Assembly (NCBI GenBank): GCA_017453485.1
Contig: JAFTEW010000055.1
Coordinates: 1-54,104, forward strand
Reading direction: 5' to 3'
DNA: 54,104 bases
From: Alphaproteobacteria bacterium
Lineage (GTDB): Bacteria > Pseudomonadota > Alphaproteobacteria > CAAHEQ01 > UBA3637
Both the position numbers and the translations under genes were made by a program. Shown here one piece after another: positions 1-54,104 of this stretch; position 1 is the first letter of the stretch, and each line of letters starts with the position of its first letter. The notes beneath the pieces are model-generated. The model ran no database searches and was not told where the DNA came from. It worked only from the letters and a program-made list of their open reading frames with translations.

Positions 1-87
1 ATAAATCAAGGTTTAAAGTAAACATTTTTTTTCATTTTTTTGAAAATTTTTTATTTTATCGTTTTTGTTAATGATTTCAGAATGTAA

Positions 88-127
88 GAACGGATTTTGT
101 TCCAAATCCGTTCCTTTCGTTTTTCTT
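88..127 (+). terminator. Terminator-like hairpin, probably ending a gene left of the window
   Basis: Perfect 10-bp stem gaacggattt (88-97) / aaatccgttc (104-113) with a 6-nt loop, followed by a T-rich tract (ctttcgttttt). Confidence 0.45.
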
Positions 128-193
128 AATTTTTCAAAATTTCAGGGGGGGGACATAAACGTTGCTTTATGTCCTCTTTAACAACCCCGATGG

Positions 194-402
194 ATATTGA
201 TTTTGCATGTTTATGGATCCTGAAACGAGTTCAGGATGACACAGTGTGGTATGACGGCTACGTCCCCCCTCTGTCATGCCCGACCTGATCGGGCATCCAT
301 AGGAAAAGAAGACACTATGCCTAATGGATCCCCCGTCAAGCGAGGGATGACATATAGATTTTGCGTATCTGATGGATCCTCGCCTACGCAAGGATGACAA
401 AA
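194..402. repeat. Cluster of four 28-29-nt hairpin mini-repeats (MITE/REP-like), consensus ATGGATsC-N13-GGATGACA
   Basis: The units are 213-241, 272-300 (inverted orientation), 324-352 and 372-399. Each is an imperfect palindrome, for example atcctgaa-acgag-ttcaggat. Units 1 and 4 share a longer ~48-bp repeat (194-241 vs 352-399). The 77-aa ORF 167-400(-) simply translates these repeats. Confidence 0.8.
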
Positions 403-464
403 ATCTTATGTGCCTGAGGATATCCGGTTTAATTAAACCCGATAATGACTTTTGAAAACGGATT

Positions 465-917
465 TTACTTTCTTCTTTCCTGAAAAAAACGGGTCATCAG
501 AGAGCCGCATTCATCGGCATGAATACCGCCGGTGATGTTGATTTTATGATGTGTCTGCGGATGCGTAAAAACACATGAGCCTTGGCAAACACCTCCGGTT
601 TTGGGATCGTAGGCCCCAAAGTATAAGTGATCCAATCGCGCCCAGGCAATCGCACCGGCACACATGGTGCAAGGTTCTAATGTCACGAATAAAGAATAGC
701 CGGTTAAGCGTTTAACACCTAATTTTCGGCATGCCGCTTGAATGCAAAGTAATTCGGCATGAGCCAAAGGATCTCGATTCTCTTCTGTCCGGTTGCGGGC
801 CGTTGCGACAACCTCCCCTGTTTGTGTGTGGAACAGGACGGCACCGACCGGTACTTCATCGGCTTGAAATGCCGCTAATGCTTCTTCATAAGCCACCCGA
901 AAGATGTTTTCATTCAT
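465..917 (-). CDS. tadA: tRNA-specific adenosine deaminase
   Basis: 150-aa ORF with the cytidine/deoxycytidylate deaminase zinc motifs HAE (LAHAELLCI) and PCxxC (LEPCTMCAGAI). Confidence 0.93.
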   Translation of the reverse strand: MNENIFRVAYEEALAAFQADEVPVGAVLFHTQTGEVVATARNRTEENRDPLAHAELLCIQAACRKLGVKRLTGYSLFVTLEPCTMCAGAIAWARLDHLYFGAYDPKTGGVCQGSCVFTHPQTHHKINITGGIHADECGSLMTRFFQERRK

Positions 918-960
918 TTTTCACTTCCCTTTTTTGTGTTTTTACGATAATATACCAATT

Positions 961-1674
961 ATGACAGAAAAGAAAGAGCGAATTGCAAAAATAATGGCGG
1001 CTGCCGGGTTATGCTCGCGACGCGAGGCCGAACGCTGGATTTCATCCGGCCGGGTGACGGTAAATGGTCAAACGCTGACAACACCGGCCTGTGTGGTGGG
1101 GGCGGATGATATCGTCACGGTGGATGGGCAACCTCTGGGCGGAAAACAACCGCGGCGCGTTTGGTGCTATCATAAACCCGCCGGTTTAATCACAACGAAT
1201 CGGGATCCGCAGGGTCGGCCGACAATTTTTGATAAACTGCCTCCGACACTGCCGCGGGTTGTCACCGTCGGACGATTGGATTTTAATTCCGAAGGATTAT
1301 TGCTGTTGACAACAGACGGCGGATTGGCACGGGAATTAGAGTTGCCGTCCCGCGGATGGAAGCGTAAATACCGTGTGCGCGTTCATGGGAAAATGACCCC
1401 CGGTATTATTGATAAATTGCAACAGGGTATTCAAGTTGAGGGTGTTCGCTATGCACCTTGCGGAGTTGAGGTAGAACGGGAACAGGGGTCAAATACCTGG
1501 TTGTTGATGACACTAACCGAAGGGAAAAATCGCGAAATTCGTCGCATGATGGATTCTTTTGGGTTGCCGGTCACACGGCTGATTCGGGTATCCTATGGTC
1601 CGTTCCAATTGGGAAATTTAGCGCCGGGAGATGTACGGGAAATTTCGGCCAAAGTATTAAAGGAATTGTTATGA
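961..1674 (+). CDS. rRNA pseudouridine synthase, RsuA/RluB family, with N-terminal S4 domain
   Basis: S4-like N-terminus (RIAKIMAAAGLCSRREAERWI) and the catalytic motif VGRLDFNSEGLLLLTTDG. I chose the ATG at 961 over the ORF-track start at 904, which would add a hydrophobic non-homologous extension overlapping tadA. Confidence 0.88.
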   Translation: MTEKKERIAKIMAAAGLCSRREAERWISSGRVTVNGQTLTTPACVVGADDIVTVDGQPLGGKQPRRVWCYHKPAGLITTNRDPQGRPTIFDKLPPTLPRVVTVGRLDFNSEGLLLLTTDGGLARELELPSRGWKRKYRVRVHGKMTPGIIDKLQQGIQVEGVRYAPCGVEVEREQGSNTWLLMTLTEGKNREIRRMMDSFGLPVTRLIRVSYGPFQLGNLAPGDVREISAKVLKELL

Positions 1675-2225
1675 GAATTATTGCCGGAAATTTACGGGGC
1701 AAGTTGATTAAAGCGCCGGAAGGTAGTAATACGCGGCCGACTTCGGATCGGGCACGGGAAATGGTGTTTAATATATTGACTTCCCTTTTTTTAAAGCAGG
1801 GAAAGTTGTGGCCGGATATCACCTTTGCCGATGTTTTTTCAGGTAGCGGTGCGATGGGTATTGAGGCTTTATCGCGTGGTGCTCGGGAAGTTTTTTGTGT
1901 GGAAAATGAAGCGGTGGCCTTGACCTATTTAAAACAAAATATTCAAGGATTAAGAGATATCCATTTATTGTCACAAAGTGCTTTAACGCCCAACCCCCAT
2001 TCACCGGTATCGGTCTTGTTTATGGATGCCCCCTATGGTCGTGGGTTATGGCAGGCAGCCTTACCGGCTTTTGATGCGGCGGGTTGGATTGATAACCAAA
2101 CATTGATTATAATTGAAACGGATAAAAAGTTAAAAGAAAGTCTGCCGGCAGAATATAGCTTAATCCAAGAGCGTTCGGCCGGTCGGAACACTTTTTTATT
2201 TGCAAAACAGAACAAGGAGTCCTAA
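1671..2225 (+). CDS. rsmD: 16S rRNA (guanine966-N2)-methyltransferase
   Basis: N-terminus MRIIAGNLRGKLIKAPEGSNTRPTSDRAREMVFNIL, a SAM-binding GSGAMGIEALSRGA motif and a D(A)PY motif (FMDAPY). Its start overlaps the upstream stop by 4 nt. Confidence 0.9.
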   Translation: MRIIAGNLRGKLIKAPEGSNTRPTSDRAREMVFNILTSLFLKQGKLWPDITFADVFSGSGAMGIEALSRGAREVFCVENEAVALTYLKQNIQGLRDIHLLSQSALTPNPHSPVSVLFMDAPYGRGLWQAALPAFDAAGWIDNQTLIIIETDKKLKESLPAEYSLIQERSAGRNTFLFAKQNKES

Positions 2226-4205
2226 ATGCAGGAAATGAATTTACGGGAAATGGCAACGGCGCTACGGATTTTGTCCGTAGATATGATTGAACGGGCAAAA
2301 TCCGGACATCCCGGAGCCCCGTTGGGGTTGGCCGATGTTGTGACGGTTTTGTGGTCAAAATTTTTACGCTTTGATGCCGCCGTGCCGGATTGGTTTGATC
2401 GGGATCGATTTGTTCTGTCGGGGGGGCATGCTTCGGCCCTGTTATACAGTCTGTTGCATTTAACGGGTAATCCGGACATAACGATGGATGAAATTAAGCA
2501 ATTTCGGCAACTCGGTTCCAAAACGGCCGGGCATCCGGAAAAAACACTGGTTGATGGGATTGATTTTTCAACGGGACCTTTGGGACAGGGCTTGGCCGGT
2601 GCAGTCGGTATGGCTTTGGCTGAACGAATGATGAATGCCCGTTTCGGCGATAATTTAGTCAATCACAAAACATATGTGACTTGTGGTGATGGTGATTTGA
2701 TGGAAGGAATTTCAGAAGAAGCTATTTCTTTGGCTGGGCACTGGCGGTTAAATCGTCTGATCGTCCTTTGGGATGATAATCATATTACGATTGATGGGCG
2801 AACGGATATTGCCACCAGCACGGATATGAAACAACGTTTTGAAGCCAATCATTGGTTGGTTTTATCATGTGACGGGCATGATTATGAATCGATTGAAAAG
2901 GTTTTAGATCGGGCTCAATTATCCGATCGGCCCGTTTTTATTGATTGTCGAACGATTATTGGATTTGGTGCCCCGACAAAATGTAATTCGCCAAAAGTGC
3001 ACGGTTCACCCCTGGGAGAAGAAGAAGTCCGACAGTTGCGTTTGGCATTGAATTGGCCGTATCCGCCATTTGATATACCCGTTTCTGTTCGTGAAGCCTG
3101 GCAGGCTGTCGGTGCCCGTGGGGAAGGGGATCGTCTGCAATGGGAACAACGGGTGACACATGATGGCAATAAGGAACTGTTTTTTGATTATTTAAGCGGT
3201 CTTATTCCGGCCGATTTAACCGAACGTCTGCGGGATTATAAACAAAAATTAATTACGGAAAAGGAGGCTGTTGCAACCCGTAAGGCTTCTCAAAATGTAT
3301 TGGCTGTCCTGACGGAACAAATTCCGTATTTGATCGGCGGATCGGCTGATTTAGCGGGGGCGTGCTATGTCAAAACACCTTCATCGGATGATATATCCCG
3401 CCAAAATTACAGCGGCAACTATATCAATTATGGTATTCGGGAATTGGCCATGGCCGCAATTATGAACGGATTGGCGGCACATGGCGGCTTTATTCCGTAT
3501 GGCAGCACATTTTTATCTTTTGCCGACTATATTAAGCCGACCCTGCGGTTGGGCGCATTGATGGAATTGCAAGAGTTTTTCGTTCTGACACATGATTCTT
3601 TGGGCGTTGGGGAAGATGGACCGACACACCAACCGATTGAACAACTGGCCATGCTAAGAGCAACTCCAAATGTTTTCGTTTTTCGACCGGCTGACAGTGT
3701 TGAGACCGTAGAATGCTATGAAACGGCTTTGATTTTAAAGAATAATGTATCTGTGATGGCACTATCTCGCCAGGCTCTACCGGTCGTGCGCACGGATGCC
3801 CGGGATAATTTATCGGCTCGGGGCGGATATGTTTTGGCCGATACACTGGCTGATCGTCAGGTGACATTGATAGCAACCGGCTCAGAAGTATCATTGGCTT
3901 TGGCGGCAAAAGAGGCTTTGGAAAAAGAAGGAATTGATGCAGCGGTTGTTTCAATGCCTTGTGTGGAATTGTTTGAACAGCAGCCGGTTTCGTATCGGGA
4001 CAATGTTTTGGGAACGGCACCGCGTGTGATCATTGAAGCTGCCTCTACCTGGGGTTGGGATCGCTTTTTATCTGGGGTAAGCGGGGCCGTCATTGGCATA
4101 GATACTTTTGGAGCTTCGGGTAAGGGAAGCGACGTTTTGGCACACTTCGGCTTTACGGTTGAACATATTGTCGAAACAGTCAAAAAAATACGCCAAGGAT
4201 CATAA
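2226..4205 (+). CDS. tkt: Transketolase
   Basis: 659-aa ORF with the N-terminal SGHPGAPLG motif, the TPP-binding GDGDLMEG motif and THDSLGVGEDGPTHQPIE. Confidence 0.96.
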   Translation: MQEMNLREMATALRILSVDMIERAKSGHPGAPLGLADVVTVLWSKFLRFDAAVPDWFDRDRFVLSGGHASALLYSLLHLTGNPDITMDEIKQFRQLGSKTAGHPEKTLVDGIDFSTGPLGQGLAGAVGMALAERMMNARFGDNLVNHKTYVTCGDGDLMEGISEEAISLAGHWRLNRLIVLWDDNHITIDGRTDIATSTDMKQRFEANHWLVLSCDGHDYESIEKVLDRAQLSDRPVFIDCRTIIGFGAPTKCNSPKVHGSPLGEEEVRQLRLALNWPYPPFDIPVSVREAWQAVGARGEGDRLQWEQRVTHDGNKELFFDYLSGLIPADLTERLRDYKQKLITEKEAVATRKASQNVLAVLTEQIPYLIGGSADLAGACYVKTPSSDDISRQNYSGNYINYGIRELAMAAIMNGLAAHGGFIPYGSTFLSFADYIKPTLRLGALMELQEFFVLTHDSLGVGEDGPTHQPIEQLAMLRATPNVFVFRPADSVETVECYETALILKNNVSVMALSRQALPVVRTDARDNLSARGGYVLADTLADRQVTLIATGSEVSLALAAKEALEKEGIDAAVVSMPCVELFEQQPVSYRDNVLGTAPRVIIEAASTWGWDRFLSGVSGAVIGIDTFGASGKGSDVLAHFGFTVEHIVETVKKIRQGS

Positions 4206-4269
4206 AACCACATAAAAAACTTGACGATGAAATGCTTTCGGGTTATGATAATTTCCAGAAAGGGAAACA

Positions 4270-6534
4270 ATGTCCGAAAGCATACGACATGACAAAATTT
4301 CTGTGCGTCAAATCATGCGTGATTTGCGGGAATTAAGCGTCCGTGATTTGACACCCGAAGCTCGGTTGGATAAAATTGTGGCTTTAGTGGCTCGTAAAAT
4401 GCGGGTGGATGTTTGTTCGTGCTATATTGCTCGACCGGGAGATATTCTTGAATTGTGTGCGACTTTCGGATTGGATAAGCGGGCTGTCCATGAAACCTTT
4501 TTGCGGGTCGGGGAAGGCTTGGTCGGTGAAATTGCTCTGCAAAGAAAACCGTTGATGTTTGAAGATGCTTGGGCCCACAGCAGTTTTGTCTATAAACCTG
4601 AAACAAAGGAAAAGGCCTTTAAGTCATTAGCGGGTGTTCCACTCATTCGATCCAATAAATTGCTAGGGGTTTTGGCCGTTCAGACACGTAAAAAGCAACC
4701 TTTTTCCGATGAGGTAATTGAGATTTTAGAAACCATCGGATTGGTGGTAGCAGAAATGTTATCCAGCCATTTATTCAAAAAGGCAGAAACGGTTCTGGCG
4801 CAGACAACAGGTCGGCAAAAAATTGAAGGAACGGGACTAATCTCCGGTTTTGCCGTAGGGCGCGCCGTCATCCATAAGCGTTTGGAACAACCGGTTCAGC
4901 TGTTAGCCAAAGATACACAAAAAGAGGTACAACGATTACTGCAAGCCTTATCACAGGTAGAACAGGAAGTAAATAAAATATTGGCAACTTCCCATATGAC
5001 GGGAAGTCAATCCGATATTTTTGAAACTTATCTGATGTTTATTAAAGATAAGGGATGGATTGCCAAAATGACCAAGGCGATTGAAACGGGATTGACAGCC
5101 GAAGCCGCCGTTCAAAAAGTCGGTGAGGAAGTGACGGATCGGATGGAATTGATGACGGATCCCTATATCAAAGAACGGATTCATGATTTACAGGATTTGG
5201 TCAGTCGTGTCATGCGCCATTTGCATCGGCGGGCAAAAAAAGCAAAACATGGTCGAAAAATGCCGCATAACACCATTTTGGTGGCGCAAAGTATGGGGCC
5301 GGCCGAATTGATGGACTACGACCTGAAAAAAATCAAAGGGATTGTTTTAGAAGAGGGATCCCAAACCATGCACATGGTCATTGTGACGCGTTCTATGAAT
5401 ATTCCCTTGATTTGTGGTATTAAGAACGTGACTGAGATTATATCCAACGGCGATTCAATTGCATTGGACGCAACAAATGGGAATGTTTATTTGAATCCGT
5501 CGGATGATACATTGGATTTATTAAGCGAACAAGCCAATCGTCAGCGGCGGTTGCGGGCAAAATATACGCAGATGAAGGATTTGCCGGCAATTACCCTGGA
5601 TGAGGTTCCTGTTTCTTTGAACATCAATGCAGGATTGTCCCAAGATTTGACCGCCGGTAATTTACCGTATGACGGTATTGGTCTGTATCGGACGGAATTA
5701 CCGTTCATGTTGACGGAGCAATTGCCGAATGCCAAAACCCAAACGGATATTTATCGTCGTGTTTTGATTCAGGCCAAGGATAAGCCCGTTATTTTTAGAA
5801 CATTGGATATCGGTTCGGATAAGGTTCTTCCCTATTTCCGGCATCAAGCCGAAGAAAATCCGGCTATGGGCTGGCGTTCCATTCGGATGACATTAGATCG
5901 GCGAGCTCTGCTTCGAAATCAATTGCGGGCATTTCTGCGGGCGGCGGCTGGTCGGGATTTGTCCATCATGTTTCCGATGATTGCGACCGTGCCGGAATTT
6001 CGGGAAGCAAAAAAGACTCTTATGATGGAAATTGAACAGGAACAAGCCCGGGGTGGCCGATTGCCGAAATCCATTCGGATAGGCTCTATGTTAGAGGTTC
6101 CATCACTGATTTTTCAACTGGAAACTTTATTGCCCGAGGTTGACTTTATTTCCATCGGAACGAATGACTTGACACAGTTTTTATACGCATCGGATCGGGG
6201 AAATCCGACGATTTGGAATCGGTATGATCCTCTATCACCGGCATTTTTGCGGGTTCTGAAATATGTTGTTGAAATATGCCGAAAGGCCCATGTACCCTGT
6301 TCCGTTTGCGGAGAAATGGCCGGTCGCCCGTTAGAGGCTATGACTTTAATCGGCTTAGGGTATCAATCTTTATCAATGAATCCGACGTCTTTGGGGGCGG
6401 TTAAGGCTATGGTACGATCGGTTAATCAACGGGAACTGTCGGATTATTTAAATCAACAATTGTCGCTATCGGTGGATAGTTTGCGTGAACAACTGCGAAT
6501 TTTTGCGTTGGATCACGGTATTTTTATCGGGTAA
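4270..6534 (+). CDS. ptsP: Phosphoenolpyruvate-protein phosphotransferase, EI-Ntr type with N-terminal GAF domain
   Basis: 754 aa with a GAF-like N-terminus, an EI phospho-His region (EEGSQTMHMVIVTRSMNIPLICG) and a PEP-utilising C-terminal barrel (IGTNDLTQF, CGEMAG). Confidence 0.9.
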   Translation: MSESIRHDKISVRQIMRDLRELSVRDLTPEARLDKIVALVARKMRVDVCSCYIARPGDILELCATFGLDKRAVHETFLRVGEGLVGEIALQRKPLMFEDAWAHSSFVYKPETKEKAFKSLAGVPLIRSNKLLGVLAVQTRKKQPFSDEVIEILETIGLVVAEMLSSHLFKKAETVLAQTTGRQKIEGTGLISGFAVGRAVIHKRLEQPVQLLAKDTQKEVQRLLQALSQVEQEVNKILATSHMTGSQSDIFETYLMFIKDKGWIAKMTKAIETGLTAEAAVQKVGEEVTDRMELMTDPYIKERIHDLQDLVSRVMRHLHRRAKKAKHGRKMPHNTILVAQSMGPAELMDYDLKKIKGIVLEEGSQTMHMVIVTRSMNIPLICGIKNVTEIISNGDSIALDATNGNVYLNPSDDTLDLLSEQANRQRRLRAKYTQMKDLPAITLDEVPVSLNINAGLSQDLTAGNLPYDGIGLYRTELPFMLTEQLPNAKTQTDIYRRVLIQAKDKPVIFRTLDIGSDKVLPYFRHQAEENPAMGWRSIRMTLDRRALLRNQLRAFLRAAAGRDLSIMFPMIATVPEFREAKKTLMMEIEQEQARGGRLPKSIRIGSMLEVPSLIFQLETLLPEVDFISIGTNDLTQFLYASDRGNPTIWNRYDPLSPAFLRVLKYVVEICRKAHVPCSVCGEMAGRPLEAMTLIGLGYQSLSMNPTSLGAVKAMVRSVNQRELSDYLNQQLSLSVDSLREQLRIFALDHGIFIG

Positions 6535-6544
6535 AGGAAGTCAA

Positions 6545-7282
6545 ATGAAAACAAAAGCAATTATTTTAGGGGCCGGTATGGGAACACGAATGGGATCAAA
6601 TCTGCCCAAGGTTTTGCATCCGATTTGCGGTGTGCCGATGATACAAATCTTGCTGAAAAGTGTTCAAGCAGCCGATATTCGGGATATAACGGTTGTTATT
6701 GGCCCGAATATGGAAAATGTTGCCCAGGCCGTCGCACCATTTAAAACCGTTGTGCAACGGGAACGGCTGGGTACAGCACATGCCGTTTTAGCTGCCGAGC
6801 AGGAATTAGCCCCCTTTGACGGGTGTGTTTTGGTCTTATTTGGGGATAGCCCGCTGATTTTGCCGGAAACATTAAAGAATATGATTCAAGAATATCAAAA
6901 AGGTTCCGATGTTGTCGTATTAGGTTTTATCCCCAAAGACGCCCGACGCTATGGACGTTTGATTATGGGTGAAAACGGGTTGGACCGAATCGTGGAATAC
7001 AAAGATGCAACCGATCCGGAACGAGCCATTCAATTATGCAATTCCGGTGTTATGTGTTTAAACGGAAAAAATGTCTTATCCCTATTGAAACAAATCAACA
7101 ACAACAATGCGGCCGGCGAATATTATTTGACCGATATTGTCGCCGTTGCCCGGCAACAGGGCCTGAAATGTGATGTGGTCATTGGAAATGTGGATGAATT
7201 GCATGGAGTCAATACGCCGGATGAGTTGGAAACGGCTCAGGAAATTTATATGCATCGTCAGGAACAAACAGCCATATCATAG
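6545..7282 (+). CDS. GlmU-like UDP-N-acetylglucosamine pyrophosphorylase, uridyltransferase domain only
   Basis: MKTKAIILGAGMGTRMGSNLPKVLH..., LGTAHAV, FGDSPLI and NNAAGEYYLTDI align by eye with the GlmU N-terminal domain through its end (GVNTPDELETAQ). The ORF stops at 245 aa, so no left-handed beta-helix acetyltransferase domain is present. The ATG at 6545 follows aaggaag. Confidence 0.8.
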   Translation: MKTKAIILGAGMGTRMGSNLPKVLHPICGVPMIQILLKSVQAADIRDITVVIGPNMENVAQAVAPFKTVVQRERLGTAHAVLAAEQELAPFDGCVLVLFGDSPLILPETLKNMIQEYQKGSDVVVLGFIPKDARRYGRLIMGENGLDRIVEYKDATDPERAIQLCNSGVMCLNGKNVLSLLKQINNNNAAGEYYLTDIVAVARQQGLKCDVVIGNVDELHGVNTPDELETAQEIYMHRQEQTAIS

Positions 7283-7337
7283 GCCGGATTTGATTTCTGA
7301 TATATCGGTATCAGCCGGGAAGATTGTTCCCGAACGG

Positions 7338-7682
7338 ATGTCCGTCCCCATGCGTATGGCCCAGGCCCGGGTGCGGGAACGACCGAAAATAGCCCGGTTG
7401 TCTTGGTTGGATCGTATTAGAACCCGTTTTCGGCAGCGGCAAAATGATATATCCTATCAATATTTTTTATTTAATTTGAAATGGTATGGATATCGCATTT
7501 TGGCCTTTTTAGGAATCGGATTAATTATTGTTTTGATAGCGGAATGTTTATTTTGGCTTTGGATATGGCAATTACCATCGGATCGGTTTAATCGATTGAC
7601 GGCTTGCTTGGATGCCGGTGTTGTCCCGTCCCTTCGGGAGCGGACTGTCTATCATTTGGCTTGTTTGTGGGGTAGTTTGTAA
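7338..7682 (+). CDS. Hypothetical small membrane protein
   Basis: Part of ORF 7170-7682. One clear hydrophobic helix (YRILAFLGIGLIIVLIAECLFWLWIW). The start is uncertain and no homology was recognised. Confidence 0.3.
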   Translation: MSVPMRMAQARVRERPKIARLSWLDRIRTRFRQRQNDISYQYFLFNLKWYGYRILAFLGIGLIIVLIAECLFWLWIWQLPSDRFNRLTACLDAGVVPSLRERTVYHLACLWGSL

Positions 7683-7692
7683 AGGAGGAATC

Positions 7693-8592
7693 ATGGAAAC
7701 AACTTTATTAGCCGATATCGGCGGAACGAATATTCGCTTTGGGTTGTTAAGGAAGGGACAGGTGACACATCTGTCTGTTTACCCGCATGATTTGGGGCTT
7801 AGCGCCGAAGAAGCAGTCCGGCAGTATCTGTCTAAAACAAGAAGTCATCCGGATTGCTTTGTGGCGGGGGCGGCCGGTATCCTGGAAAAATCTGGTCAAA
7901 TTATGTTAACAAATCGGGATTTTGTTTTCAATTTGCCGGCTCTTTGTCAAACTTTCGAATTTAAGCAGGGATTATTGTCGAATGATATGTCTTTTCATGC
8001 GCTGGCTATGGCGGATAAGCCGGATACGAAGCGGGCTTGCGTCATATTTGTCGGAACAGGATTGGGAGTGGCCTATATTTATGATGGCCTTGTCCATCCG
8101 ACCGAAGACGGACATCGAAAAATCTATCGACCGAATCAAGAGGAGAAGGCTTTAAATGCTATGGTTTGGGAGGATATAATCAGCGGCCCCGCTTTTTTAA
8201 AAATTTATCGGGCTATGGAGGGAACCTATAAACCCGTGATGCAATCCCGGGAAGTTTCCTATTTAGCGCATAATGTTAAAGATAAAAATGCGATTTTGAC
8301 CTATCAGATTATTGCCCGAACATTGGCTAAATTTTGTGCCCATACGGCGCAGACGAAAAAAGTCTCTGTCTTTTATCTGGGAGGGCAGGCAGTTGAAATT
8401 TTGCGTTTGCCGATCGGTCAGGAAACATTTTTTCAAGGATTGGGTAAGTGGGCCGATGTATTGGGCATACGTATTATTCGCCCCAGTGAGCAATCGGCTA
8501 TGACGGGTCTGTCTATGGTGGCTGAGGAACTGCGGCAAACCGGAACAACCACCCGTTTGGCGCCTAAGTCATTCTATGTTTGGCGGGGATAA
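7693..8592 (+). CDS. glk: Glucokinase
   Basis: The ATG at 7693 is preceded by aaaggagg. The N-terminal ATP-binding motif LLADIGGTNIRFGLL is typical of Glk, and the ~300-aa length fits. Confidence 0.82.
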   Translation: METTLLADIGGTNIRFGLLRKGQVTHLSVYPHDLGLSAEEAVRQYLSKTRSHPDCFVAGAAGILEKSGQIMLTNRDFVFNLPALCQTFEFKQGLLSNDMSFHALAMADKPDTKRACVIFVGTGLGVAYIYDGLVHPTEDGHRKIYRPNQEEKALNAMVWEDIISGPAFLKIYRAMEGTYKPVMQSREVSYLAHNVKDKNAILTYQIIARTLAKFCAHTAQTKKVSVFYLGGQAVEILRLPIGQETFFQGLGKWADVLGIRIIRPSEQSAMTGLSMVAEELRQTGTTTRLAPKSFYVWRG

Positions 8593-8939
8593 AAGTCGGA
8601 CAGATGTTTTTAACTTTCGTTTAGTGATAAACATTACATATCGGGGGCGGCAAAAATGCCCCCCTTATTTATGCTGTTATTATATTCTTGCAATTCAATA
8701 ACATCTATGTTAAAACTCTTTTCAGGCGGAGTAGCGCCCGTCTGATGGTGTCAGAAGCCATACCAAAAGTGCTATGTATAAAGCAGTATTTATACGCTGT
8801 GCAACCTGTCCAAGGTTGGATGGCGGCAAAATAAAAACCGTTGTGCGGGCAAATATGTCGCACTACTTCTTTTGGTGTAGTTCTGAACATCCAGCCACTT
8901 ATGCGCTAAAGTGGCATTTATTTTAAAAGGAACGACAGA

Positions 8940-10232
8940 ATGACAAAAGATGTGAAACATCCTGAGATCGGACGGAGTATGGTAGAGATGTTGGGGACGC
9001 TGGCCATTATGGGGGTGCTCACCATCGGGGGAATAGCCGGCTATAACTATGCCATCACGAAATATCGGGCCAATACGCTGTTTACAGAAGCCAAAATGAA
9101 TGCCGTTCAAGTTGTCGGATTAGCATTGACCCACGGATTGCCGGAAGAATTTTCCTTAAACACAGATACTTACCATCTAAATTATGAAAAAGAATCCGAT
9201 ATCGGGTATGTTTTGTATGCTAATGACATAGATGCTGCTGTTTGCCGAATCGTTCAACGAAACCGGAAAGTATCTTGGGCGGAATTGGTCCTGATTAACG
9301 AAGGGCAAGGCTGTTTGGAAGCAGATAACCTGATTGAATTTTATATCAACACCCGGATGGATACGGAAACGACCAATCCAGATCGGGCGGATTTATGCGA
9401 ATCTGATGCGGATTGCGGGGAATGCGGGACCTGTCAATCCGGTGGTGTTTGCCTGTTTAAAAATGATGCCTGCACAGACCCCGCCAAACCTTACTGTAAT
9501 CACGGCACCTGCCAAAAATGCCGACCGGATTATATTGAACGCTATGGTGGCTGGGGATCGGGTGATATCGATTTGAAAGGTAATCTGACTTGCAGTAAAT
9601 GCCCGACCGATGCCGTTTACACCACCCCTGAACAGTGCGAAAAGTGCAATAAAATGACCCCCGGCGGATACTTTTCTGTTCAATGGCACCGCTCCTTTTT
9701 TAATGTGTGTATGACATGCGGTTATACGGGGGATAGCGGTCGTATTCCCACAACACCGGCCGAATGTCGCAAATGTTCCAACCGATGCTATTCTGAAAAA
9801 ACCGGGTATTGCTTTCCGCTATCCCAAAATATGGCGGACACCAATCATGACGGTATTTGTGACGAAAAGTGTCCCGACGATCAAATTGAATATACGGCTC
9901 TGTTCGGAAGTGGTGATGTTGACCTCAAAAGCGGGTGGAAATGTATTGCTTGTAATACAACCGGTATGTATACAACAGCGGAACAATGCCACAAGTGTCA
10001 ACAACAAAATCCCGGTCAATTTTACGCCGTCAAATATTGGGGCCGGAATTTTTTCAATTTGTGTCTGCCCTGTTCAATTGAAGCATCCATATATTCCACA
10101 ACCCGTGAAGAATGTGATCAGTGTGCCAACCGATATTTTTCGGACGGGTTATGCCGTGCCTGTCCGGAAAAAGATTCCGAAGCCTGGCATAACCTGACTG
10201 CCGATCAGCAGGAACAATGTACCCCCGATTAA
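8940..10232 (+). CDS. Prepilin-like N-terminus fused to a cysteine-rich modular domain (hypothetical surface or secreted protein)
   Basis: Leader MTKDVKHPEIG followed by RSMVEMLGTLAIMGVLTIGGIAGY, with Gly at -1, Glu at +5 and a ~20-residue hydrophobic helix. I count about 34 Cys, mostly in CxxC pairs. An internal duplication of ~105 aa spans roughly aa 191-295 and 307-407. Confidence 0.75.
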   Translation: MTKDVKHPEIGRSMVEMLGTLAIMGVLTIGGIAGYNYAITKYRANTLFTEAKMNAVQVVGLALTHGLPEEFSLNTDTYHLNYEKESDIGYVLYANDIDAAVCRIVQRNRKVSWAELVLINEGQGCLEADNLIEFYINTRMDTETTNPDRADLCESDADCGECGTCQSGGVCLFKNDACTDPAKPYCNHGTCQKCRPDYIERYGGWGSGDIDLKGNLTCSKCPTDAVYTTPEQCEKCNKMTPGGYFSVQWHRSFFNVCMTCGYTGDSGRIPTTPAECRKCSNRCYSEKTGYCFPLSQNMADTNHDGICDEKCPDDQIEYTALFGSGDVDLKSGWKCIACNTTGMYTTAEQCHKCQQQNPGQFYAVKYWGRNFFNLCLPCSIEASIYSTTREECDQCANRYFSDGLCRACPEKDSEAWHNLTADQQEQCTPD

Positions 10233-10308
10233 TCTTTTTGGGATGACAGAGGATAAAATAATAAACAACAAAAAGAGATGCACAAAAATAATGGGAAAAT
10301 GGCCAAAA

Positions 10309-10337
10309 GAATCGGCAAAAGTACTTTTTGCCGATTC
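10309..10337. terminator. Bidirectional terminator hairpin between convergent genes
   Basis: Perfect 12-bp stem gaatcggcaaaa / ttttgccgattc with the 5-nt loop gtact, flanked by A/T runs on both sides. Confidence 0.6.
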
Positions 10338-10353
10338 GATTGTTATTCAAAAA

Positions 10354-10884
10354 CTATTCGGATTGATTCGAATCGGGGGTCGGTTTACGTATAATCCGTG
10401 GCCGTAAAACTTTACGAGGTTTTTCCGCTGGTGCCTCGGATAAATTTTGTGTTTCTGATACTTCGGCATTCATGGCTGCCACCGGCACGGATAAATCAAC
10501 AACCTTAACAGTTGTATCCGTTTCCTCGGCAGGCATATCGGCATCGATGATTTGTTCCGATTGCATTGGGGCAGCAGGTGCTGTTGAACGGGCAGCCTGT
10601 TGCTGCAAATGTAAAGCCTGCTCATTCGCAATAGCCTGATTTTGAATGTGCATATAATGATCGGCGTATTGAAAGCAGGTTTCTGCCAGGATATCATCGT
10701 TTTGAATCTGGGCATCCTTTGCGGCTGCTAAATACTTTTCATGCAGTTGCAGAGCTGTTCCACGTAATTTTCCACATGGCCCGGTGCTTTCCAACGCTGT
10801 ATTGCGGAAGATAGTCTGTGGCCTGGAAACCCGACCGGAATTGCTGTGACGACCGTTAAACCGGCCACGTTGATTTGGTTTCAT
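10354..10884 (-). CDS. DUF4167 domain-containing protein
   Basis: MKPNQRGRFNGR...GPCGKLRGTALQLHEKYLAAAKDAQIQNDDILAETCFQYADHY matches the DUF4167 pattern common in Alphaproteobacteria. I chose the ATG at 10884; the ORF-track start at 10968 would overlap the upstream gene. Confidence 0.75.
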   Translation of the reverse strand: MKPNQRGRFNGRHSNSGRVSRPQTIFRNTALESTGPCGKLRGTALQLHEKYLAAAKDAQIQNDDILAETCFQYADHYMHIQNQAIANEQALHLQQQAARSTAPAAPMQSEQIIDADMPAEETDTTVKVVDLSVPVAAMNAEVSETQNLSEAPAEKPRKVLRPRIIRKPTPDSNQSE

Positions 10885-10891
10885 GATATCC

Positions 10892-12004
10892 CTAATATGT
10901 TTGTTGTGTCGGCATTGTTCCCGGCATAATCGGTTGGGGCATCGGCATATACATTGCATTTGGCGCATATACGGGCTGAGCCTGAATTTGACCTTGAACC
11001 TGATACTGTTGCGGTTGGCCCATATAGGGAACCGGAACCATTGACATTGACGGTGTCACATCAGGTTGAGCCGGAATACCGGCCGGTTGAAGCGCCTGAG
11101 CCGGTTGAGATTCTGTCGGTGCGACCATCGGTTGCATCGGCACGGGTTGTTGCGCCTGAATGGGGAGCATATTCGGCATCGGTTGAATCATCGGCGCTTG
11201 AAATGATGTTAATCCAGACAAAACAGACGGGCTAACCGCACCGGCCGGCGCCTGAATATAGACAGGTTGCTGTTGCACAAAAGCCGGTTGTTGTTGCATA
11301 ACGACCGGTTGGTGTTGGATGACGGTCGGTTGCCGTTGAACCGTTATGTCTTGTTGCATAACGACCGGCCGTCGAACAATAACGGGTTGTTGCATGATAA
11401 CCGGTTGTTCAACCGTCATGTTGCGTTGAATTGTCACCGGATATTGAACGGAAATCGGATATTGCCGCGTAATCGGGTATTGCACCTTGGCGGCGGATTC
11501 GATATAACGGGTATCAATTTGCGGCGGCATATTAACAGCTTGTGCCGGTTGAGGTTGGGTTTCCGATACAATTTCCGGCTTTGTTTCCTTCTTTTTTACT
11601 TTTTCACGAACGGAAATCGGAGCCTGTGTTTTAAAATGGTCATCGGAGGCAAATGTCGCATCTGTTCGTTCTGCTAACGGAGCCGCTTCATCCTCGTATG
11701 TCAGGACCAACGGTTTTTGCTTAACTTCCGGCCGTCCGGGACAACCCTCCGTGCAGGTAATACCGGGTTGATCGGCATTATCACGAGCCGGCAAACCAAC
11801 CTGAATATCCGTCAGCGTGACATCATTTGAAACGGTATCGCTGTATGAATCCGGCTGATTGGCAAAGGTCATCGGCTGAGTTTCCCCCATCGCATATGAC
11901 CAGTTAATATAATCAGACGGTGTGCCGTCTGCCACAGCATAGGCGCCCATAGAAAGGCAAACCGATAATCCCGATAAAAAAGCAACTGATAATTTTACAT
12001 TCAT
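10892..12004 (-). CDS. Secreted Pro/Gln/Val-rich repetitive protein (hypothetical)
   Basis: Signal peptide MNVKLSVAFLSGLSVCLSMGAYAVA. The C-terminal two thirds are short periodic repeats (QYPITR/QYPISV/QYPVTI, QQPVIVRR/PVVMQQ/QPVVMQQ/QPAFVQQ/QPVYIQ). Confidence 0.7.
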   Translation of the reverse strand: MNVKLSVAFLSGLSVCLSMGAYAVADGTPSDYINWSYAMGETQPMTFANQPDSYSDTVSNDVTLTDIQVGLPARDNADQPGITCTEGCPGRPEVKQKPLVLTYEDEAAPLAERTDATFASDDHFKTQAPISVREKVKKKETKPEIVSETQPQPAQAVNMPPQIDTRYIESAAKVQYPITRQYPISVQYPVTIQRNMTVEQPVIMQQPVIVRRPVVMQQDITVQRQPTVIQHQPVVMQQQPAFVQQQPVYIQAPAGAVSPSVLSGLTSFQAPMIQPMPNMLPIQAQQPVPMQPMVAPTESQPAQALQPAGIPAQPDVTPSMSMVPVPYMGQPQQYQVQGQIQAQPVYAPNAMYMPMPQPIMPGTMPTQQTY

Positions 12005-12069
12005 AACAAACCTCCGTTATTCATTCTTATGTCTGAGAGATTACAGCGAAATAAAATCAAAATCAAGAC

Positions 12070-12327
12070 TTATTCCGCAATACCCAACAATTTTTTGTAT
12101 TCATCCCGCAGATATTCTGCCTCGGCCCGATCCGCCGGCGTCATTTTGCGGAGTCGTAAAATTTGGCGCATGACTTTGACATCATAACCGTTGCCTTTGG
12201 CTTCGGCAAAAATTTCACGCATATCGGCCCCTAATTCCCGACGTTCTTCCTCAATCCGTTCAATCCGTTCAATAAAGGAAGCCAACTTACCGGCGTCGGC
12301 GGATACCGTTTTTACTTCATCTGTCAT
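12070..12327 (-). CDS. gapR: GapR/DUF2312 (UPF0335) nucleoid-associated protein
   Basis: 85 aa; LASFIERIERIEEERRELGADMREIFAEAKGNGYDVKVMRQILRLRK is the hallmark DUF2312 sequence. Confidence 0.88.
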   Translation of the reverse strand: MTDEVKTVSADAGKLASFIERIERIEEERRELGADMREIFAEAKGNGYDVKVMRQILRLRKMTPADRAEAEYLRDEYKKLLGIAE

Positions 12328-12348
12328 TTTCTATCCCCTCAATACAAA

Positions 12349-12873
12349 TTACTTTTTAGCAGGTGCACATGCTTGAACCGCGGCATTTAAATCGGATTCG
12401 GAGCAAAGACCCAGCGTCACCGGATTCCGCGGCACGATATTGTGAATGTTTTTGTGTGTCCGTTCCCGAATAGCCGTAATGGTCGGCTTTGTGGTGCGGA
12501 GCAACTTAACGATCTGCGAATCCCGCATTTCCGGATGATTTTTGACAATCCAGGCAATGGCCGACGGACGATCCCCCCGCTTGGAATGAGATACGTATTT
12601 TTTGCCCTTGTTTAACAGGCGTTCAACTTCGGGATTCCGATACAATTCCAATGTGGCGTTCGGATCGGCTTCGCACCGTTTAATTTCATCGGCGGTTAAT
12701 TGCTCATTTGCAACCGGATCCAACCCCATAATGTGGGAAGCCACATCACCGTCGGCGATGGCTTGAATTTCCAAAGTGTGCATACCGCAAAAATCAGCGA
12801 TTTGTTGAAACGTTAATGTTGTATGGTCCAACAACCAAACGGCGGTTGCTTTCGGCATTAATGGTAAAGTCAT
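12349..12873 (-). CDS. DUF1013 domain protein (TrcR-type cell-cycle transcriptional regulator family)
   Basis: MTLPLMPKATAVWLLDHTTLTFQQIADFCGMHTLEIQAIADGDVA... and RPSAIAWIVKNHPEMRDSQIVKLLRTTKPTITAIRERTHKN are typical of DUF1013. The ATG at 12873 was chosen because the upstream 44 codons look non-coding. Confidence 0.8.
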   Translation of the reverse strand: MTLPLMPKATAVWLLDHTTLTFQQIADFCGMHTLEIQAIADGDVASHIMGLDPVANEQLTADEIKRCEADPNATLELYRNPEVERLLNKGKKYVSHSKRGDRPSAIAWIVKNHPEMRDSQIVKLLRTTKPTITAIRERTHKNIHNIVPRNPVTLGLCSESDLNAAVQACAPAKK

Positions 12874-13017
12874 TCGTTTATACCTTTCTTTTAAAAATAA
12901 GTTTTGGAATGACCCCACTATAACAAAAATGTTTCCAAAATGCAATAAAAATGATGACAACCGAAAAATAATTTGATATGTTAGGGGCAGGCTACATTTT
13001 AACAAAAGGAGAAAAAA

Positions 13018-13554
13018 ATGAAAAAATATATGGGATTATTGGCCGGAATCTGTTTAATGGCCGGGGCTGCCAGCGCCGATTTTTATGCCGGGGGCGGCTT
13101 AGGTGCCGGTTTTAATGGCGGCAGCGCTTTCAATGGGGGTGTTAAAAGTGAATATAAAAATTCGGCGGTTTATTCCATCGCCGGCGGGTATGAATTACCG
13201 TTACCCCTGTTTGATGTCAGAGGAGAAGCCGAATTTTTGCGGACAAGACCGGAGTTAAAAGATGGTCGGACCAAAAAATTGGATGGTGTATTTTTGAATG
13301 CTTACGGGACGATTCCGTTGATACCGTTGATTGATCCGTATGTCGGTTTGGGTTTGGGACGTGTTCGGTATGATCACACCAATTCATTCGCCGTCCAAGG
13401 TATGTTGGGTGCCGAATATGAATTGCCGTTCGCACCGATGACTGTCGGCGGAGAATACCGTTACCTGAAAGTGAATGAAACAACGGGGAAAGTTAATGCT
13501 CCCTCTAAATACCATACCAACATCTTGATGTTCAAAGTTCGGTATCTGTTCTGA
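13018..13554 (+). CDS. Small outer-membrane beta-barrel protein (OmpA-like / opacity-type barrel)
   Basis: Signal peptide MKKYMGLLAGICLMAGAASA, alternating amphipathic strands, Gly/aromatic-rich composition and a C-terminal Phe (KVRYLF). RBS aaggag lies upstream. Confidence 0.75.
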   Translation: MKKYMGLLAGICLMAGAASADFYAGGGLGAGFNGGSAFNGGVKSEYKNSAVYSIAGGYELPLPLFDVRGEAEFLRTRPELKDGRTKKLDGVFLNAYGTIPLIPLIDPYVGLGLGRVRYDHTNSFAVQGMLGAEYELPFAPMTVGGEYRYLKVNETTGKVNAPSKYHTNILMFKVRYLF

Positions 13555-13623
13555 GGACGATGATTTTTTGAAAACGCCTCGGCCTATGGGTCGGGGTGTT
13601 TTTTATATTTTTTTTGAATAGAC

Positions 13624-13652
13624 TTGACAAAAAGTATAAAAAATGCTAAAAT
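13624..13652 (+). promoter_or_regulatory. Sigma70-type promoter: TTGACA, 17-nt spacer, TAAAAT
   Basis: The -35 ttgaca is at 13624-13629 and the -10 taaaat at 13647-13652. The -10 ends 9 nt before the ATG at 13662, which implies a leaderless or near-leaderless transcript. Confidence 0.45.
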
Positions 13653-13661
13653 CCAACCGTT

Positions 13662-14435
13662 ATGACAGCACAATTTACAGAAAAATACAGTATTGCCGGC
13701 TATGAGTGTGATGCGGATAACCGGTTGAAAATTTCCGCTTTATTTAACCATTTGCAGGAAACCAGTGAAAATTTTGCCAACGCCGGACAATTCGGTTATG
13801 AAACGTTGAATACATCCGGAAAAACGTGGATGATTCGGAATTATGATTTACAGATAGATCAATTGCCGGTTATTCGCGACAAAGTCCGCATGGATGTTGA
13901 AATTGAAAAATTAAATCGGTTCCGTTCGACTTTTCGTAATCGATTATTATCCAAGGATGGTTTGAAATGTCTGGTTGACAGCGTATGCCAATTTGTTCTG
14001 TTGGATAAAATAACACATAAGCCTTTACATATTAAAAAAACGGTTCCGCAGGTCCCGGCAGAAGAAAAATTGGGGCCGGATGGTCGAATTGTGTTTGATG
14101 ATATGCCGGATTTTGAAGCCGGTGTCAAGGTTTCGGAAAATCGGCGGACGGTTGCTTATGAACACATTGATTTTAATCAACATATGAATAATTCCTATTA
14201 TAGCGTTTTTGCTTTGGAAGGTGTGGCGTCTGCCATCAGACAGGCCTATGACGTTCGGCGGATTCGGGTATCCTATAATATGCCGGCCGAACAAGGGGAT
14301 GAAATCATTGTTCAATCGCAGACATTAACCAGACCATCAGTTGTAGAAACGCGGCATAGATTGGTTTCTGTCAATTATCAAACCGAGTTTGCCCGATTGC
14401 AATTTCTGTGGCAAGGACGCCAAAGATTGTCCTGA
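13662..14435 (+). CDS. Acyl-ACP thioesterase family protein
   Basis: 257 aa with a double hot-dog layout. The N-terminus (YSIAGYECDADNRLKISALFNHLQETSENFA) and second half (RRTVAYEHIDFNQHMNNSYY) resemble the FatA/FatB-like bacterial acyl-ACP thioesterases. Confidence 0.7.
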   Translation: MTAQFTEKYSIAGYECDADNRLKISALFNHLQETSENFANAGQFGYETLNTSGKTWMIRNYDLQIDQLPVIRDKVRMDVEIEKLNRFRSTFRNRLLSKDGLKCLVDSVCQFVLLDKITHKPLHIKKTVPQVPAEEKLGPDGRIVFDDMPDFEAGVKVSENRRTVAYEHIDFNQHMNNSYYSVFALEGVASAIRQAYDVRRIRVSYNMPAEQGDEIIVQSQTLTRPSVVETRHRLVSVNYQTEFARLQFLWQGRQRLS

Positions 14436-14513
14436 AATAAAAAATAGACACCCCTTGACATTCTGTTCGAAGTTTGGCAGTATAAACAGCGAAACAGATA
14501 AGACGGGGTATCT

Positions 14514-15071
14514 ATGATTCCAAAATTATACATCGCGCGGACACCGGACGGAAATAAATTTCCGTTGCCGTCTTATACATCAAAACACCATGTCGGATTA
14601 AATTTATGTGCGGCTATCGGGGCACCGGTTAAAATCAATCCGAACGAAAGAATCTATATCCCGGTGGGATTCGCCATTGGTATTCCGCAGGGCTTTTGTG
14701 GCCAAATTGTCAGTCATCCGCAACCGGCGGGAACAATGGGGTTAATTGTATCGGATGCTCCGCATATTTTGAATCCGGCTGATCGGGAACCGATTTTTGT
14801 TTTAATTCATAATATATCATCCAATCCGCATGTTTTACACCGCGGTGATTTTATTGCTCAGTTAATCATTATGCCTGTTGTTCAGGTGTGTTGGCAGGAA
14901 ATTCAATCCAAGGCTGCGGGGACCATTACGGACGAAACAAAGTTGGTCGTTGATGAGGGGCAAATAACGGCGGAACCGGTTCAAGAAAAAAATAAGTTTG
15001 AATCGTTTCGTCGTCCGAAATCATCTATTCGTAATCGGTTTAAAAATTCGGGTGGCGATGATGCGTCTTAA
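14514..15071 (+). CDS. dUTPase-fold protein with degenerate catalytic motifs
   Basis: FPLPSYTSKHHVGLNL, IPVGFAIGIP and GDFIAQLIIMPVVQ align with Dut motifs. The catalytic positions are changed: SAGLDL becomes HVGLNL, RSG becomes SHP, and IDSDYRGE becomes LNPADREP. The C-terminal motif V is absent. Confidence 0.65.
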   Translation: MIPKLYIARTPDGNKFPLPSYTSKHHVGLNLCAAIGAPVKINPNERIYIPVGFAIGIPQGFCGQIVSHPQPAGTMGLIVSDAPHILNPADREPIFVLIHNISSNPHVLHRGDFIAQLIIMPVVQVCWQEIQSKAAGTITDETKLVVDEGQITAEPVQEKNKFESFRRPKSSIRNRFKNSGGDDAS

Positions 15072-15543
15072 TCGGGCGGTGTTTTTCTTATGCCTTTTTA
15101 TCGGGGTCAGTGTTGCTGCGGCCGAGGTCGGAGAGTATGCATCGCTGAAAAAAAATAAGGTTAATTGGCGTGTTGGCCCCGGAGAAAAATACCCGATCCT
15201 TTGGATTTATCAAGAGCAGGGATATCCCGTCAAGATACTGGATACCTATGATGTTTGGCGTCAGATTCAAGAAGCCGATGGCACCATCGGTTGGGTTAAT
15301 AAAAAAATGTTAAGTGATCGACGGACGGTTTTGGTTCAGGAAGAAGGAATCCTGACGACTAAACCGGATGATCAATCCCCGACCGTAGCTGTCGTGGAAA
15401 CAGGAACAATCGGTCGGATTTTAAGATGTCCCGCAACCTATCGCCATTGTCTGTTGTCATTCAAATATCAGGATAAAGACATTAAGGGATGGTTCCCACG
15501 CTCTTTTATATGGGGGATTGCTCCCAATGAGGATATTGATTAA
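15058..15543 (+). CDS. SH3-like domain protein (DUF1058 family), secreted
   Basis: Signal peptide MMRLNRAVFFLCLFIGVSVAAA. KVNWRVGPGEKYPILWIYQEQGYPVKILDTYDVWRQIQEADGTIGWVNKKMLSDRRTVLV matches the alphaproteobacterial DUF1058 pattern. Confidence 0.78.
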   Translation: MMRLNRAVFFLCLFIGVSVAAAEVGEYASLKKNKVNWRVGPGEKYPILWIYQEQGYPVKILDTYDVWRQIQEADGTIGWVNKKMLSDRRTVLVQEEGILTTKPDDQSPTVAVVETGTIGRILRCPATYRHCLLSFKYQDKDIKGWFPRSFIWGIAPNEDID

Positions 15544-16805
15544 TCCGGTATCAATGCCCATTTTTTAAAATCGTCGCCGCGCGCTTCAAAATTCGGATAC
15601 AAATTATAACTGGGGGCTGCCGGAGAAAGGAGTATTGTTCCGCCGACCGGGGTAATATGTTGTGCGATACTGACGGCCGTTGGCATATCCGATGTTCGAA
15701 CAGTTTCAATGTGGTGGTTCTGTGCTTGATCGGCCAATCGTTTACCTGTATCCGGTAGGGTGATCAGTCTGATTTTTTCCCGATTCGCGGCCAGGTAATC
15801 AATCAAAATCGTATAGTCTTGTCCACGGTCCAATCCGCCGGCGATTAAAGTTATCGGTTGTCCGTGAGAAAGGGCTTTTAAGGCTGCAACTGCCGTTTCC
15901 GGGGTTGTGGATATACTATCGTCCACATAGGTTAGATTATCTTTACTCCCTATGGTTTGCAGGCGATGGGGAAGGGCTTGAAACGTATGGAATGCCTCTG
16001 CGCAATCCGCCGGAGATAATCCCAGCATTTGAATGACCGTTAAAACGGCGCAAGCATTTTCGGCATTATGTGTGCCGATTAAAGATAATTTTTGACGGGA
16101 AAACAAAGGAATATCACCGCTATAAAAAGTTTCTTTTTCCAAATGGATGCCGTTTGGCGTATTAAACCAAACGGTTGGAATTGAAATATCAAATTGATGT
16201 GTCTGTGAATCGGTGTCGTTCAGGACGGCTTGACAGCTTTGGGTAATCATATGAATCTTATCTGAATAGTAGCGTTCATGTGATCCGTGCCATTGCAAAT
16301 GTTCCGGATACAAATTGACCAAAACACCGATATCCGGTCGGCCGATCAGGTCTGCACACTGATAACTGGACAATTCGGCAACGACAAAATCAGCCGATGT
16401 GTCTGCCAATTCCAACAGGGGACGACCGATATTTCCCCCCAGTTCCACCGATTGCCCTAAATATTTTAATGTATGCGCCAGTAAGCTGGCGGTTGTGCTT
16501 TTCCCCTTTGTTCCCGTGACGGCAATAACGCGAGTCCTCGGATTTTTGTTAGCAAAAAATAAATTTGTGCCGGACGTGATGATGATGCCTTGTTTAAGGG
16601 CTGTTTGAATCTCGGGGCGATAAAGACTGACCCCGGGAGATTTTATAAGGATATCGCACCGATTGATATCATCCAAATTTGATTCGGATATCTCTAAAAC
16701 AGATGTGTCGGGGCAATGGTTTTGGAGGGCTTGTCGGGCGGCAATACCTTCTCGGCCCATCCCCCAAATGCCGATGGTTTTACCGGTTAAATTCGACCAA
16801 AACAT
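15540..16805 (-). CDS. murD: UDP-N-acetylmuramoyl-L-alanine--glutamate ligase (MurD, possibly the L-Glu-adding MurD2 type)
   Basis: 421-aa Mur ligase with a GMGREGIAA Rossmann N-terminus and P-loop VTGTKGKSTTASLL, followed by GGNIGRPLLE. It lies 15 kb from the dcw cluster and overlaps the upstream ORF by 26 nt. Confidence 0.88.
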   Translation of the reverse strand: MFWSNLTGKTIGIWGMGREGIAARQALQNHCPDTSVLEISESNLDDINRCDILIKSPGVSLYRPEIQTALKQGIIITSGTNLFFANKNPRTRVIAVTGTKGKSTTASLLAHTLKYLGQSVELGGNIGRPLLELADTSADFVVAELSSYQCADLIGRPDIGVLVNLYPEHLQWHGSHERYYSDKIHMITQSCQAVLNDTDSQTHQFDISIPTVWFNTPNGIHLEKETFYSGDIPLFSRQKLSLIGTHNAENACAVLTVIQMLGLSPADCAEAFHTFQALPHRLQTIGSKDNLTYVDDSISTTPETAVAALKALSHGQPITLIAGGLDRGQDYTILIDYLAANREKIRLITLPDTGKRLADQAQNHHIETVRTSDMPTAVSIAQHITPVGGTILLSPAAPSYNLYPNFEARGDDFKKWALIPD

Positions 16806-18123
16806 CGGAAATCTCCTGTGGTATTAAATGATTTGATGAAGGCTTAAATAAAGAGTCAGCCCGGACGGCAGGCAGGGCCGGAGCCAGTTGTCGAACGACC
16901 AAATCTTGTTGCCAATCGGGGTGTTGGGATAAATATATCAGTGCCCATCGGGATTCATCAATTTCTCCGACACACTCAAAGGGTTTATGTCCCGATAGCC
17001 CCAACAATTCCTGATAACCGGTGATTTGCTCGGCTTCGTTTAACGGATTTCGTCCCATAATCCGAATTAAAGTATCTCGTTTTATAAAGGGAGCCAATAT
17101 CAAAAAAACGAAACGACATTTGTCACACACACTGCACCACCGGTTCAGGCGCTGTGTCTCGTCTAATTTAAAGGCTTTATTACAACTGGTAAAAATCGGA
17201 AAATAATCGGCGCATCGTTCGGCAAACAGTTTGGCAATATGGACTTCGGACAATGGGCGTAGCAGTGAAAAATAACGAAAATCCGGCGTAATCGTTTGCG
17301 TCAGTTGATAAAAATCTCGTTCAAAATCAAAAGATTTACTGTATTGATGGTTAATATCCAAATCCCCCTGATGCAGGTTGCCGATATTGGCCGACCGTTC
17401 GCATGACATGATGACGTATCTTTTATCGTATAAAATAGCCGCTGCCCAAAGAATAAAGGCTAAGATACCGGTAATGGGAACATGCCCGTTATAAACGTTT
17501 TCCGATTTGTTCAGAGAGAGCAATAGCGGGTCAATTTGCCGTTTTAATACGAGGGATGGCAATCCCGATTGTTTCATACATTCCCGAATGGGACGTGGCT
17601 CTCCGACGGCAACGGTCATGGCCGGTAAATCCGTTTGCTTAATCAGTTCTGTCGTGACGCAGGAATCTTTTCCGCCCCCGATGGGAATAAAGGCGTTATA
17701 GGGCAAATTTAAATTAACACTTATTCGGGCGGCGGTTGATGCTGTCGGGAAATGGATCTTTCCTTGTAAATTTAAATGATTGCGAACGGCAAATTCACCC
17801 AATCCATTCAAGTAAAAACGATTAAAAAAAAGCGCTTCCGATTCAGTCAGACCACCCGTTTCAATGATTATTTTTTCGGGTAAAAATGCTTTGTAATAAC
17901 TAATCCCTGCAGCAATATGCAATAAGGCAAAAATTTGATTCAGGGCCTGCTTTTTTTTGGCAGACAAAGCAAACGGTCCGCCGGGAAATGTGACGGTTTC
18001 TGTCCATTCATACCGATCATCTGTCCCATATGTCAGGGATAAAACGCCGGTTTCGGGTAAAAATTTAACCGTTTTATAATAAAAAGCCTTGCACAAAATC
18101 TTTTTTCCTTTTAAAATACACAA
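16780..18123 (-). CDS. PP-loop/QueC-like ATP-utilising protein coupled to murD; candidate MurL (UDP-MurNAc-L-Ala-L-Glu epimerase)
   Basis: 447 aa with a PP-loop-like IPIGGGKDSCVT motif (compare SGGxDS) and a Cys cluster WCSVCDKCRF resembling the QueC zinc motif. Its stop overlaps the murD start, which implies co-translation. Confidence 0.45.
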   Translation of the reverse strand: MCILKGKKILCKAFYYKTVKFLPETGVLSLTYGTDDRYEWTETVTFPGGPFALSAKKKQALNQIFALLHIAAGISYYKAFLPEKIIIETGGLTESEALFFNRFYLNGLGEFAVRNHLNLQGKIHFPTASTAARISVNLNLPYNAFIPIGGGKDSCVTTELIKQTDLPAMTVAVGEPRPIRECMKQSGLPSLVLKRQIDPLLLSLNKSENVYNGHVPITGILAFILWAAAILYDKRYVIMSCERSANIGNLHQGDLDINHQYSKSFDFERDFYQLTQTITPDFRYFSLLRPLSEVHIAKLFAERCADYFPIFTSCNKAFKLDETQRLNRWCSVCDKCRFVFLILAPFIKRDTLIRIMGRNPLNEAEQITGYQELLGLSGHKPFECVGEIDESRWALIYLSQHPDWQQDLVVRQLAPALPAVRADSLFKPSSNHLIPQEISDVLVEFNR

Positions 18124-18174
18124 TCAGATAAGGCGCATTCTACACGCGTTTTTGTGATTTTGCAAGAGGCATCT

Positions 18175-18678
18175 ATGAAAAGGACATCCGTTCTGTCGGA
18201 TTTTATGTTGGTTTTACTTATTCTATCAATAGTGGCTGTGGGGTGTTTTGCCTTGCGGGATGTTTTGCGAACACCGACGGATTATTGGTATCTGGCCCGA
18301 GAACAAATTGCGGCCGAAAACTATCCGTTGGCGGCCCGGTATTTAACACGGGCCGCGGACAAAGGATTGCCCCAGGCGCAGTTTGCTCTGGCAACAATGT
18401 ATGATGTTGGTGATAAAATACCGGAAAATAAGGAACTGGCAAAAAAATATATGGAGCTGGCTGTTCGAAGTGATTATCCGCCGGCCCTGTATGCAATGGG
18501 GGTTTGGATGGAACGGGGATATTACGGCCACCCCGATATGGACAAGGTTGTCAACCTGTATCAACGGTCGGCCGAACGGGGATATGTTAATGCTATGAAA
18601 AGTTTAATTGTGCTTTATTCAACCGATAACCCGGAGGGTAAAGCTTATTGGTATCATGAATTGATGAAGGGGATTTAA
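18175..18678 (+). CDS. Sel1-repeat (TPR-like) protein with N-terminal membrane anchor
   Basis: TM/signal region VLSDFMLVLLILSIVAVGCFAL followed by Sel1 repeats (AADKGLPQAQFALATMYDVG; AVRSDYPPALYAMGVWMERG; SAERGYVNAMKSLIVLY). The ATG at 18175 is preferred over the GTG at 18154. Confidence 0.8.
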   Translation: MKRTSVLSDFMLVLLILSIVAVGCFALRDVLRTPTDYWYLAREQIAAENYPLAARYLTRAADKGLPQAQFALATMYDVGDKIPENKELAKKYMELAVRSDYPPALYAMGVWMERGYYGHPDMDKVVNLYQRSAERGYVNAMKSLIVLYSTDNPEGKAYWYHELMKGI

Positions 18679-18681
18679 TAC

Positions 18682-21225
18682 ATGAAGAATAAAGGAGAAA
18701 AAATGGGATTAAAATATAGAAAAGACTATGTAGCACCGCACTATCGGTTGCCAAAAACAGAATTGGATTTTACATTGGATTTAACCGACACGGTTGTCAA
18801 ATCCAAGCTGTCTTTTGCGGATTACAACATTCAAAAACCGCTGATCTTAAACGGTGAATATATGGAATTGACCGAGATTAAACTGGATGGTAAGGCATTA
18901 CCCGATTCGGATTATCGGGTGGATGAACATACGCTAACATTAAATCCGAACAAAAAATCTTTTGTTTTGGAAACAACAGTGCACATCAATCCGGAAGCCA
19001 ATACCCGCTTGTTTGGGCTGTATGCTTCGGATGGAATGCTGTGCACCCAAAATGAGCCTGAAGGGTTTCGTAGTATCACTTATTATCCCGATCATTCCGA
19101 TGTGCTCAGCCATTGGACGGTGACAATTCATGCCGATCGTCAAAAGTGGCCGGTATTATTGTCAAACGGGAATAAAATTAAGGATTCGGGCAATACGGTT
19201 GTTTTTGAAGATCCGTTTGCTAAGCCCAGTTATTTGTTTGCCTTGGTTGCCGGGGATTTAGACTCCATTCACGATACATTTACAACAAAATCTGGGAAAG
19301 TCGTGAAACTGGGACTTTATTGTGAGACCGGTAAAAAAGACAGACTTTATTGGGCAATGGAAGCTTTGAAAAAAGCGATGGCTTGGGATGAAAAACGGTT
19401 TGGGTTAGAGTATGACCTGAATTCATTTAATATCGTGGCTGTATCGCATTTTAATGCCGGGGCTATGGAAAACAAGTCATTGAATATTTATAATGATGCG
19501 GCATTGTTGGCATCGAAAGATACGGCTACGGACACGACATTTGAATATATTGAACATGTTGTCGGGCACGAGTATTTCCATAATTACAGTGGTGATCGTG
19601 TCACATTACGCAGTTGGTTTGAATTGTCCCTGAAAGAAGGCTTTACCGTCTATCGTGATGAAGAGTTCGGATATGATACACGGTCACGGGCCGTAGGACG
19701 GATTGACGATGTTGTGACTTTACGGACATTCCAGTATCCGGAGGATGACGGCCCTCTGGCCCATCCGGTGCGGCCGGATTCGTATCAGGAAATTGATAAT
19801 TTCTATACAACAACCATCTATGAAAAAGGGGCAGAAGTTATCCGGATGCAACAGGCGATCGTTGGGGATAAAGCCTTTCAAAAGGGGTGTGATATTTACT
19901 TTAAGCGTCATGACGGGCAAGCCGTTACCATTGATGATTTTGTTAAAGCAATAGAAGATGGTTCTGGTGTGGATTTGACGCAGTTTAAATTATGGTATTC
20001 AACACCCGGTCGTCCCAAAGTCAATGTGACGACAAAATGGGACAAGGGCGTGTTTACGGTTCACCTGAAACAGTCACATAAAACTTGTCCGAAACCGTTT
20101 GTCATTCCGCTTCATTACGGATTGGTCGGGAGCAACGGAAAAGATATCAAAACCGGAACGTTTATCCTGAAACAAAAAGAAGAAACATTTGAATTTAAAG
20201 GGCTGAAAGAAAAGCCGGTGCTATCCGTTAATCGGGCGTTTACGGCCCCCGTTGATGTTGAAATATCCTATACCAAACCGGAAAGGTTATTGTTGATGAC
20301 ATATGATTCCGATTTGTTTAATCGATATGATGTTGGTCAGCAATATGCGCTGGACAGCATGGTTGATATGGTGCATCAGAATCGAACGGAACCGGATATG
20401 GATGTAATTCGGGCTTTGGGGTCATATCTGTCGCAACCGAATTTGGATAAAGCCTTTTTGGCACGGGCAATCATTTTGCCGACAGAGGGTGATATGATCG
20501 GTCGTTTGGATATGGTTAATGTGGAAACAGTTAAGGCTGTTCGTCGTGTTATGCGTCAGGCGTTTGCCGATACTTATTGTGATGAATTAAAAGCCATTTA
20601 TGATAACAATCAAACACCCGGCCCATATTCACCGGATGCGGAGCCGGCGGCCAAACGTGCTTTAAAGAATGTGGCGTTGGGGTATTTGGCTTTGACAGAA
20701 CACAAAGATTTGGTTTGGCAACAATACCAAAAATCGGATAATTTGACGGATCGGATATCGGCCCTTAATATATTGGTCAATCAAAATTTACCGCATAAGG
20801 AAGAAGCCCTTGCCGATTTCTATCATCGGTATGACGGGGACGATTTGGTTTTGAATAAATGGTTTGTAATTCAGGCTATGGAACCGGTGGAAGAGACTTT
20901 GGATACGGTCAAAAAACTGTTGGATCATCCGGTCTTTGATTATAAGAATCCGAATAAAGTGCGGGCTCTGTTGGGTGCTTTCGGACGCAATTTGACTGCT
21001 TTTAACCGGGCCGACGGAGAGGGATATCGCTTCTATGCCGGACAATGCGCTTTACTGGATCGAATCAATCCGAAAATCACGTCGAATTTGTTGACTGCCT
21101 TTGCCAAATTTAAAAAATTTGATGTGGCCCATCAGGCGGCTGTTCGGGCGGCATTGAATGAGCTCTTGGCTTTGCCGACATTGTCGGTCAATGCTCGGGA
21201 AACGGTGGAACGTATTTTGGCTTAA
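18682..21225 (+). CDS. pepN: Aminopeptidase N
   Basis: 847 aa with GAMEN (NAGAMENKS) and the zinc motif HEYFHNYSGDRVT...WFELSLKEG. An alternative start is the ATG at 18703. Confidence 0.95.
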   Translation: MKNKGEKMGLKYRKDYVAPHYRLPKTELDFTLDLTDTVVKSKLSFADYNIQKPLILNGEYMELTEIKLDGKALPDSDYRVDEHTLTLNPNKKSFVLETTVHINPEANTRLFGLYASDGMLCTQNEPEGFRSITYYPDHSDVLSHWTVTIHADRQKWPVLLSNGNKIKDSGNTVVFEDPFAKPSYLFALVAGDLDSIHDTFTTKSGKVVKLGLYCETGKKDRLYWAMEALKKAMAWDEKRFGLEYDLNSFNIVAVSHFNAGAMENKSLNIYNDAALLASKDTATDTTFEYIEHVVGHEYFHNYSGDRVTLRSWFELSLKEGFTVYRDEEFGYDTRSRAVGRIDDVVTLRTFQYPEDDGPLAHPVRPDSYQEIDNFYTTTIYEKGAEVIRMQQAIVGDKAFQKGCDIYFKRHDGQAVTIDDFVKAIEDGSGVDLTQFKLWYSTPGRPKVNVTTKWDKGVFTVHLKQSHKTCPKPFVIPLHYGLVGSNGKDIKTGTFILKQKEETFEFKGLKEKPVLSVNRAFTAPVDVEISYTKPERLLLMTYDSDLFNRYDVGQQYALDSMVDMVHQNRTEPDMDVIRALGSYLSQPNLDKAFLARAIILPTEGDMIGRLDMVNVETVKAVRRVMRQAFADTYCDELKAIYDNNQTPGPYSPDAEPAAKRALKNVALGYLALTEHKDLVWQQYQKSDNLTDRISALNILVNQNLPHKEEALADFYHRYDGDDLVLNKWFVIQAMEPVEETLDTVKKLLDHPVFDYKNPNKVRALLGAFGRNLTAFNRADGEGYRFYAGQCALLDRINPKITSNLLTAFAKFKKFDVAHQAAVRAALNELLALPTLSVNARETVERILA

Positions 21226-21247
21226 TCACAGAAAGGAGAATCAAGAG

Positions 21248-21943
21248 ATGGAAAACGTTGAACAAGAAATTACAAAATTGAACGAATGGAATGCTCAGGG
21301 CCGGTTTGCCGAGGTTTTGGCCGAAACAAATACGGATTTGGCAACCATTACGGATGATAATATTGAAGAAGATGTTGCCTCCCTTTATGTGGTTCAGGGG
21401 AATGCTCTATACGGGCTCGGTCGTTTGGAAGAAGCGTTGACGGCTTATGCCAAAGCGATTGAGTTGGATACGTTTGATGTGCAGGCCCGGTGCAATTACG
21501 GATCTACTCTGTATTCGTTGGGGCGGTATGTGGATGCGTTAAATGCTTGTGATGCTGCAATTTTGACGGATGAGGATTTTGCTCCGTCTTATGTTAATGC
21601 AGCCCACTGTCTGGTGGCTTTAAAGCATGAAGAAGAAGCCGTTTATGCTTTGCAGCAGGCTTTCTCGCTGGAACCGGAAAATGCCGAGTTAGGCCGGGTC
21701 GTTGCCGATATGGCCGCAGATTTGGATGATTTTGAGGTTGCTTTGGATACCTACTTAAAGGTGGCGGCACTGCCGGATACAAAGGATGATGTTCAACAAG
21801 CCATTCATGATTTCTTTGTGAAATTTAAGTCCAATCCGGATGTGCCGCGTAATGATTGGATGAAAGGTGTTGACCAATGGCGTTCCGAATTTTCAAATAA
21901 TCCGGAAGTGTTGCGTCTGTCCGGAGAACTGATACGGAGTTGA
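21248..21943 (+). CDS. TPR-repeat protein
   Basis: RBS aaaggagaa lies upstream of the ATG at 21248. Repeated A..Y..AIELD / A...C.AAI / A...LQQAFSLEP TPR signatures. Confidence 0.75.
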   Translation: MENVEQEITKLNEWNAQGRFAEVLAETNTDLATITDDNIEEDVASLYVVQGNALYGLGRLEEALTAYAKAIELDTFDVQARCNYGSTLYSLGRYVDALNACDAAILTDEDFAPSYVNAAHCLVALKHEEEAVYALQQAFSLEPENAELGRVVADMAADLDDFEVALDTYLKVAALPDTKDDVQQAIHDFFVKFKSNPDVPRNDWMKGVDQWRSEFSNNPEVLRLSGELIRS

Positions 21944-21951
21944 TAAAAAAG

Positions 21952-21980
21952 TTGCTTTTTATCCGAAATCGGTGTATATT
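21952..21980 (+). promoter_or_regulatory. Sigma70-type promoter upstream of ssb: TTGCTT, 17-nt spacer, TATATT
   Basis: The -35 is at 21952-21957 and the -10 at 21975-21980, about 40 nt upstream of the ssb ATG. Confidence 0.4.
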
Positions 21981-22019
21981 CAAAACTGAATTGTTTAATT
22001 TTTAAGAAAGGATAATCAC

Positions 22020-22496
22020 ATGGCAGGCAGTATTAATAAAGTTGTTTTGGTCGGAAATTTGGGCCGTGATCCGGAAATTCGTCATACTAATGCAGGACAA
22101 AAAATTGCTCATTTATCGGTGGCAACATCGGATACCTGGCGCGATAAGAACGGTGAACGGCAAGAACGTACCGAATGGCATCGGGTTGTTATTTTTAACA
22201 ACACATTGGCAGAATTGGCGGAAAAGTATCTGCGTAAGGGATCAAAAATATATGTAGAAGGCTCATTACAGACACGGAAGTTTCAGGATGCTTCGGGACA
22301 AGATAAGTATACGACAGAAATTGTCCTCAGTTCCTATCGCGGAGAATTGGTGATGTTGGATAATCGTAATGGTTCACCATTTGATAATGCGGCGTCGACT
22401 GCTTCGGATATGTCGACGGATAATACAGCCTCTAATGGTTGGGATTCGGCCCCGACGGAGACAAATGGCGGATTTGATGATGAGATTCCGTTCTGA
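22020..22496 (+). CDS. ssb: Single-stranded DNA-binding protein
   Basis: OB-fold N-terminus [20 protein letters not shown]...TEWHRVVIF, a Gly/Asn/Ser-rich linker and the acidic tail DDEIPF. Confidence 0.96.
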
Positions 22497-22517
22497 TCGT
22501 AGTTTATCATAAAAAAA

Positions 22518-22543
22518 ACCGGCCTTTTGTGGCCGGTTTTTTT
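22518..22543. terminator. Bidirectional rho-independent terminator shared by ssb (+) and rnpB (-)
   Basis: Stem accggcc / ggccggt with loop ttttgt, flanked by an A8 run upstream and a T7 run downstream. Confidence 0.75.
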
Positions 22544-22544
22544 A

Positions 22545-22913
22545 GGTCAGACAACCTGTAAGCCGGGTTTTGTCGGGGATAATCATTCGTCTGGGACGGA
22601 CATTACTGGCCGCCTCTAGCGACTTACCTCTTGTTGCCCGGGCAGAAATACCCGTTTGACGAAAAATAAATTTTCGGACAACTTCACTTAGTCTTGCTTC
22701 CGATAGGGTTTGTCAGGCCACCTTTGTTACCAAAAGTGCGGTGGGCTTTTACCCCGCCGTTTCATCCGTTCCATGGCATGCCATGGTGGTTTGTTTTCTG
22801 TGACGCTTTCCGTCGGGTCACCCCGCCCGGACGTTATCCGGTATCGTATTTCTGTGAAGCCCGGACTTTCCTCAAATACCCGAAAGTATCAGCGATTATC
22901 CGGCTGTCTGACC
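22545..22913 (-). ncRNA. rnpB: RNase P RNA, bacterial type A
   Basis: On the minus strand I read GAGGAAAGTCCGGGCTTCACAGAAA (P4 5' strand) and ACAAAACCCGGCTTACAGG (P4 3' strand). P1 pairs ggtcagacagcc (5') with ggttgtctgacc (3'). The length of ~369 nt fits. The ORFs at 22694-22939 and 22710-23021 are artefacts over this RNA. Confidence 0.9.
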
Positions 22914-22965
22914 GACAACAGGATATCAAAAAAAAATAGATTTGTCAAGGTGTTTTACGGGGCCC

Positions 22966-23349
22966 TTAACAGTGCGAACGGGGCTCCTGAAAAATCTGAT
23001 AAACTTCCTGATAGGGAATAACAACCGTATGATCCTGAGGCAATTGTTTTGATGCCGTTACGGTTAGCCATCCGTGTGATGAAGCGGCTAAGGCCAGCAA
23101 TGCGTGAATAATCTTTGTTTCTTCCCGACGTGGCAAATTGGATGATGCGCTCATAAAGAACGGTTCAATCGGTTTTTCAATCCGTTTCATTTGAATGTAA
23201 AAACCGCTTAAACAAGATAATCGAACCATTTTTTGAATATCTTCAAAATCCGTTGCTAAATCCCGAGATAAACTTAACTGTCCGATATGGATAGTGGCTT
23301 TCCCGGTTTGATTCCAGTATTGTTGTATTGATTGTTCTGCTTCTGTCAT
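22966..23349 (-). CDS. Hypothetical protein (127 aa)
   Basis: Clean ORF between rnpB and rplT with no recognisable motif. Confidence 0.45.
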   Translation of the reverse strand: MTEAEQSIQQYWNQTGKATIHIGQLSLSRDLATDFEDIQKMVRLSCLSGFYIQMKRIEKPIEPFFMSASSNLPRREETKIIHALLALAASSHGWLTVTASKQLPQDHTVVIPYQEVYQIFQEPRSHC

Positions 23350-23411
23350 AAAAATTCTTTATCCTTGATAAGGATATTTTATCATGAATCGCCATTTTGT
23401 CAAGTGTTCTT

Positions 23412-23445
23412 AAAAAAAAGGTCTCTGTCCGAGGGCAGAGACCCC
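23412..23445 (-). terminator. Rho-independent terminator after rplT
   Basis: On the minus strand, ggggtctctgccctcggacagagacc is followed by tttttttt (stem ggtctctg / cagagacc). Confidence 0.75.
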
Positions 23446-23461
23446 TTATTTGCGATATAAA

Positions 23462-23815
23462 TTATAAAGCCGCTTTGGCTTTTTCAACCAATTCGGCAAA
23501 GGCTTTTGCATCATTCAAAGCAATATCTGCCAGAACCTTGCGGTCCAAAGCAATACCGGCTTTGGCCAGGCCGTTCATGAATTTCGAATAAACCATTCCG
23601 TTTGCGCGAACAGCCGCATTAATGCGGACAATCCACAATTGACGGATTTCGGTTCTCTTTTTCCGACGATCCCGATAAGCATATTTCAAACCTTTTTCAA
23701 CTTTTTCTTTTGCAACGGTGTAAACCTTAGAATTACGGCCGCGATAGCCTTTGGCTAATTTTAAGATTTTATTATGTTTTGCACGAACAATCGTGCCGCG
23801 TTTAACTCTTGCCAT
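23462..23815 (-). CDS. rplT: 50S ribosomal protein L20
   Basis: [27 protein letters not shown]... is a canonical L20 sequence. Confidence 0.97.
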
Positions 23816-23827
23816 TGTGAAACCTCC

Positions 23828-24019
23828 TTAATGCAAAAACTTTTTAACGATGTTGGAAACAACGGTCGTCAGAACATGACTGCCGCGGGCATTCCGTTTC
23901 ATCTTTTTGGGTTTATTCATTAACAGGTGGCGTTTGGCAACGTATCCGCCTTTAATTTTTCCGGTTGCTGTTGTTTTAAAGCGTTTTTTGATAGCGCTCT
24001 TACTTTTTAATTTTGGCAT
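23828..24019 (-). CDS. rpmI: 50S ribosomal protein L35
   Basis: [23 protein letters not shown]... is a canonical L35 sequence, 63 aa. Confidence 0.95.
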
Positions 24020-24105
24020 TTTCTTTTCCTTATAAAGTCAAAAGTTGTTAAAAAACGGGCGGAAGGCAGCCAATTTTATTTCAGCCTCTTTGCCCAAACA
24101 GGGGC

Positions 24106-24134
24106 AGTATAGTCTATTTTATTTCAAATGTCAA
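24106..24134 (-). promoter_or_regulatory. Near-consensus sigma70 promoter for rpmI-rplT: TTGACA, 17-nt spacer, TATACT
   Basis: On the minus strand the -35 ttgaca is at 24134-24129 and the -10 tatact at 24111-24106. This predicts a ~80-nt 5' leader before the rpmI ATG. Confidence 0.55.
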
Positions 24135-24233
24135 GAGAATAATCAAATTGACAGGTTTTATACACAATGTGATAAAACTTGATTTTTTGACATTTTTGGG
24201 TTAAACTGCGACTTAATCTTAAAAGGAAAGTCT

Positions 24234-25427
24234 ATGCAGATTATTACGTTCGGATGTCGATTGAATGCCTTTGAAACGGCTGTGATGAAGCAGTTGGCGA
24301 ATGAGGCATTGGATGATGTTATCTTAATCCATACATGCGCCGTGACGGCCGAAGCCGAACGCCAATGTCGCCAGGCCGTGCGTCAGACAGCCCGTAAAAA
24401 TCCCGATAAAAAAATCATTGTGGCCGGTTGTGCTGCACAATTACATCCGGAAGTGTTTGCCGCAATGCCAGAAGTTTTTCGTGTCTTGGGAAATCATGAA
24501 AAATTGACGCGAGAAACGTTGCTTCACGGGGGACGGGTGCAGGTCGGTGATTTAGAAGAACCACAACCGCTTCTTCCGATTTTGAAACAATTTGACGGCC
24601 GGGACCGGGCGTTTTTGCAAATCCAACAGGGATGTAATCATGCCTGCACTTTTTGTATTGTGCGTCAATTACGTGGACGTAACCAGGGACTTGCCCCGGA
24701 TCAGGTAATTGAACAAGCACGTATTTTTGTTCAAAACGGCTTTTCCGAAATTGTGTTGACCGGGGTGGACGTGGCTTCGTATCCGCAGGGATTATGGATG
24801 ATTACAAAACGTTTATTGAACGAGGTGGATGGTTTGAAACGGCTTCGTTTCGGGTCATTGGATCCGGCCGGGGTCGGGGATGAATTTTTAGATTTGATGG
24901 CTAAATATCCCGCGTTGATGCCGGCGGTTCATTTATCAATTCAGGCCGGTGATAACCTGATTTTGAAACGGATGGGTCGGCGACATACATTTGAAGATGT
25001 AATTTCCTTTGCTGAAAAATTAAGACAGGTTAATCCTCTGGCAACAATCGGAGCGGATGTTATCGCCGGATTTCCGACAGAAACGGAAGATCAATTTAAG
25101 CAAACATTAACTTTGATTAAGGCGGCTGATATAGCCCATGTTCATGTGTTTCCTTATTCGGCCCGTGAGGGGACACCGGCAGCAAAAATGCCACCTGTTC
25201 CCAAAAATATTCGTGCGCAGCGAGCCGAGCAAGTCAGAGTCTTAGGAGCAATAATTTATCAAAAATGGCTTGACAAAATGGTTGGACAAACGGTATCTGT
25301 ATTGGTAGAACAAAACGGAACCGGATATACGGAAAATTATTTGCCGGTGCGGGTATCAAAGGGACTGTCCGGTCAAATCATAACCGGCTGTATCCGAGGA
25401 AAGGAAGGAAATGAGTTGGTTTTCTAA
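24234..25427 (+). CDS. mtaB: Radical-SAM tRNA methylthiotransferase, MtaB-like
   Basis: UPF0004 N-terminal domain (ITFGCRLNAFE) and a radical SAM CxxxCxxC motif (GCNHACTFC). At 397 aa it is shorter than MiaB or RimO. Confidence 0.8.
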   Translation: MQIITFGCRLNAFETAVMKQLANEALDDVILIHTCAVTAEAERQCRQAVRQTARKNPDKKIIVAGCAAQLHPEVFAAMPEVFRVLGNHEKLTRETLLHGGRVQVGDLEEPQPLLPILKQFDGRDRAFLQIQQGCNHACTFCIVRQLRGRNQGLAPDQVIEQARIFVQNGFSEIVLTGVDVASYPQGLWMITKRLLNEVDGLKRLRFGSLDPAGVGDEFLDLMAKYPALMPAVHLSIQAGDNLILKRMGRRHTFEDVISFAEKLRQVNPLATIGADVIAGFPTETEDQFKQTLTLIKAADIAHVHVFPYSAREGTPAAKMPPVPKNIRAQRAEQVRVLGAIIYQKWLDKMVGQTVSVLVEQNGTGYTENYLPVRVSKGLSGQIITGCIRGKEGNELVF

Positions 25428-26295
25428 ATTAAAGCAGGGATTATCCAAAACGGCTTCTCTTTTTTCGTTTAATCGGGTTGATGCAGCGGATCTGGAAATA
25501 ATGGAAGAAGCCTTAATTCGGTCTGATGTCGGCTATCAAACGGCCACGGAAATAATGGAGTGTGTGCGTCGTCAAAAACCGGCAGACGGAGAATCACTTT
25601 ATAAAATTTTATCAGAACAATTGATCCGAAAAATGGAACCGGTGGCTAAGCCGTTGCTCGTTGATCGAAATAAAAAACCGTTTATCATCCTGATGATTGG
25701 CGTAAATGGAGCCGGAAAAACAACTACAATCGGCAAGTTAGGACACTTTTATCAGCAACAGGGGCTGAAAGTCGCCTTTGTGGCGGCGGATACTTTTCGG
25801 GCCGGAGCAACGGAGCAGTTATGTCGGTGGGGGGAAAGACTCTCTTGTCCCGTCTATACGGGGAATCCGGGTGCCGATGCGGCCGGTTTGGTTTTTGATG
25901 CCGTCCGAAAAAGTCAGCAGGCCGGAGATGATGTCCTATTTGTTGATACGGCCGGTCGATTACAAAATCGATCCGATTTAATGGATGAATTAAAAAAAAT
26001 CAATCGGGTTATCCGAAAATTGGATGCATCAGCCCCGCAGGCAACGGTTTTGGTATTGGATGCTACGGTTGGTCAAAATGCTTTATCGCAGGTCCAAACG
26101 TTTCGGGACGATATCGGTGTGACAGGTTTAGTCATGACAAAATTGGACGGCACTGCCAAAGGAGGTATTTTGGTTGCTTTGGCGGATCGATTCGAATTGC
26201 CGATTTATGCCATCGGTGTTGGAGAACAAATGGATGATTTGAATGCCTTTACAGCGACGGAATATGTTCAATCCTTGATAGGAGAGCCAAAATGA
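25411..26295 (+). CDS. ftsY: Signal recognition particle receptor FtsY (short form, NG domain only)
   Basis: GTPase motifs GVNGAGKTTTIGKL, DTAGRL and TKLDGTAKGG. There is no acidic A domain. The start overlaps the mtaB end by 17 nt. Confidence 0.93.
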   Translation: MSWFSKLKQGLSKTASLFSFNRVDAADLEIMEEALIRSDVGYQTATEIMECVRRQKPADGESLYKILSEQLIRKMEPVAKPLLVDRNKKPFIILMIGVNGAGKTTTIGKLGHFYQQQGLKVAFVAADTFRAGATEQLCRWGERLSCPVYTGNPGADAAGLVFDAVRKSQQAGDDVLFVDTAGRLQNRSDLMDELKKINRVIRKLDASAPQATVLVLDATVGQNALSQVQTFRDDIGVTGLVMTKLDGTAKGGILVALADRFELPIYAIGVGEQMDDLNAFTATEYVQSLIGEPK

Positions 26296-27611
26296 AACGG
26301 TATTTATCCTGGGTGATGGCCAAGGCCGGTCGATTACCGGGAACCAAGTGGCGTCTGATGTTGTTGTTGACATTGGGAATATGGTTGAAATCTCTGGCGT
26401 GTGTTTGTTGGGATGTCGGATCTGTTGCTCTGTTGATACAGCGTAATCGTCTTTACACTTTGGGTATGGATATGATTTTGGCAGCCGCAATGCTGGCATC
26501 GGTTGGATTTTATCTGTGGCGATTGGAACGAAAAAAAGGAGTCGGATCGGTCGGCCTGGGGAATATGTGTATTTTGTTGGCCGGTTTCGGTCTGCTTTTA
26601 AAAGAATACGGTGATTGGCTCAGAATTGATGATTTTCTGTTTATTTTAAAATACGTATTTTATTTGGTTCTGACAACTTCTTTTTGGGCTGTTGCCAAAA
26701 GATTTGTGAAGATTCGGTTCACCTCTTTAAAGTTTTTATCCCTGTTTTGTCTGGAACTGGGCAGTATCGGGTTGACCGGTGGATGGATTGTTTTATCAAC
26801 ATTCAGCCCGACGGCTTTATTGATTATATCCTTGTTTGCCATGATCGGATTGGTATTGGTATTTCAAACCATCTTTGACTTAGCCCCTGTTCCGCCGGAA
26901 TCTTTTATTCGTCGAACCGACGGGATTCAAGATGTTTTTGAACGGCCTCTGGTATTGAATATTTTATCATTGGCATTCGTTTCTTCGGCGGCTCGGGCTT
27001 TAACGGAAGCGGTTTTGTATATTAAATTGGAATCCACCGGTATTATGCCGGTGACCGTTTTGGGGCTGGTTTGGGCTTTGTTTGGTATATTAGGGCTGAT
27101 GATGGTCTTGGTTTTATATCATACCCGATATATCTATACGACTTTATCGGGTATGTTGATCTTCGGTTTCAGTGTGATTGCTACCGGTCGGATGGCCTTA
27201 GAAGCTCACAGCGGTCCGGTTGCCAGCGGGTATCTGATGCTGTTGCTGGGGACGCATTTTTATTTGAATGGGTATATGCAACTGTTGCCCCGTGTTTTAT
27301 CCGGTGGGATAGGGACCCGGTTGAAAAAGCGCATTATGACCGTATCGGCTCCGTTGGGGTTTGTTTTGTGTGGGACAATTTGTTTGAATCTGAAAGGATC
27401 GGTGCCGGCCTATTGTCTGATGGGGTTAGGAGGGGCTATTATCCTGATCACGTTACGGGCAACGGCCTTGTATAACCAGGTGCTGTTCCGGATGTTAAAA
27501 ATGCGAATATGGCGTAACGGTCCGTTAATGATTCCCTATGCCCGAACAGTTTCCTGCTTAAACAAAATGTTAAACGGTTCTTGTGTTGATGATGTGATAT
27601 ACGCCCTTTAA
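26292..27611 (+). CDS. Polytopic membrane protein (MFS/TLC-like?), possibly the N-terminal part of a longer membrane-HEAT protein
   Basis: 439 aa with roughly 10-12 hydrophobic segments. It ends at TAA 27609-27611, which is in the same frame as the next ORF. Confidence 0.6.
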   Translation: MKRYLSWVMAKAGRLPGTKWRLMLLLTLGIWLKSLACVCWDVGSVALLIQRNRLYTLGMDMILAAAMLASVGFYLWRLERKKGVGSVGLGNMCILLAGFGLLLKEYGDWLRIDDFLFILKYVFYLVLTTSFWAVAKRFVKIRFTSLKFLSLFCLELGSIGLTGGWIVLSTFSPTALLIISLFAMIGLVLVFQTIFDLAPVPPESFIRRTDGIQDVFERPLVLNILSLAFVSSAARALTEAVLYIKLESTGIMPVTVLGLVWALFGILGLMMVLVLYHTRYIYTTLSGMLIFGFSVIATGRMALEAHSGPVASGYLMLLLGTHFYLNGYMQLLPRVLSGGIGTRLKKRIMTVSAPLGFVLCGTICLNLKGSVPAYCLMGLGGAIILITLRATALYNQVLFRMLKMRIWRNGPLMIPYARTVSCLNKMLNGSCVDDVIYAL

Positions 27612-27650
27612 ATTTTAAAAACAGCTCATCACCCGCTCTATGAAGCTGCT

Positions 27651-29051
27651 TTGGTAAAGGCATTATCTCATTCAATGAAAAAAGTGCGCTTGTTTGCTCT
27701 GGAACAGATGCGCTTGTTATATCGGTTTCCGACATATCAAAATTTATATCGAAATATTTTAGAACAGGATACCGAAAATGCGGTGCGTCGTGCGGCATTA
27801 ACCAATTTGATTTTATCGGATTCAAAACCTGAAAAATACTTACCTCGATTAACGGACCGAGTGTTGAAAATTGGTGCTGTTGAGGGTTTTTTATGTTTAG
27901 GAAAAACGTTCATGGAACCGGCCGTAACAACCTTAAAAGGACTATTGGAATCAAAAAATTCAAAGGATAATATAGCGGCTTTACGTCTGGTTTTTGAATA
28001 TCCGCACCCAGTCTTTGCCAAAGAAGTCATGACCCTTTTGAAGCACCCTGAACGCAGGGTTGTCCAACGGGCGTTAATGGCAGCCGGAGCTTTGAAGGAT
28101 CCACAAATGTTGCCCCGTATTTTCCGGGCTTTGGATGATTCGTTCTTACAGGAATATGCCTTACAGGCATTGGCAATATACGGCAAGTCAGCCCTGCCAC
28201 CGATTGAAAAAATGATTATAAAAGAACAGACACCGGCATTACAACGTAAACAATTAATTTTATTCCTAGGGTCTTTATCCAGTGGTGAAGGCAAACAAAT
28301 TTTGCTGCGGGCTTTATCCATCAATAATCAAAAATTACGGAAAACAATTATTCAAAATATTTTAGATTCCCAAATTATTTGGATACAGTCAGAAAAGAAA
28401 ATGATTCTGCGGCAATGCTTGGAAAGGGACATCAACCGCATTTCCTGGCTGATGCATTTGCGGGAAGTTTTTATGAATGCACCAACCCATGAATCCGAGG
28501 AAGCTTTCGGATTCTTTTTGCGGGCTATTCAGGAAGATATTGATGATACGCGGGAGTTGATACTTTATCAACTATTATTGTTGAAAAACAACGAAATGTT
28601 TGCCCATGCCGTTCGGATATTATTGACTGATTCTTATGAATTATATCTGCCGGCCATGGGATTGATTCAGGATTTGGTCCCCAATCGTCTGTATCGTAAA
28701 TTAAAGCCGACGCTTTTGTTGCCGTTATCCCAAAAACGCAAAAACACGTTATCGGGGTTAACTCCGGATGCTGCTGCGGAAGCCTTGGGCGAAGTTATTG
28801 TTAATCCGCCATTCGCGGTTAATCATTGGATTCGGGCAACGGCATTGTATGCTTTGCGGCGGCTGGGTTCTCCCGAAGGGATTCCGTTGGCTGAGGCTGC
28901 CTTGTCAGATATGCATCCGATTGTATTGGAAGCAGCCGTTTGGGCGTTGGTGCGGCTGCAACCAAATCAGGAATTACTTCATCAAAAATTATTGACTATC
29001 CCGACAAGCCGGCTTTCCCGTTTGTCATTGGATCAGTTGTTGGAAAGTTAG
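27651..29051 (+). CDS. HEAT-repeat (PBS-lyase-type) protein
   Basis: Repeated ..VRRAAL.NL.. / VVQRALMAAGALKDPQMLP / IRATALYALRRLGSPEGIPLAEAALSDMHPIVLEAAVWALVRL signatures. The ORF-track start is a TTG, and the first ATG (27675) has no strong RBS. The 13 codons back to the upstream TAA contain no stop. Confidence 0.6.
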   Translation: MVKALSHSMKKVRLFALEQMRLLYRFPTYQNLYRNILEQDTENAVRRAALTNLILSDSKPEKYLPRLTDRVLKIGAVEGFLCLGKTFMEPAVTTLKGLLESKNSKDNIAALRLVFEYPHPVFAKEVMTLLKHPERRVVQRALMAAGALKDPQMLPRIFRALDDSFLQEYALQALAIYGKSALPPIEKMIIKEQTPALQRKQLILFLGSLSSGEGKQILLRALSINNQKLRKTIIQNILDSQIIWIQSEKKMILRQCLERDINRISWLMHLREVFMNAPTHESEEAFGFFLRAIQEDIDDTRELILYQLLLLKNNEMFAHAVRILLTDSYELYLPAMGLIQDLVPNRLYRKLKPTLLLPLSQKRKNTLSGLTPDAAAEALGEVIVNPPFAVNHWIRATALYALRRLGSPEGIPLAEAALSDMHPIVLEAAVWALVRLQPNQELLHQKLLTIPTSRLSRLSLDQLLES

Positions 29052-29062
29052 AAGAGGAAAAA

Positions 29063-29485
29063 ATGATTACATATGAAAAAGTTTTGGTTCTGAAAAATAT
29101 TCCGTTTTTTGCCGAAGCATCCGAATTAGCCTTATCGGATTTAATTGCTGTTTGTGAAGAACATACCGTTAAAACCGGTGATATTATTGTTCATGAAGGG
29201 GAAGAAAATAAATATCTGTTTATGATATTATTGGGAAATGCTCACGTTATTGACCGAGATGGTGTTTTAATCGCCGAGGTTGGTGCTCGTCAGGTTTTCG
29301 GAGAAACAACGGTAATGAGTCCGGCTATTTTACCATACAGGGTGGTGGCTCAAACACAGACAACGTTTCTGCGTGTCAGCGGTGATCAACTTTATCGGAT
29401 GATGGCATTGCATCCGTCATTGGCTCAGGGCTTTATCGGTGAATTATCCAAGAGATTGCGCCAGTTGCAAATCAAAAATATATAA
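29063..29485 (+). CDS. Cyclic-nucleotide-binding domain protein (stand-alone cNMP domain)
   Basis: The ATG at 29063 follows gaagagga. LKNIPFFAEASELALSDL...GDIIVHEGEENKYLFMILLG...VFGE...YRVVAQT is the cNMP-binding beta-roll pattern. Confidence 0.8.
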   Translation: MITYEKVLVLKNIPFFAEASELALSDLIAVCEEHTVKTGDIIVHEGEENKYLFMILLGNAHVIDRDGVLIAEVGARQVFGETTVMSPAILPYRVVAQTQTTFLRVSGDQLYRMMALHPSLAQGFIGELSKRLRQLQIKNI

Positions 29486-29493
29486 AAAAGATT

Positions 29494-29517
29494 TGCTTTT
29501 TTTGAAAAAGCATTTTA
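29494..29517 (+). terminator. Terminator-like hairpin
   Basis: Stem tgcttttt / aaaaagca with loop ttg, followed by ttttatatt. Confidence 0.4.
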
Positions 29518-29549
29518 TATTGAACCCATTATGAAAGGGGAAATTATCA

Positions 29550-30530
29550 ATGGTTCAGAAAAAAGCACAGAAGAAAAACAATAAAGCGGTGTTGACACAT
29601 CAGGCTATACAGCCCGTGAAGCCTAATCCGCTGCCGGTATCAATAGCACCTGTTGCCACACGTTCGGTTAATAATCCGGTCCTGGCTTGTATTTTGTCAA
29701 TTGTGGTAGCCGTTGTTTATTTCTTTGTCGGCAATTTGTTTATGCAAATGGCCGTTCGGGAAAATTTCTGCCAAATTCGTTATAGTGAAAAAGCAAAACC
29801 GATGGGGGAAGTTGTTGCCGTTATTGATGGGGATAAAGTGTATATGTCCGAGATTCGGGAATATGCCAAATCAATACCCCAATTGGCGGACTTACCATTG
29901 GAAATGATTTATCCGCAATTGTTGGAAACGGTTGTCAACTCTCGCGTTTTGCAACGGGCAGCCGAAAAGGCCGGTGTGGAAAGTTTGGCCGCGGTGCAAC
30001 AATCTCTGCAAATAGCGCATGATCAGATTATTGCCCAAGCTTATTTGGACCGACGTTTAAAGGCTATGCAATCGGATAATCGGTTGCAGCGGCTGTATGA
30101 AGAAGAAATGAAATCTTTTAAACCGGTTGAAGAAGTGCATGCCCGCCATATTTTGGTTAAGACGGAAGAAGAAGCAAAAGACATCTTAATTCAACTGAGA
30201 GCCGGTGCTTCTTTCGGTATGTTGGCAAATAAATATTCTTTGGATAAATCCAGTCCGGATGGTGACTTGGGATATTTTACCGAGGATATGATGATTCCTG
30301 AGTTTGGAAAAGCCGTGTTTGCTTTAAAGGTTGAGCAATTATCCGAACCAATCAAAACGCCGTTCGGATGGCATGTTGTTTTATTGGAAGATCGCCGTCA
30401 AACGACACCGCCGGCTTTTGATGAAGTTAAGTCCGATTTACGCAAGATTTTGATGGAACAGGATATGAAAACGGTTTTAGAAGATGAACGTAAGATTCAA
30501 AAAGTGATCATCAAAAAACCGAAGTTATAA
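29550..30530 (+). CDS. Membrane-anchored parvulin-type peptidyl-prolyl cis-trans isomerase
   Basis: N-terminal TM helix (VLACILSIVVAVVYFFVGNLF), a SurA/PpiD-like chaperone region, and a PpiC domain HARHILVKTEEEAKDI...GDLGYFTEDMMIPEFGKAVF...TPFGWHVVLLEDRR. Confidence 0.88.
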   Translation: MVQKKAQKKNNKAVLTHQAIQPVKPNPLPVSIAPVATRSVNNPVLACILSIVVAVVYFFVGNLFMQMAVRENFCQIRYSEKAKPMGEVVAVIDGDKVYMSEIREYAKSIPQLADLPLEMIYPQLLETVVNSRVLQRAAEKAGVESLAAVQQSLQIAHDQIIAQAYLDRRLKAMQSDNRLQRLYEEEMKSFKPVEEVHARHILVKTEEEAKDILIQLRAGASFGMLANKYSLDKSSPDGDLGYFTEDMMIPEFGKAVFALKVEQLSEPIKTPFGWHVVLLEDRRQTTPPAFDEVKSDLRKILMEQDMKTVLEDERKIQKVIIKKPKL

Positions 30531-30548
30531 ATCGAATATATCATGCCA

Positions 30549-30579
30549 TCGGGGAGGCTTCGTCCTCCCCGATTTTTTG
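30549..30579 (+). terminator. Rho-independent terminator after the PPIase gene
   Basis: Stem tcggggagg / cctccccga with loop cttcg, followed by tttttt. Confidence 0.8.
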
Positions 30580-30635
30580 TGATTTTACAGAACCGTAAAA
30601 TAACCGAAAATCGGTTCTTTTTTCATGAAAAAAGA

Positions 30636-30664
30636 TTGCAAAAATATTTAAAATCCGATATACT
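30636..30664 (+). promoter_or_regulatory. Candidate dcw-cluster promoter: TTGCAA, 17-nt spacer, TATACT
   Basis: The -35 is at 30636-30641 and the -10 at 30659-30664, 40 nt upstream of the rsmH ATG. No mraZ ORF lies between the terminator and rsmH. Confidence 0.5.
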
Positions 30665-30703
30665 CGATGAATACTATGAAATGTTTGTTTTTAAAGGTGT
30701 CAT

Positions 30704-31621
30704 ATGGAAGCAGTATCTCACATTCCGGTTTTATTGGATGAGGTGTTGGAATACTTGAATTGTCGGACAGGGGGAACCTATATTGACGGAACCTTCGGTG
30801 CCGGCGGATATACCCGTGCCATTTTGGATGCCAATGCAAATAATCATGTTATCGGCTTTGATCGGGATCCAGATGCGACCGTGGCCGGTTTAACGGTTGA
30901 GGGACAATACCCGAATCGCTTTTCCTTTATTCATGATTGTTTCGGGAATATGGCAACCTATTTGGATGAACCGGTTGACGGTATCGTTTTGGATTTGGGC
31001 GTATCTTCTATGCAAATTGATGAACCGGGACGCGGTTTTTCCTTCCGATTGGACGGGCCGTTGGATATGCGGATGGGGCAGACGGGAAAATCCGCTAAAG
31101 ACTATGTGAACAGCTTGTCGGAAAAAGAGTTAGCAGATATTATTTTTACATATGGGGAAGAAAAAGCCTCTCGTCGAATTGCATCGGCCATTGTTCGGAC
31201 ACGGGGACAACATCCGATTGTCACAACGGCACAATTGGCAGACATTATTCATTCTGTTATGCCGAAACCAAAAGATGGCTCCGACAGTGCCATGCGCACG
31301 TTTCAGGCTTTACGGATTTATGTTAATGACGAATTGGGAGAATTAGAGCGGGCATTGGATGCCGCTGTTCATCTGTTAAAACCAAACGGACGTTTGGTAG
31401 TTGTCTCCTTTCATTCCTTGGAAGATCGGTTGGTTAAAAACTTTTTGATACATAATTCAACGGCGCATGTGCATCAAAACAGGTATGCTCCCGAAATGAA
31501 AACGGAAGCCGGTTTGTTTCATATCATGACCCGTAAGCCGGTTACGCCGGGGGACGTTGAACTTGTGAAAAATCCCCGTTCGCATTCGGCCAAATTACGG
31601 GCGGCTTGGAGGCAAGCTTAA
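30704..31621 (+). CDS. rsmH: 16S rRNA (cytosine1402-N4)-methyltransferase
   Basis: HIPVLLDEVLEYL, DGTFGAGGYTRAIL, DLGVSSMQIDEPGRGFSF and SFHSLEDRLVK are canonical MraW/RsmH motifs. Confidence 0.96.
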   Translation: MEAVSHIPVLLDEVLEYLNCRTGGTYIDGTFGAGGYTRAILDANANNHVIGFDRDPDATVAGLTVEGQYPNRFSFIHDCFGNMATYLDEPVDGIVLDLGVSSMQIDEPGRGFSFRLDGPLDMRMGQTGKSAKDYVNSLSEKELADIIFTYGEEKASRRIASAIVRTRGQHPIVTTAQLADIIHSVMPKPKDGSDSAMRTFQALRIYVNDELGELERALDAAVHLLKPNGRLVVVSFHSLEDRLVKNFLIHNSTAHVHQNRYAPEMKTEAGLFHIMTRKPVTPGDVELVKNPRSHSAKLRAAWRQA

Positions 31622-31957
31622 ATGAAACGATGGTTGGTTGATTTGGTTTGTCTGTTAATGGCAATGGGAGCCTGTATTCAGATGTTTGCTCTGAAATATC
31701 GTGTCATTGACAAGGAAGAAGAATTAAAAACCATCCACCGGCAGATTTTAAAGGATAGTCGGGATATTCATATGTTGGAAGCTGCCTGGGCCAGCCAAAA
31801 TAATCCGGAAACACTTTACCGTTTAGTGGTGGCCCAAACGGGATTAAAGCCGATAGAGGCTGATCAGATGGTTACGCTGGATTCATTACCGATGCGCTTG
31901 GTGCCACCACCAATGGTGAAACCGGATTTTTCTGATGAGAATGAGGCTTCCCAATGA
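31622..31957 (+). CDS. ftsL: Cell division protein FtsL (alpha-type)
   Basis: 111-aa bitopic protein (TM LVDLVCLLMAMGACIQMFAL, then a coiled coil) in the conserved position between rsmH and ftsI. Confidence 0.8.
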   Translation: MKRWLVDLVCLLMAMGACIQMFALKYRVIDKEEELKTIHRQILKDSRDIHMLEAAWASQNNPETLYRLVVAQTGLKPIEADQMVTLDSLPMRLVPPPMVKPDFSDENEASQ

Positions 31958-33699
31958 TGCATCGTAAACGGGAAACATATTATTATGTCGGTGTTGAGAT
32001 TCCGTCTCGGGGATTGGATCGATATCGATGCCTGGATGTGGCGACTAAGGGTGTTTTAGCAACGGCAAAGTCGCGAACAAACCTGATTATGGCAGTTATT
32101 TTGTTGGCTTTTATGATCATTATCGGACGCCTTTATTTTTTGACTGTTGTGAATTACCAAGCCCGTAATTTTAAACCATCCGTTTTAAAAACAGATGTGG
32201 CTTTTGGGCGAAAAAATATTTTGGATCGGAACGGTATTGTGTTGGCGACCAATATCCCGACCAAGGATCTATCTGTCAATCCGCAAAAAATAAAAGATCC
32301 GGAACAAACGGCTCGGGCTTTGGTGCGTGCACTGCCGGATTTGAAATATGATGAAGTTTATGAAAAGTTGACCAGTTCCGCTAATTTTAAGTATATTAAA
32401 CGCAATATCAATATGAATGAATGGGAATCGGTTTTATGGGTCGGTAATCCGTATTTGGAAGAAGTTGATAATGAAAAAAGAGTTTATCCCCAGGGGCGAT
32501 TATTTGCGCATATCCTGGGCGGCGTCAATGTGGATAATATCGGCATTGCCGGTTTGGAAAAGGCCCATGAAGATGAATTGCAACAGGGGGATATTACCTT
32601 ATCATTGGATACGACCGTTCAGGGAATCGTTCGGCGTGTTTTGACAGAACGTATTCAAAAATATCAGGCTGTCGGCGGTTTCGGTATCGTGATGGATGTC
32701 AATAATGGGGAAGTGTTGGCACTGGTTTCCTTACCGGATTATGATCCGGAACAACCTGCGACACAGGCTACTATGTCGGATCGGTTTAATAAAGCAACGG
32801 TCGGGACGTATGAGTTCGGTTCTGTTTTCAAATTATTCAATACGGCAATGGCTTTGGAAAACGGGGATATTCGGCCGACGGATTCATTTGATGCAACCCG
32901 TAATTCTTTAAAAATCGGTAAAAAGATTATTGAAGATTTTAACGGCGGCGAAAACAGATCTTTATTGGTGCCGGAAATTTTAATGCATTCTTCTAATATC
33001 GGTTCTGCCCGGATAGCTTTGAAGGCCGGATGGCAAAAGCAAAAGGCCTTTTTTGAACGGTTAGGCTTTTATGATCAATTAGATATTGATTTGCCGGAAA
33101 AAGCTCGAACACAGGTCCCTAAACAATCCGTTTGGCCGGTCATTACATCGGCAACAGCGGCTTACGGCTATGGGATTTCCGTATCGGCATTACACGTGAT
33201 TGCTGCGGTCAGCGCGATTGCCAACGGAGGGTATTATCATACCCCGACTTTTATTAAAGGTGGGAATGACGGAAAGCCGGAAATTCAGGTTATCTCTCCG
33301 AACGTTTCCGAACAAATGCGTCATATGATGTGGGCGGTTATCAATTGGGATATTAAAAAGAATAATCCGGTCCGGCCCTATGCCGTCGGTGGTAAGACAG
33401 GAACGGCCGATATGATGGTGCAAGGTAAATATAACAAGAAAAGTTCTCGGACCAGTTTTGTTGGCGTTTTTCCGATGAATCGTCCCGAATATGCTGTCTT
33501 GGTCACCATTGAAGACCCTAAAAAAATAAAAGAGAACTGGTACTTTAATAATGCCGGTTGGACGGCAAAGCCGACCGGGGAAGAGATTATTGCCAAAATA
33601 GCTCCTTATTTGGGAGTTATGCCGCAGGAGCGGTGGGAGCAACCGGCCTATATTGAACGGGCCATTCAAGTCAGTCAGGAGCATAAAAAAAGAAAATGA
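31954..33699 (+). CDS. ftsI: Peptidoglycan D,D-transpeptidase FtsI (PBP3)
   Basis: TM anchor, PBP dimerisation domain and transpeptidase motifs SxxK (GSVFK), SxN (SSN) and KTG (GGKTGTA). Confidence 0.93.
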   Translation: MMHRKRETYYYVGVEIPSRGLDRYRCLDVATKGVLATAKSRTNLIMAVILLAFMIIIGRLYFLTVVNYQARNFKPSVLKTDVAFGRKNILDRNGIVLATNIPTKDLSVNPQKIKDPEQTARALVRALPDLKYDEVYEKLTSSANFKYIKRNINMNEWESVLWVGNPYLEEVDNEKRVYPQGRLFAHILGGVNVDNIGIAGLEKAHEDELQQGDITLSLDTTVQGIVRRVLTERIQKYQAVGGFGIVMDVNNGEVLALVSLPDYDPEQPATQATMSDRFNKATVGTYEFGSVFKLFNTAMALENGDIRPTDSFDATRNSLKIGKKIIEDFNGGENRSLLVPEILMHSSNIGSARIALKAGWQKQKAFFERLGFYDQLDIDLPEKARTQVPKQSVWPVITSATAAYGYGISVSALHVIAAVSAIANGGYYHTPTFIKGGNDGKPEIQVISPNVSEQMRHMMWAVINWDIKKNNPVRPYAVGGKTGTADMMVQGKYNKKSSRTSFVGVFPMNRPEYAVLVTIEDPKKIKENWYFNNAGWTAKPTGEEIIAKIAPYLGVMPQERWEQPAYIERAIQVSQEHKKRK

Positions 33700-36515
33700 A
33701 TTTATCAACATTACTCAAACAAATCGGTATAGAAACAAAAGGACAAAATTTGCCGGATATAACGGGCTTGGCTTTGCGGGCGGATGAGGTGCAGGCCGGT
33801 TTTGTGTTTGTAGCATTGAAGGGCATTAATAAAAACGGGATTGATTTTATTCCGACCGCTATTCAAAACGGAGCCGTTGCAGTGCTGGCCGAACAAGACA
33901 TTTCGGCATCCGTGCCGGTTGTTGTCTTGCCGGATTTAAGGCGAAAGGTATCCCGTCTGGCGGCTGCTTTTTATCCATCTGAAAAAGTTATCAAATTGGC
34001 GGTGACGGGGACGAATGGAAAAACTTCAACGGTGTTTTATGTGCAACAATTGTTAAATCGCTTGAATATTCAGGCGGCCAGTTTAGGCACTATCGGAATC
34101 GACATCGGGACGAATCATACGGCCGGTCATATGACAACACCGGATGCCGTGGCATTGAATAAAACATTAAATCATCTGCAAGCGCAAGGGATTCGGGTCG
34201 TGGCATTAGAAGCTTCCAGTCATGGTTTGGATCAAGGGCGTTTGGACGGATTAACATTTGCGGCCGGCGCTTTTACCAATTTAACCCAAGACCACTTGGA
34301 TTATCACAAAACGATGGAAGCATATTTGGCCGCCAAAGAACATTTATTCGCCGATTATGTGACTGCCGGCGGGTTTGCGGTTTTAAATGCGGATGATTCG
34401 TCTTTTGAACAATTAAAAACCATAGCCTTAAAACAAGGCGAAAAAGTTATTTCTTATGGTCGAAAGGGAATGGATTTGCAACTGATTCAACAAAAACCAA
34501 CTACCGATGGCCAAGATATAGTGTTAAAAGTATTTGGAAAAGAATATGCAACTCATTTAAATATCGTTGGCGATTTTCAAGCATCCAATCTCTGTGCGGC
34601 TTTGGGGCTCTGTTTAGGGGCTGGAGCCAAAGTTGAAGATTTAATTCCTTTATTGCCGACATTACAGGCTCCGACCGGTCGCTTGGAGTGGATGGGGGCA
34701 ACACCGACCGGTGGGCAAGTTTTTGTGGATTATGCTCATACACCGGATGCTGTGGAACGGGTTTTAAAATCTTTGCGGGCACATACCGAAAATCGGTTAA
34801 TTTGTGTGTTGGGTTGTGGCGGTAATCGGGATACGACCAAGCGGCCTTTGATGGGGGCTGCCGCAAATAATTTGGCTGATGTCGTCTATGTGACCGATGA
34901 TAATCCGCGTTTGGAAAATCCGGCCGATATCCGTCGGGCAATTATGGCGGCCTGTCCCAAAGGAATTGAAATGGGGAATCGGGAAGAAGCCATTCATGCG
35001 GCTATTGCCGATTTACGGGCCGGTGATGTTGTCGTTTTAGCCGGTAAAGGACATGAACCTGGACAAACGATCGGCACAACGGTCTATGCGATGGATGATC
35101 GGATTGAAGCAAAATTGGCTATTTTAAATCAGACAAAACAACCGATTTGGAATGCGGCGGATTTGGCGTTGGCCTTGTCTGTCCGTGTTCCGAAGCGTGT
35201 AGCTGCCTACGGTCTTTCCATAGATACCCGAACCATTCGGTTAGGGGATTTGTTTATTGCCTTAAAAGGAGAACAATCCGATGGACATGCCTATGTCAAA
35301 ATGGCTGTTGAAAAAGGGGCTGCCGCCTGTATTGTTGATCATTTGGTGGAACAGGTTCCGCCGGAAAAACAAATTTTGGTATCTGATACGATGGAGGCTT
35401 TGAATACATTGGCTAAATTTGCCCGAATGCGGAGTTCGGCAACCTTTATCGGTGTGACTGGATCTTCGGGGAAAACAACGGCCAAAGAAATGTTAAAAGC
35501 CTGTTTACGTGTTCAAGGAAAAACACATGCGACGGCAGGTAATTTTAATAATCAAATCGGAACGCCACTGACTTTGGCATCTATGCCGACGGATACCCGA
35601 TATGCCGTTATTGAAATGGGTATGAATCATGCCGGTGAATTGATGCATTTATCCGATATGGTTCGACCGGATGTGACCTTAATTACTTCAATCGGATCGG
35701 CGCATCGGGAATTTTTTAAAACAGAACAGGATGTTGCCACAGCCAAGTCGGAAATTTTTGATTATCAAAATCGGCAGGGCACGGCTGTTCTAAATGCGGA
35801 TAGCCCGTTTTACGCCTTTTTGAAAGAGGCCGCTTTGGGACAAAACATTCAACATATTTGTTCCTTTGGAGAATATGCCCGGGCGGATTATAAAATCATT
35901 TCCGAAACTATAACAGCAGAAGGAACCGATGTCGTGTTTGAAGCCTGTCATCAACCCTATCAAATGCGTTTAAATTTCTTGGGACATCATTTTGTGATGG
36001 ATGCTTTGGGCGTTTTAGCTGTTGTTCAGGCCGCCGGCGGTAATATTGAATCGGCTATTTCAGCCTTGGCAACGGTTCAGCCGGTTGCCGGTCGAGGTGC
36101 TCTTTTGACGATTGATTGGCAAGGGAAAAAAATAACCGTTATTGATGATGCTTATAATGCTAATCCGTCGTCGATGGCGGCGTCTATTGCTTCATTGGGA
36201 TTGCGCCGAGGAAAACGTAAAATTGCCGTTCTGGGCGATATGCTGGAACTGGGAAATACGGCAGTCCAAATGCATATGAATTTAAAAGCGAATTTAGAGG
36301 CTGCCGGGGTGGATAAAGTCTATACGGTCGGGCCGTTAATGAAAGAACTTTTTGAACAATTATCGTCCGATCAAAAGGGTGGTTGTGCCGATAAGGCTGC
36401 CGATATCGTCCCGATTTTAACAACCGATTTACAGGAAGGTGATATCGTTTTGGTTAAGGCCTCTCACGGAACCGGGTTACAAGTCATTATTCAAGCGTTG
36501 AAAGGAAATAAATAA
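33696..36515 (+). CDS. murE/murF: Fused MurE-MurF (meso-DAP-adding ligase plus D-Ala-D-Ala-adding ligase) in one 939-aa ORF
   Basis: The first half has [19 protein letters not shown] and AGKGHE (MurE). After about aa 480 comes a MurF-type N-terminus ([29 protein letters not shown]), then a second P-loop [14 protein letters not shown] and [11 protein letters not shown]. No stop or frameshift lies between the halves. Confidence 0.9.
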
Positions 36516-37597
36516 TGTTATATTATCTTCATTTATTGAAAGAAACAGTGACACCGTTTAATGTGTTCCAATATTTGACATTTCGGACCGGCGGATCCCT
36601 AATAACCGCTTTTTTGATTGTTTTATTGGCCGGACCTTGCTTTATTCGTTGGTTGAAATCAAAACAAGGAGAAGGACAACCCATTCGCTTGGATGGACCG
36701 CAAACACACTTGGCCAAAAAAGGAACACCGACGATGGGGGGACTATTGATTGTGGCGGCCGGTGTCCTGTCAACATTATTGTGGGCAAATCCGACAAATC
36801 CGTATGTTTGGGTAGTATTGGCTGTTTTTACGGGATTTGGGGCTATCGGTTTCGTGGATGATTACTTGAAATTGACACAGCATAATACGGCTGGTATTTC
36901 GGGGAAAAAACGTCTGGCTATTGAATTTGCGTTCAGTTTTGCGGCTTGTGCGGCCATGATTTGTCTGGAAAACGGGTCGATGGCGACAACGGTGACTATC
37001 CCGTTTTTTAAAAATATTTTGATTGATATTGGATGGTTCTATATTCCGTTTGTGTTGATTGTGATTGTCGGAACGGCCAATGCTGTTAATTTAACGGATG
37101 GCTTGGACGGCTTGGTCAGTGTACCCATCATTATGTCAATGTTGGTGTTTACGATTATTGCGTATTTATCAGGACATATCGTTTTTGCCGAGTATCTTCA
37201 TATTTATCATGTGAAGCAGGCTTCAGAGTTAACTGTCTTGGGTGGTGCTTTGATTGGTGGCACATTGGGCTTTTTATGGTATAATGCTCATCCGGCCCAA
37301 GTTTTTATGGGTGATACCGGTTCACTGGCCTTGGGTGGCGCTTTGGGAACAATGGCCGTCGCAACAAAACATGAAATCGTTTTGGCCATAGCCGGTGGTA
37401 TTTTTGTGGTAGAGGCCTTGTCCGATATTATTCAGGTTGGGTCTTATAAATTACGCCATAAAAGGGTCTTTTTGATGGCCCCGATTCATCACCATTTTGA
37501 AAAGAAAGGTTGGTCTGAAACAACGGTTGTTGTCCGGTTCTGGATTGTGTCTATTTTATTGGCGTTAGCGGCATTAGCAACATTGAAATTGAGGTAA
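36515..37597 (+). CDS. mraY: Phospho-N-acetylmuramoyl-pentapeptide transferase
   Basis: 360-aa polytopic protein with Kx[19 protein letters not shown] and [11 protein letters not shown] motifs. Confidence 0.96.
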
Positions 37598-37600
37598 AAA

Positions 37601-38725
37601 ATGCTTCCTTTTTTAAAACGAATCCGAACAGAATTTTTGACAGCCTATCGGGGATTGGATAAAGCCGTTTTATATAGCGTTTTTATCCTGATGCTGTGCG
37701 GATTCTTTTTAATTTTGGCAGCCGGTCCTGCGACGGCCGAAAGAACACATTTTCCAACCTATCATTTCGTTATTCGTCAGGTCATTTGGTTGATTCCGAC
37801 GATAGTGGCACTGATTGTGACGGCTATTTTACCGGTGCGTCGTATCCGGCAATTATCGGGGTTAATCCTGATGGGGGGAATCCTGTGTATGATTTATATC
37901 ATTTTATTCGGTGCCCGAACAAAGGGAGCCGCTCGATGGTTGACCATCGGTCCGATTGGATTACAACCGTCCGAGTTTGTAAAACCCGCTTTTGCCGTTG
38001 TATGTGCCTGGCTATTGGCATCCGGCAGATTGATTAAAAAATTTCCGGGATATATATTGGCTGTTATGCTTTATGCCATTGTCGGATTTTTATTGCTGAA
38101 ACAACCCGATTTCGGTATGTTTTTGACCATTACAGCTATCTTTTTTGTTCAATTGTTTTTATCGGGAATTTCTTGGTGGCTGATTGGTGGATTAGGGGTA
38201 TTGGGTGCTGGTCTTTTACCGATAGCATATTTTTGTTTTGAACACGTTCGGTATCGTGTGGACCATTTTTTAGGGTTGGAAGCCGGAAAACCTTATCAAG
38301 TTGAAAAGTCATTGGAAACATTACATAATGCCGGCTGGTTTGGAAAAGGTCCCGGGGAAGGAATTGTCAAATATGATTTACCGGATGCTTATACCGACTT
38401 TATTTTGGCCGTTTCAGCCGAGGAGTTTGGTTTTATTCTGACGGCATTGCTGGTGTCTGTGTTTGCCTTTGTAATTATGCGGGGGTTCTGGCTTGTACGC
38501 AAAGAAAATAATTATTTTTGCCAAATAGCCGTTGCCGGCTTATTGACACAAATTTCTTTTCAGGTTATTGTCAATATGGGGTCAACCTTAAATCTGTTGC
38601 CGACAAAAGGGATGACATTACCGTTTATTTCCTACGGTGGGTCATCGTTGGTGTCAATGGGATTGGCATTCGGATTTATTTTGGGTTTGATACACAGCCG
38701 AACATTAAGTAAGGGGTTAGAGTAA
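37601..38725 (+). CDS. ftsW: Cell division / peptidoglycan polymerase FtsW (SEDS family)
   Basis: 374-aa SEDS protein with QPSEFVKP, TDFILAVSAEEFGF and LPTKGMTLPFISYGGSS motifs. It follows mraY directly, with no murD between them. Confidence 0.92.
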   Translation: MLPFLKRIRTEFLTAYRGLDKAVLYSVFILMLCGFFLILAAGPATAERTHFPTYHFVIRQVIWLIPTIVALIVTAILPVRRIRQLSGLILMGGILCMIYIILFGARTKGAARWLTIGPIGLQPSEFVKPAFAVVCAWLLASGRLIKKFPGYILAVMLYAIVGFLLLKQPDFGMFLTITAIFFVQLFLSGISWWLIGGLGVLGAGLLPIAYFCFEHVRYRVDHFLGLEAGKPYQVEKSLETLHNAGWFGKGPGEGIVKYDLPDAYTDFILAVSAEEFGFILTALLVSVFAFVIMRGFWLVRKENNYFCQIAVAGLLTQISFQVIVNMGSTLNLLPTKGMTLPFISYGGSSLVSMGLAFGFILGLIHSRTLSKGLE

Positions 38726-39840
38726 TGAAAAAAGGACAGACAGAGAATCAACAACCGCTCATTTTTGTGACTACCGGGGGTAGCGGTGGACATATCTTTC
38801 CGGCCGAAGCCATAGCCGCAGCACTGGTTGAGAAGGGGGCCCGTGTTGCTTTTTTAACGGATCGCCGGGGACAGGCCTTTCAAGGGCTTAAAAATGTTGC
38901 TGTTTATCGCCTAATGGCCGAATCGGTGACGGGGCGTTCAATCTTCGGAAAATTGGCTGCCGCCGTTAAACTATATATCGGAACGGTTCAAGCCATCTTT
39001 TATTGCTATAAGTTAAAACCGAAAGCTATTGTCGGTGTGGGTGGATATGCTTCAATTCCGGCGGTTATGGCCGGTCATTTAAGCAGAATACCGGTTATAT
39101 TACACGAACAAAATGCCGTTTTGGGGCGGGCTAATCGTTTTTTGGCAAAAGGGACACGGTTAATTGGAACCTCTTTCCAACCGATGTTGCGGGCACCGAA
39201 AGGTATCCCACAGGTTCAGGTCGGTTTACCGGTGCGTGCCGCTATTTTGGCGTGTCGGGGAACGCCTTATCCGAAATTTAAGGATATTTTCCATTTGTTT
39301 GTATTCGGGGGTAGCCAGGGTGCTCGGTTTTTTAGCCAAAAATTGCCTGAGGCTTTATTGAAATTAAAACCGGAAATACGGGAAAAAATTGACCTGGTTC
39401 AACAGGTGCGACCGGAAGATATGGCTACGGCCCGACAATTTTATGATAAAGCTGGATTTAAAAAAATAACGCTTAAATCTTTCTTCACGGATATGCCGGA
39501 ACAATTAAAGAAAGCGCATCTGGTTATCGGTCGGGGCGGTGCCGGCACTTTAACGGAATTAATGGTTGTCGGACGTCCGGCAATTATTGTGCCTTTACCG
39601 ACTGCGGCTGATAATCATCAGGAGGAAAATGCTCGCCTTTTTTGCGATAAGGGAGCCGGATGGATAGTTTTGGAAGCCGATTATCAGCCCCAAACGTTGG
39701 CCGATCGGTTGGAACAATTGATAACGCATCCGGAACGGTTGGAAAAAGCCGCCCAGTGTGCTTATGATATTGCGCCGGAAAAAGCTGCTGAAAAAATGGC
39801 TGGTGCTATTCTGGATATTGTTAAAGGAAATCAAAAATGA
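38725..39840 (+). CDS. murG: UDP-GlcNAc:lipid I N-acetylglucosaminyltransferase
   Basis: TGGSGGHIFPAEAIA, GGYASIPA and GRGGAGTLTELMVVGRPAIIVPLP...DNHQEENA motifs. Confidence 0.95.
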   Translation: MKKGQTENQQPLIFVTTGGSGGHIFPAEAIAAALVEKGARVAFLTDRRGQAFQGLKNVAVYRLMAESVTGRSIFGKLAAAVKLYIGTVQAIFYCYKLKPKAIVGVGGYASIPAVMAGHLSRIPVILHEQNAVLGRANRFLAKGTRLIGTSFQPMLRAPKGIPQVQVGLPVRAAILACRGTPYPKFKDIFHLFVFGGSQGARFFSQKLPEALLKLKPEIREKIDLVQQVRPEDMATARQFYDKAGFKKITLKSFFTDMPEQLKKAHLVIGRGGAGTLTELMVVGRPAIIVPLPTAADNHQEENARLFCDKGAGWIVLEADYQPQTLADRLEQLITHPERLEKAAQCAYDIAPEKAAEKMAGAILDIVKGNQK

Positions 39841-41240
39841 AACTGCCTCTTCCATTGAAAAAAATCCATTTTATCGGTATCGGCGGCATCGGGATGAGTG
39901 CAATTGCCGAAATGTTGCATGATATCGGCATTTCGGTTCAGGGATCGGATGCCGTTCAAAATGCCAATACGCTTCGGGTAGCCAAGCAGGGGATCCCGGT
40001 CTTTATCGGCCATGATTTGAAAAATTTGGACGGAGCCGATGCCGTTGTGATATCCAGTGCCATCAAACCCGATAATCCAGAATTGATAGAGGCGCGTCGG
40101 CGCGGATTACCCATCGGACACCGTTCCGAAATGTTGGCTGAAATTTTAAAGTATAAACAAAGTATCTGTGTGTCCGGAACACATGGGAAAACAACGACGT
40201 CTTCCCTGATTGCCAGTCTGATGATGGAATCAGGTAAAAAACCCAGTTTTATTATCGGTGGCATTTTGAATGCCAAAGCATCAAATGCGCAGTTGGGAAA
40301 AGGGGATTGGGTTGTTGTGGAGGCTGATGAATCGGATGGTTCTTTTTTGCGCTTACCGACTACGATTTCCGTAATTACTAACATTGATCCCGAACATTTG
40401 GACTACTATCGCACATTTGAAAATGAAAAAAATGCCTATCGGACTTTTATTCAAAAAACGGCCTTTTACGGATGTACAGTGGCCTGCTTTGACCATCCGG
40501 TCGTGCGGGAGTTAATTGCCTCGGTTCCCGAACGAAAAATTATTACTTACGGATTGAGTAAACAGGCCGATGTTCATCCGGATCATATTCGCCCGACTAA
40601 AACGGGTTTTGTGTTGGATGTTTTTGTGCGGCAGGGGCATAAATTTCGAAAATTGAAGGATGTGACCCTATCCTTAATGGGAGAACATAATATTGCCAAT
40701 GCAATGGCTATGGTGGCCGTCGGATCTTATTTAAATCTATCGGATAAGGCCATTCGAAAAACGTTATCTTCGTTTAAGGGGATTCAAAGACGGTTAACAT
40801 TGCGGGGCTCTATCGGGCACGAAGTTTATATTTATGATGATTATGCTCATCATCCCGTTGAAATACGGGCAACAATAAAGGCTTTGAAAAACAGTGCACC
40901 GCATCAGGTTATTGCTGTTTTTCAACCGCATCGTTACACCCGATTACGGGATTTATGGCAGGATTTTTTGGGCGCTTTTGACGAAGCTGATGCTGTCTTG
41001 GTGTGTGATGTCTATTCGGCCGGTGAAAGCCCGATTCCGGATATAACAGGGGCTAAGTTTGCGCAAGAATTATCGCAAAAACATCGCCAAGTGCAATATG
41101 TGCCCGATTTTGAAAATTTACCGGTGGCTTTACAAAAAGTATTACAGCCGCAGGATTATATCGTTTGTTTGGGTGCCGGTTCCATTTCGGCACAATCCGT
41201 GGTGTTGGCTCAAAAAATGAAGGGAATGGTTAAATGTTAA
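39837..41240 (+). CDS. murC: UDP-N-acetylmuramate--L-alanine ligase
   Basis: IHFIGIGGIGMSAIAEML, P-loop VSGTHGKTTTSSLI and DDYAHHPVEI motifs. Confidence 0.96.
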   Translation: MKLPLPLKKIHFIGIGGIGMSAIAEMLHDIGISVQGSDAVQNANTLRVAKQGIPVFIGHDLKNLDGADAVVISSAIKPDNPELIEARRRGLPIGHRSEMLAEILKYKQSICVSGTHGKTTTSSLIASLMMESGKKPSFIIGGILNAKASNAQLGKGDWVVVEADESDGSFLRLPTTISVITNIDPEHLDYYRTFENEKNAYRTFIQKTAFYGCTVACFDHPVVRELIASVPERKIITYGLSKQADVHPDHIRPTKTGFVLDVFVRQGHKFRKLKDVTLSLMGEHNIANAMAMVAVGSYLNLSDKAIRKTLSSFKGIQRRLTLRGSIGHEVYIYDDYAHHPVEIRATIKALKNSAPHQVIAVFQPHRYTRLRDLWQDFLGAFDEADAVLVCDVYSAGESPIPDITGAKFAQELSQKHRQVQYVPDFENLPVALQKVLQPQDYIVCLGAGSISAQSVVLAQKMKGMVKC

Positions 41241-42166
41241 AGTGGTTAAAACACCTATTCTATCATACACGATTAAGACGGCGGATGCCGGTATTGCGTG
41301 GACGTGTTTTGGAAGATGAGCCGTTGGCCAAAAAAACATGGTTCGGTGTCGGAGGAACGGCCGATATTTATGTTGAACCGGCCGATACGGATGATTTAGC
41401 GCACCTGGTTAAAACACTTCCGGATGAACCGCTGACGATTTTAGGAGCAGGTAGTAATGTCCTTGTTTTGGATGGCGGGATTCCGGGGATTACCGTTCAT
41501 TTGGGAAAATCGTTTTCTTACATTCGGGTTCAGGAAGACCGATTGATTTGTGGTGCCGGTGCTTTATTAAAAGATGTGGCCCGTGTGGCCGAAAAAAACA
41601 ATATTGCCGGATTGGAATTTCTGTCCGGTATTCCGGGGTCGGTCGGTGGGGCCGTTCGGATGAATGCCGGGGCTTTTAAACAATCATTGAGTGATCGAAT
41701 GATTGCGTTGAAATCTATGACGGGAAACGGGGATATATCTGATATCGATCCGAAACAAATGAACATTTTTGAGTATCGTAAGTGTTATTTGCCAGAAGAT
41801 TGGATTTTTCTGGAAGTTATTTTACAGGGTGAAAAAGTTAAAAACGGTGATGATATTCGGGCTAAAATGCAACAGTATAAGAAAAAGCGGGAAGCATCTC
41901 AACCGCAAGGTGTGCGAACAGCCGGCTCTACATTTAAGAACCCAGACGGATTACAGGCGTGGAAATTGATTGATAAAGCGGGTCTGCGTGGTTTTCGCGT
42001 TGGAGGTGCCGTCGTATCAGAAAAGCATGCTAATTTTTTAATTAACGATAAAGGGGCGACAGCGGCTGATATTGAAAATCTGGGCGAAAAGATTCGCGAG
42101 AAAGTAAAAAAGGAACAGGGGGTCCATTTGGAATGGGAAGTGCGCCGTTTGGGGGTTCGAAAATGA
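41234..42166 (+). CDS. murB: UDP-N-acetylenolpyruvoylglucosamine reductase
   Basis: FAD-binding PCMH domain (GVGGTADIYVEP, LGAGSNVLV), GSTFKNP and HANFLIN motifs. Confidence 0.95.
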   Translation: MLKWLKHLFYHTRLRRRMPVLRGRVLEDEPLAKKTWFGVGGTADIYVEPADTDDLAHLVKTLPDEPLTILGAGSNVLVLDGGIPGITVHLGKSFSYIRVQEDRLICGAGALLKDVARVAEKNNIAGLEFLSGIPGSVGGAVRMNAGAFKQSLSDRMIALKSMTGNGDISDIDPKQMNIFEYRKCYLPEDWIFLEVILQGEKVKNGDDIRAKMQQYKKKREASQPQGVRTAGSTFKNPDGLQAWKLIDKAGLRGFRVGGAVVSEKHANFLINDKGATAADIENLGEKIREKVKKEQGVHLEWEVRRLGVRK

Positions 42167-43083
42167 AAAAGGTTCTGGTGCTTCAAGGCGGATTGTCCAG
42201 CGAACGAGATATTTCACTGATGAGCGGACAAATGGTGGCAACGGCTTTGAAAACTGCCGGTTATACGGTTGTTTCTCATGATTTGACGGCGGATACAGAT
42301 TTATTTTTAAAAACAGTCAAACAGGAAAAACCGGATGTCATTTTTAATGCGTTGCACGGCAGATATGGGGAAGACGGATGTATCCAAGGGATGTTGAATC
42401 TTCTGCACATACCTTACACGCATTCTGGGGTATTGGCTTCTGCTATCGGAATGAATAAGAATATGACCCGGCAATTAGCTGATCGAATCGGTATTTCGGT
42501 GGCCGAAGGCGGTCTGATGACAAAGGCAATTTTTCAAACAAAAAATTTTAAATTTCCCTATGTAGTCAAACCAAACGGGGATGGTTCTTCCGTCGGTGTC
42601 TTTATCGTTCATTCCGAATTGGAAAAACAAGAAATGTTGGCTACGTGGCTCCCGGATGAGAAAAAGTTGATTGAAACCTACATTCCGGGACGGGAATTGT
42701 CAGTAGCTGTTTTGGATGATCAGTCTTTGGGAGTAGTCGAAATCATTCCCAAAACCGGTTATTATGATTTTAAGAACAAATATACGGATGGAGCAGCCAT
42801 TCACGAAATTCCGGCAAAGATACCAGAGACTATTGCTCGGCAAGTTATGACAATGGCCGAACAGATACATCGTGAAATTGGTTGTCGCGGTGTATCGCGA
42901 AGTGATTTCCGATTGGATGATGTGACGGATGCTGGGAATCCGAAAGCCGTTTTTTTAGAAATCAATACAAATCCGGGTATGACACGATTGTCCCTTGTGC
43001 CGGAAATTGCCCGAATTTGCCAGGGTATGAGTTATGAGCAACTTGTTTCCCGATTGGTGGAGGAAGCCACATGCGACGCGTAA
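42163..43083 (+). CDS. ddl: D-alanine--D-alanine ligase
   Basis: MKKVLVLQGGLSSERDISLMSG, HGRYGEDGCIQGMLN, KPNGDGSSVGV and LEINTNPGMT motifs. An ATGA start/stop overlap with murB at 42163-42166. Confidence 0.95.
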   Translation: MKKVLVLQGGLSSERDISLMSGQMVATALKTAGYTVVSHDLTADTDLFLKTVKQEKPDVIFNALHGRYGEDGCIQGMLNLLHIPYTHSGVLASAIGMNKNMTRQLADRIGISVAEGGLMTKAIFQTKNFKFPYVVKPNGDGSSVGVFIVHSELEKQEMLATWLPDEKKLIETYIPGRELSVAVLDDQSLGVVEIIPKTGYYDFKNKYTDGAAIHEIPAKIPETIARQVMTMAEQIHREIGCRGVSRSDFRLDDVTDAGNPKAVFLEINTNPGMTRLSLVPEIARICQGMSYEQLVSRLVEEATCDA

Positions 43084-43844
43084 AACAAAAAAAATCGTTT
43101 TTAAAAAGTAAAACCGGAATGGGTATTTTTGTTTTAATCATGTTGACCGTTGGGGGATTTTTCCTGCGCCCTTATATTCAGATGGCCGGAGAAAAAGTTC
43201 GGGAATTTTATCGACAAACAACCGAGAAAGCTGATTTGATCTTGGAACAGATTACCGTTGAAGGCCGCAATCGAACCGGTTTGGATGAATTGAATAAAGC
43301 TTTATCCGGTGTTGAAAAAGGTATGCCGATTTTTGATATTTCTTTGACGGAAATTCAGGAAAAAACCGAGGCGCTACCCTGGGTTAAAACAGCCGTTATT
43401 GAGCGGCATTGGCCATCAACACTTTATATCAGAATTGTTGAAAAAACGCCGATTGCCGTGTGGCAGAACAATAAAAAATATCTGCCGCTGGACGAAGACG
43501 GAAAGCCTATTCCGGACAGTGAAACACACTTACCGGACAATCTGATTTTGGTTGTTGGTCAGGATGCGCCGGCTCGGACACCGGCGTTGTTGAAAGCCTT
43601 GAATAATTACCCGGATATTCGGGAAAAAGTTCGTTCGGCCGTGCGAATCGGACAACGTCGTTGGAACCTGAATTTAAATGAAGTTGACGGTATCACAGTT
43701 CAATTGCCCGAAGTTAATATTGACAGCGCTTTGTCCCGATTAAATACGGCCATTGAGCGGGATAAAATTTTAAAACGGGATTTACAATTGATTGATTTGC
43801 GTCTGGCAGAACGCGTCAGGATTCAGTTAAAGGAAAGGAAATAG
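43071..43844 (+). CDS. ftsQ: Cell division protein FtsQ
   Basis: Bitopic protein with a POTRA domain (ITVEGRNRTGLDEL...LPWVKTAVIERHWPSTLYIRIVEKTPIAVW) in the conserved dcw position. Confidence 0.9.
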   Translation: MRRVKQKKSFLKSKTGMGIFVLIMLTVGGFFLRPYIQMAGEKVREFYRQTTEKADLILEQITVEGRNRTGLDELNKALSGVEKGMPIFDISLTEIQEKTEALPWVKTAVIERHWPSTLYIRIVEKTPIAVWQNNKKYLPLDEDGKPIPDSETHLPDNLILVVGQDAPARTPALLKALNNYPDIREKVRSAVRIGQRRWNLNLNEVDGITVQLPEVNIDSALSRLNTAIERDKILKRDLQLIDLRLAERVRIQLKERK

Positions 43845-43846
43845 GT

Positions 43847-45091
43847 ATGTTTTTGTTTCGGACCAAGGCCAAGTCATACATCACCGTTTTGGATATTGGC
43901 ACGTTTAAGGTTTGCGGTTTTATGGCGCACTTGATGGCCGACGGAACGCCTGAAATTATCGGCGTCGGCTTTGCCGAAGCCAAAGGAATCAGCGCCGGCA
44001 CGATTGTTGATTTGGATAAAGCAACGGAGTGTATCGGCGCTGTTTTAACGCAGATTGAACGACAGGCTGGTCATGCGGTTGAATCGGTGACGGTGAATAT
44101 ATCATCGGCTCATTTGAAATCCCATCATTTATCCCGTGAAACGGCCATTGATGATGATCACCCCATTACAGCGTCGGATGTAAAACATTTGGTGGATGAA
44201 ATAATTGCCTCTGTCCCGCCGGAAGAAAATGTACTTCACAGTTGCCCGCTCAGTTATACTATCAACAAAGATCAAATTGTTGCCGAACCGTGGGGGCTTT
44301 ATGCGGACAGCCTGAAAGCCTATGTGCATGTCATAACCATTCAGGAAACAGAACTAAAAAATTTGGTAACGGTTTTGGATCGGTGCCACGTAGATATGGA
44401 TTACAAAGTGGCGACTCCTTATGCAACGGCATTGGCTGTGTTGACGGATGAAGAAAAAGATGTCGGTGCAACCCTGTTGGATATCGGGGCCGGGACGACC
44501 TCATTTGCTTTGTTTATGAATGGATGGCTGATGCATTTGGGCTTAATCCCGCAAGGGGGTAATCAAATGACGCGGGATATAGCCCGAGGGCTCAGTTGTT
44601 CCATGACAACGGCGGAACGGTTAAAAACGTTAAGCGGTGCCGCCTTTTTATCACCACGGGACGAACTGGAACGATTGATTGTGCCGATGATTGGTGAAGA
44701 AACCGAAAACAATACCCATATCCCGCGATCAGAATTGATAAAAATAATCATTCCCCGCTTGGAGGAAATCCTGGAACAGGTTGGTATCCGATTGAACCAG
44801 CGCGAATCATTCAGTATGGCAGCACATCGAATTGTTTTGGCCGGCGGAACAGCACAATTACAGGGAATAAAGGAAAAAATAGAGGCAGTTTTGAATACGA
44901 ATGTGCGAATTGGTAAAGCAAATGTAATAAAAAACTTGCCAAATCAATTTGATTCATATACATTCTTAACATGTATCGGGTTACTCCGGTATGTGATGGC
45001 GCAAACAAAAACGGTGGCGACAAAGCATTTCCGGGGGCAAAACCAACAAAAAAGTCGTTTGGGAAAGGTCTTACAATGGTTGATGAAGTAG
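43847..45091 (+). CDS. ftsA: Cell division protein FtsA
   Basis: Actin/HSP70-fold motifs ([35 protein letters not shown]) in the conserved position upstream of ftsZ. Confidence 0.93.
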
Positions 45092-46605
45092 TTGAAAATA
45101 ATGAATTATCTATCGGATTAGCAACACCGCCGCCGGAGGTTTTGCTGACACCAAACATCGGCGTCATCGGTGTAGGCGGTGCCGGTGGTAATGCGGTCAA
45201 TAATATGATTCAATCGGGATTATCCGGTGTGTCTTTTTTTGCTGCTAATACGGATGCACAGGCTTTATCAAAATCATTAGTTGCCGATAAAATACAGTTA
45301 GGGGTTGCTGTGACCAAAGGATTGGGAGCCGGTTCCAATCCGGAAGTCGGTAAAGCGGCTGCCGAAGAATCAACAGATAAAATTCGGGAAGCGTTAACGG
45401 GACTGCATTTGTTATTTCTGACGGCCGGTATGGGGGGGGGCACGGGAACGGGAGCGGCCCCGGTAGTGGCCAAATTAGCCAAGGAAATGAATATTTTGAC
45501 CGTTGGTGTTGTTTCAAAACCGTTTAATTTTGAAGGCAGTCGGCGTATGAAAACAGCTGATCAGGGAATCGTGGAATTACAAAAATATGTGGATACCCTG
45601 ATTGTTATTCCTAATCAGAATTTATACCGCATTGCCGGTGAAAAGATGACCTTTGCCGAAGGGTTTAAAATTGCTGATAATGTTCTCTGTCAGGGGGTGC
45701 GCAGCATTACGGATCTGATTATGAAACCAGGACTGATTAACCTGGACTTTGCAGACGTTAAAACTGTTCTGTCCACAATGGGACGGTCCATGATGGGAAC
45801 GGGTGAAGCCAGTGGTGAAAATCGAGCCTTAGAGGCTGCTGAGCAGGCTATTTCCAATCCGCTATTGGATAATACATCTGTGAAAGGGGCCCGCAGTTTG
45901 TTGTTAAATATTTCGGGCGGTATGGATTTAACAATGAATGAAGTTGATGCTGCTGCTGAACGAATCCGGTCTGAATTAGATCCGAACGCCAACATTATTT
46001 TCGGGGCTATTTTGGATGAAGAAATTGCCGGAAAAATGCGGGTGTCGTTGGTGGCAACCGGCATTGATGATATGGTAAACGGCACCGTTGAAACCCAGGT
46101 TGAAAAGCCAGTCGTCCCAGAGCCGAAACCAGTTAATGTAACACCACCGGAATCGCCCATTATGCTGTCCGAAAAAACAACTGAAATTAAGGTGGAAACA
46201 CCTCCTGTTGCAGAAGAGGAAATTTCTCTGCTTCCCAAAGAACCGGAACCGTTTATGATACCGGACCGTGTTGCGGAACCGGTTCGACCGGATATGGTGA
46301 TTACGTTTGATGAATCGCCGATTGTACCGGAACCAGAGTTGCTGAATGATCCGACACCGATTATGCCGGAGCCGGTTGCTATCCTGGATATTCCTGAGGT
46401 CCAACCGGAAATCAATATGGAGCCTAAAAAAGCGGAAGAAAATGTCAAGCCGGTATCCGGCAGCATTTGGGACAGTTTATTTCGTCCGATGAAGAAAAAA
46501 ACGCCTAAAATAGCGCCTAAAAAGGAAGAACATACCGAACCGTCCTTTTTGGATGATTTGGAATCCGAAATGGATTTGCCACCGTTTTTAAAACAACGGA
46601 GATAA
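45076..46605 (+). CDS. ftsZ: Cell division GTPase FtsZ with long P/E-rich linker
   Basis: The ATG at 45076 gives MVDEVVENN...[17 protein letters not shown]. The tubulin signature [10 protein letters not shown] is present, followed by a ~170-aa Pro/Glu/Val-rich linker and the conserved C-terminal peptide [10 protein letters not shown]. Confidence 0.96.
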
Positions 46606-46611
46606 ACTGAT

Positions 46612-47868
46612 ATGGCGGAAAACTTAAAGCCCCGCCAAAGTGCTGTGCGAATTTTGATCCGTATTTTGGCGGAAGGTTTGACGACAGATAAAGCCATTGA
46701 AATAGAAAAAGATTATGGGGCTTATTCCGAATCAGATCGGCATTTCATTCGGTTGTTGATTATGACAACGTTGCGGCGTCTGGGACAAATTGACGGGGTC
46801 CTTAATAAATTATTGAATCGTCCGTTGCCCGGTAAACAAAGAACAGTTTTAATGATTTTGCGGTTGGCTGTCGCCCAATTTTTGTTTTTAAAAACGCCTG
46901 ATTATGCGGTGGTTCATACAGCTGTTTCTTTGACCCGTCGTTTCCACTTTGACGGGTTGACCGGATTGGTCAACGGCGTTTTACGTCATTTGATTCGATT
47001 ACAAAATCCTTTGCAGGGACTTGAAAACCCAGAGGTGAATTTACCGAATTGGCTGTATCGTTCATGGGTTCAAACCTATGGTGAGACGACAAGTAAAGGT
47101 ATTGCCGCAACTGTCTTAATTCCCCCACCTTTGGATATAACGGTTTTAAAACATCCGGAACAATCAGCCCAAAAGTGGAATGGACAGATTTTATCAACAG
47201 GCAGTATTCGGGTTCCGGTTTCCGTGCCGACGGAATTGGCTGATTTTGAAACAGAATGTTGCTGGGTTCAAAATGCAGCCGCTAGCGTCCCAGCACAATT
47301 ATTGACAAAGCCAAGGGGGAAAAAAATTGCTGATTTATGTGCTGCCCCGGGTGGAAAAACAGCCCAATTAGCAGGAATGGGAGCCTTTGTGACGGCTTTT
47401 GATATTTCCGAAAATCGGTTGAAACGATTACGGGAAAATATGGAGCGTTTAGGCCTGTCGGATCAGGTTCGTGTTATTGCTGCCGATGCATTAACTATTC
47501 CGTCGGAGCAGCAGTTTGATGCGGTTTTATTGGATGCTCCCTGCTCGGCGACGGGCACGTTGGCGCGTCATCCCGAAATTAAATATCATCGGACGGCAGA
47601 AGATGTGATGCGGTTGTCTGATTTGCAGCGTCAACTGTTGAATAAGGCTTTGGACTTAATTCCGTCCGGAGGGGAGGTTGTCTTTTCTACCTGTTCTCTG
47701 CAACCTGAGGAAGGTCCCGATGTCGTCGCATTCGTTTTGGACCGAGCCGATATTGTTCCGCCGACGGATATGCGTTGGAAACCATATTTAACAGAACAGG
47801 GGGCTTTACGATTCCTGCCGACAGATGGTTTTGACGGTTTTTTTGTATGCTTGCTTCGAAAGAAATAG
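46612..47868 (+). CDS. rsmB: 16S rRNA (cytosine967-C5)-methyltransferase
   Basis: NusB-like N-terminal domain, SAM fold (DLCAAPGGKT) and the catalytic motifs DAPCSATGT and FSTCSLQPEE. Confidence 0.9.
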   Translation: MAENLKPRQSAVRILIRILAEGLTTDKAIEIEKDYGAYSESDRHFIRLLIMTTLRRLGQIDGVLNKLLNRPLPGKQRTVLMILRLAVAQFLFLKTPDYAVVHTAVSLTRRFHFDGLTGLVNGVLRHLIRLQNPLQGLENPEVNLPNWLYRSWVQTYGETTSKGIAATVLIPPPLDITVLKHPEQSAQKWNGQILSTGSIRVPVSVPTELADFETECCWVQNAAASVPAQLLTKPRGKKIADLCAAPGGKTAQLAGMGAFVTAFDISENRLKRLRENMERLGLSDQVRVIAADALTIPSEQQFDAVLLDAPCSATGTLARHPEIKYHRTAEDVMRLSDLQRQLLNKALDLIPSGGEVVFSTCSLQPEEGPDVVAFVLDRADIVPPTDMRWKPYLTEQGALRFLPTDGFDGFFVCLLRKK

Positions 47869-47919
47869 AGGACTATTTTTTACTGGACAAGAGGAACTTT
47901 TTGCCTTATAAATAAACGT

Positions 47920-48594
47920 ATGACAAAAGAAAAAAAGCATACATTAAAGACTTATTTTTTTACGGGATTGTTGGTGACGACTCCGATTGCCGTGACATTT
48001 TATTTGGCGGTCCAGTTGTTCAATTATGTGGATAACCATGTGACAGCCTTGATTCCGACAAAATATAATCCGGAAACATATTTACCTTATGGCTTGCCGG
48101 GATTGGGTGTTGTATTGTTATTGGTGTTTTTGACATTGATCGGTATGTTGACGGCTAACTATGTCGGGCGATCCTTATTGAAATTCGGTCAGACCCTGAT
48201 AGAAAAAATGCCGATTATTTCCGGCATCTATAATGCTTTTCGTAAGATTTTTGAAACGTTGTTGAGTCCGGGAAAAAATACCGCTTTTCGGCAACCTGTT
48301 TTGGTTGATTATCCCCGACAGGGTATGAAGACAATTGCTTTTTTGACCGGCCCTGTTTATCGGGAAATTCAGGATGTATCTGCTGATGAACTGGTAAGTG
48401 TTTATGTGCCGACAACACCTAACCCCACATCGGGATTTTTGGTCTATGTCCCCAAAAAAGATATCGTTCCGTTAAAAATCGGAGTGGATGAGGCCTTAAA
48501 GATTATTTTATCCATGGGCATTATCAATCCGGACGATACGCCGGCCCGTAAAAAAGCTTTTCAACGTAAAGCACGCAGTTTGATTAAACGATAA
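47920..48594 (+). CDS. DUF502 domain membrane protein
   Basis: Two N-terminal TM helices, PIISGIYNAFRKI and the TTPNPTSGFLVYVPK motif characteristic of DUF502. Confidence 0.8.
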   Translation: MTKEKKHTLKTYFFTGLLVTTPIAVTFYLAVQLFNYVDNHVTALIPTKYNPETYLPYGLPGLGVVLLLVFLTLIGMLTANYVGRSLLKFGQTLIEKMPIISGIYNAFRKIFETLLSPGKNTAFRQPVLVDYPRQGMKTIAFLTGPVYREIQDVSADELVSVYVPTTPNPTSGFLVYVPKKDIVPLKIGVDEALKIILSMGIINPDDTPARKKAFQRKARSLIKR

Positions 48595-49242
48595 CTATTT
48601 TAGCGGTATAAGTGGCAATCCGTAAAGTCGCAGATAGCCGGAATCAGGAACTAATTTAAACTCTTGTGGTGTGTCTCGGATAATGAATTTCATCCAATCG
48701 GGTAAATCAACATAGTGACGGATGAATTGGTTCAGACCTGTTGTTTGAAGAGTCAAAAAACCTTGATTTTCTTGCGTTCGGATATCTCCTTGAACAGAAA
48801 AACGAAATGAATCAATTTGTCCCGACAGTTGTTGAATATGCCACCGTTCATCGGAAAAATCGGCATTAACATTGATGGGATCGGTATCCGATGTCTGAAT
48901 ATGCACTTGAATCGGCCATTTCACCGGGATAGCGACAAAGGTGTGTGGAATTGTGACGGGGGTGTATCCCGCAGGATGAATGGTCAAGTTTTGAATGTCG
49001 GCGCAAATTTGAAACGAACAGTCAGCATGTCGAACGGATTCGGCCTGAACAACGGCAAAAGGACCGGATAAATCGGAAATCCATTCCGGTAATTTATGAA
49101 CGAATTGGTGATTTAATAAACGAATACCCCCCCATGCTGCCAAGCAGATAATAAAACAAACAGGTAAAACTATTTTAATGAAATGACGCATTTCAATCCT
49201 TTTCTCGGGCTTTATCATAAAGAAATTTTTTATTTTTTTCAA
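48595..49242 (-). CDS. Hypothetical membrane-anchored or periplasmic protein
   Basis: ORF with an N-terminal TM/signal helix (IKIVLPVCFIICLAAWGGI). An alternative start is the ATG at 49191. Its stop abuts the stop of the convergent DUF502 gene with no spacer. Confidence 0.5.
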   Translation of the reverse strand: MKKIKNFFMIKPEKRIEMRHFIKIVLPVCFIICLAAWGGIRLLNHQFVHKLPEWISDLSGPFAVVQAESVRHADCSFQICADIQNLTIHPAGYTPVTIPHTFVAIPVKWPIQVHIQTSDTDPINVNADFSDERWHIQQLSGQIDSFRFSVQGDIRTQENQGFLTLQTTGLNQFIRHYVDLPDWMKFIIRDTPQEFKLVPDSGYLRLYGLPLIPLK

Positions 49243-49283
49243 GCACCCTTAAATGGTTTTACCGCCGGAATGATAAAAAAGGC

Positions 49284-49312
49284 TTGACAATCCGATGAAA
49301 AAGGTGTAAAAA
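49284..49312 (+). promoter_or_regulatory. Sigma70-type promoter for tRNA-Pro: TTGACA, 17-nt spacer, TAAAAA
   Basis: The -35 is at 49284-49289 and the -10 at 49307-49312, ending 13 nt upstream of the mature tRNA 5' end. Confidence 0.5.
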
Positions 49313-49325
49313 GGCAACATCTTGT

Positions 49326-49402
49326 CGGAACGTGGCTCAGCCTGGTAGAGCACTACGTTCGGGACGTAGGGGTCGCTGGTTCGAATCCAGTCGTTCCGAC
49401 CA
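49326..49402 (+). tRNA. tRNA-Pro (anticodon CGG), CCA encoded
   Basis: Manual cloverleaf: acceptor cggaacg/cgttccg, D arm gctc-agcctggta-gagc, anticodon stem ctacg/cgtag with loop ttCGGga, T arm gctgg-ttcgaat-ccagt, discriminator A, then CCA. Confidence 0.92.
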
Positions 49403-49407
49403 ATTAT

Positions 49408-49445
49408 ATAACATAGTATGTGTATACCTACTATGTTATTTTTTT
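49408..49445 (+). terminator. Rho-independent terminator after tRNA-Pro
   Basis: 11-bp perfect stem ataacatagta / tactatgttat with a 10-nt loop, followed by a T7 run. Confidence 0.75.
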
Positions 49446-49619
49446 ACCCAAAACAATTTAATTATATTTTTCAATGAGTTAATGATGAGTTTGTGGCTGT
49501 TTTAGCGGTAATATGACGATACTTTTTTACCGTCCGAAGAAATATCTTGATTTTAAGATGGTTTTATTATATAATAACCAATGACCGTGAAGCCTCAATG
49601 CAAAAAGAAGGGAGACCCC

Positions 49620-50465
49620 ATGATCAAAAATAAAATTAAAACAGCAACAAGATATGCTATTTTGTCGGGAATGGCTGTTATAGGGCAAATCGCCTCTACT
49701 GACGCCCTCTCCTCCCCCCAACAAGGCGTGAACGCCTCTAAAACCGCTTCTAAGGCGGAAAATCCTTCAAAAAAATATGTGTATGAACGGGATGAAGGAT
49801 TTATGTTTGAAGCACCGCTTTTGATTACCCCTATGGAGGGGATGAAAATGGCGTGTGCTTTTTCAATGATGACGGATTTGCAACTGGTCAGAAATGGCAG
49901 GGTTGAGCCCGTGCATGTGGAAAGAATCACAAAAATGTCAGCGGTAGGGAAACAAACAATTCTAAGCGGTTTAATATCCGTAAAGGAAATGAAAAGTGCA
50001 TGGGAGCGCATTAACAAGTATATGAAAGCCAAAGGAATTGAGAACTTTGGGGCTCCGTCTGGACAATTGCCCAAGGCATTTAGGGAAGATGTGAACGGTG
50101 TTTTAACCACTTGGGTGGTTGATACGAAATCAAAGACCACGCATGAATTTAGTTTTGATAAAGATGGGCGTGAAGTTCCTCCGGATAAGGTAGGAAACGC
50201 CAAACGATTTTATCGCTATCATGCGGATACCTTTAATTTTTTGTGTGCCAGAATGGCCGATAACGGATACCTTGCCATAGAAATCGGTCAGATGGAGCAT
50301 CCGTGCCCGATATTTACTTATCGTGACGGAAAGGGGATAAATTATGTCAGTCTTGGCGGTGTTGCCTATATTGATGACGGTAAAATAATTCGCGCCTATC
50401 GTGGAACAACGCAAGAATTGCAACGTGAGCAAGAAATGTTAAAACAACCCCAGAAGAGCAGATAA
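49620..50465 (+). CDS. Hypothetical secreted protein
   Basis: The ATG at 49620 follows aagggag. The N-terminus is signal-like (IKTATRYAILSGMAVIGQIASTDA). No recognisable domain. Confidence 0.5.
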   Translation: MIKNKIKTATRYAILSGMAVIGQIASTDALSSPQQGVNASKTASKAENPSKKYVYERDEGFMFEAPLLITPMEGMKMACAFSMMTDLQLVRNGRVEPVHVERITKMSAVGKQTILSGLISVKEMKSAWERINKYMKAKGIENFGAPSGQLPKAFREDVNGVLTTWVVDTKSKTTHEFSFDKDGREVPPDKVGNAKRFYRYHADTFNFLCARMADNGYLAIEIGQMEHPCPIFTYRDGKGINYVSLGGVAYIDDGKIIRAYRGTTQELQREQEMLKQPQKSR

Positions 50466-50485
50466 TTATTTGCCAAGGAGGGAAA

Positions 50486-50872
50486 ATGTCGCCCCAAAAT
50501 AATGTTCCTATTGATAGCCGAAAATTAGAAATATCTCGTATCGTTAGGAAAGCCGAGCGAAGAGCATTAGGTGACTATCTGGAAAAATTAAGGATTTTAT
50601 CCGGGTTGTCGCAGACACAAAGAGACGGATATTTGAAATTGCTTTCCCACACCCTTCAAGACATTGAGGAACAAATATCACAAATTTCTCGGGTGATTAA
50701 ACAAAAGATTATCCGATTAAACAACGGTTGGCCGGTAAGTGATATCCGAAAGGCCAAGGCAGATGAATTACGAGCTGACCGAAAAACACAAAGAAATATA
50801 TCCAAACAAGTAAACACAGATATTCCAAAAATAGGACATATGCGAAAAATATCGCCAGGCGGAGAACGATAG
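50486..50872 (+). CDS. Hypothetical basic, probably coiled-coil protein (128 aa)
   Basis: The ATG follows aaggaggg. The sequence is Lys/Arg/Gln-rich and predicted helical, with no recognisable domain. Confidence 0.45.
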   Translation: MSPQNNVPIDSRKLEISRIVRKAERRALGDYLEKLRILSGLSQTQRDGYLKLLSHTLQDIEEQISQISRVIKQKIIRLNNGWPVSDIRKAKADELRADRKTQRNISKQVNTDIPKIGHMRKISPGGER

Positions 50873-50920
50873 TCTGTTTGGGTCGTATCAAGCATAAAAG
50901 AGAAATTTCGAAACCCCAAA

Positions 50921-50955
50921 AGCCGGAAATAAAAGACTTATTCCCGGCTGTTTTG
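50921..50955. terminator. Bidirectional terminator hairpin between convergent genes
   Basis: Stem agccggaaat / attcccggct (one mismatch) with a 9-nt loop, then gttttg. A-rich on the other side. Confidence 0.5.
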
Positions 50956-50972
50956 CATTATTTAAAGAGAAG

Positions 50973-51161
50973 CTAAGCCGCAACTTCTTCCCGTTGGCAG
51001 GGACAGGCCTTTTCTTCCGTGAACCAAACCCGTTCGTCAAATTCGGATTTTTTGCCCTTATTGAATTGGCTATACGGACGGAAATAGCCCATGACCCGTG
51101 TCCAACATTCAACCGGTTGACGTTGCGATTCGTTTGCCTTTAAAATTTCTTGATCTGTCAT
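50973..51161 (-). CDS. Stand-alone 62-aa protein resembling the glycyl-radical C-terminus of class III (anaerobic) ribonucleotide reductase NrdD
   Basis: The ATG at 51161 lies 6 nt after aggagg. VECWTRVMGYFRPYSQFNKGKKSEFDERVWF matches the NrdD C-terminal pattern (..SR[IV].GY.RP...WN.GK..E...R..F), including the radical Gly in RVMGY. Confidence 0.6.
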   Translation of the reverse strand: MTDQEILKANESQRQPVECWTRVMGYFRPYSQFNKGKKSEFDERVWFTEEKACPCQREEVAA

Positions 51162-51242
51162 GTGATGCCTCCTGATGATGACGAATACCACTGTATCGTA
51201 TAAAAGGGGCATCGTCAAGAAAAAAATAAAGCCCGATCAAAT

Positions 51243-52226
51243 TTATGCTAAATCTCCCCGTAAAGCAGCAATGGTAAAGTTGAAGTAATCTCGGCATGAA
51301 TTGGCCAATCCGACAGGATCTGAAAATAATGCGATAACTCCGTTGGCCAATACATCTGTCCCGGGATGAGGATACTTTACCCGAAAAGCCGAAATATTTG
51401 TTATCAGGCGTTCATTATAGCATTCAATAAAGCGCATATATCCGGCCATTAAGTCGAATACGGTTGCCCGGGGTGATAATAATATGGTGTCGGGTTTCAA
51501 AAAACAGACATTCTCCGGCATTGATATTATCTCGGCAACTGTCAACGGATTTCGCGGAATAAAGATATTTTTTGAAATAATATGTTGAAAAATTTGTTTA
51601 AATTGCCGAACAACCGGGATTGATCCCATAACGGATAATCGAATCGGGCAGGCGCTTTTTAATCTTAGAATGGATCCGACTTGGGTGGCTATACCTAAAC
51701 GGGAAACAGATAATTTTTGCCGACCGGTGGAAAACAGCAACTGGTTAAGTGATTTAAAGGATTGATAAAAGGTCTCATAATTCGGTGAAAGTCGCCCTAG
51801 ATTTTGAAGCAACCGATCCATCAGTAATCCTGAAATTTCGGGCCGTAATTGACGAATGGCCTCTTGATATTGTTGTTGGCGGCGATACAAATCGTGGTAG
51901 TGATATTTGTTCAAACATTGTATCAACAGGTCATCTTGAATAGCCCGACAATAATCAGTTTTTCCTTTTTGAAAATAGGATTGATAAACCTCTTGTGCCT
52001 GGCACAATAAATCGGCTTGATAATTGGCCCTGCGGATAATGGTATCACATTGTTTTTGATTGGTTTCATAGGCGTTGATTAGATTGTCGTATGTTGCCAG
52101 CAGATGTGCGGATTCTATCGAATTATCCCCTGTGGGCGCTAATTTATTTTGATGCCGTTGTTTCATTGATTGATTCCTAAATGGATGGTATGCAAACAAG
52201 ATTTTCCCTTCAACATTAAATAACAT
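51243..52226 (-). CDS. Hypothetical protein (327 aa), first gene of the operon divergent from the repressor
   Basis: Clean ORF with an alternative start at the ATG 52166, which is preceded by aggaat. No motif recognised. Confidence 0.5.
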   Translation of the reverse strand: MLFNVEGKILFAYHPFRNQSMKQRHQNKLAPTGDNSIESAHLLATYDNLINAYETNQKQCDTIIRRANYQADLLCQAQEVYQSYFQKGKTDYCRAIQDDLLIQCLNKYHYHDLYRRQQQYQEAIRQLRPEISGLLMDRLLQNLGRLSPNYETFYQSFKSLNQLLFSTGRQKLSVSRLGIATQVGSILRLKSACPIRLSVMGSIPVVRQFKQIFQHIISKNIFIPRNPLTVAEIISMPENVCFLKPDTILLSPRATVFDLMAGYMRFIECYNERLITNISAFRVKYPHPGTDVLANGVIALFSDPVGLANSCRDYFNFTIAALRGDLA

Positions 52227-52273
52227 AATTTGTTTTTAAAATAGAATAAAATCCTCTTTTTGTTTCTTTTATA

Positions 52274-52316
52274 AACATTTTTTGTTTAAAATGCAATATA
52301 AAAAACAAAAAATGTT
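52274..52316. promoter_or_regulatory. Perfect 14-bp inverted repeat with a 15-bp spacer: candidate operator in the divergent promoter region
   Basis: aacattttttgttt (52274-52287) and aaacaaaaaatgtt (52303-52316) are exact reverse complements. The repeat lies between the divergent genes at 52226(-) and 52354(+). Confidence 0.45.
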
Positions 52317-52353
52317 ATTTATTTCTGTTTTTTTTTGTGTTATGTTAAAAACC

Positions 52354-53055
52354 ATGGGGAAAAGAAGTAATAAAAACGATTGGTTAACGCGTCGGTTACG
52401 GGAAATCAAAAAGCCAAAAAATGCATTGGCTCACTTTATCGGTATCCCGCAACAGCATATTAACAATTTGATAACCGGAAAATCAATTACCCCGCAACGA
52501 ATCGAAAAAATTTCCGAATTTATGGATATTGATAAGGCTTCGCTGTTTGAATTTTATGCCGGCAATATTGATGAGGAGCAATTACTGTCCGGACGAAATG
52601 AAAAAACTTTCCCGGTGAAAAGTATCCCTGTCGTCGGGTTTGTCGCGGCTGATGTTTGGCAAAGTCCGGATAATTGGGATAAAAATGATCTTTACCGGGT
52701 TTATATTCCATATGATGAACGGCTTGTGAATAAACGGGTTTTTGCTTTGGAAGTCAAGGGGAATGCCATGGATTTGGTTTACCCGGAAGGAGCCTGCGTG
52801 TTATGCGTGACCTTGGACGATTACACATCGGTTTTCGGCCCCCCAGAGAGCGGTAAAAAGGTCGTCGTGCGTCGGGTTCGGACATCCGACGATTTGGTTG
52901 AAATCACCGTTAAAGAATTTGTGCAAAATGATACGGGCACTTTTTTGGTGCCGCGGTCATCTGATCCGTCTGTCGGTCCTGTCAAATATACGGAACAGAG
53001 CGATAATCAATCAGAAATTATCGCTGTTGTTGTCGCCTCCTATCGGTGGGAGTAA
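52354..53055 (+). CDS. Lambda-CI/LexA-like repressor: XRE-type HTH plus S24 peptidase-like domain with the nucleophile Ser replaced by Ala
   Basis: HTH region (KKPKNALAHFIGIPQQHINNLITGK) and an S24-like C-terminus ALEVKGNAMDLVYPEGACVLCV...VEITVKEFV...IIAVVVASYR. The G-[DN]-S-M motif reads GNAM, while the general-base Lys (TVKEF) is kept. Confidence 0.75.
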   Translation: MGKRSNKNDWLTRRLREIKKPKNALAHFIGIPQQHINNLITGKSITPQRIEKISEFMDIDKASLFEFYAGNIDEEQLLSGRNEKTFPVKSIPVVGFVAADVWQSPDNWDKNDLYRVYIPYDERLVNKRVFALEVKGNAMDLVYPEGACVLCVTLDDYTSVFGPPESGKKVVVRRVRTSDDLVEITVKEFVQNDTGTFLVPRSSDPSVGPVKYTEQSDNQSEIIAVVVASYRWE

Positions 53056-53086
53056 TCCCGATAATCAATAAAACAGCCCAAAATGG

Positions 53087-54104
53087 CTATTTACAAATGA
53101 CACCAGCCATACCAGAGTATCCGTCCGGTCTCCCACTGTAAATACCACCATTTGCCATACATTCTCCGCCCTGTCCCCAATAGGAATAATCATTTGCCGG
53201 ATTGTGACCATGTGGTAAAGCTGATATTTGCATTTTTATCGTCTGAAATTCAGAACAGTTCAGTAGCGATTTTCCGATAGCCTGACACCAACTTTGTGCG
53301 CCGTAATAGGATAAATATCCCCAGGTGCAGTTTTTACCGCCATCAGCCGGCCGACACCAAGAGCGCAAATCGGATGCCGAATTGAAGTAATAGGTTGTCC
53401 CGTTGATAGTTGCCGTCTTCGGATTGGCCTTTTCACAAATGTTCGGTGTTTTGGTCCCGCCGTAATTACAGAAATATCCCTCCGGACAGCCGCTGACGGA
53501 TGAACAGGATTGTCCCGTCGGTTTACATTGACCTTTGCCGTCACAGGTTCCGGCTTGTCCGGCGGACTCGCAAGGTGTTCCCGATGGCAGGAACGTATGT
53601 GTTTGATTGCCATTGGCATCTTCTTCACACGTCATACACGGTGATAGAGCACACGTTTGCGGTTCATCCTCCCCTTCACCGGATTCCGATTTCTTTGTCA
53701 GCGTATTACTGAACACAAAGGCGATTTTATTGGCTTCGCCTTGGTCACAGGAATCGGATTCACCGTTGATGGCAACGTCCTCCGGGACTTTCCAATCCAT
53801 ACCCTTAATCCGTTCACAAACTTCGTCATTCATATTTGATACGATAATGCCGAAAGCCCCGTCATCATATCGTGCCGTTTCTACGCCAAAGGCACCGCTG
53901 ATGGATAGGTTCCCATTCGCGTCTTTCCATTCCGGCAGGGTCAGGCTCCCTTGGGTCGTCAGTTCCGTGCTGGCCGTCACCGCCATCTGTGATACAGCCC
54001 CCAGAATTGTATTGGCATTGGATTTATTGATGGCATAGCGATACCCCGCTATTCCCCCGATGGTTAATACCCCCATGATGGCCAGAGTCCCCAACATCTC
54101 TACC
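53087..54104 (-). CDS. Second prepilin-like / cysteine-rich protein, paralogue of 8940-10232; its 5' end runs off the window
   Basis: Reading from the window edge, VEMLGTLAIMGVLTIGGIAGYRYAINK matches gene 8940 almost exactly. A similar small head domain follows (VCERIKGMDW...INGESDSC...IAFVFSN), then a different Cys/Gly-rich C-terminal region. Confidence 0.75.
   Translation of the reverse strand, partial: VEMLGTLAIMGVLTIGGIAGYRYAINKSNANTILGAVSQMAVTASTELTTQGSLTLPEWKDANGNLSISGAFGVETARYDDGAFGIIVSNMNDEVCERIKGMDWKVPEDVAINGESDSCDQGEANKIAFVFSNTLTKKSESGEGEDEPQTCALSPCMTCEEDANGNQTHTFLPSGTPCESAGQAGTCDGKGQCKPTGQSCSSVSGCPEGYFCNYGGTKTPNICEKANPKTATINGTTYYFNSASDLRSWCRPADGGKNCTWGYLSYYGAQSWCQAIGKSLLNCSEFQTIKMQISALPHGHNPANDYSYWGQGGECMANGGIYSGRPDGYSGMAGVICK

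Follow-up and report, generated by a model that had tools for sequence, protein, structure and literature searches.

Locus organisation and domain architecture

The window, i.e. the whole 54,104-nt stretch of DNA that was analysed, contains an ATG-initiated open reading frame that encodes a protein of 430 aa and lies between a glucokinase gene on one side and a DUF4167 gene on the other. An identical protein (P0001) has been called on an 83-kb ENA metagenome contig. The reading frame is preceded by a Shine-Dalgarno-like motif and followed by a terminator-like hairpin (Table 1), and a second terminator-like site is located at 8643-8663, 3' of the upstream glucokinase gene; the target gene appears to be a stand-alone transcription unit. 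In agreement with the original prediction, which had noted the absence of pil, gsp and tad genes, Pfam searches on the ORFs of the 54-kb window revealed no pilus machinery, and the 20.7 kb of its contig that were read were also devoid of it. Whole-protein scans of Pfam, NCBIfam and the PDB sequences gave no significant match for the target.

Table 1. Features of the target gene and of a related gene in the window
Feature	Coordinates	Strand	Basis
CDS of the 430-aa modular pilin-like protein	8940..10232 (stop codon included)	+	Translation; database counterpart
Shine-Dalgarno-like AAGGA, 8 nt 5' of the ATG	8927..8931	+	Read directly from the sequence
Putative leader peptide MTKDVKHPEIG (aa 1-11), Gly at -1	8940..8972	+	Conservation of G11; register with pilins
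alpha1N (aa 12-35), RSMVEMLGTLAIMGVLTIGGIAGY, Arg at +1, invariant Glu at +5	8973..9044	+	Alignment of homologues
Rest of the pilin-like module (aa 36-145): alpha1C, 4-5-stranded sheet, Cys pair	9045..9374	+	AF2; alignment
Invariant head Cys pair C102/C125	9243-9245 and 9312-9314	+	Invariant columns
Linker and small Cys-knot-like module (aa 149-195), ..LCESDADCGECGTCQSGGVC..	9384..9524	+	BLASTP against family members
Cys-rich module 1 (aa 186-291), GSGDIDLK loop, CxxC pairs	9495..9812	+	Alignment; colinear homologue P0121
Cys-rich module 2 (aa 301-405), a divergent copy of module 1	9840..10154	+	Alignment
Conserved C-terminal tail (aa 405-430), CRACPEKDSEAWHNLTADQQEQCTPD	10152..10229	+	Recurrence in relatives; DNA identity with P0002
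Terminator-like hairpin 3' of the target gene	10309..10337	+	Read from the sequence
Second family member, N-terminus cut by the window end (..VEMLGTLAIMGVLTIGGIAGYRYAINKSNAN)	53087..54104	-	blastn; translation

A probable prepilin-type N-terminus

Type IV pilins are recognised by a short hydrophilic leader ending in Gly or Ala, followed by about 21 mostly hydrophobic residues with a Glu at +5 (PMC8179133, PMC10191384). The target, which begins MTKDVKHPEIG/RSMVEMLGTLAIMGVLTIGGIAGY, possesses such a leader as well as the hydrophobic stretch with its Glu. In an alignment of 120 homologues, G11, R12, S13 and M14 are each identical in 119, and E16 (the +5 position), C102 and C125 in all of them; because of the near-invariance of G11-M14 and E16, the motif is not a product of chance. 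The end of the leader at Gly falls in one common register in every comparison with pilins. All ten PDB matches of the N-terminal profile were type IV pilins (E 0.03-2), hhalign aligned only alpha1N, in register (P = 0.0014), and E. coli GspG, GspH and GspJ used as queries on the loci matched mostly family members. The PilS model matched only two of 30 relatives (E >= 0.066).

The PF07963/TIGR02532 signature is absent from the target, these models being tools for detection which do not define a type IV pilin. The proposed comparison with pilin profiles thus gave a divided answer: 25 of 30 relatives matched Pfam N_methyl (PF07963) weakly (best E 0.005), whereas neither PF07963 nor TIGR02532 matched the target at E <= 10. 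With TIGR02532, relatives scored 10-13 bits against a cut-off of 16.3, and an operon-encoded major pilin of the lineage (see below) likewise stayed under it (13.0 bits vs 16.3). Since this pilin fails the same cut-off, and given the Arg at +1, the curated prepilin models under-call the lineage. Taken together, the comparisons support the assignment of the N-terminus to a class III (prepilin-type) signal followed by alpha1N, and we predict that a prepilin peptidase would remove the leader after G11.

A type IVb pilus operon in related genomes

On three human-gut contigs (L167, L172 and L173), we found an operon with the order TcpQ - Secretin - PilO - T2SSE - T2SSF - pilin - T2SSE. Its pilin, of 208-218 aa, matches the Pfam PilS (2e-16) and Bundlin (2e-11) models and the bundlin structure 1ZWT (E 4e-6), and starts with ..EQ[ST]G/RSMVEMLGVLAIIGVLS[IV]GGIAGY. 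An N-terminus of the form G/RSMVEMLG.LAI.GVL..GGIAGY is therefore carried by a bundlin/PilS-type major pilin on contigs of related gut Alphaproteobacteria. Over aa 6-61 of the target (56 residues), the two proteins are 52% identical (E 7e-16), which bears out the prepilin signal layout originally read from the sequence. The operon ATPase, the name of which refers to Proteobacteria bacterium CAG:495 and which is bfpD according to JGI, belongs to a cluster found in 3,021 indexed blocks of the sequence collection and on at least 1,000 contigs.

The machinery and the family were also found together. On MAG contig JAZKXP010000003.1 (L019), a modular family member lies about 5.4 kb from PilO (2e-55), secretin (6e-102) and TcpQ (5e-36) genes, and other contigs of this MAG encode Cys-rich family members; when MAG accessions were compared, none was common to the ATPase contigs and the family contigs. 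The target thus has its alpha1N in common with a bona fide major pilin of a lineage in which the machine is seen in relatives. A lack of any pilus machinery, which was to count against the original prediction, does not hold at the level of the clade because of this type IVb machine.

Neither a Peptidase_A24 homologue nor a membrane protein with the GxGD[VI]K motif was detected within 10 kb of the operon or in 1.82 Mb of related loci. The sensitivity of this search is doubtful, because the true genes are hardly picked up with the secretin and platform proteins of E. coli as queries: GspD, GspF and GspO perform poorly as probes on this system. GspE is a sensitive one, since TadA and TraJ ATPases in plasmids were recovered with it. 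With E. coli Gsp proteins as probes, no machinery was found in the first 1.1 Mb of family loci.

Pilin-like head and Cys-rich modules

The AF2 model of the head (pLDDT 84.6) has the lollipop topology, with a 54-residue alpha1 (helix 12-65) followed by a beta-sheet (strands 70-74, 79-84, 89-97, 116-119 and 130-137), so that the ~50-residue N-terminal helix and beta-sheet head of type IV pilins are both present in the predicted model. In the structural comparison foreseen by the original prediction, a pilin-like fold is thus predicted, and Foldseek returned no significant match for either the head, including among PDB pilins, or the Cys-rich part. The top Foldseek matches of the head, type III secretion chaperones (E ~0.02), were considered meaningless for a helix-plus-sheet model and discarded.

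The protein contains 34 Cys, of which 32 follow the head, and 11 CxxC motifs. The Cys-rich character of the C-terminal part is thus as first described, the figure of about 34 Cys after the head being slightly high because it is that of the whole protein, C102 and C125 included. The linker and Cys-knot-like module, common to many family members, is modelled with a pLDDT of 82-90 and gave weak, non-significant Foldseek matches to squash knottins (E ~1.2). The two Cys-rich modules which follow are 43.5% identical to each other, and their local alignment scores 231, where shuffled sequence scores 33 +/- 6. The two tandem modules of about 105 aa are thereby established, close to the positions first given; the duplication is visible in the protein and does not correspond to a recent DNA repeat. 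We rejected the 105-aa module as a widespread unit, as it was found only in P0121, a colinear homologue with the architecture of the target, and in P0122; the unit held in common is instead a shorter CxxC-x11-15-CxxC-x5-9-C-x4-5-C repeat. The modules of the target match only 15 proteins among 1.84 billion representatives. The C-terminal tail (pLDDT 87-94) recurs in P0002, P0003, P0005, P0006, P0066, P0007 and P0121.

The Cys-rich modules matched no known family in Pfam or the PDB. The best Pfam match of the target was TNFR_ELAPOR1_6th (E 0.0075, 16.6 bits vs a cut-off of 33.2), the Pfam VSP model did not match, and no Foldseek match of the C-terminal model went below E 1.2, those to knottins and to the Cys-rich domain of class C GPCRs being non-significant and only leads. 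The furin-like or VSP-like resemblance initially seen in the repeats hence finds no support in the Pfam, PDB and Foldseek searches. In P0121, the second Cys of both CxxC motifs has been lost together, in both modules. Such a loss in pairs fits disulfide partners and not a four-Cys zinc site; together with the topology, it suggests that the 32 C-terminal Cys would form disulfides in the periplasm, C218-C233 and C221-C236 being among the predicted pairs. The modules would then constitute a compact, probably protease-resistant scaffold that is almost without relatives.

A large family with a constant pilin module

With the small pilin as query, the family comprises at least 6,965 protein clusters; 541 close homologues of the target were retrieved, and at least 512 family loci occur in GTDB species representatives. 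The 80 family loci listed all come from gut MAGs, 79 of them titled Alphaproteobacteria bacterium. One MAG encodes at least 13 members, and family genes recur at about one per 40 kb. None of the approximately 240 family proteins listed comes with a precomputed Pfam domain; almost all lack a name or are called 'hypothetical'. Literature searches on the motif, on RF32 or CAG-495 and on pili revealed no account of the family, which is a very large and undescribed one of uncultured gut Alphaproteobacteria.

All members have the constant pilin module, followed by C-terminal modules which vary (CxxC repeats, lectin-like domains). Short pilin-only paralogues are also present, in tandem arrays. The genes stand singly among housekeeping genes, and only housekeeping genes were found in the neighbourhoods of the short pilin clusters and of P0002, P0114, P0139 and P0194. 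No canonical GFTLIE-type pilin was found in the family loci. The closest relative, P0002, is 93.8% identical in DNA to nt 25-575 of the target CDS and 88.8% identical over the last ~72 nt plus 27 nt downstream, whereas the middle ~650 nt are unrelated. Judged from these alignments, exchange appears to affect the middle cassette and to leave the two ends of the gene conserved.

Alternative explanations

Gly at -1 and Glu at +5, retained in 119 and 120 of the 120 homologues respectively, are needed only for cleavage and filament assembly. Their retention argues against a pilin-derived membrane anchor, no longer a filament subunit, with an uncleaved signal anchor as N-terminus and a Cys-rich module which would stay periplasmic or on the inner membrane, for instance as a sensor or binding protein that is never polymerised. 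We consider such an anchor unlikely, even though no prepilin peptidase was found in 1.82 Mb, the genes lie dispersed and at a distance from the machine, the N-terminus has an unusual Arg at +1 and stays below threshold with the curated models, and tens of copies per genome are far above any known pilus: the operon-encoded major pilin has the same alpha1N, tandem arrays of short pilin-only paralogues occur, and lectin-like and Cys-rich modules would be most sensible outside the cell. It is improbable that the protein is instead exported by Sec, its whole N-terminal segment serving as a long signal peptide peculiar to the family, which signal peptidase I would cleave behind the helix (N-Y-A/I in the target, S-Y-G/M or S-M-A/M in relatives) to give a soluble Cys-rich product. 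Conserved family-specific signal peptides are known from other systems, and most members in the alignment do have small residues at -1 and -3 after the hydrophobic stretch; but that stretch, of about 22 residues, contains the charged Glu, AF2 gives one continuous 54-residue helix packed on the sheet, K41, A44 and N45 beyond the putative cut are as strongly conserved as the helix, and the same segment is alpha1 of a bundlin/PilS-type pilin.

Two relatives are named 'type II secretion system protein' and 'FimT/FimU' by NCBI, and weak matches to the N-termini of GspG/H/J and XpsH were obtained, as would be expected if the protein were not a pilus subunit but a GspH/J/K-like pseudopilin of type II secretion. 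These matches are limited to the generic alpha1N, GspC, GspL and GspM have no meaningful homologue in the loci (best E 0.03-0.2), and the sole machinery found with this N-terminus is of type IVb (TcpQ, PilO PF06864, a bundlin/PilS pilin and a second ATPase), which makes a pseudopilin very improbable. Finally, in a cytoplasmic multi-zinc-ribbon protein, the CxxC...CxxC pairs would bind zinc as four-Cys knuckles kept as a unit, and the likeness of the N-terminus to pilins would be incidental. The matches pointing this way (RPB9, L37e, Nop10 and a 'zinc ribbon-containing protein', E 0.015-5) are all non-significant; given the N-terminal membrane helix, the domain lies outside the cytoplasm, P0121 has lost its Cys in pairs, one per CxxC, and P0130, a relative of the repeats, has an ordinary signal peptide. 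We therefore regard this possibility as hardly credible.

Proposed function and comparison with known systems

We conclude, with a probability of about 0.65, that the target belongs to the type IVb (bundle-forming / PilS-PilV) lineage and is a type IV pilin-like protein of modular build. It is best read as a modular adhesin that resembles type IVb minor pilins such as PilV, CofB and TcpB; a minor-pilin-type adhesin, one of the functions originally proposed, is thus the best-supported one, the adhesin function and the ligand being purely conjectural. Briefly, the short leader and hydrophobic alpha1N would place the protein in the inner membrane and leave its remainder in the periplasm, as its class III layout suggests; cleavage after Gly11 would leave Arg12 at +1 and Glu16 at +5, and the 32 C-terminal Cys would be oxidised to disulfides. 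The pilin module may then co-assemble into a type IVb pilus or prime its tip, as expected from an alpha1N which is the same as that of the bundlin-like major pilin of the clade. The pilus would be built by the BfpD-like ATPase, platform protein, PilO, TcpQ and secretin known from related genomes, and the slender Cys-rich module would be displayed as a ligand-binding, protease-resistant adhesin. The target gene would be one of tens of paralogues per genome that have the pilin module in common and display different modules, a hard-wired repertoire of alternative pilus adhesins to which the constant pilin module, the varied displayed module and the exchanged middle cassette point.

Modular pilins occur widely and in many forms (more than 1,200 proteins in 264 architectures; PMC8179133), so that a pilin anchor bearing an extra module is not the unrecognised architecture it was first taken for. 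Their detection relied on the InterPro IPR012902 signature and on extra domains already known. Like PilB (vWA) and PilC (lectin) of S. sanguinis, in which a functional module is grafted by a short linker on a small pilin module and so presented by the filament (PMC8179133), the target combines both kinds of module; its family differs in missing the prepilin signature (Arg at +1), in modules that match no Pfam or PDB family and in a far higher copy number per genome. CofB (ETEC CFA/III) and TcpB (V. cholerae TCP) are tip pilins that pass the secretin within the filament (PMC8179133), and they consist, like the target (head aa 1-145, linker, ~285 aa Cys-rich), of a pilin module, a linker and extra C-terminal domains. 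They are single-copy and operon-encoded, with beta-repeat and beta-sandwich domains, whereas the target belongs to a scattered multicopy family, lies outside any pilus operon and is Cys-rich.

PilV is the shufflon-switched minor pilin of the type IVb thin pili of IncI/IncI2 plasmids (R64, TP114) and is used in the gut; in this protein of ~430-470 aa, a constant N-terminal pilin part is joined to alternative C-terminal adhesin parts which set partner specificity (PMC9045228). The target set may be functionally comparable to it. Indeed, the 430 aa of the target comprise an N-terminal module that is constant and a C-terminal one that is swappable, and both the PilV system and the clade have a type IVb apparatus in which the major pilin is of the PilS type and which also includes PilO, a lipoprotein-type secretin, an ATPase and a platform protein. 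Differences are nevertheless marked: PilV is a single gene with invertible 3' segments, whereas the family consists of tens of separate full-length genes, chromosomal and scattered, with mosaic cassettes, and the variable part measures 69-113 aa in PilV against ~240 Cys-rich aa in the target. Sequence similarity to PilV extends nowhere beyond alpha1N, and searches of PDB sequences and Foldseek, head included, revealed no homology to CofB, TcpB or PilV; the likeness is architectural only.

As in EPEC BFP, the clade operon encodes assembly and retraction-type ATPases (like BfpD and BfpF) and its major pilin belongs to the Bundlin/PilS family, with which the target has the leader end and alpha1 in common. 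The operon differs from that of EPEC in having no BfpP-like peptidase, and the target in its smaller head, which matches neither the PilS nor the Bundlin model. With ~11% Cys, many CxxC and an extracytoplasmic location in a variable gene family of the gut lumen, the target also recalls Giardia VSP and furin/TNFR-like repeats, a functional analogy only, as no significant sequence or fold match was obtained.

A possible library of pilus adhesins

In the usual descriptions of type IVb pili, the number of minor pilins is one to three. More tentatively, and with some doubt on our part, we suggest that an uncultured gut lineage (CAG-495-like, genomes of ~1.9 Mb) might hold a library of tens of interchangeable pilus adhesins, in which a constant type IVb module with an unprecedented Arg+1/Glu+5 N-terminus would carry disulfide-rich or lectin-like cassettes shuffled by recombination between the conserved 5' and 3' ends. 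The prepilin peptidase on which such a library might depend could be unusual in its specificity or type and encoded apart from the operon. If so, the family would be the chromosomal equivalent, as a gene family, of shufflon or Giardia VSP variation; a few per cent of the genome would be devoted to pilus adhesins, and one pilus could attach to many partners (host glycans, microbes, protists) or evade immunity. Tens of modular pilin genes with one alpha1N in a small genome would represent an extreme functional diversification of a pilus and would amount to a library of adhesin modules provided by nature.

In human and animal guts the carriers are common; they have no cultured representative, and the family is for this reason a concrete lead to their mode of attachment and their partner. 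It also exposes a blind spot in annotation, as TIGR02532 and PF07963 miss an entire pilin system with Arg at +1.

Three family members are present on the contig of the target. One of them, at the far end of the window (Table 1), had been missed in the original prediction; it is 83% identical to nt 8981-9076 of the target by blastn and has the same pilin module, its C-terminal module consisting of a Cys-knot linker and a lectin-like domain.

The gene and its surroundings

The predicted open reading frame is present and encodes a protein (hereafter the target) that begins MTKDVKHPEIG/RSMVEMLGTLAIMGVLTIGGIAGY, the slash marking the predicted prepilin cut. With terminator-like hairpins on both sides (see table), the gene looks like a stand-alone unit. 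The original prediction placed about 34 cysteines after the pilin-like head; this number holds for the whole protein, of which the head contains C102 and C125 and the remainder the other 32, and there are 11 CxxC motifs. The window is a housekeeping region (transketolase, PtsP, glucokinase, GapR, TrcR, DUF4167, complete dcw cluster), in which GapR, TrcR and DUF4167 indicate an alphaproteobacterium. As also predicted, Pfam annotation of its ORFs found no pil, gsp or tad genes.

Features of the target gene and of related family members
Feature	Position	Strand	Remarks
Target CDS	8940-10232	+	430 aa
Shine-Dalgarno-like AAGGA	8 nt upstream of target start	+	read from sequence
Terminator-like hairpin before target gene	8643-8663		
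Terminator-like hairpin after target gene	10309-10337		
Second family member	53087-54104	-	cut by window end; pilin module like that of the target
Third family member	L001 (window's own 83-kb contig) 3-428	-	just upstream of window position 1; truncated at contig start
Short pilin-only arrays	L057 16016-18194; L087 (6 copies/20 kb); L039, L045, L075 (fetched loci)		family N-terminus and C-terminal Cys pair

Just downstream of the target, past the DUF4167 gene and on the opposite strand (10892-12004, -), is the gene of a 370-aa secreted protein that has no Pfam match; Pro, Gln, Val and Met are very abundant in it, and it contains degenerate repeats of the QQPV type. A 939-aa ORF of the dcw cluster (33696-36515, +) has two full Mur ligase domain sets and appears to be a MurE-MurF fusion, and a MurL-type epimerase (PF26299/PF26298) adjoins a Mur ligase gene (15540-18123, -), a pair that constitutes an alternative L-Glu-then-epimerise route to the peptidoglycan stem peptide. 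The stretch 48595-54104, which holds an S24/HTH repressor-like gene (52282-53055), the second family member and several ORFs without Pfam match, has a GC content of 0.41 versus ~0.45 and could be an island.

A constant N-terminal pilin module and the pilus operon of relatives

The database search returned 541 homologues, nearly all unnamed, from gut metagenomes and Alphaproteobacteria-labelled MAGs. Among 120 aligned homologues, E16 (+5), L21, G25, C102 and C125 are invariant, and conservation is 90% or more at G11 (-1), R12 (+1), S13, M14, M17, L18, G19 and further positions, with the N-terminal consensus [EQ]SG/RSMVEMLG[TV]LAI[IM]GVLSIGGIAGYxY[GA]M[DN]KYRAN. PF07963 and TIGR02532 did not match the target. 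Other comparisons gave weaker evidence, all of it in favour of a prepilin N-terminus and in one register: all ten PDB matches of the N-terminal profile were type IV pilins (G/RSMVEML aligned to G/FTLIELM), 25 of 30 relatives had weak N_methyl matches, hhalign against E. coli pseudopilins gave P = 0.0014, and among 1,211 ORFs the E. coli GspG, GspH and GspJ probes matched mostly family members. The AF2 model (pLDDT 84.6) has a helix at 12-65 (54 residues) and then a small sheet, as in the pilin 'lollipop' (PMC10191384); Foldseek with the head model did not confirm this fold.

Scanning metagenome contigs with the N-terminal profile added eight human-gut loci, in all of which a family pilin lies between two GspE-like ATPases. 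Pfam annotation of the loci L167, L172 and L173 gave an operon of an unknown protein (572 aa in L172 and L173; a 314-aa ORF in L167), TcpQ (PF10671), Secretin, PilO (PF06864), a coiled-coil protein, a T2SSE ATPase, a T2SSF platform protein, a PilS-like protein (197 aa), a pilin (208-218 aa) and a second T2SSE ATPase. This pilin, which begins MKNLYKNEQSG/RSMVEMLGVLAIIGVLSIGGIAGYSKAM, matches PilS (2e-16) and Bundlin (2e-11) in Pfam and the bundlin structure 1ZWT (4e-6), and the target is 52% identical to it across residues 6-61 (E 7e-16). The GRSMVEML N-terminus is therefore a class III signal plus alpha1N (the hydrophobic N-terminal helix half) of a type IVb BFP/PilS-like pilus system. The prepilin claim is thus sustained by the alpha1N shared with the operon pilin, whereas the curated prepilin models do not back it; indeed, this bona fide pilin itself reaches only 13.0 bits against the TIGR02532 cut-off of 16.3, which accounts for the family being overlooked in annotation.

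For the operon ATPase, one name derives from 'Proteobacteria bacterium CAG:495' and the JGI name is bfpD; it was counted on at least 1,000 contigs, the longest being 1.95 Mb. Probed with the clade's own operon proteins, contig JAZKXP010000003.1 (L019) contains PilO (2e-55), secretin (6e-102) and TcpQ (5e-36) 5.4 kb away from a 352-aa modular family member, and Cys-rich members as well as a short pilin occur on further contigs of this MAG, so that one genome contains both the machine and the modular family. On one side (1-2786) the L172 operon adjoins TrbC/VirB2-like genes and the gene of a 1,212-aa protein whose C-terminal membrane segment is TrbC-like. On the other (15801-21683) are genes for a redoxin, for a trio of VWA, PP2C and Ser/Thr kinase proteins and for a Fic protein; the region could be an island linked to conjugation or host interaction.

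The most likely reading of the target is a modular type IVb minor-pilin-like adhesin, one of the possibilities originally suggested. An uncleaved membrane anchor, which we consider unlikely, would suit the failure to find a prepilin peptidase, either within 10 kb of the operon or in 1.82 Mb of fetched related DNA (phmmer with GspO; GxGD[VI]K motif search). However, this system is so divergent that E. coli probes detect it poorly (GspD scored the true secretin only at E 0.0045) and the sample is about one genome-equivalent spread across many genomes, so that this absence is a caveat and no refutation. A signal peptidase I substrate is very improbable, and so is a T2SS pseudopilin, to which the Gsp comparisons could point.

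Cysteine-rich modules and mosaic structure

The predicted tandem duplication is genuine and old: residues 186-291 and 301-405 are 43.5% identical in protein alignment (local score 231 versus 33 +/- 6 for shuffles), and no underlying DNA repeat was found. The Cys-rich part gave no match in Pfam, NCBIfam or PDB sequence searches. Its AF2 model is of moderate confidence (mean pLDDT 68; 75-94 for linker module, module 1 and tail; first half of module 2 poor) and gave no significant Foldseek match; the best weak ones, squash knottins, probably reflect the CESDADCGECGTCQSGGVC element. Exhaustive HMMER of residues 186-430 against 1.84 billion representatives found only 15 proteins: the homologue P0121 has the two-module architecture and tail of the target, P0122 matches module 2 (query residues 108-215), and the remainder share only a shorter CxxC-x11-15-CxxC-x5-9-C-x4-5-C unit. 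In some proteins bearing this unit an ordinary signal peptide replaces the pilin module, so the CxxC repeat is an independent extracytoplasmic module.

In each module of P0121, both CxxC motifs have lost their second Cys together, which fits two parallel disulfides (C218-C233, C221-C236) and argues against zinc ribbons. We therefore rejected that identity, for which the matches were weak (RPB9, E 0.015), and a cytoplasmic zinc-ribbon protein is extremely improbable. An acidic G-S-G-D-x-D-L-K loop, conserved in both modules (GSGDIDLK, 9555-9578; GSGDVDLK, 9906-9929) and also present in P0121 and P0122 (GSGDYDL, ADYDL, SSDYDLK), could be a metal- or ligand-binding site.

The closest relative, P0002, has a different gene neighbourhood. 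Its CDS is 93.8% identical to that of the target over nt 25-575 and 88.8% over the final ~72 nt plus 27 nt downstream, and the ~650-nt middle, which codes for the two modules, is unrelated. Likewise, a subfamily made up of P0002, P0003, P0005-P0007, P0066 and P0121 keeps head, linker and ..LT.EQQ..CTP tail around differing middles, a pattern characteristic of cassettes swapped between conserved ends.

An undescribed, very large family

The constant carrier module would enter the bundlin-type pilus of the clade and display the variable disulfide-rich module. A pilin anchor with an extra module, originally taken for an unrecognised architecture, is a concept already covered by modular pilins (PMC8179133) and type IVb minor pilins, namely PilV, whose variable C-terminal domain is associated with a shufflon (PMC9045228), and CofB/TcpB, which like the target have extra C-terminal domains. 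The target would work similarly, yet by sequence it is a member of none of them. What is new is the Arg at +1, the Cys-rich modules, the dispersed genes outside the operon and the scale, which is roughly tens of genes per ~1.9 Mb genome (extrapolated, and possibly inflated by clustering). This undescribed family matters mainly for its size, its mosaicism and the annotation blind spot.

Beyond the ~145-residue head the sequences are wholly divergent and include CxxC repeat arrays (P0016, P0023), lectin-like domains (P0043, P0114) and Gly/Tyr/Asn repeats (P0080). Three members lie on the window's own contig (the target, one at the contig start, one at the window end), the last with a Cys-knot-like linker and a lectin-like module (..TINGTTYYFNSASDLRSWC..GAQSWCQAIGKSLL..) comparable to P0043 and P0114. 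GTDB species representatives hold at least 512 confirmed loci; the 80 retained, which belong to 32 gut MAGs (ruminant, human and rabbit), contain 105 family ORFs (at least 13 in a single MAG), with additional copies in the flanks at ~1 per 40 kb. Many loci sit at contig ends, suggesting that short-read assemblies break at the conserved 5' region. Pilin-only members (120-151 aa) form tandem arrays of up to 6 copies per 20 kb, and a pilin-only query matched at least 6,965 protein clusters; the short paralogues of the arrays may be alternative filament subunits, separate from the 218-aa bundlin-like pilin.

Ankyrin-repeat proteins adjoin pilin clusters at two unrelated loci (L087 12639-14345; L090 11988-13436), a hint of interaction with eukaryotic cells. 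Finally, a Cas9-Cas1-Cas2-like block lies beside two family genes at L061 4516-10897, on a contig assigned in binning to Candidatus Gastranaerophilales; this label, the sole non-alphaproteobacterial one among the 80 loci, is probably a binning error.

Follow-up and report, generated by a model that had tools for sequence, protein, structure and literature searches.

The locus examined here raises the question of what a phage CI-like repressor guards, and how it can be relieved, once its own cleavage machinery is no longer complete. The window, i.e. the whole analysed stretch of 54,104 nucleotides of an alphaproteobacterial contig, contains such a repressor gene, a divergently oriented orphan gene and, behind the latter, a stand-alone glycyl-radical tail of the class III ribonucleotide reductase NrdD (Table 1). 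A moderately probable answer is that the repressor and the orphan gene form a self-contained switch of the lambda-immunity kind, uncoupled from the SOS response, in which the orphan gene is the guarded partner.

Table 1. Genes, diagnostic residues and regulatory elements of the locus (window coordinates)
Feature	Position	Strand	Remarks
tRNA-Pro(CGG)	49326-49402		
Intrinsic terminator candidate	50912..50950	-	hairpin and U-run after tail gene
Stand-alone NrdD glycyl-radical tail, 62 aa (RVMGY)	50973..51161	-	NRDD match
Promoter-like site, TTGACG-17-TACAGT	51190..51218	-	upstream of tail gene; conserved in L001; AGGAGG Shine-Dalgarno follows
Orphan gene, 318 aa from TTG 52199 (327 aa if ATG 52226)	51243..52199	-	
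Operator-like site O1, AACATAATTTGTT	52222..52234	.	predicted 5' leader of orphan gene
Putative leftward promoter -10, TATAAA	52268..52273	-	read from sequence
Putative operator O2, AACATTTTTTGTT	52274..52286	.	fills 17-nt spacer of leftward promoter
Putative leftward promoter -35, TTGCAT	52291..52296	-	read from sequence and alignment
Putative operator O3, AACAAAAAATGTT (AACA-N5-TGTT)	52304..52316	.	centre ~44 bp upstream of repressor start
Rightward promoter candidate, extended -10 TGtTATGTT	52338..52346	+	7 nt before repressor ATG
Repressor gene, 233 aa	52354..53055	+	ATG 52354; HTH and degenerate S24 domain
Repressor HTH, ~aa 19-60; recognition helix region IGIPQQHINNL	52438-52470	+	
Repressor Ala99-Asp100, replacing Ala-Gly cut site	52648-52653	+	alignment
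Repressor Ala138 (GCC), replacing Ser nucleophile	52765-52767	+	alignment
Repressor Lys187 (TVKEF), retained general base	52912-52914	+	alignment

The repressor was found to match the HTH_3 (26 bits, cut-off 23) and Peptidase_S24 (PF00717; 38.6 bits, cut-off 23.3, residues 112-227) profiles, and its best PHROG family is PHROG 4, which comprises CI-type repressors (E 8e-21), with 26-27% identity to CI proteins of staphylococcal phages. In the order of HTH and S24 domains, and column for column in the motifs, it resembles lambda CI, P22 C2 and the staphylococcal phi11-type CI. The motif columns were taken from an alignment of the repressor with E. coli LexA, lambda CI and 14 homologues. In the nucleophile column (LexA S119, CI S149), this alignment places Ala138 and not Ser, the motif being GNAM as compared to G-x-S-M, and Lys187 is kept in the column of the general base (LexA K156, CI K192). 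The first-pass annotation, which had proposed a non-cleavable CI-like repressor from the nucleophile change, is hence borne out, and the loss of the cut site can now be added, as the scissile-bond column (LexA A84-G85, CI A111-G112) reads Ala99-Asp100 within VGFVAAD. Ala138 is no assembly error, because G[ND]AM also stands in two independent assemblies, P0005 (97% identical) and P0006 (78%), and these share with the window repressor the common pattern of G[ND]AM, Lys and Ala-Asp. In a sister group (P0007-9) the nucleophile motif is GSGF or GSAF, the Lys is changed to Tyr and Ala-Gly is absent. P0010 and more distant homologues carry the canonical Ala-Gly, GxSM and Lys. The relatives of the repressor form a series from canonical (47% identical) through Ser-less to fully dead proteins, with Ser, Lys and the cut site all lost. 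Because of the Ala in the nucleophile position and the Ala-Asp bond, RecA-stimulated self-cleavage is predicted to be excluded, and this supports a repressor that would be blind to SOS. Canonical LexA and RecA are encoded elsewhere in the genome; a GAAC-N7-GAAC box precedes its lexA gene.

Non-cleavable variants such as LexA S119A, LexA K156A and CI ind- are laboratory mutants, whereas the combination of Ala with Ala-Asp in the window repressor is natural. MEROPS lists S24 'non-peptidase homologues', which are alike in keeping the S24 fold with the catalytic Ser replaced and in being predicted SOS-blind; in the clade of the window repressor, however, the cut site is lost as well and the Lys is gone from a sister lineage, so that one small clade displays a stepwise series. 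Catalytically dead S24 domains remain under purifying selection, with dN/dS values of 0.08 and 0.17; in the window repressor, dN/dS is 0.08 for the S24 part and 0.06 for the whole protein. Within the repressor, dN is 0.15 in the S24 domain versus 0.03 in the HTH. In one locus (L048) the repressor reading frame stops at residue 176, which could indicate decay in some lineages.

The region between the two divergent genes holds a perfect 14-bp inverted repeat (52274-52287 / 52303-52316, 15-bp spacer), whose exact arm has no further copy in the 1.17-Mb genome. Each arm is itself a 13-bp dyad AACA-N5-TGTT, of which three are present in the intergenic region, and the repeat is more aptly taken as two copies of this dyad with a third one nearby. 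The dyad occurs 74 times in 1.17 Mb, three of these within 95 bp here; the window contains six as compared to 1.5 expected, and six were reached in 0 of 100 shuffles. O3 is invariant in five loci. In L045, L046 and L048, whose repressors are 53-55% and partners ~20% identical, O2, O3 and the sequences flanking them are unchanged, while the O2-O3 spacer shows a 3-bp difference and another sequence. The O1 site has the counterpart AACATTATTTGTT in L001, and AACA-N5-TGTT dyads also flank the canonical relative P0010. The earlier suggestion that the palindrome is the operator is supported by its invariance in distant orthologous loci and by its position inside the spacer of the putative divergent promoter. 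Its geometry is unusual in that two full dyads lie 30-33 bp apart, as opposed to one classic 14-17-bp site, and is unlike that of the CI-type systems compared. The operators of the phage 434 repressor are 14-bp sites of the type ACAA-N6-TTGT; these are alike in the short dyad, the ACA/TGT outer bases, the AT-rich centre and the HTH_3-type domain that reads them, and differ in spacing (N6 versus N5), the likeness being one of type only, with sequence homology considered at the level of the Pfam HTH_3 match.

Promoters were assigned by eye, and a consensus promoter scan called neither the leftward nor the rightward one. In L045, L046 and L048, the -35 element of the putative, sigma-70-like leftward promoter has the perfect form TTGACA. 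Since O2 lies inside the spacer of this promoter, bound repressor would exclude RNA polymerase. On the other side, the repressor ATG lacks a Shine-Dalgarno sequence, and the 7-nt distance between the -10 element and the ATG is kept in the window, L001, L045 and L046. In lambda, the repressor gene transcribed from PRM likewise has no Shine-Dalgarno sequence, and by analogy the repressor mRNA may be of the leaderless type. Divergent promoters are a further feature shared with lambda, as is the presence of several operators of which one lies within the promoter that is repressed.

TTG 52199 is the most likely start of the partner gene, because an orthologue with 59% identity has an in-frame stop upstream and a GAAGGGA/AAAGGA Shine-Dalgarno sequence precedes the TTG; the intergenic region is therefore 154 bp and not 127 bp as first annotated. 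Its product is basic (net charge +11), without a transmembrane segment and with an N-terminal half predicted to be helical. A dN/dS of 0.16-0.28 (0.28 for the gene of the window) identifies it as a real gene under purifying selection and, being below 1, gives no sign of positive selection at the present resolution. The orphans are homologous across the locus groups, with lengths of 318-400 aa, and diverge fast, being only 20% identical between lineages of the same genus whose ParE/GyrB are 93% identical. The description as a 327-aa protein of unknown function stands, apart from the length: neither this protein nor any family member matches Pfam, NCBIfam, PHROGs or PADLOC, and a sequence-profile search of the PDB gave 0 matches at E<=5. 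Profile searches recognized no enzymatic, membrane or HTH domain. An exhaustive phmmer search of 1.84 billion representatives returned four matches, all close relatives or fragments, and a profile search of 5.8 billion proteins returned five, which brings the relatives found to ~7 in 5.8 billion proteins and flags the family for attention. AlphaFold2 gave no interpretable fold (mean pLDDT 44 from the single sequence and 40 from a 6-sequence alignment).

All loci found have the repressor and the orphan gene as a divergent pair, and these two genes only are the unit conserved across lineages. The module is absent from nine other species of the genus. In L045 and L048, which are from the same genus (ParE/GyrB 93% identical), it adjoins gltX, where G000 has sodA, and the flanks of the same-genus loci are chromosomal (gltX, parE/gyrB). 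It is thus an accessory module that occupies different sites within one genus. Between the window and L001, the dS values of repressor and orphan differ (0.28 versus 0.94), and the two halves may therefore have separate histories. Among the neighbours of the module, no PHROG matches and no phage, integrase or mobility genes were observed. The orphan gene has further orphans and a hypervariable family of surface proteins with 28 copies among its neighbours. The patch beside tRNA-Pro is lineage-specific, and a search for an att repeat of the tRNA-Pro end found none.

The accessory distribution, the rapid divergence of the orphan within one genus, the neighbours just described and the tight repression predicted from several operators would also suit a toxic or anti-phage effector of the abortive-infection or addiction type, held back by the repressor and freed by a phage or stress signal. 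This alternative is nevertheless doubtful, since the orphan matches no defence model of PADLOC-DB and the repressor gives only weak HTH-level matches there (PDC-M69A, 4.7e-5), the orphan has no recognizable enzymatic or membrane domain, and its dN/dS of below 1 gives no hint of positive selection at the resolution available.

Still less likely is the reading of the locus as a decaying prophage immunity region, in which repressor and orphan remain from a CI/early-lytic pair and the losses of Ser, Lys and cut site represent erosion without present function. The ancestry that it invokes is consistent with the PHROG 4 assignment and the similarity to staphylococcal phage CI, with the lambda-like layout of divergent promoters and multiple operators, with the lineage-specific tRNA-Pro patch, with the truncated repressor of L048 and with the presence of NrdD tails in prophages of this bacterial family (L040). 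However, erosion is at odds with the purifying selection on the repressor, on the dead S24 domains and on the orphan, with the operators being invariant across lineages and with intact reading frames in independent assemblies. Nor are phage, integrase or att-repeat features present nearby. Scans of IMG/VR with the orphan, its 400-aa relative and the repressor alignment yielded only HTH-level matches and one spurious match to a giant-virus-like contig, and GenBank phages contain no relatives beyond the HTH level. Lambda-type immunity resides in a prophage and pairs the repressor with a small divergent Cro-like HTH protein, whereas this module has no surrounding prophage and its partner is an orphan of 318-400 aa without an HTH match; the bacterium that carries it is a gut inhabitant with a small genome, and what the repressor is predicted to guard is not a phage lytic operon.

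Under the favoured reading of an SOS-uncoupled switch, the repressor would bind the 13-bp AACA-N5-TGTT dyads, presumably as dimers formed through the dead S24 domain. Occupation of O2, between the -35 and -10 elements, would keep RNA polymerase off and the orphan gene silent, and O3, ~30 bp or three helical turns away and near -44 of the repressor promoter, may provide for cooperative binding and autoregulation, with O1 in the orphan leader as a possible third site in this lineage. With self-cleavage predicted to be excluded, release must come from another, non-SOS signal, for which an antirepressor, proteolysis or dilution may be considered. The orphan, a fast-diverging, basic and presumably cytoplasmic protein encoded by an accessory gene of this genus, is probably costly or conditionally useful, and its predicted tight guarding suggests a costly activity. 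A more speculative extension, to which we give little credence, holds that repressor and orphan form a new two-gene bistable module independent of SOS, where the dead S24 domain docks the orphan, which acts as effector, antirepressor or both and co-evolves rapidly with the repressor, and where a radical subunit captured in this lineage ties nucleotide supply to the switch.

What the clade offers is a natural stepwise series from an SOS-cleavable CI/LexA-type repressor to a pure DNA-binding and oligomerising protein, in which cut site and Ser are lost first and Lys thereafter, while operators and partner gene stay fixed throughout. Such a series can be used to follow how immunity switches become uncoupled from DNA damage and domesticated, and the module, with its precisely defined predicted operator/promoter pair, is suited to testing.

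The gene behind the orphan had been annotated as an NrdD-tail mini-protein, and indeed it matches NRDD (PF13597) at 32.3 bits (cut-off 26.2) over profile positions 531-561, i.e. the last ~30, with TRVMGYFRP present. Its housekeeping counterpart lies on C28 in a split nrdD-tail-nrdG operon, where a TGA behind the Zn ribbon closes the reading frame of a 684-aa NrdD body; a Shine-Dalgarno sequence, a 61-aa tail reading frame and then nrdG follow. The whole family shares this split of nrdD, and extra tails are frequent. The tail of the window differs from the C28 paralogue at 6 of 147 nucleotides, all synonymous, as compared to 19 of 147 between orthologues of different species, and has a dN/dS of 0.01; it is a lineage-specific addition, paralogous to the radical subunit of the housekeeping split nrdD, and as a recent, near-identical duplicate it would most likely serve as an extra supply of this subunit. 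GenBank phages gave no match to it. The proposed two-gene operon of orphan and tail holds in so far as the genes are adjacent and co-oriented in the window and in L001-L004; it does not hold as the conserved unit, and the tail gene, with its own Shine-Dalgarno sequence and a conserved promoter-like site, is probably transcribed from its own promoter. The terminator candidate has a 12-bp stem (-17.9 kcal/mol, z-score -1.9) and is partly conserved in L001. It is very improbable that the locus is a ribonucleotide reductase repair or supply operon, with the orphan loading or exchanging the glycyl-radical subunit and the repressor sensing a condition such as oxygen exposure, since against the adjacency of orphan and tail, the closeness of the tail paralogues within the genome and a dyad overlapping the nrdD start codon on C28, in this genome only, stand the separate promoter-like and Shine-Dalgarno sites, the group with 400-aa orphans, which has the same repressor type and operators and no tail gene nearby, the extra tails of other genera, which lie beside rnhA or in prophages without orphan or repressor, and the 74 dyads genome-wide, because of which the single nrdD site may be chance.

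Autonomous glycyl-radical spare parts are known for pyruvate formate-lyase, namely GrcA (YfiD) of E. coli and Y06I of phage T4, and the window tail is alike in being a stand-alone segment apart from the catalytic body, in its case beside a housekeeping copy. It differs in belonging to class III ribonucleotide reductase; as the housekeeping NrdD of the family is already in two pieces, the extra tail is a second normal subunit, as opposed to a fragment that rescues an enzyme made of one chain. Neither a split class III enzyme nor an NrdD spare part was described in the literature searched. A second detachable radical subunit in an accessory context supports the notion that cells and phages treat it as an exchangeable part. 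A split class II ribonucleotide reductase (NrdJa/b) is known (PMC9669993). Finally, as to a wider regulon, near-sites at nrdD and nadK are no more than leads.

Both the HTH_3 and Peptidase_S24 matches of the repressor exceed their cut-offs, and the protein matches PHROG 4, the CI-type repressors, with 26-27% identity to staphylococcal phage CI proteins. When it is aligned with LexA of E. coli, CI of lambda and 14 database homologues, Ala138 falls in the nucleophile column and Lys187 in the general-base column, while the scissile Ala-Gly of LexA and CI is replaced by Ala99-Asp100. In LexA (S119A) and CI, the Ser-to-Ala change is known to abolish cleavage. The first-pass annotation had proposed a non-cleavable repressor from its GNAM motif, and the alignment, which places no Ser at the correct S24 position, bears this out; since the cut-site column is altered as well, both halves of the self-cleavage reaction are missing, not the serine alone. 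Elsewhere in the genome, LexA is canonical (Ala-Gly, GDSM, Lys) and a RecA gene is present, hence an SOS system exists, and the repressor is predicted to stand outside it.

The repressor clade forms a graded series from canonical through Ser-less to Ser-, Lys- and cut-site-less forms. The homologue P0010 (47% identical) and all remoter ones have the canonical Ala-Gly, GxSM and Lys; the window repressor, P0005 (97%) and P0006 (78%) carry AAD/SAD, G[ND]AM and Lys; and P0007-9 (53-55% identical) carry QNR/QDR, GSGF/GSAF/GNGF and Tyr replacing Lys. The dead S24 domains are still under purifying selection, with dN/dS of 0.08 between the window and L001, a locus with the orthologous module, and 0.17 between the same-genus loci L045 and L046 (HTH parts 0.00-0.03 in the same comparisons), and the simplest reading of this persistence is that they now serve dimerisation and cooperativity only. 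S24 repressors that naturally lack the Ser have turned up on several occasions, and the repressor alone is not new; of interest are the series of decay steps under unchanged operators, the tightly guarded orphan family and the captured RNR subunit. The repressor ORF of the same-genus metagenome contig L048 (4890-5420) stops at residue 176, within the dead S24 domain, beside an intact 400-aa partner gene; decay may have gone further there, or the assembly may be wrong.

The intergenic region does contain the perfect 14-bp inverted repeat described for it, whose arm has no other copy in the genome. Each arm in turn has dyad symmetry (AACA-TTTTT-TGTT), and the general form AACA-N5-TGTT is found three times inside 95 bp (O1, O2 and O3); this motif occurs 74 times in 1.17 Mb and six times in the window against 1.5 expected, a count reached in 0 of 100 shuffles. 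Comparative conservation provides the decisive evidence for these predicted operators. In the same-genus loci L045, L046 and L048, ParE/GyrB and GltX are 93% and 86% identical to those of the window genome and the repressor and its partner only ~54% and ~20%, yet ATATAAACATTTTTTGTTTA and AACAAAAAATGTTATTTATTT do not vary at all, and the stretch between them is different in sequence and 3 bp longer. These dyads also flank P0010, the canonical relative, and the operator role proposed for the palindrome is thus supported. In minus-strand reading, the 17 nt that separate TTGCAT from TATAAA in a putative orphan promoter are taken up by O2; members of the L045 group have a perfect TTGACA as their -35. 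For the repressor, 4/5 aligned loci show a plus-strand extended -10, TGtTATGTT, at a distance of exactly 7 nt upstream of the ATG, and O3 is centred near -44 of this predicted promoter; this spacing and the lack of a Shine-Dalgarno sequence suggest a leaderless repressor mRNA. We infer both promoters from their sequence, and a consensus promoter scan called neither. Between the window and L001, the repressor has a dS of 0.28, against 0.94 and 0.93 for orphan and tail, respectively; with this threefold difference across the intergenic region, recombination may have had a breakpoint within or close to the operators.

Features of the repressor-orphan locus and its surroundings
Feature	Coordinates	Strand	Remark
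ORF without family match		minus	215 aa; within 48595-50872
ORF without family match			294 aa; within 48595-50872; signal-peptide-like start
ORF without family match			128 aa; within 48595-50872
tRNA-Pro	49326-49402		
62-aa ORF	50973-51161	minus	right end of window
327-aa ORF	51243-52226	minus	right end of window
O1 (candidate)	52222-34		AACA-N5-TGTT
AT-rich gap			between 327-aa ORF and repressor gene
O2 (candidate)	52274-86		AACA-N5-TGTT
O3 (candidate)	52304-16		AACA-N5-TGTT
Repressor gene	ATG 52354 to 53055	plus	
Pilin-like gene	53087-54097	minus	last gene before contig end

Outside the window, the NAD kinase promoter, divergent from lexA (contig C3, ~19375-19405), reads TTGACA-AAAAACAAAAAATGTGT-TAGAAT, and its spacer has AACAAAAAATGTG, a 12/13 match to O2/O3 in nearly the register of the orphan promoter. 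No such site is found in nadK promoters of same-genus genomes without the repressor; it is possibly a second target, or chance. On contig C28 (4844-4856), an AACA-N5-TGTT overlaps the nrdD start codon in the window genome only, with near-misses at this position in relatives from other genera, most without the repressor; given the genome-wide number of such sites, it may be chance.

The orphan probably starts at TTG 52199, giving 318 aa, because its L001-L003 orthologue has an in-frame stop upstream of a TTG preceded by an AAAGGA Shine-Dalgarno. As claimed for the 327-aa reading, it matches nothing known: four family libraries and the PDB yielded no relative. Two relatives were found in 5.8 billion proteins (five with a profile search) and four in 1.84 billion representatives searched exhaustively. 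The 400-aa proteins divergent from P0007-9 type repressors are collinear with it, ~20% identical, and share the C-terminal motif G.DVL..G..A...P....YFNF...L.GDL; they are remote homologues, so that repressor plus orphan form the conserved unit. With dN/dS of 0.28 (window against L001) and 0.16 (L045 against L046), the orphan is a real gene. Its product is basic (net +11), no hydrophobic segment was found in it, and AlphaFold2, run twice, produced models of too low confidence to use (pLDDT 44 and 40).

The 62-aa gene is a paralogue of the tail gene of the housekeeping class III ribonucleotide reductase, whose nrdD (contig C28, ~2590-4850, outside the window) is split in two: a TGA codon closes the 684-aa body past its Zn ribbon, and a distinct 61-aa tail ORF with TRVMGY, preceded by its own Shine-Dalgarno, stands between the body and nrdG. 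Palindromes resembling NrdR boxes are present upstream. Every family member examined has the split, extra tails are common, and no description of either was found in the searchable literature. The first 49 codons of the two tails encode the same protein with 6/147 nt differing, all synonymous, and the last 12 residues differ; since the window tail differs from its L001 orthologue at 19/147 nt (dN/dS 0.01), gene conversion or very recent copying is suggested. With its own AGGAGG Shine-Dalgarno, a promoter-like TTGACG-17-TACAGT kept in L001 and a predicted 3' hairpin terminator, and with no tail in the 400-aa group, the tail is an add-on to the module, which transcription from the leftward orphan promoter may reach and which is probably also expressed alone. 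Hence, of the two-gene operon proposed earlier, the adjacency stands and the conserved unit does not extend to the tail. In four genera (L026, L029, L032, L036) a second tail gene lies directly beside RNase HI (rnhA), a conserved chromosomal context separate from the nrdD operon. A divergent tail (~48% identical; L040 4962-5150, genome G011) lies within a prophage head module, between endolysin and head-maturation protease and next to portal and large-terminase genes.

Taken with the above, which confirms and extends the earlier observation, the module is rather more probably than otherwise an SOS-blind lambda-like switch, its repressor-operator part being held more firmly than the whole. The repressor would occupy O2 (and O1) and shut off the orphan promoter, would use O3 for cooperative binding and autoregulation, and would be released by some non-RecA signal. 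These data would also fit a guarded toxic or defence effector; sister modules without a tail weaken the case for a dedicated NrdD-repair operon; and plain prophage decay is unlikely because selection acts on all parts of the module.

The module is accessory, without visible mobility genes. Orphan and repressor are both absent from 9 other species representatives of the genus and from 15 further genera in the family. Nothing resembling an integrase, phage or att feature was found near the module, and viral collections gave no relatives. The close relatives of the window were assembled from pig-gut and other animal-gut metagenomes. In L045 and L048 it adjoins gltX, where the window genome (1.17 Mb, 98.6% complete; the window is contig C37) has sodA and carries the module within a patch where same-genus synteny stops at 48594, after a DUF502 gene (47920-48594). 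Past this break, the next gene in two same-genus genomes (G001 and G004) matches contig C57 instead, and three ORFs without family match surround tRNA-Pro. The product of the last gene starts like a pilin, with a hydrophobic helix, and continues into a variable C-terminal domain rich in Cys; it belongs to a family with 28 copies in the genome (this one and ~27 elsewhere) and 7-33 matches in each other genome of the genus, which probably breaks assembly, since copies are frequent at contig ends.
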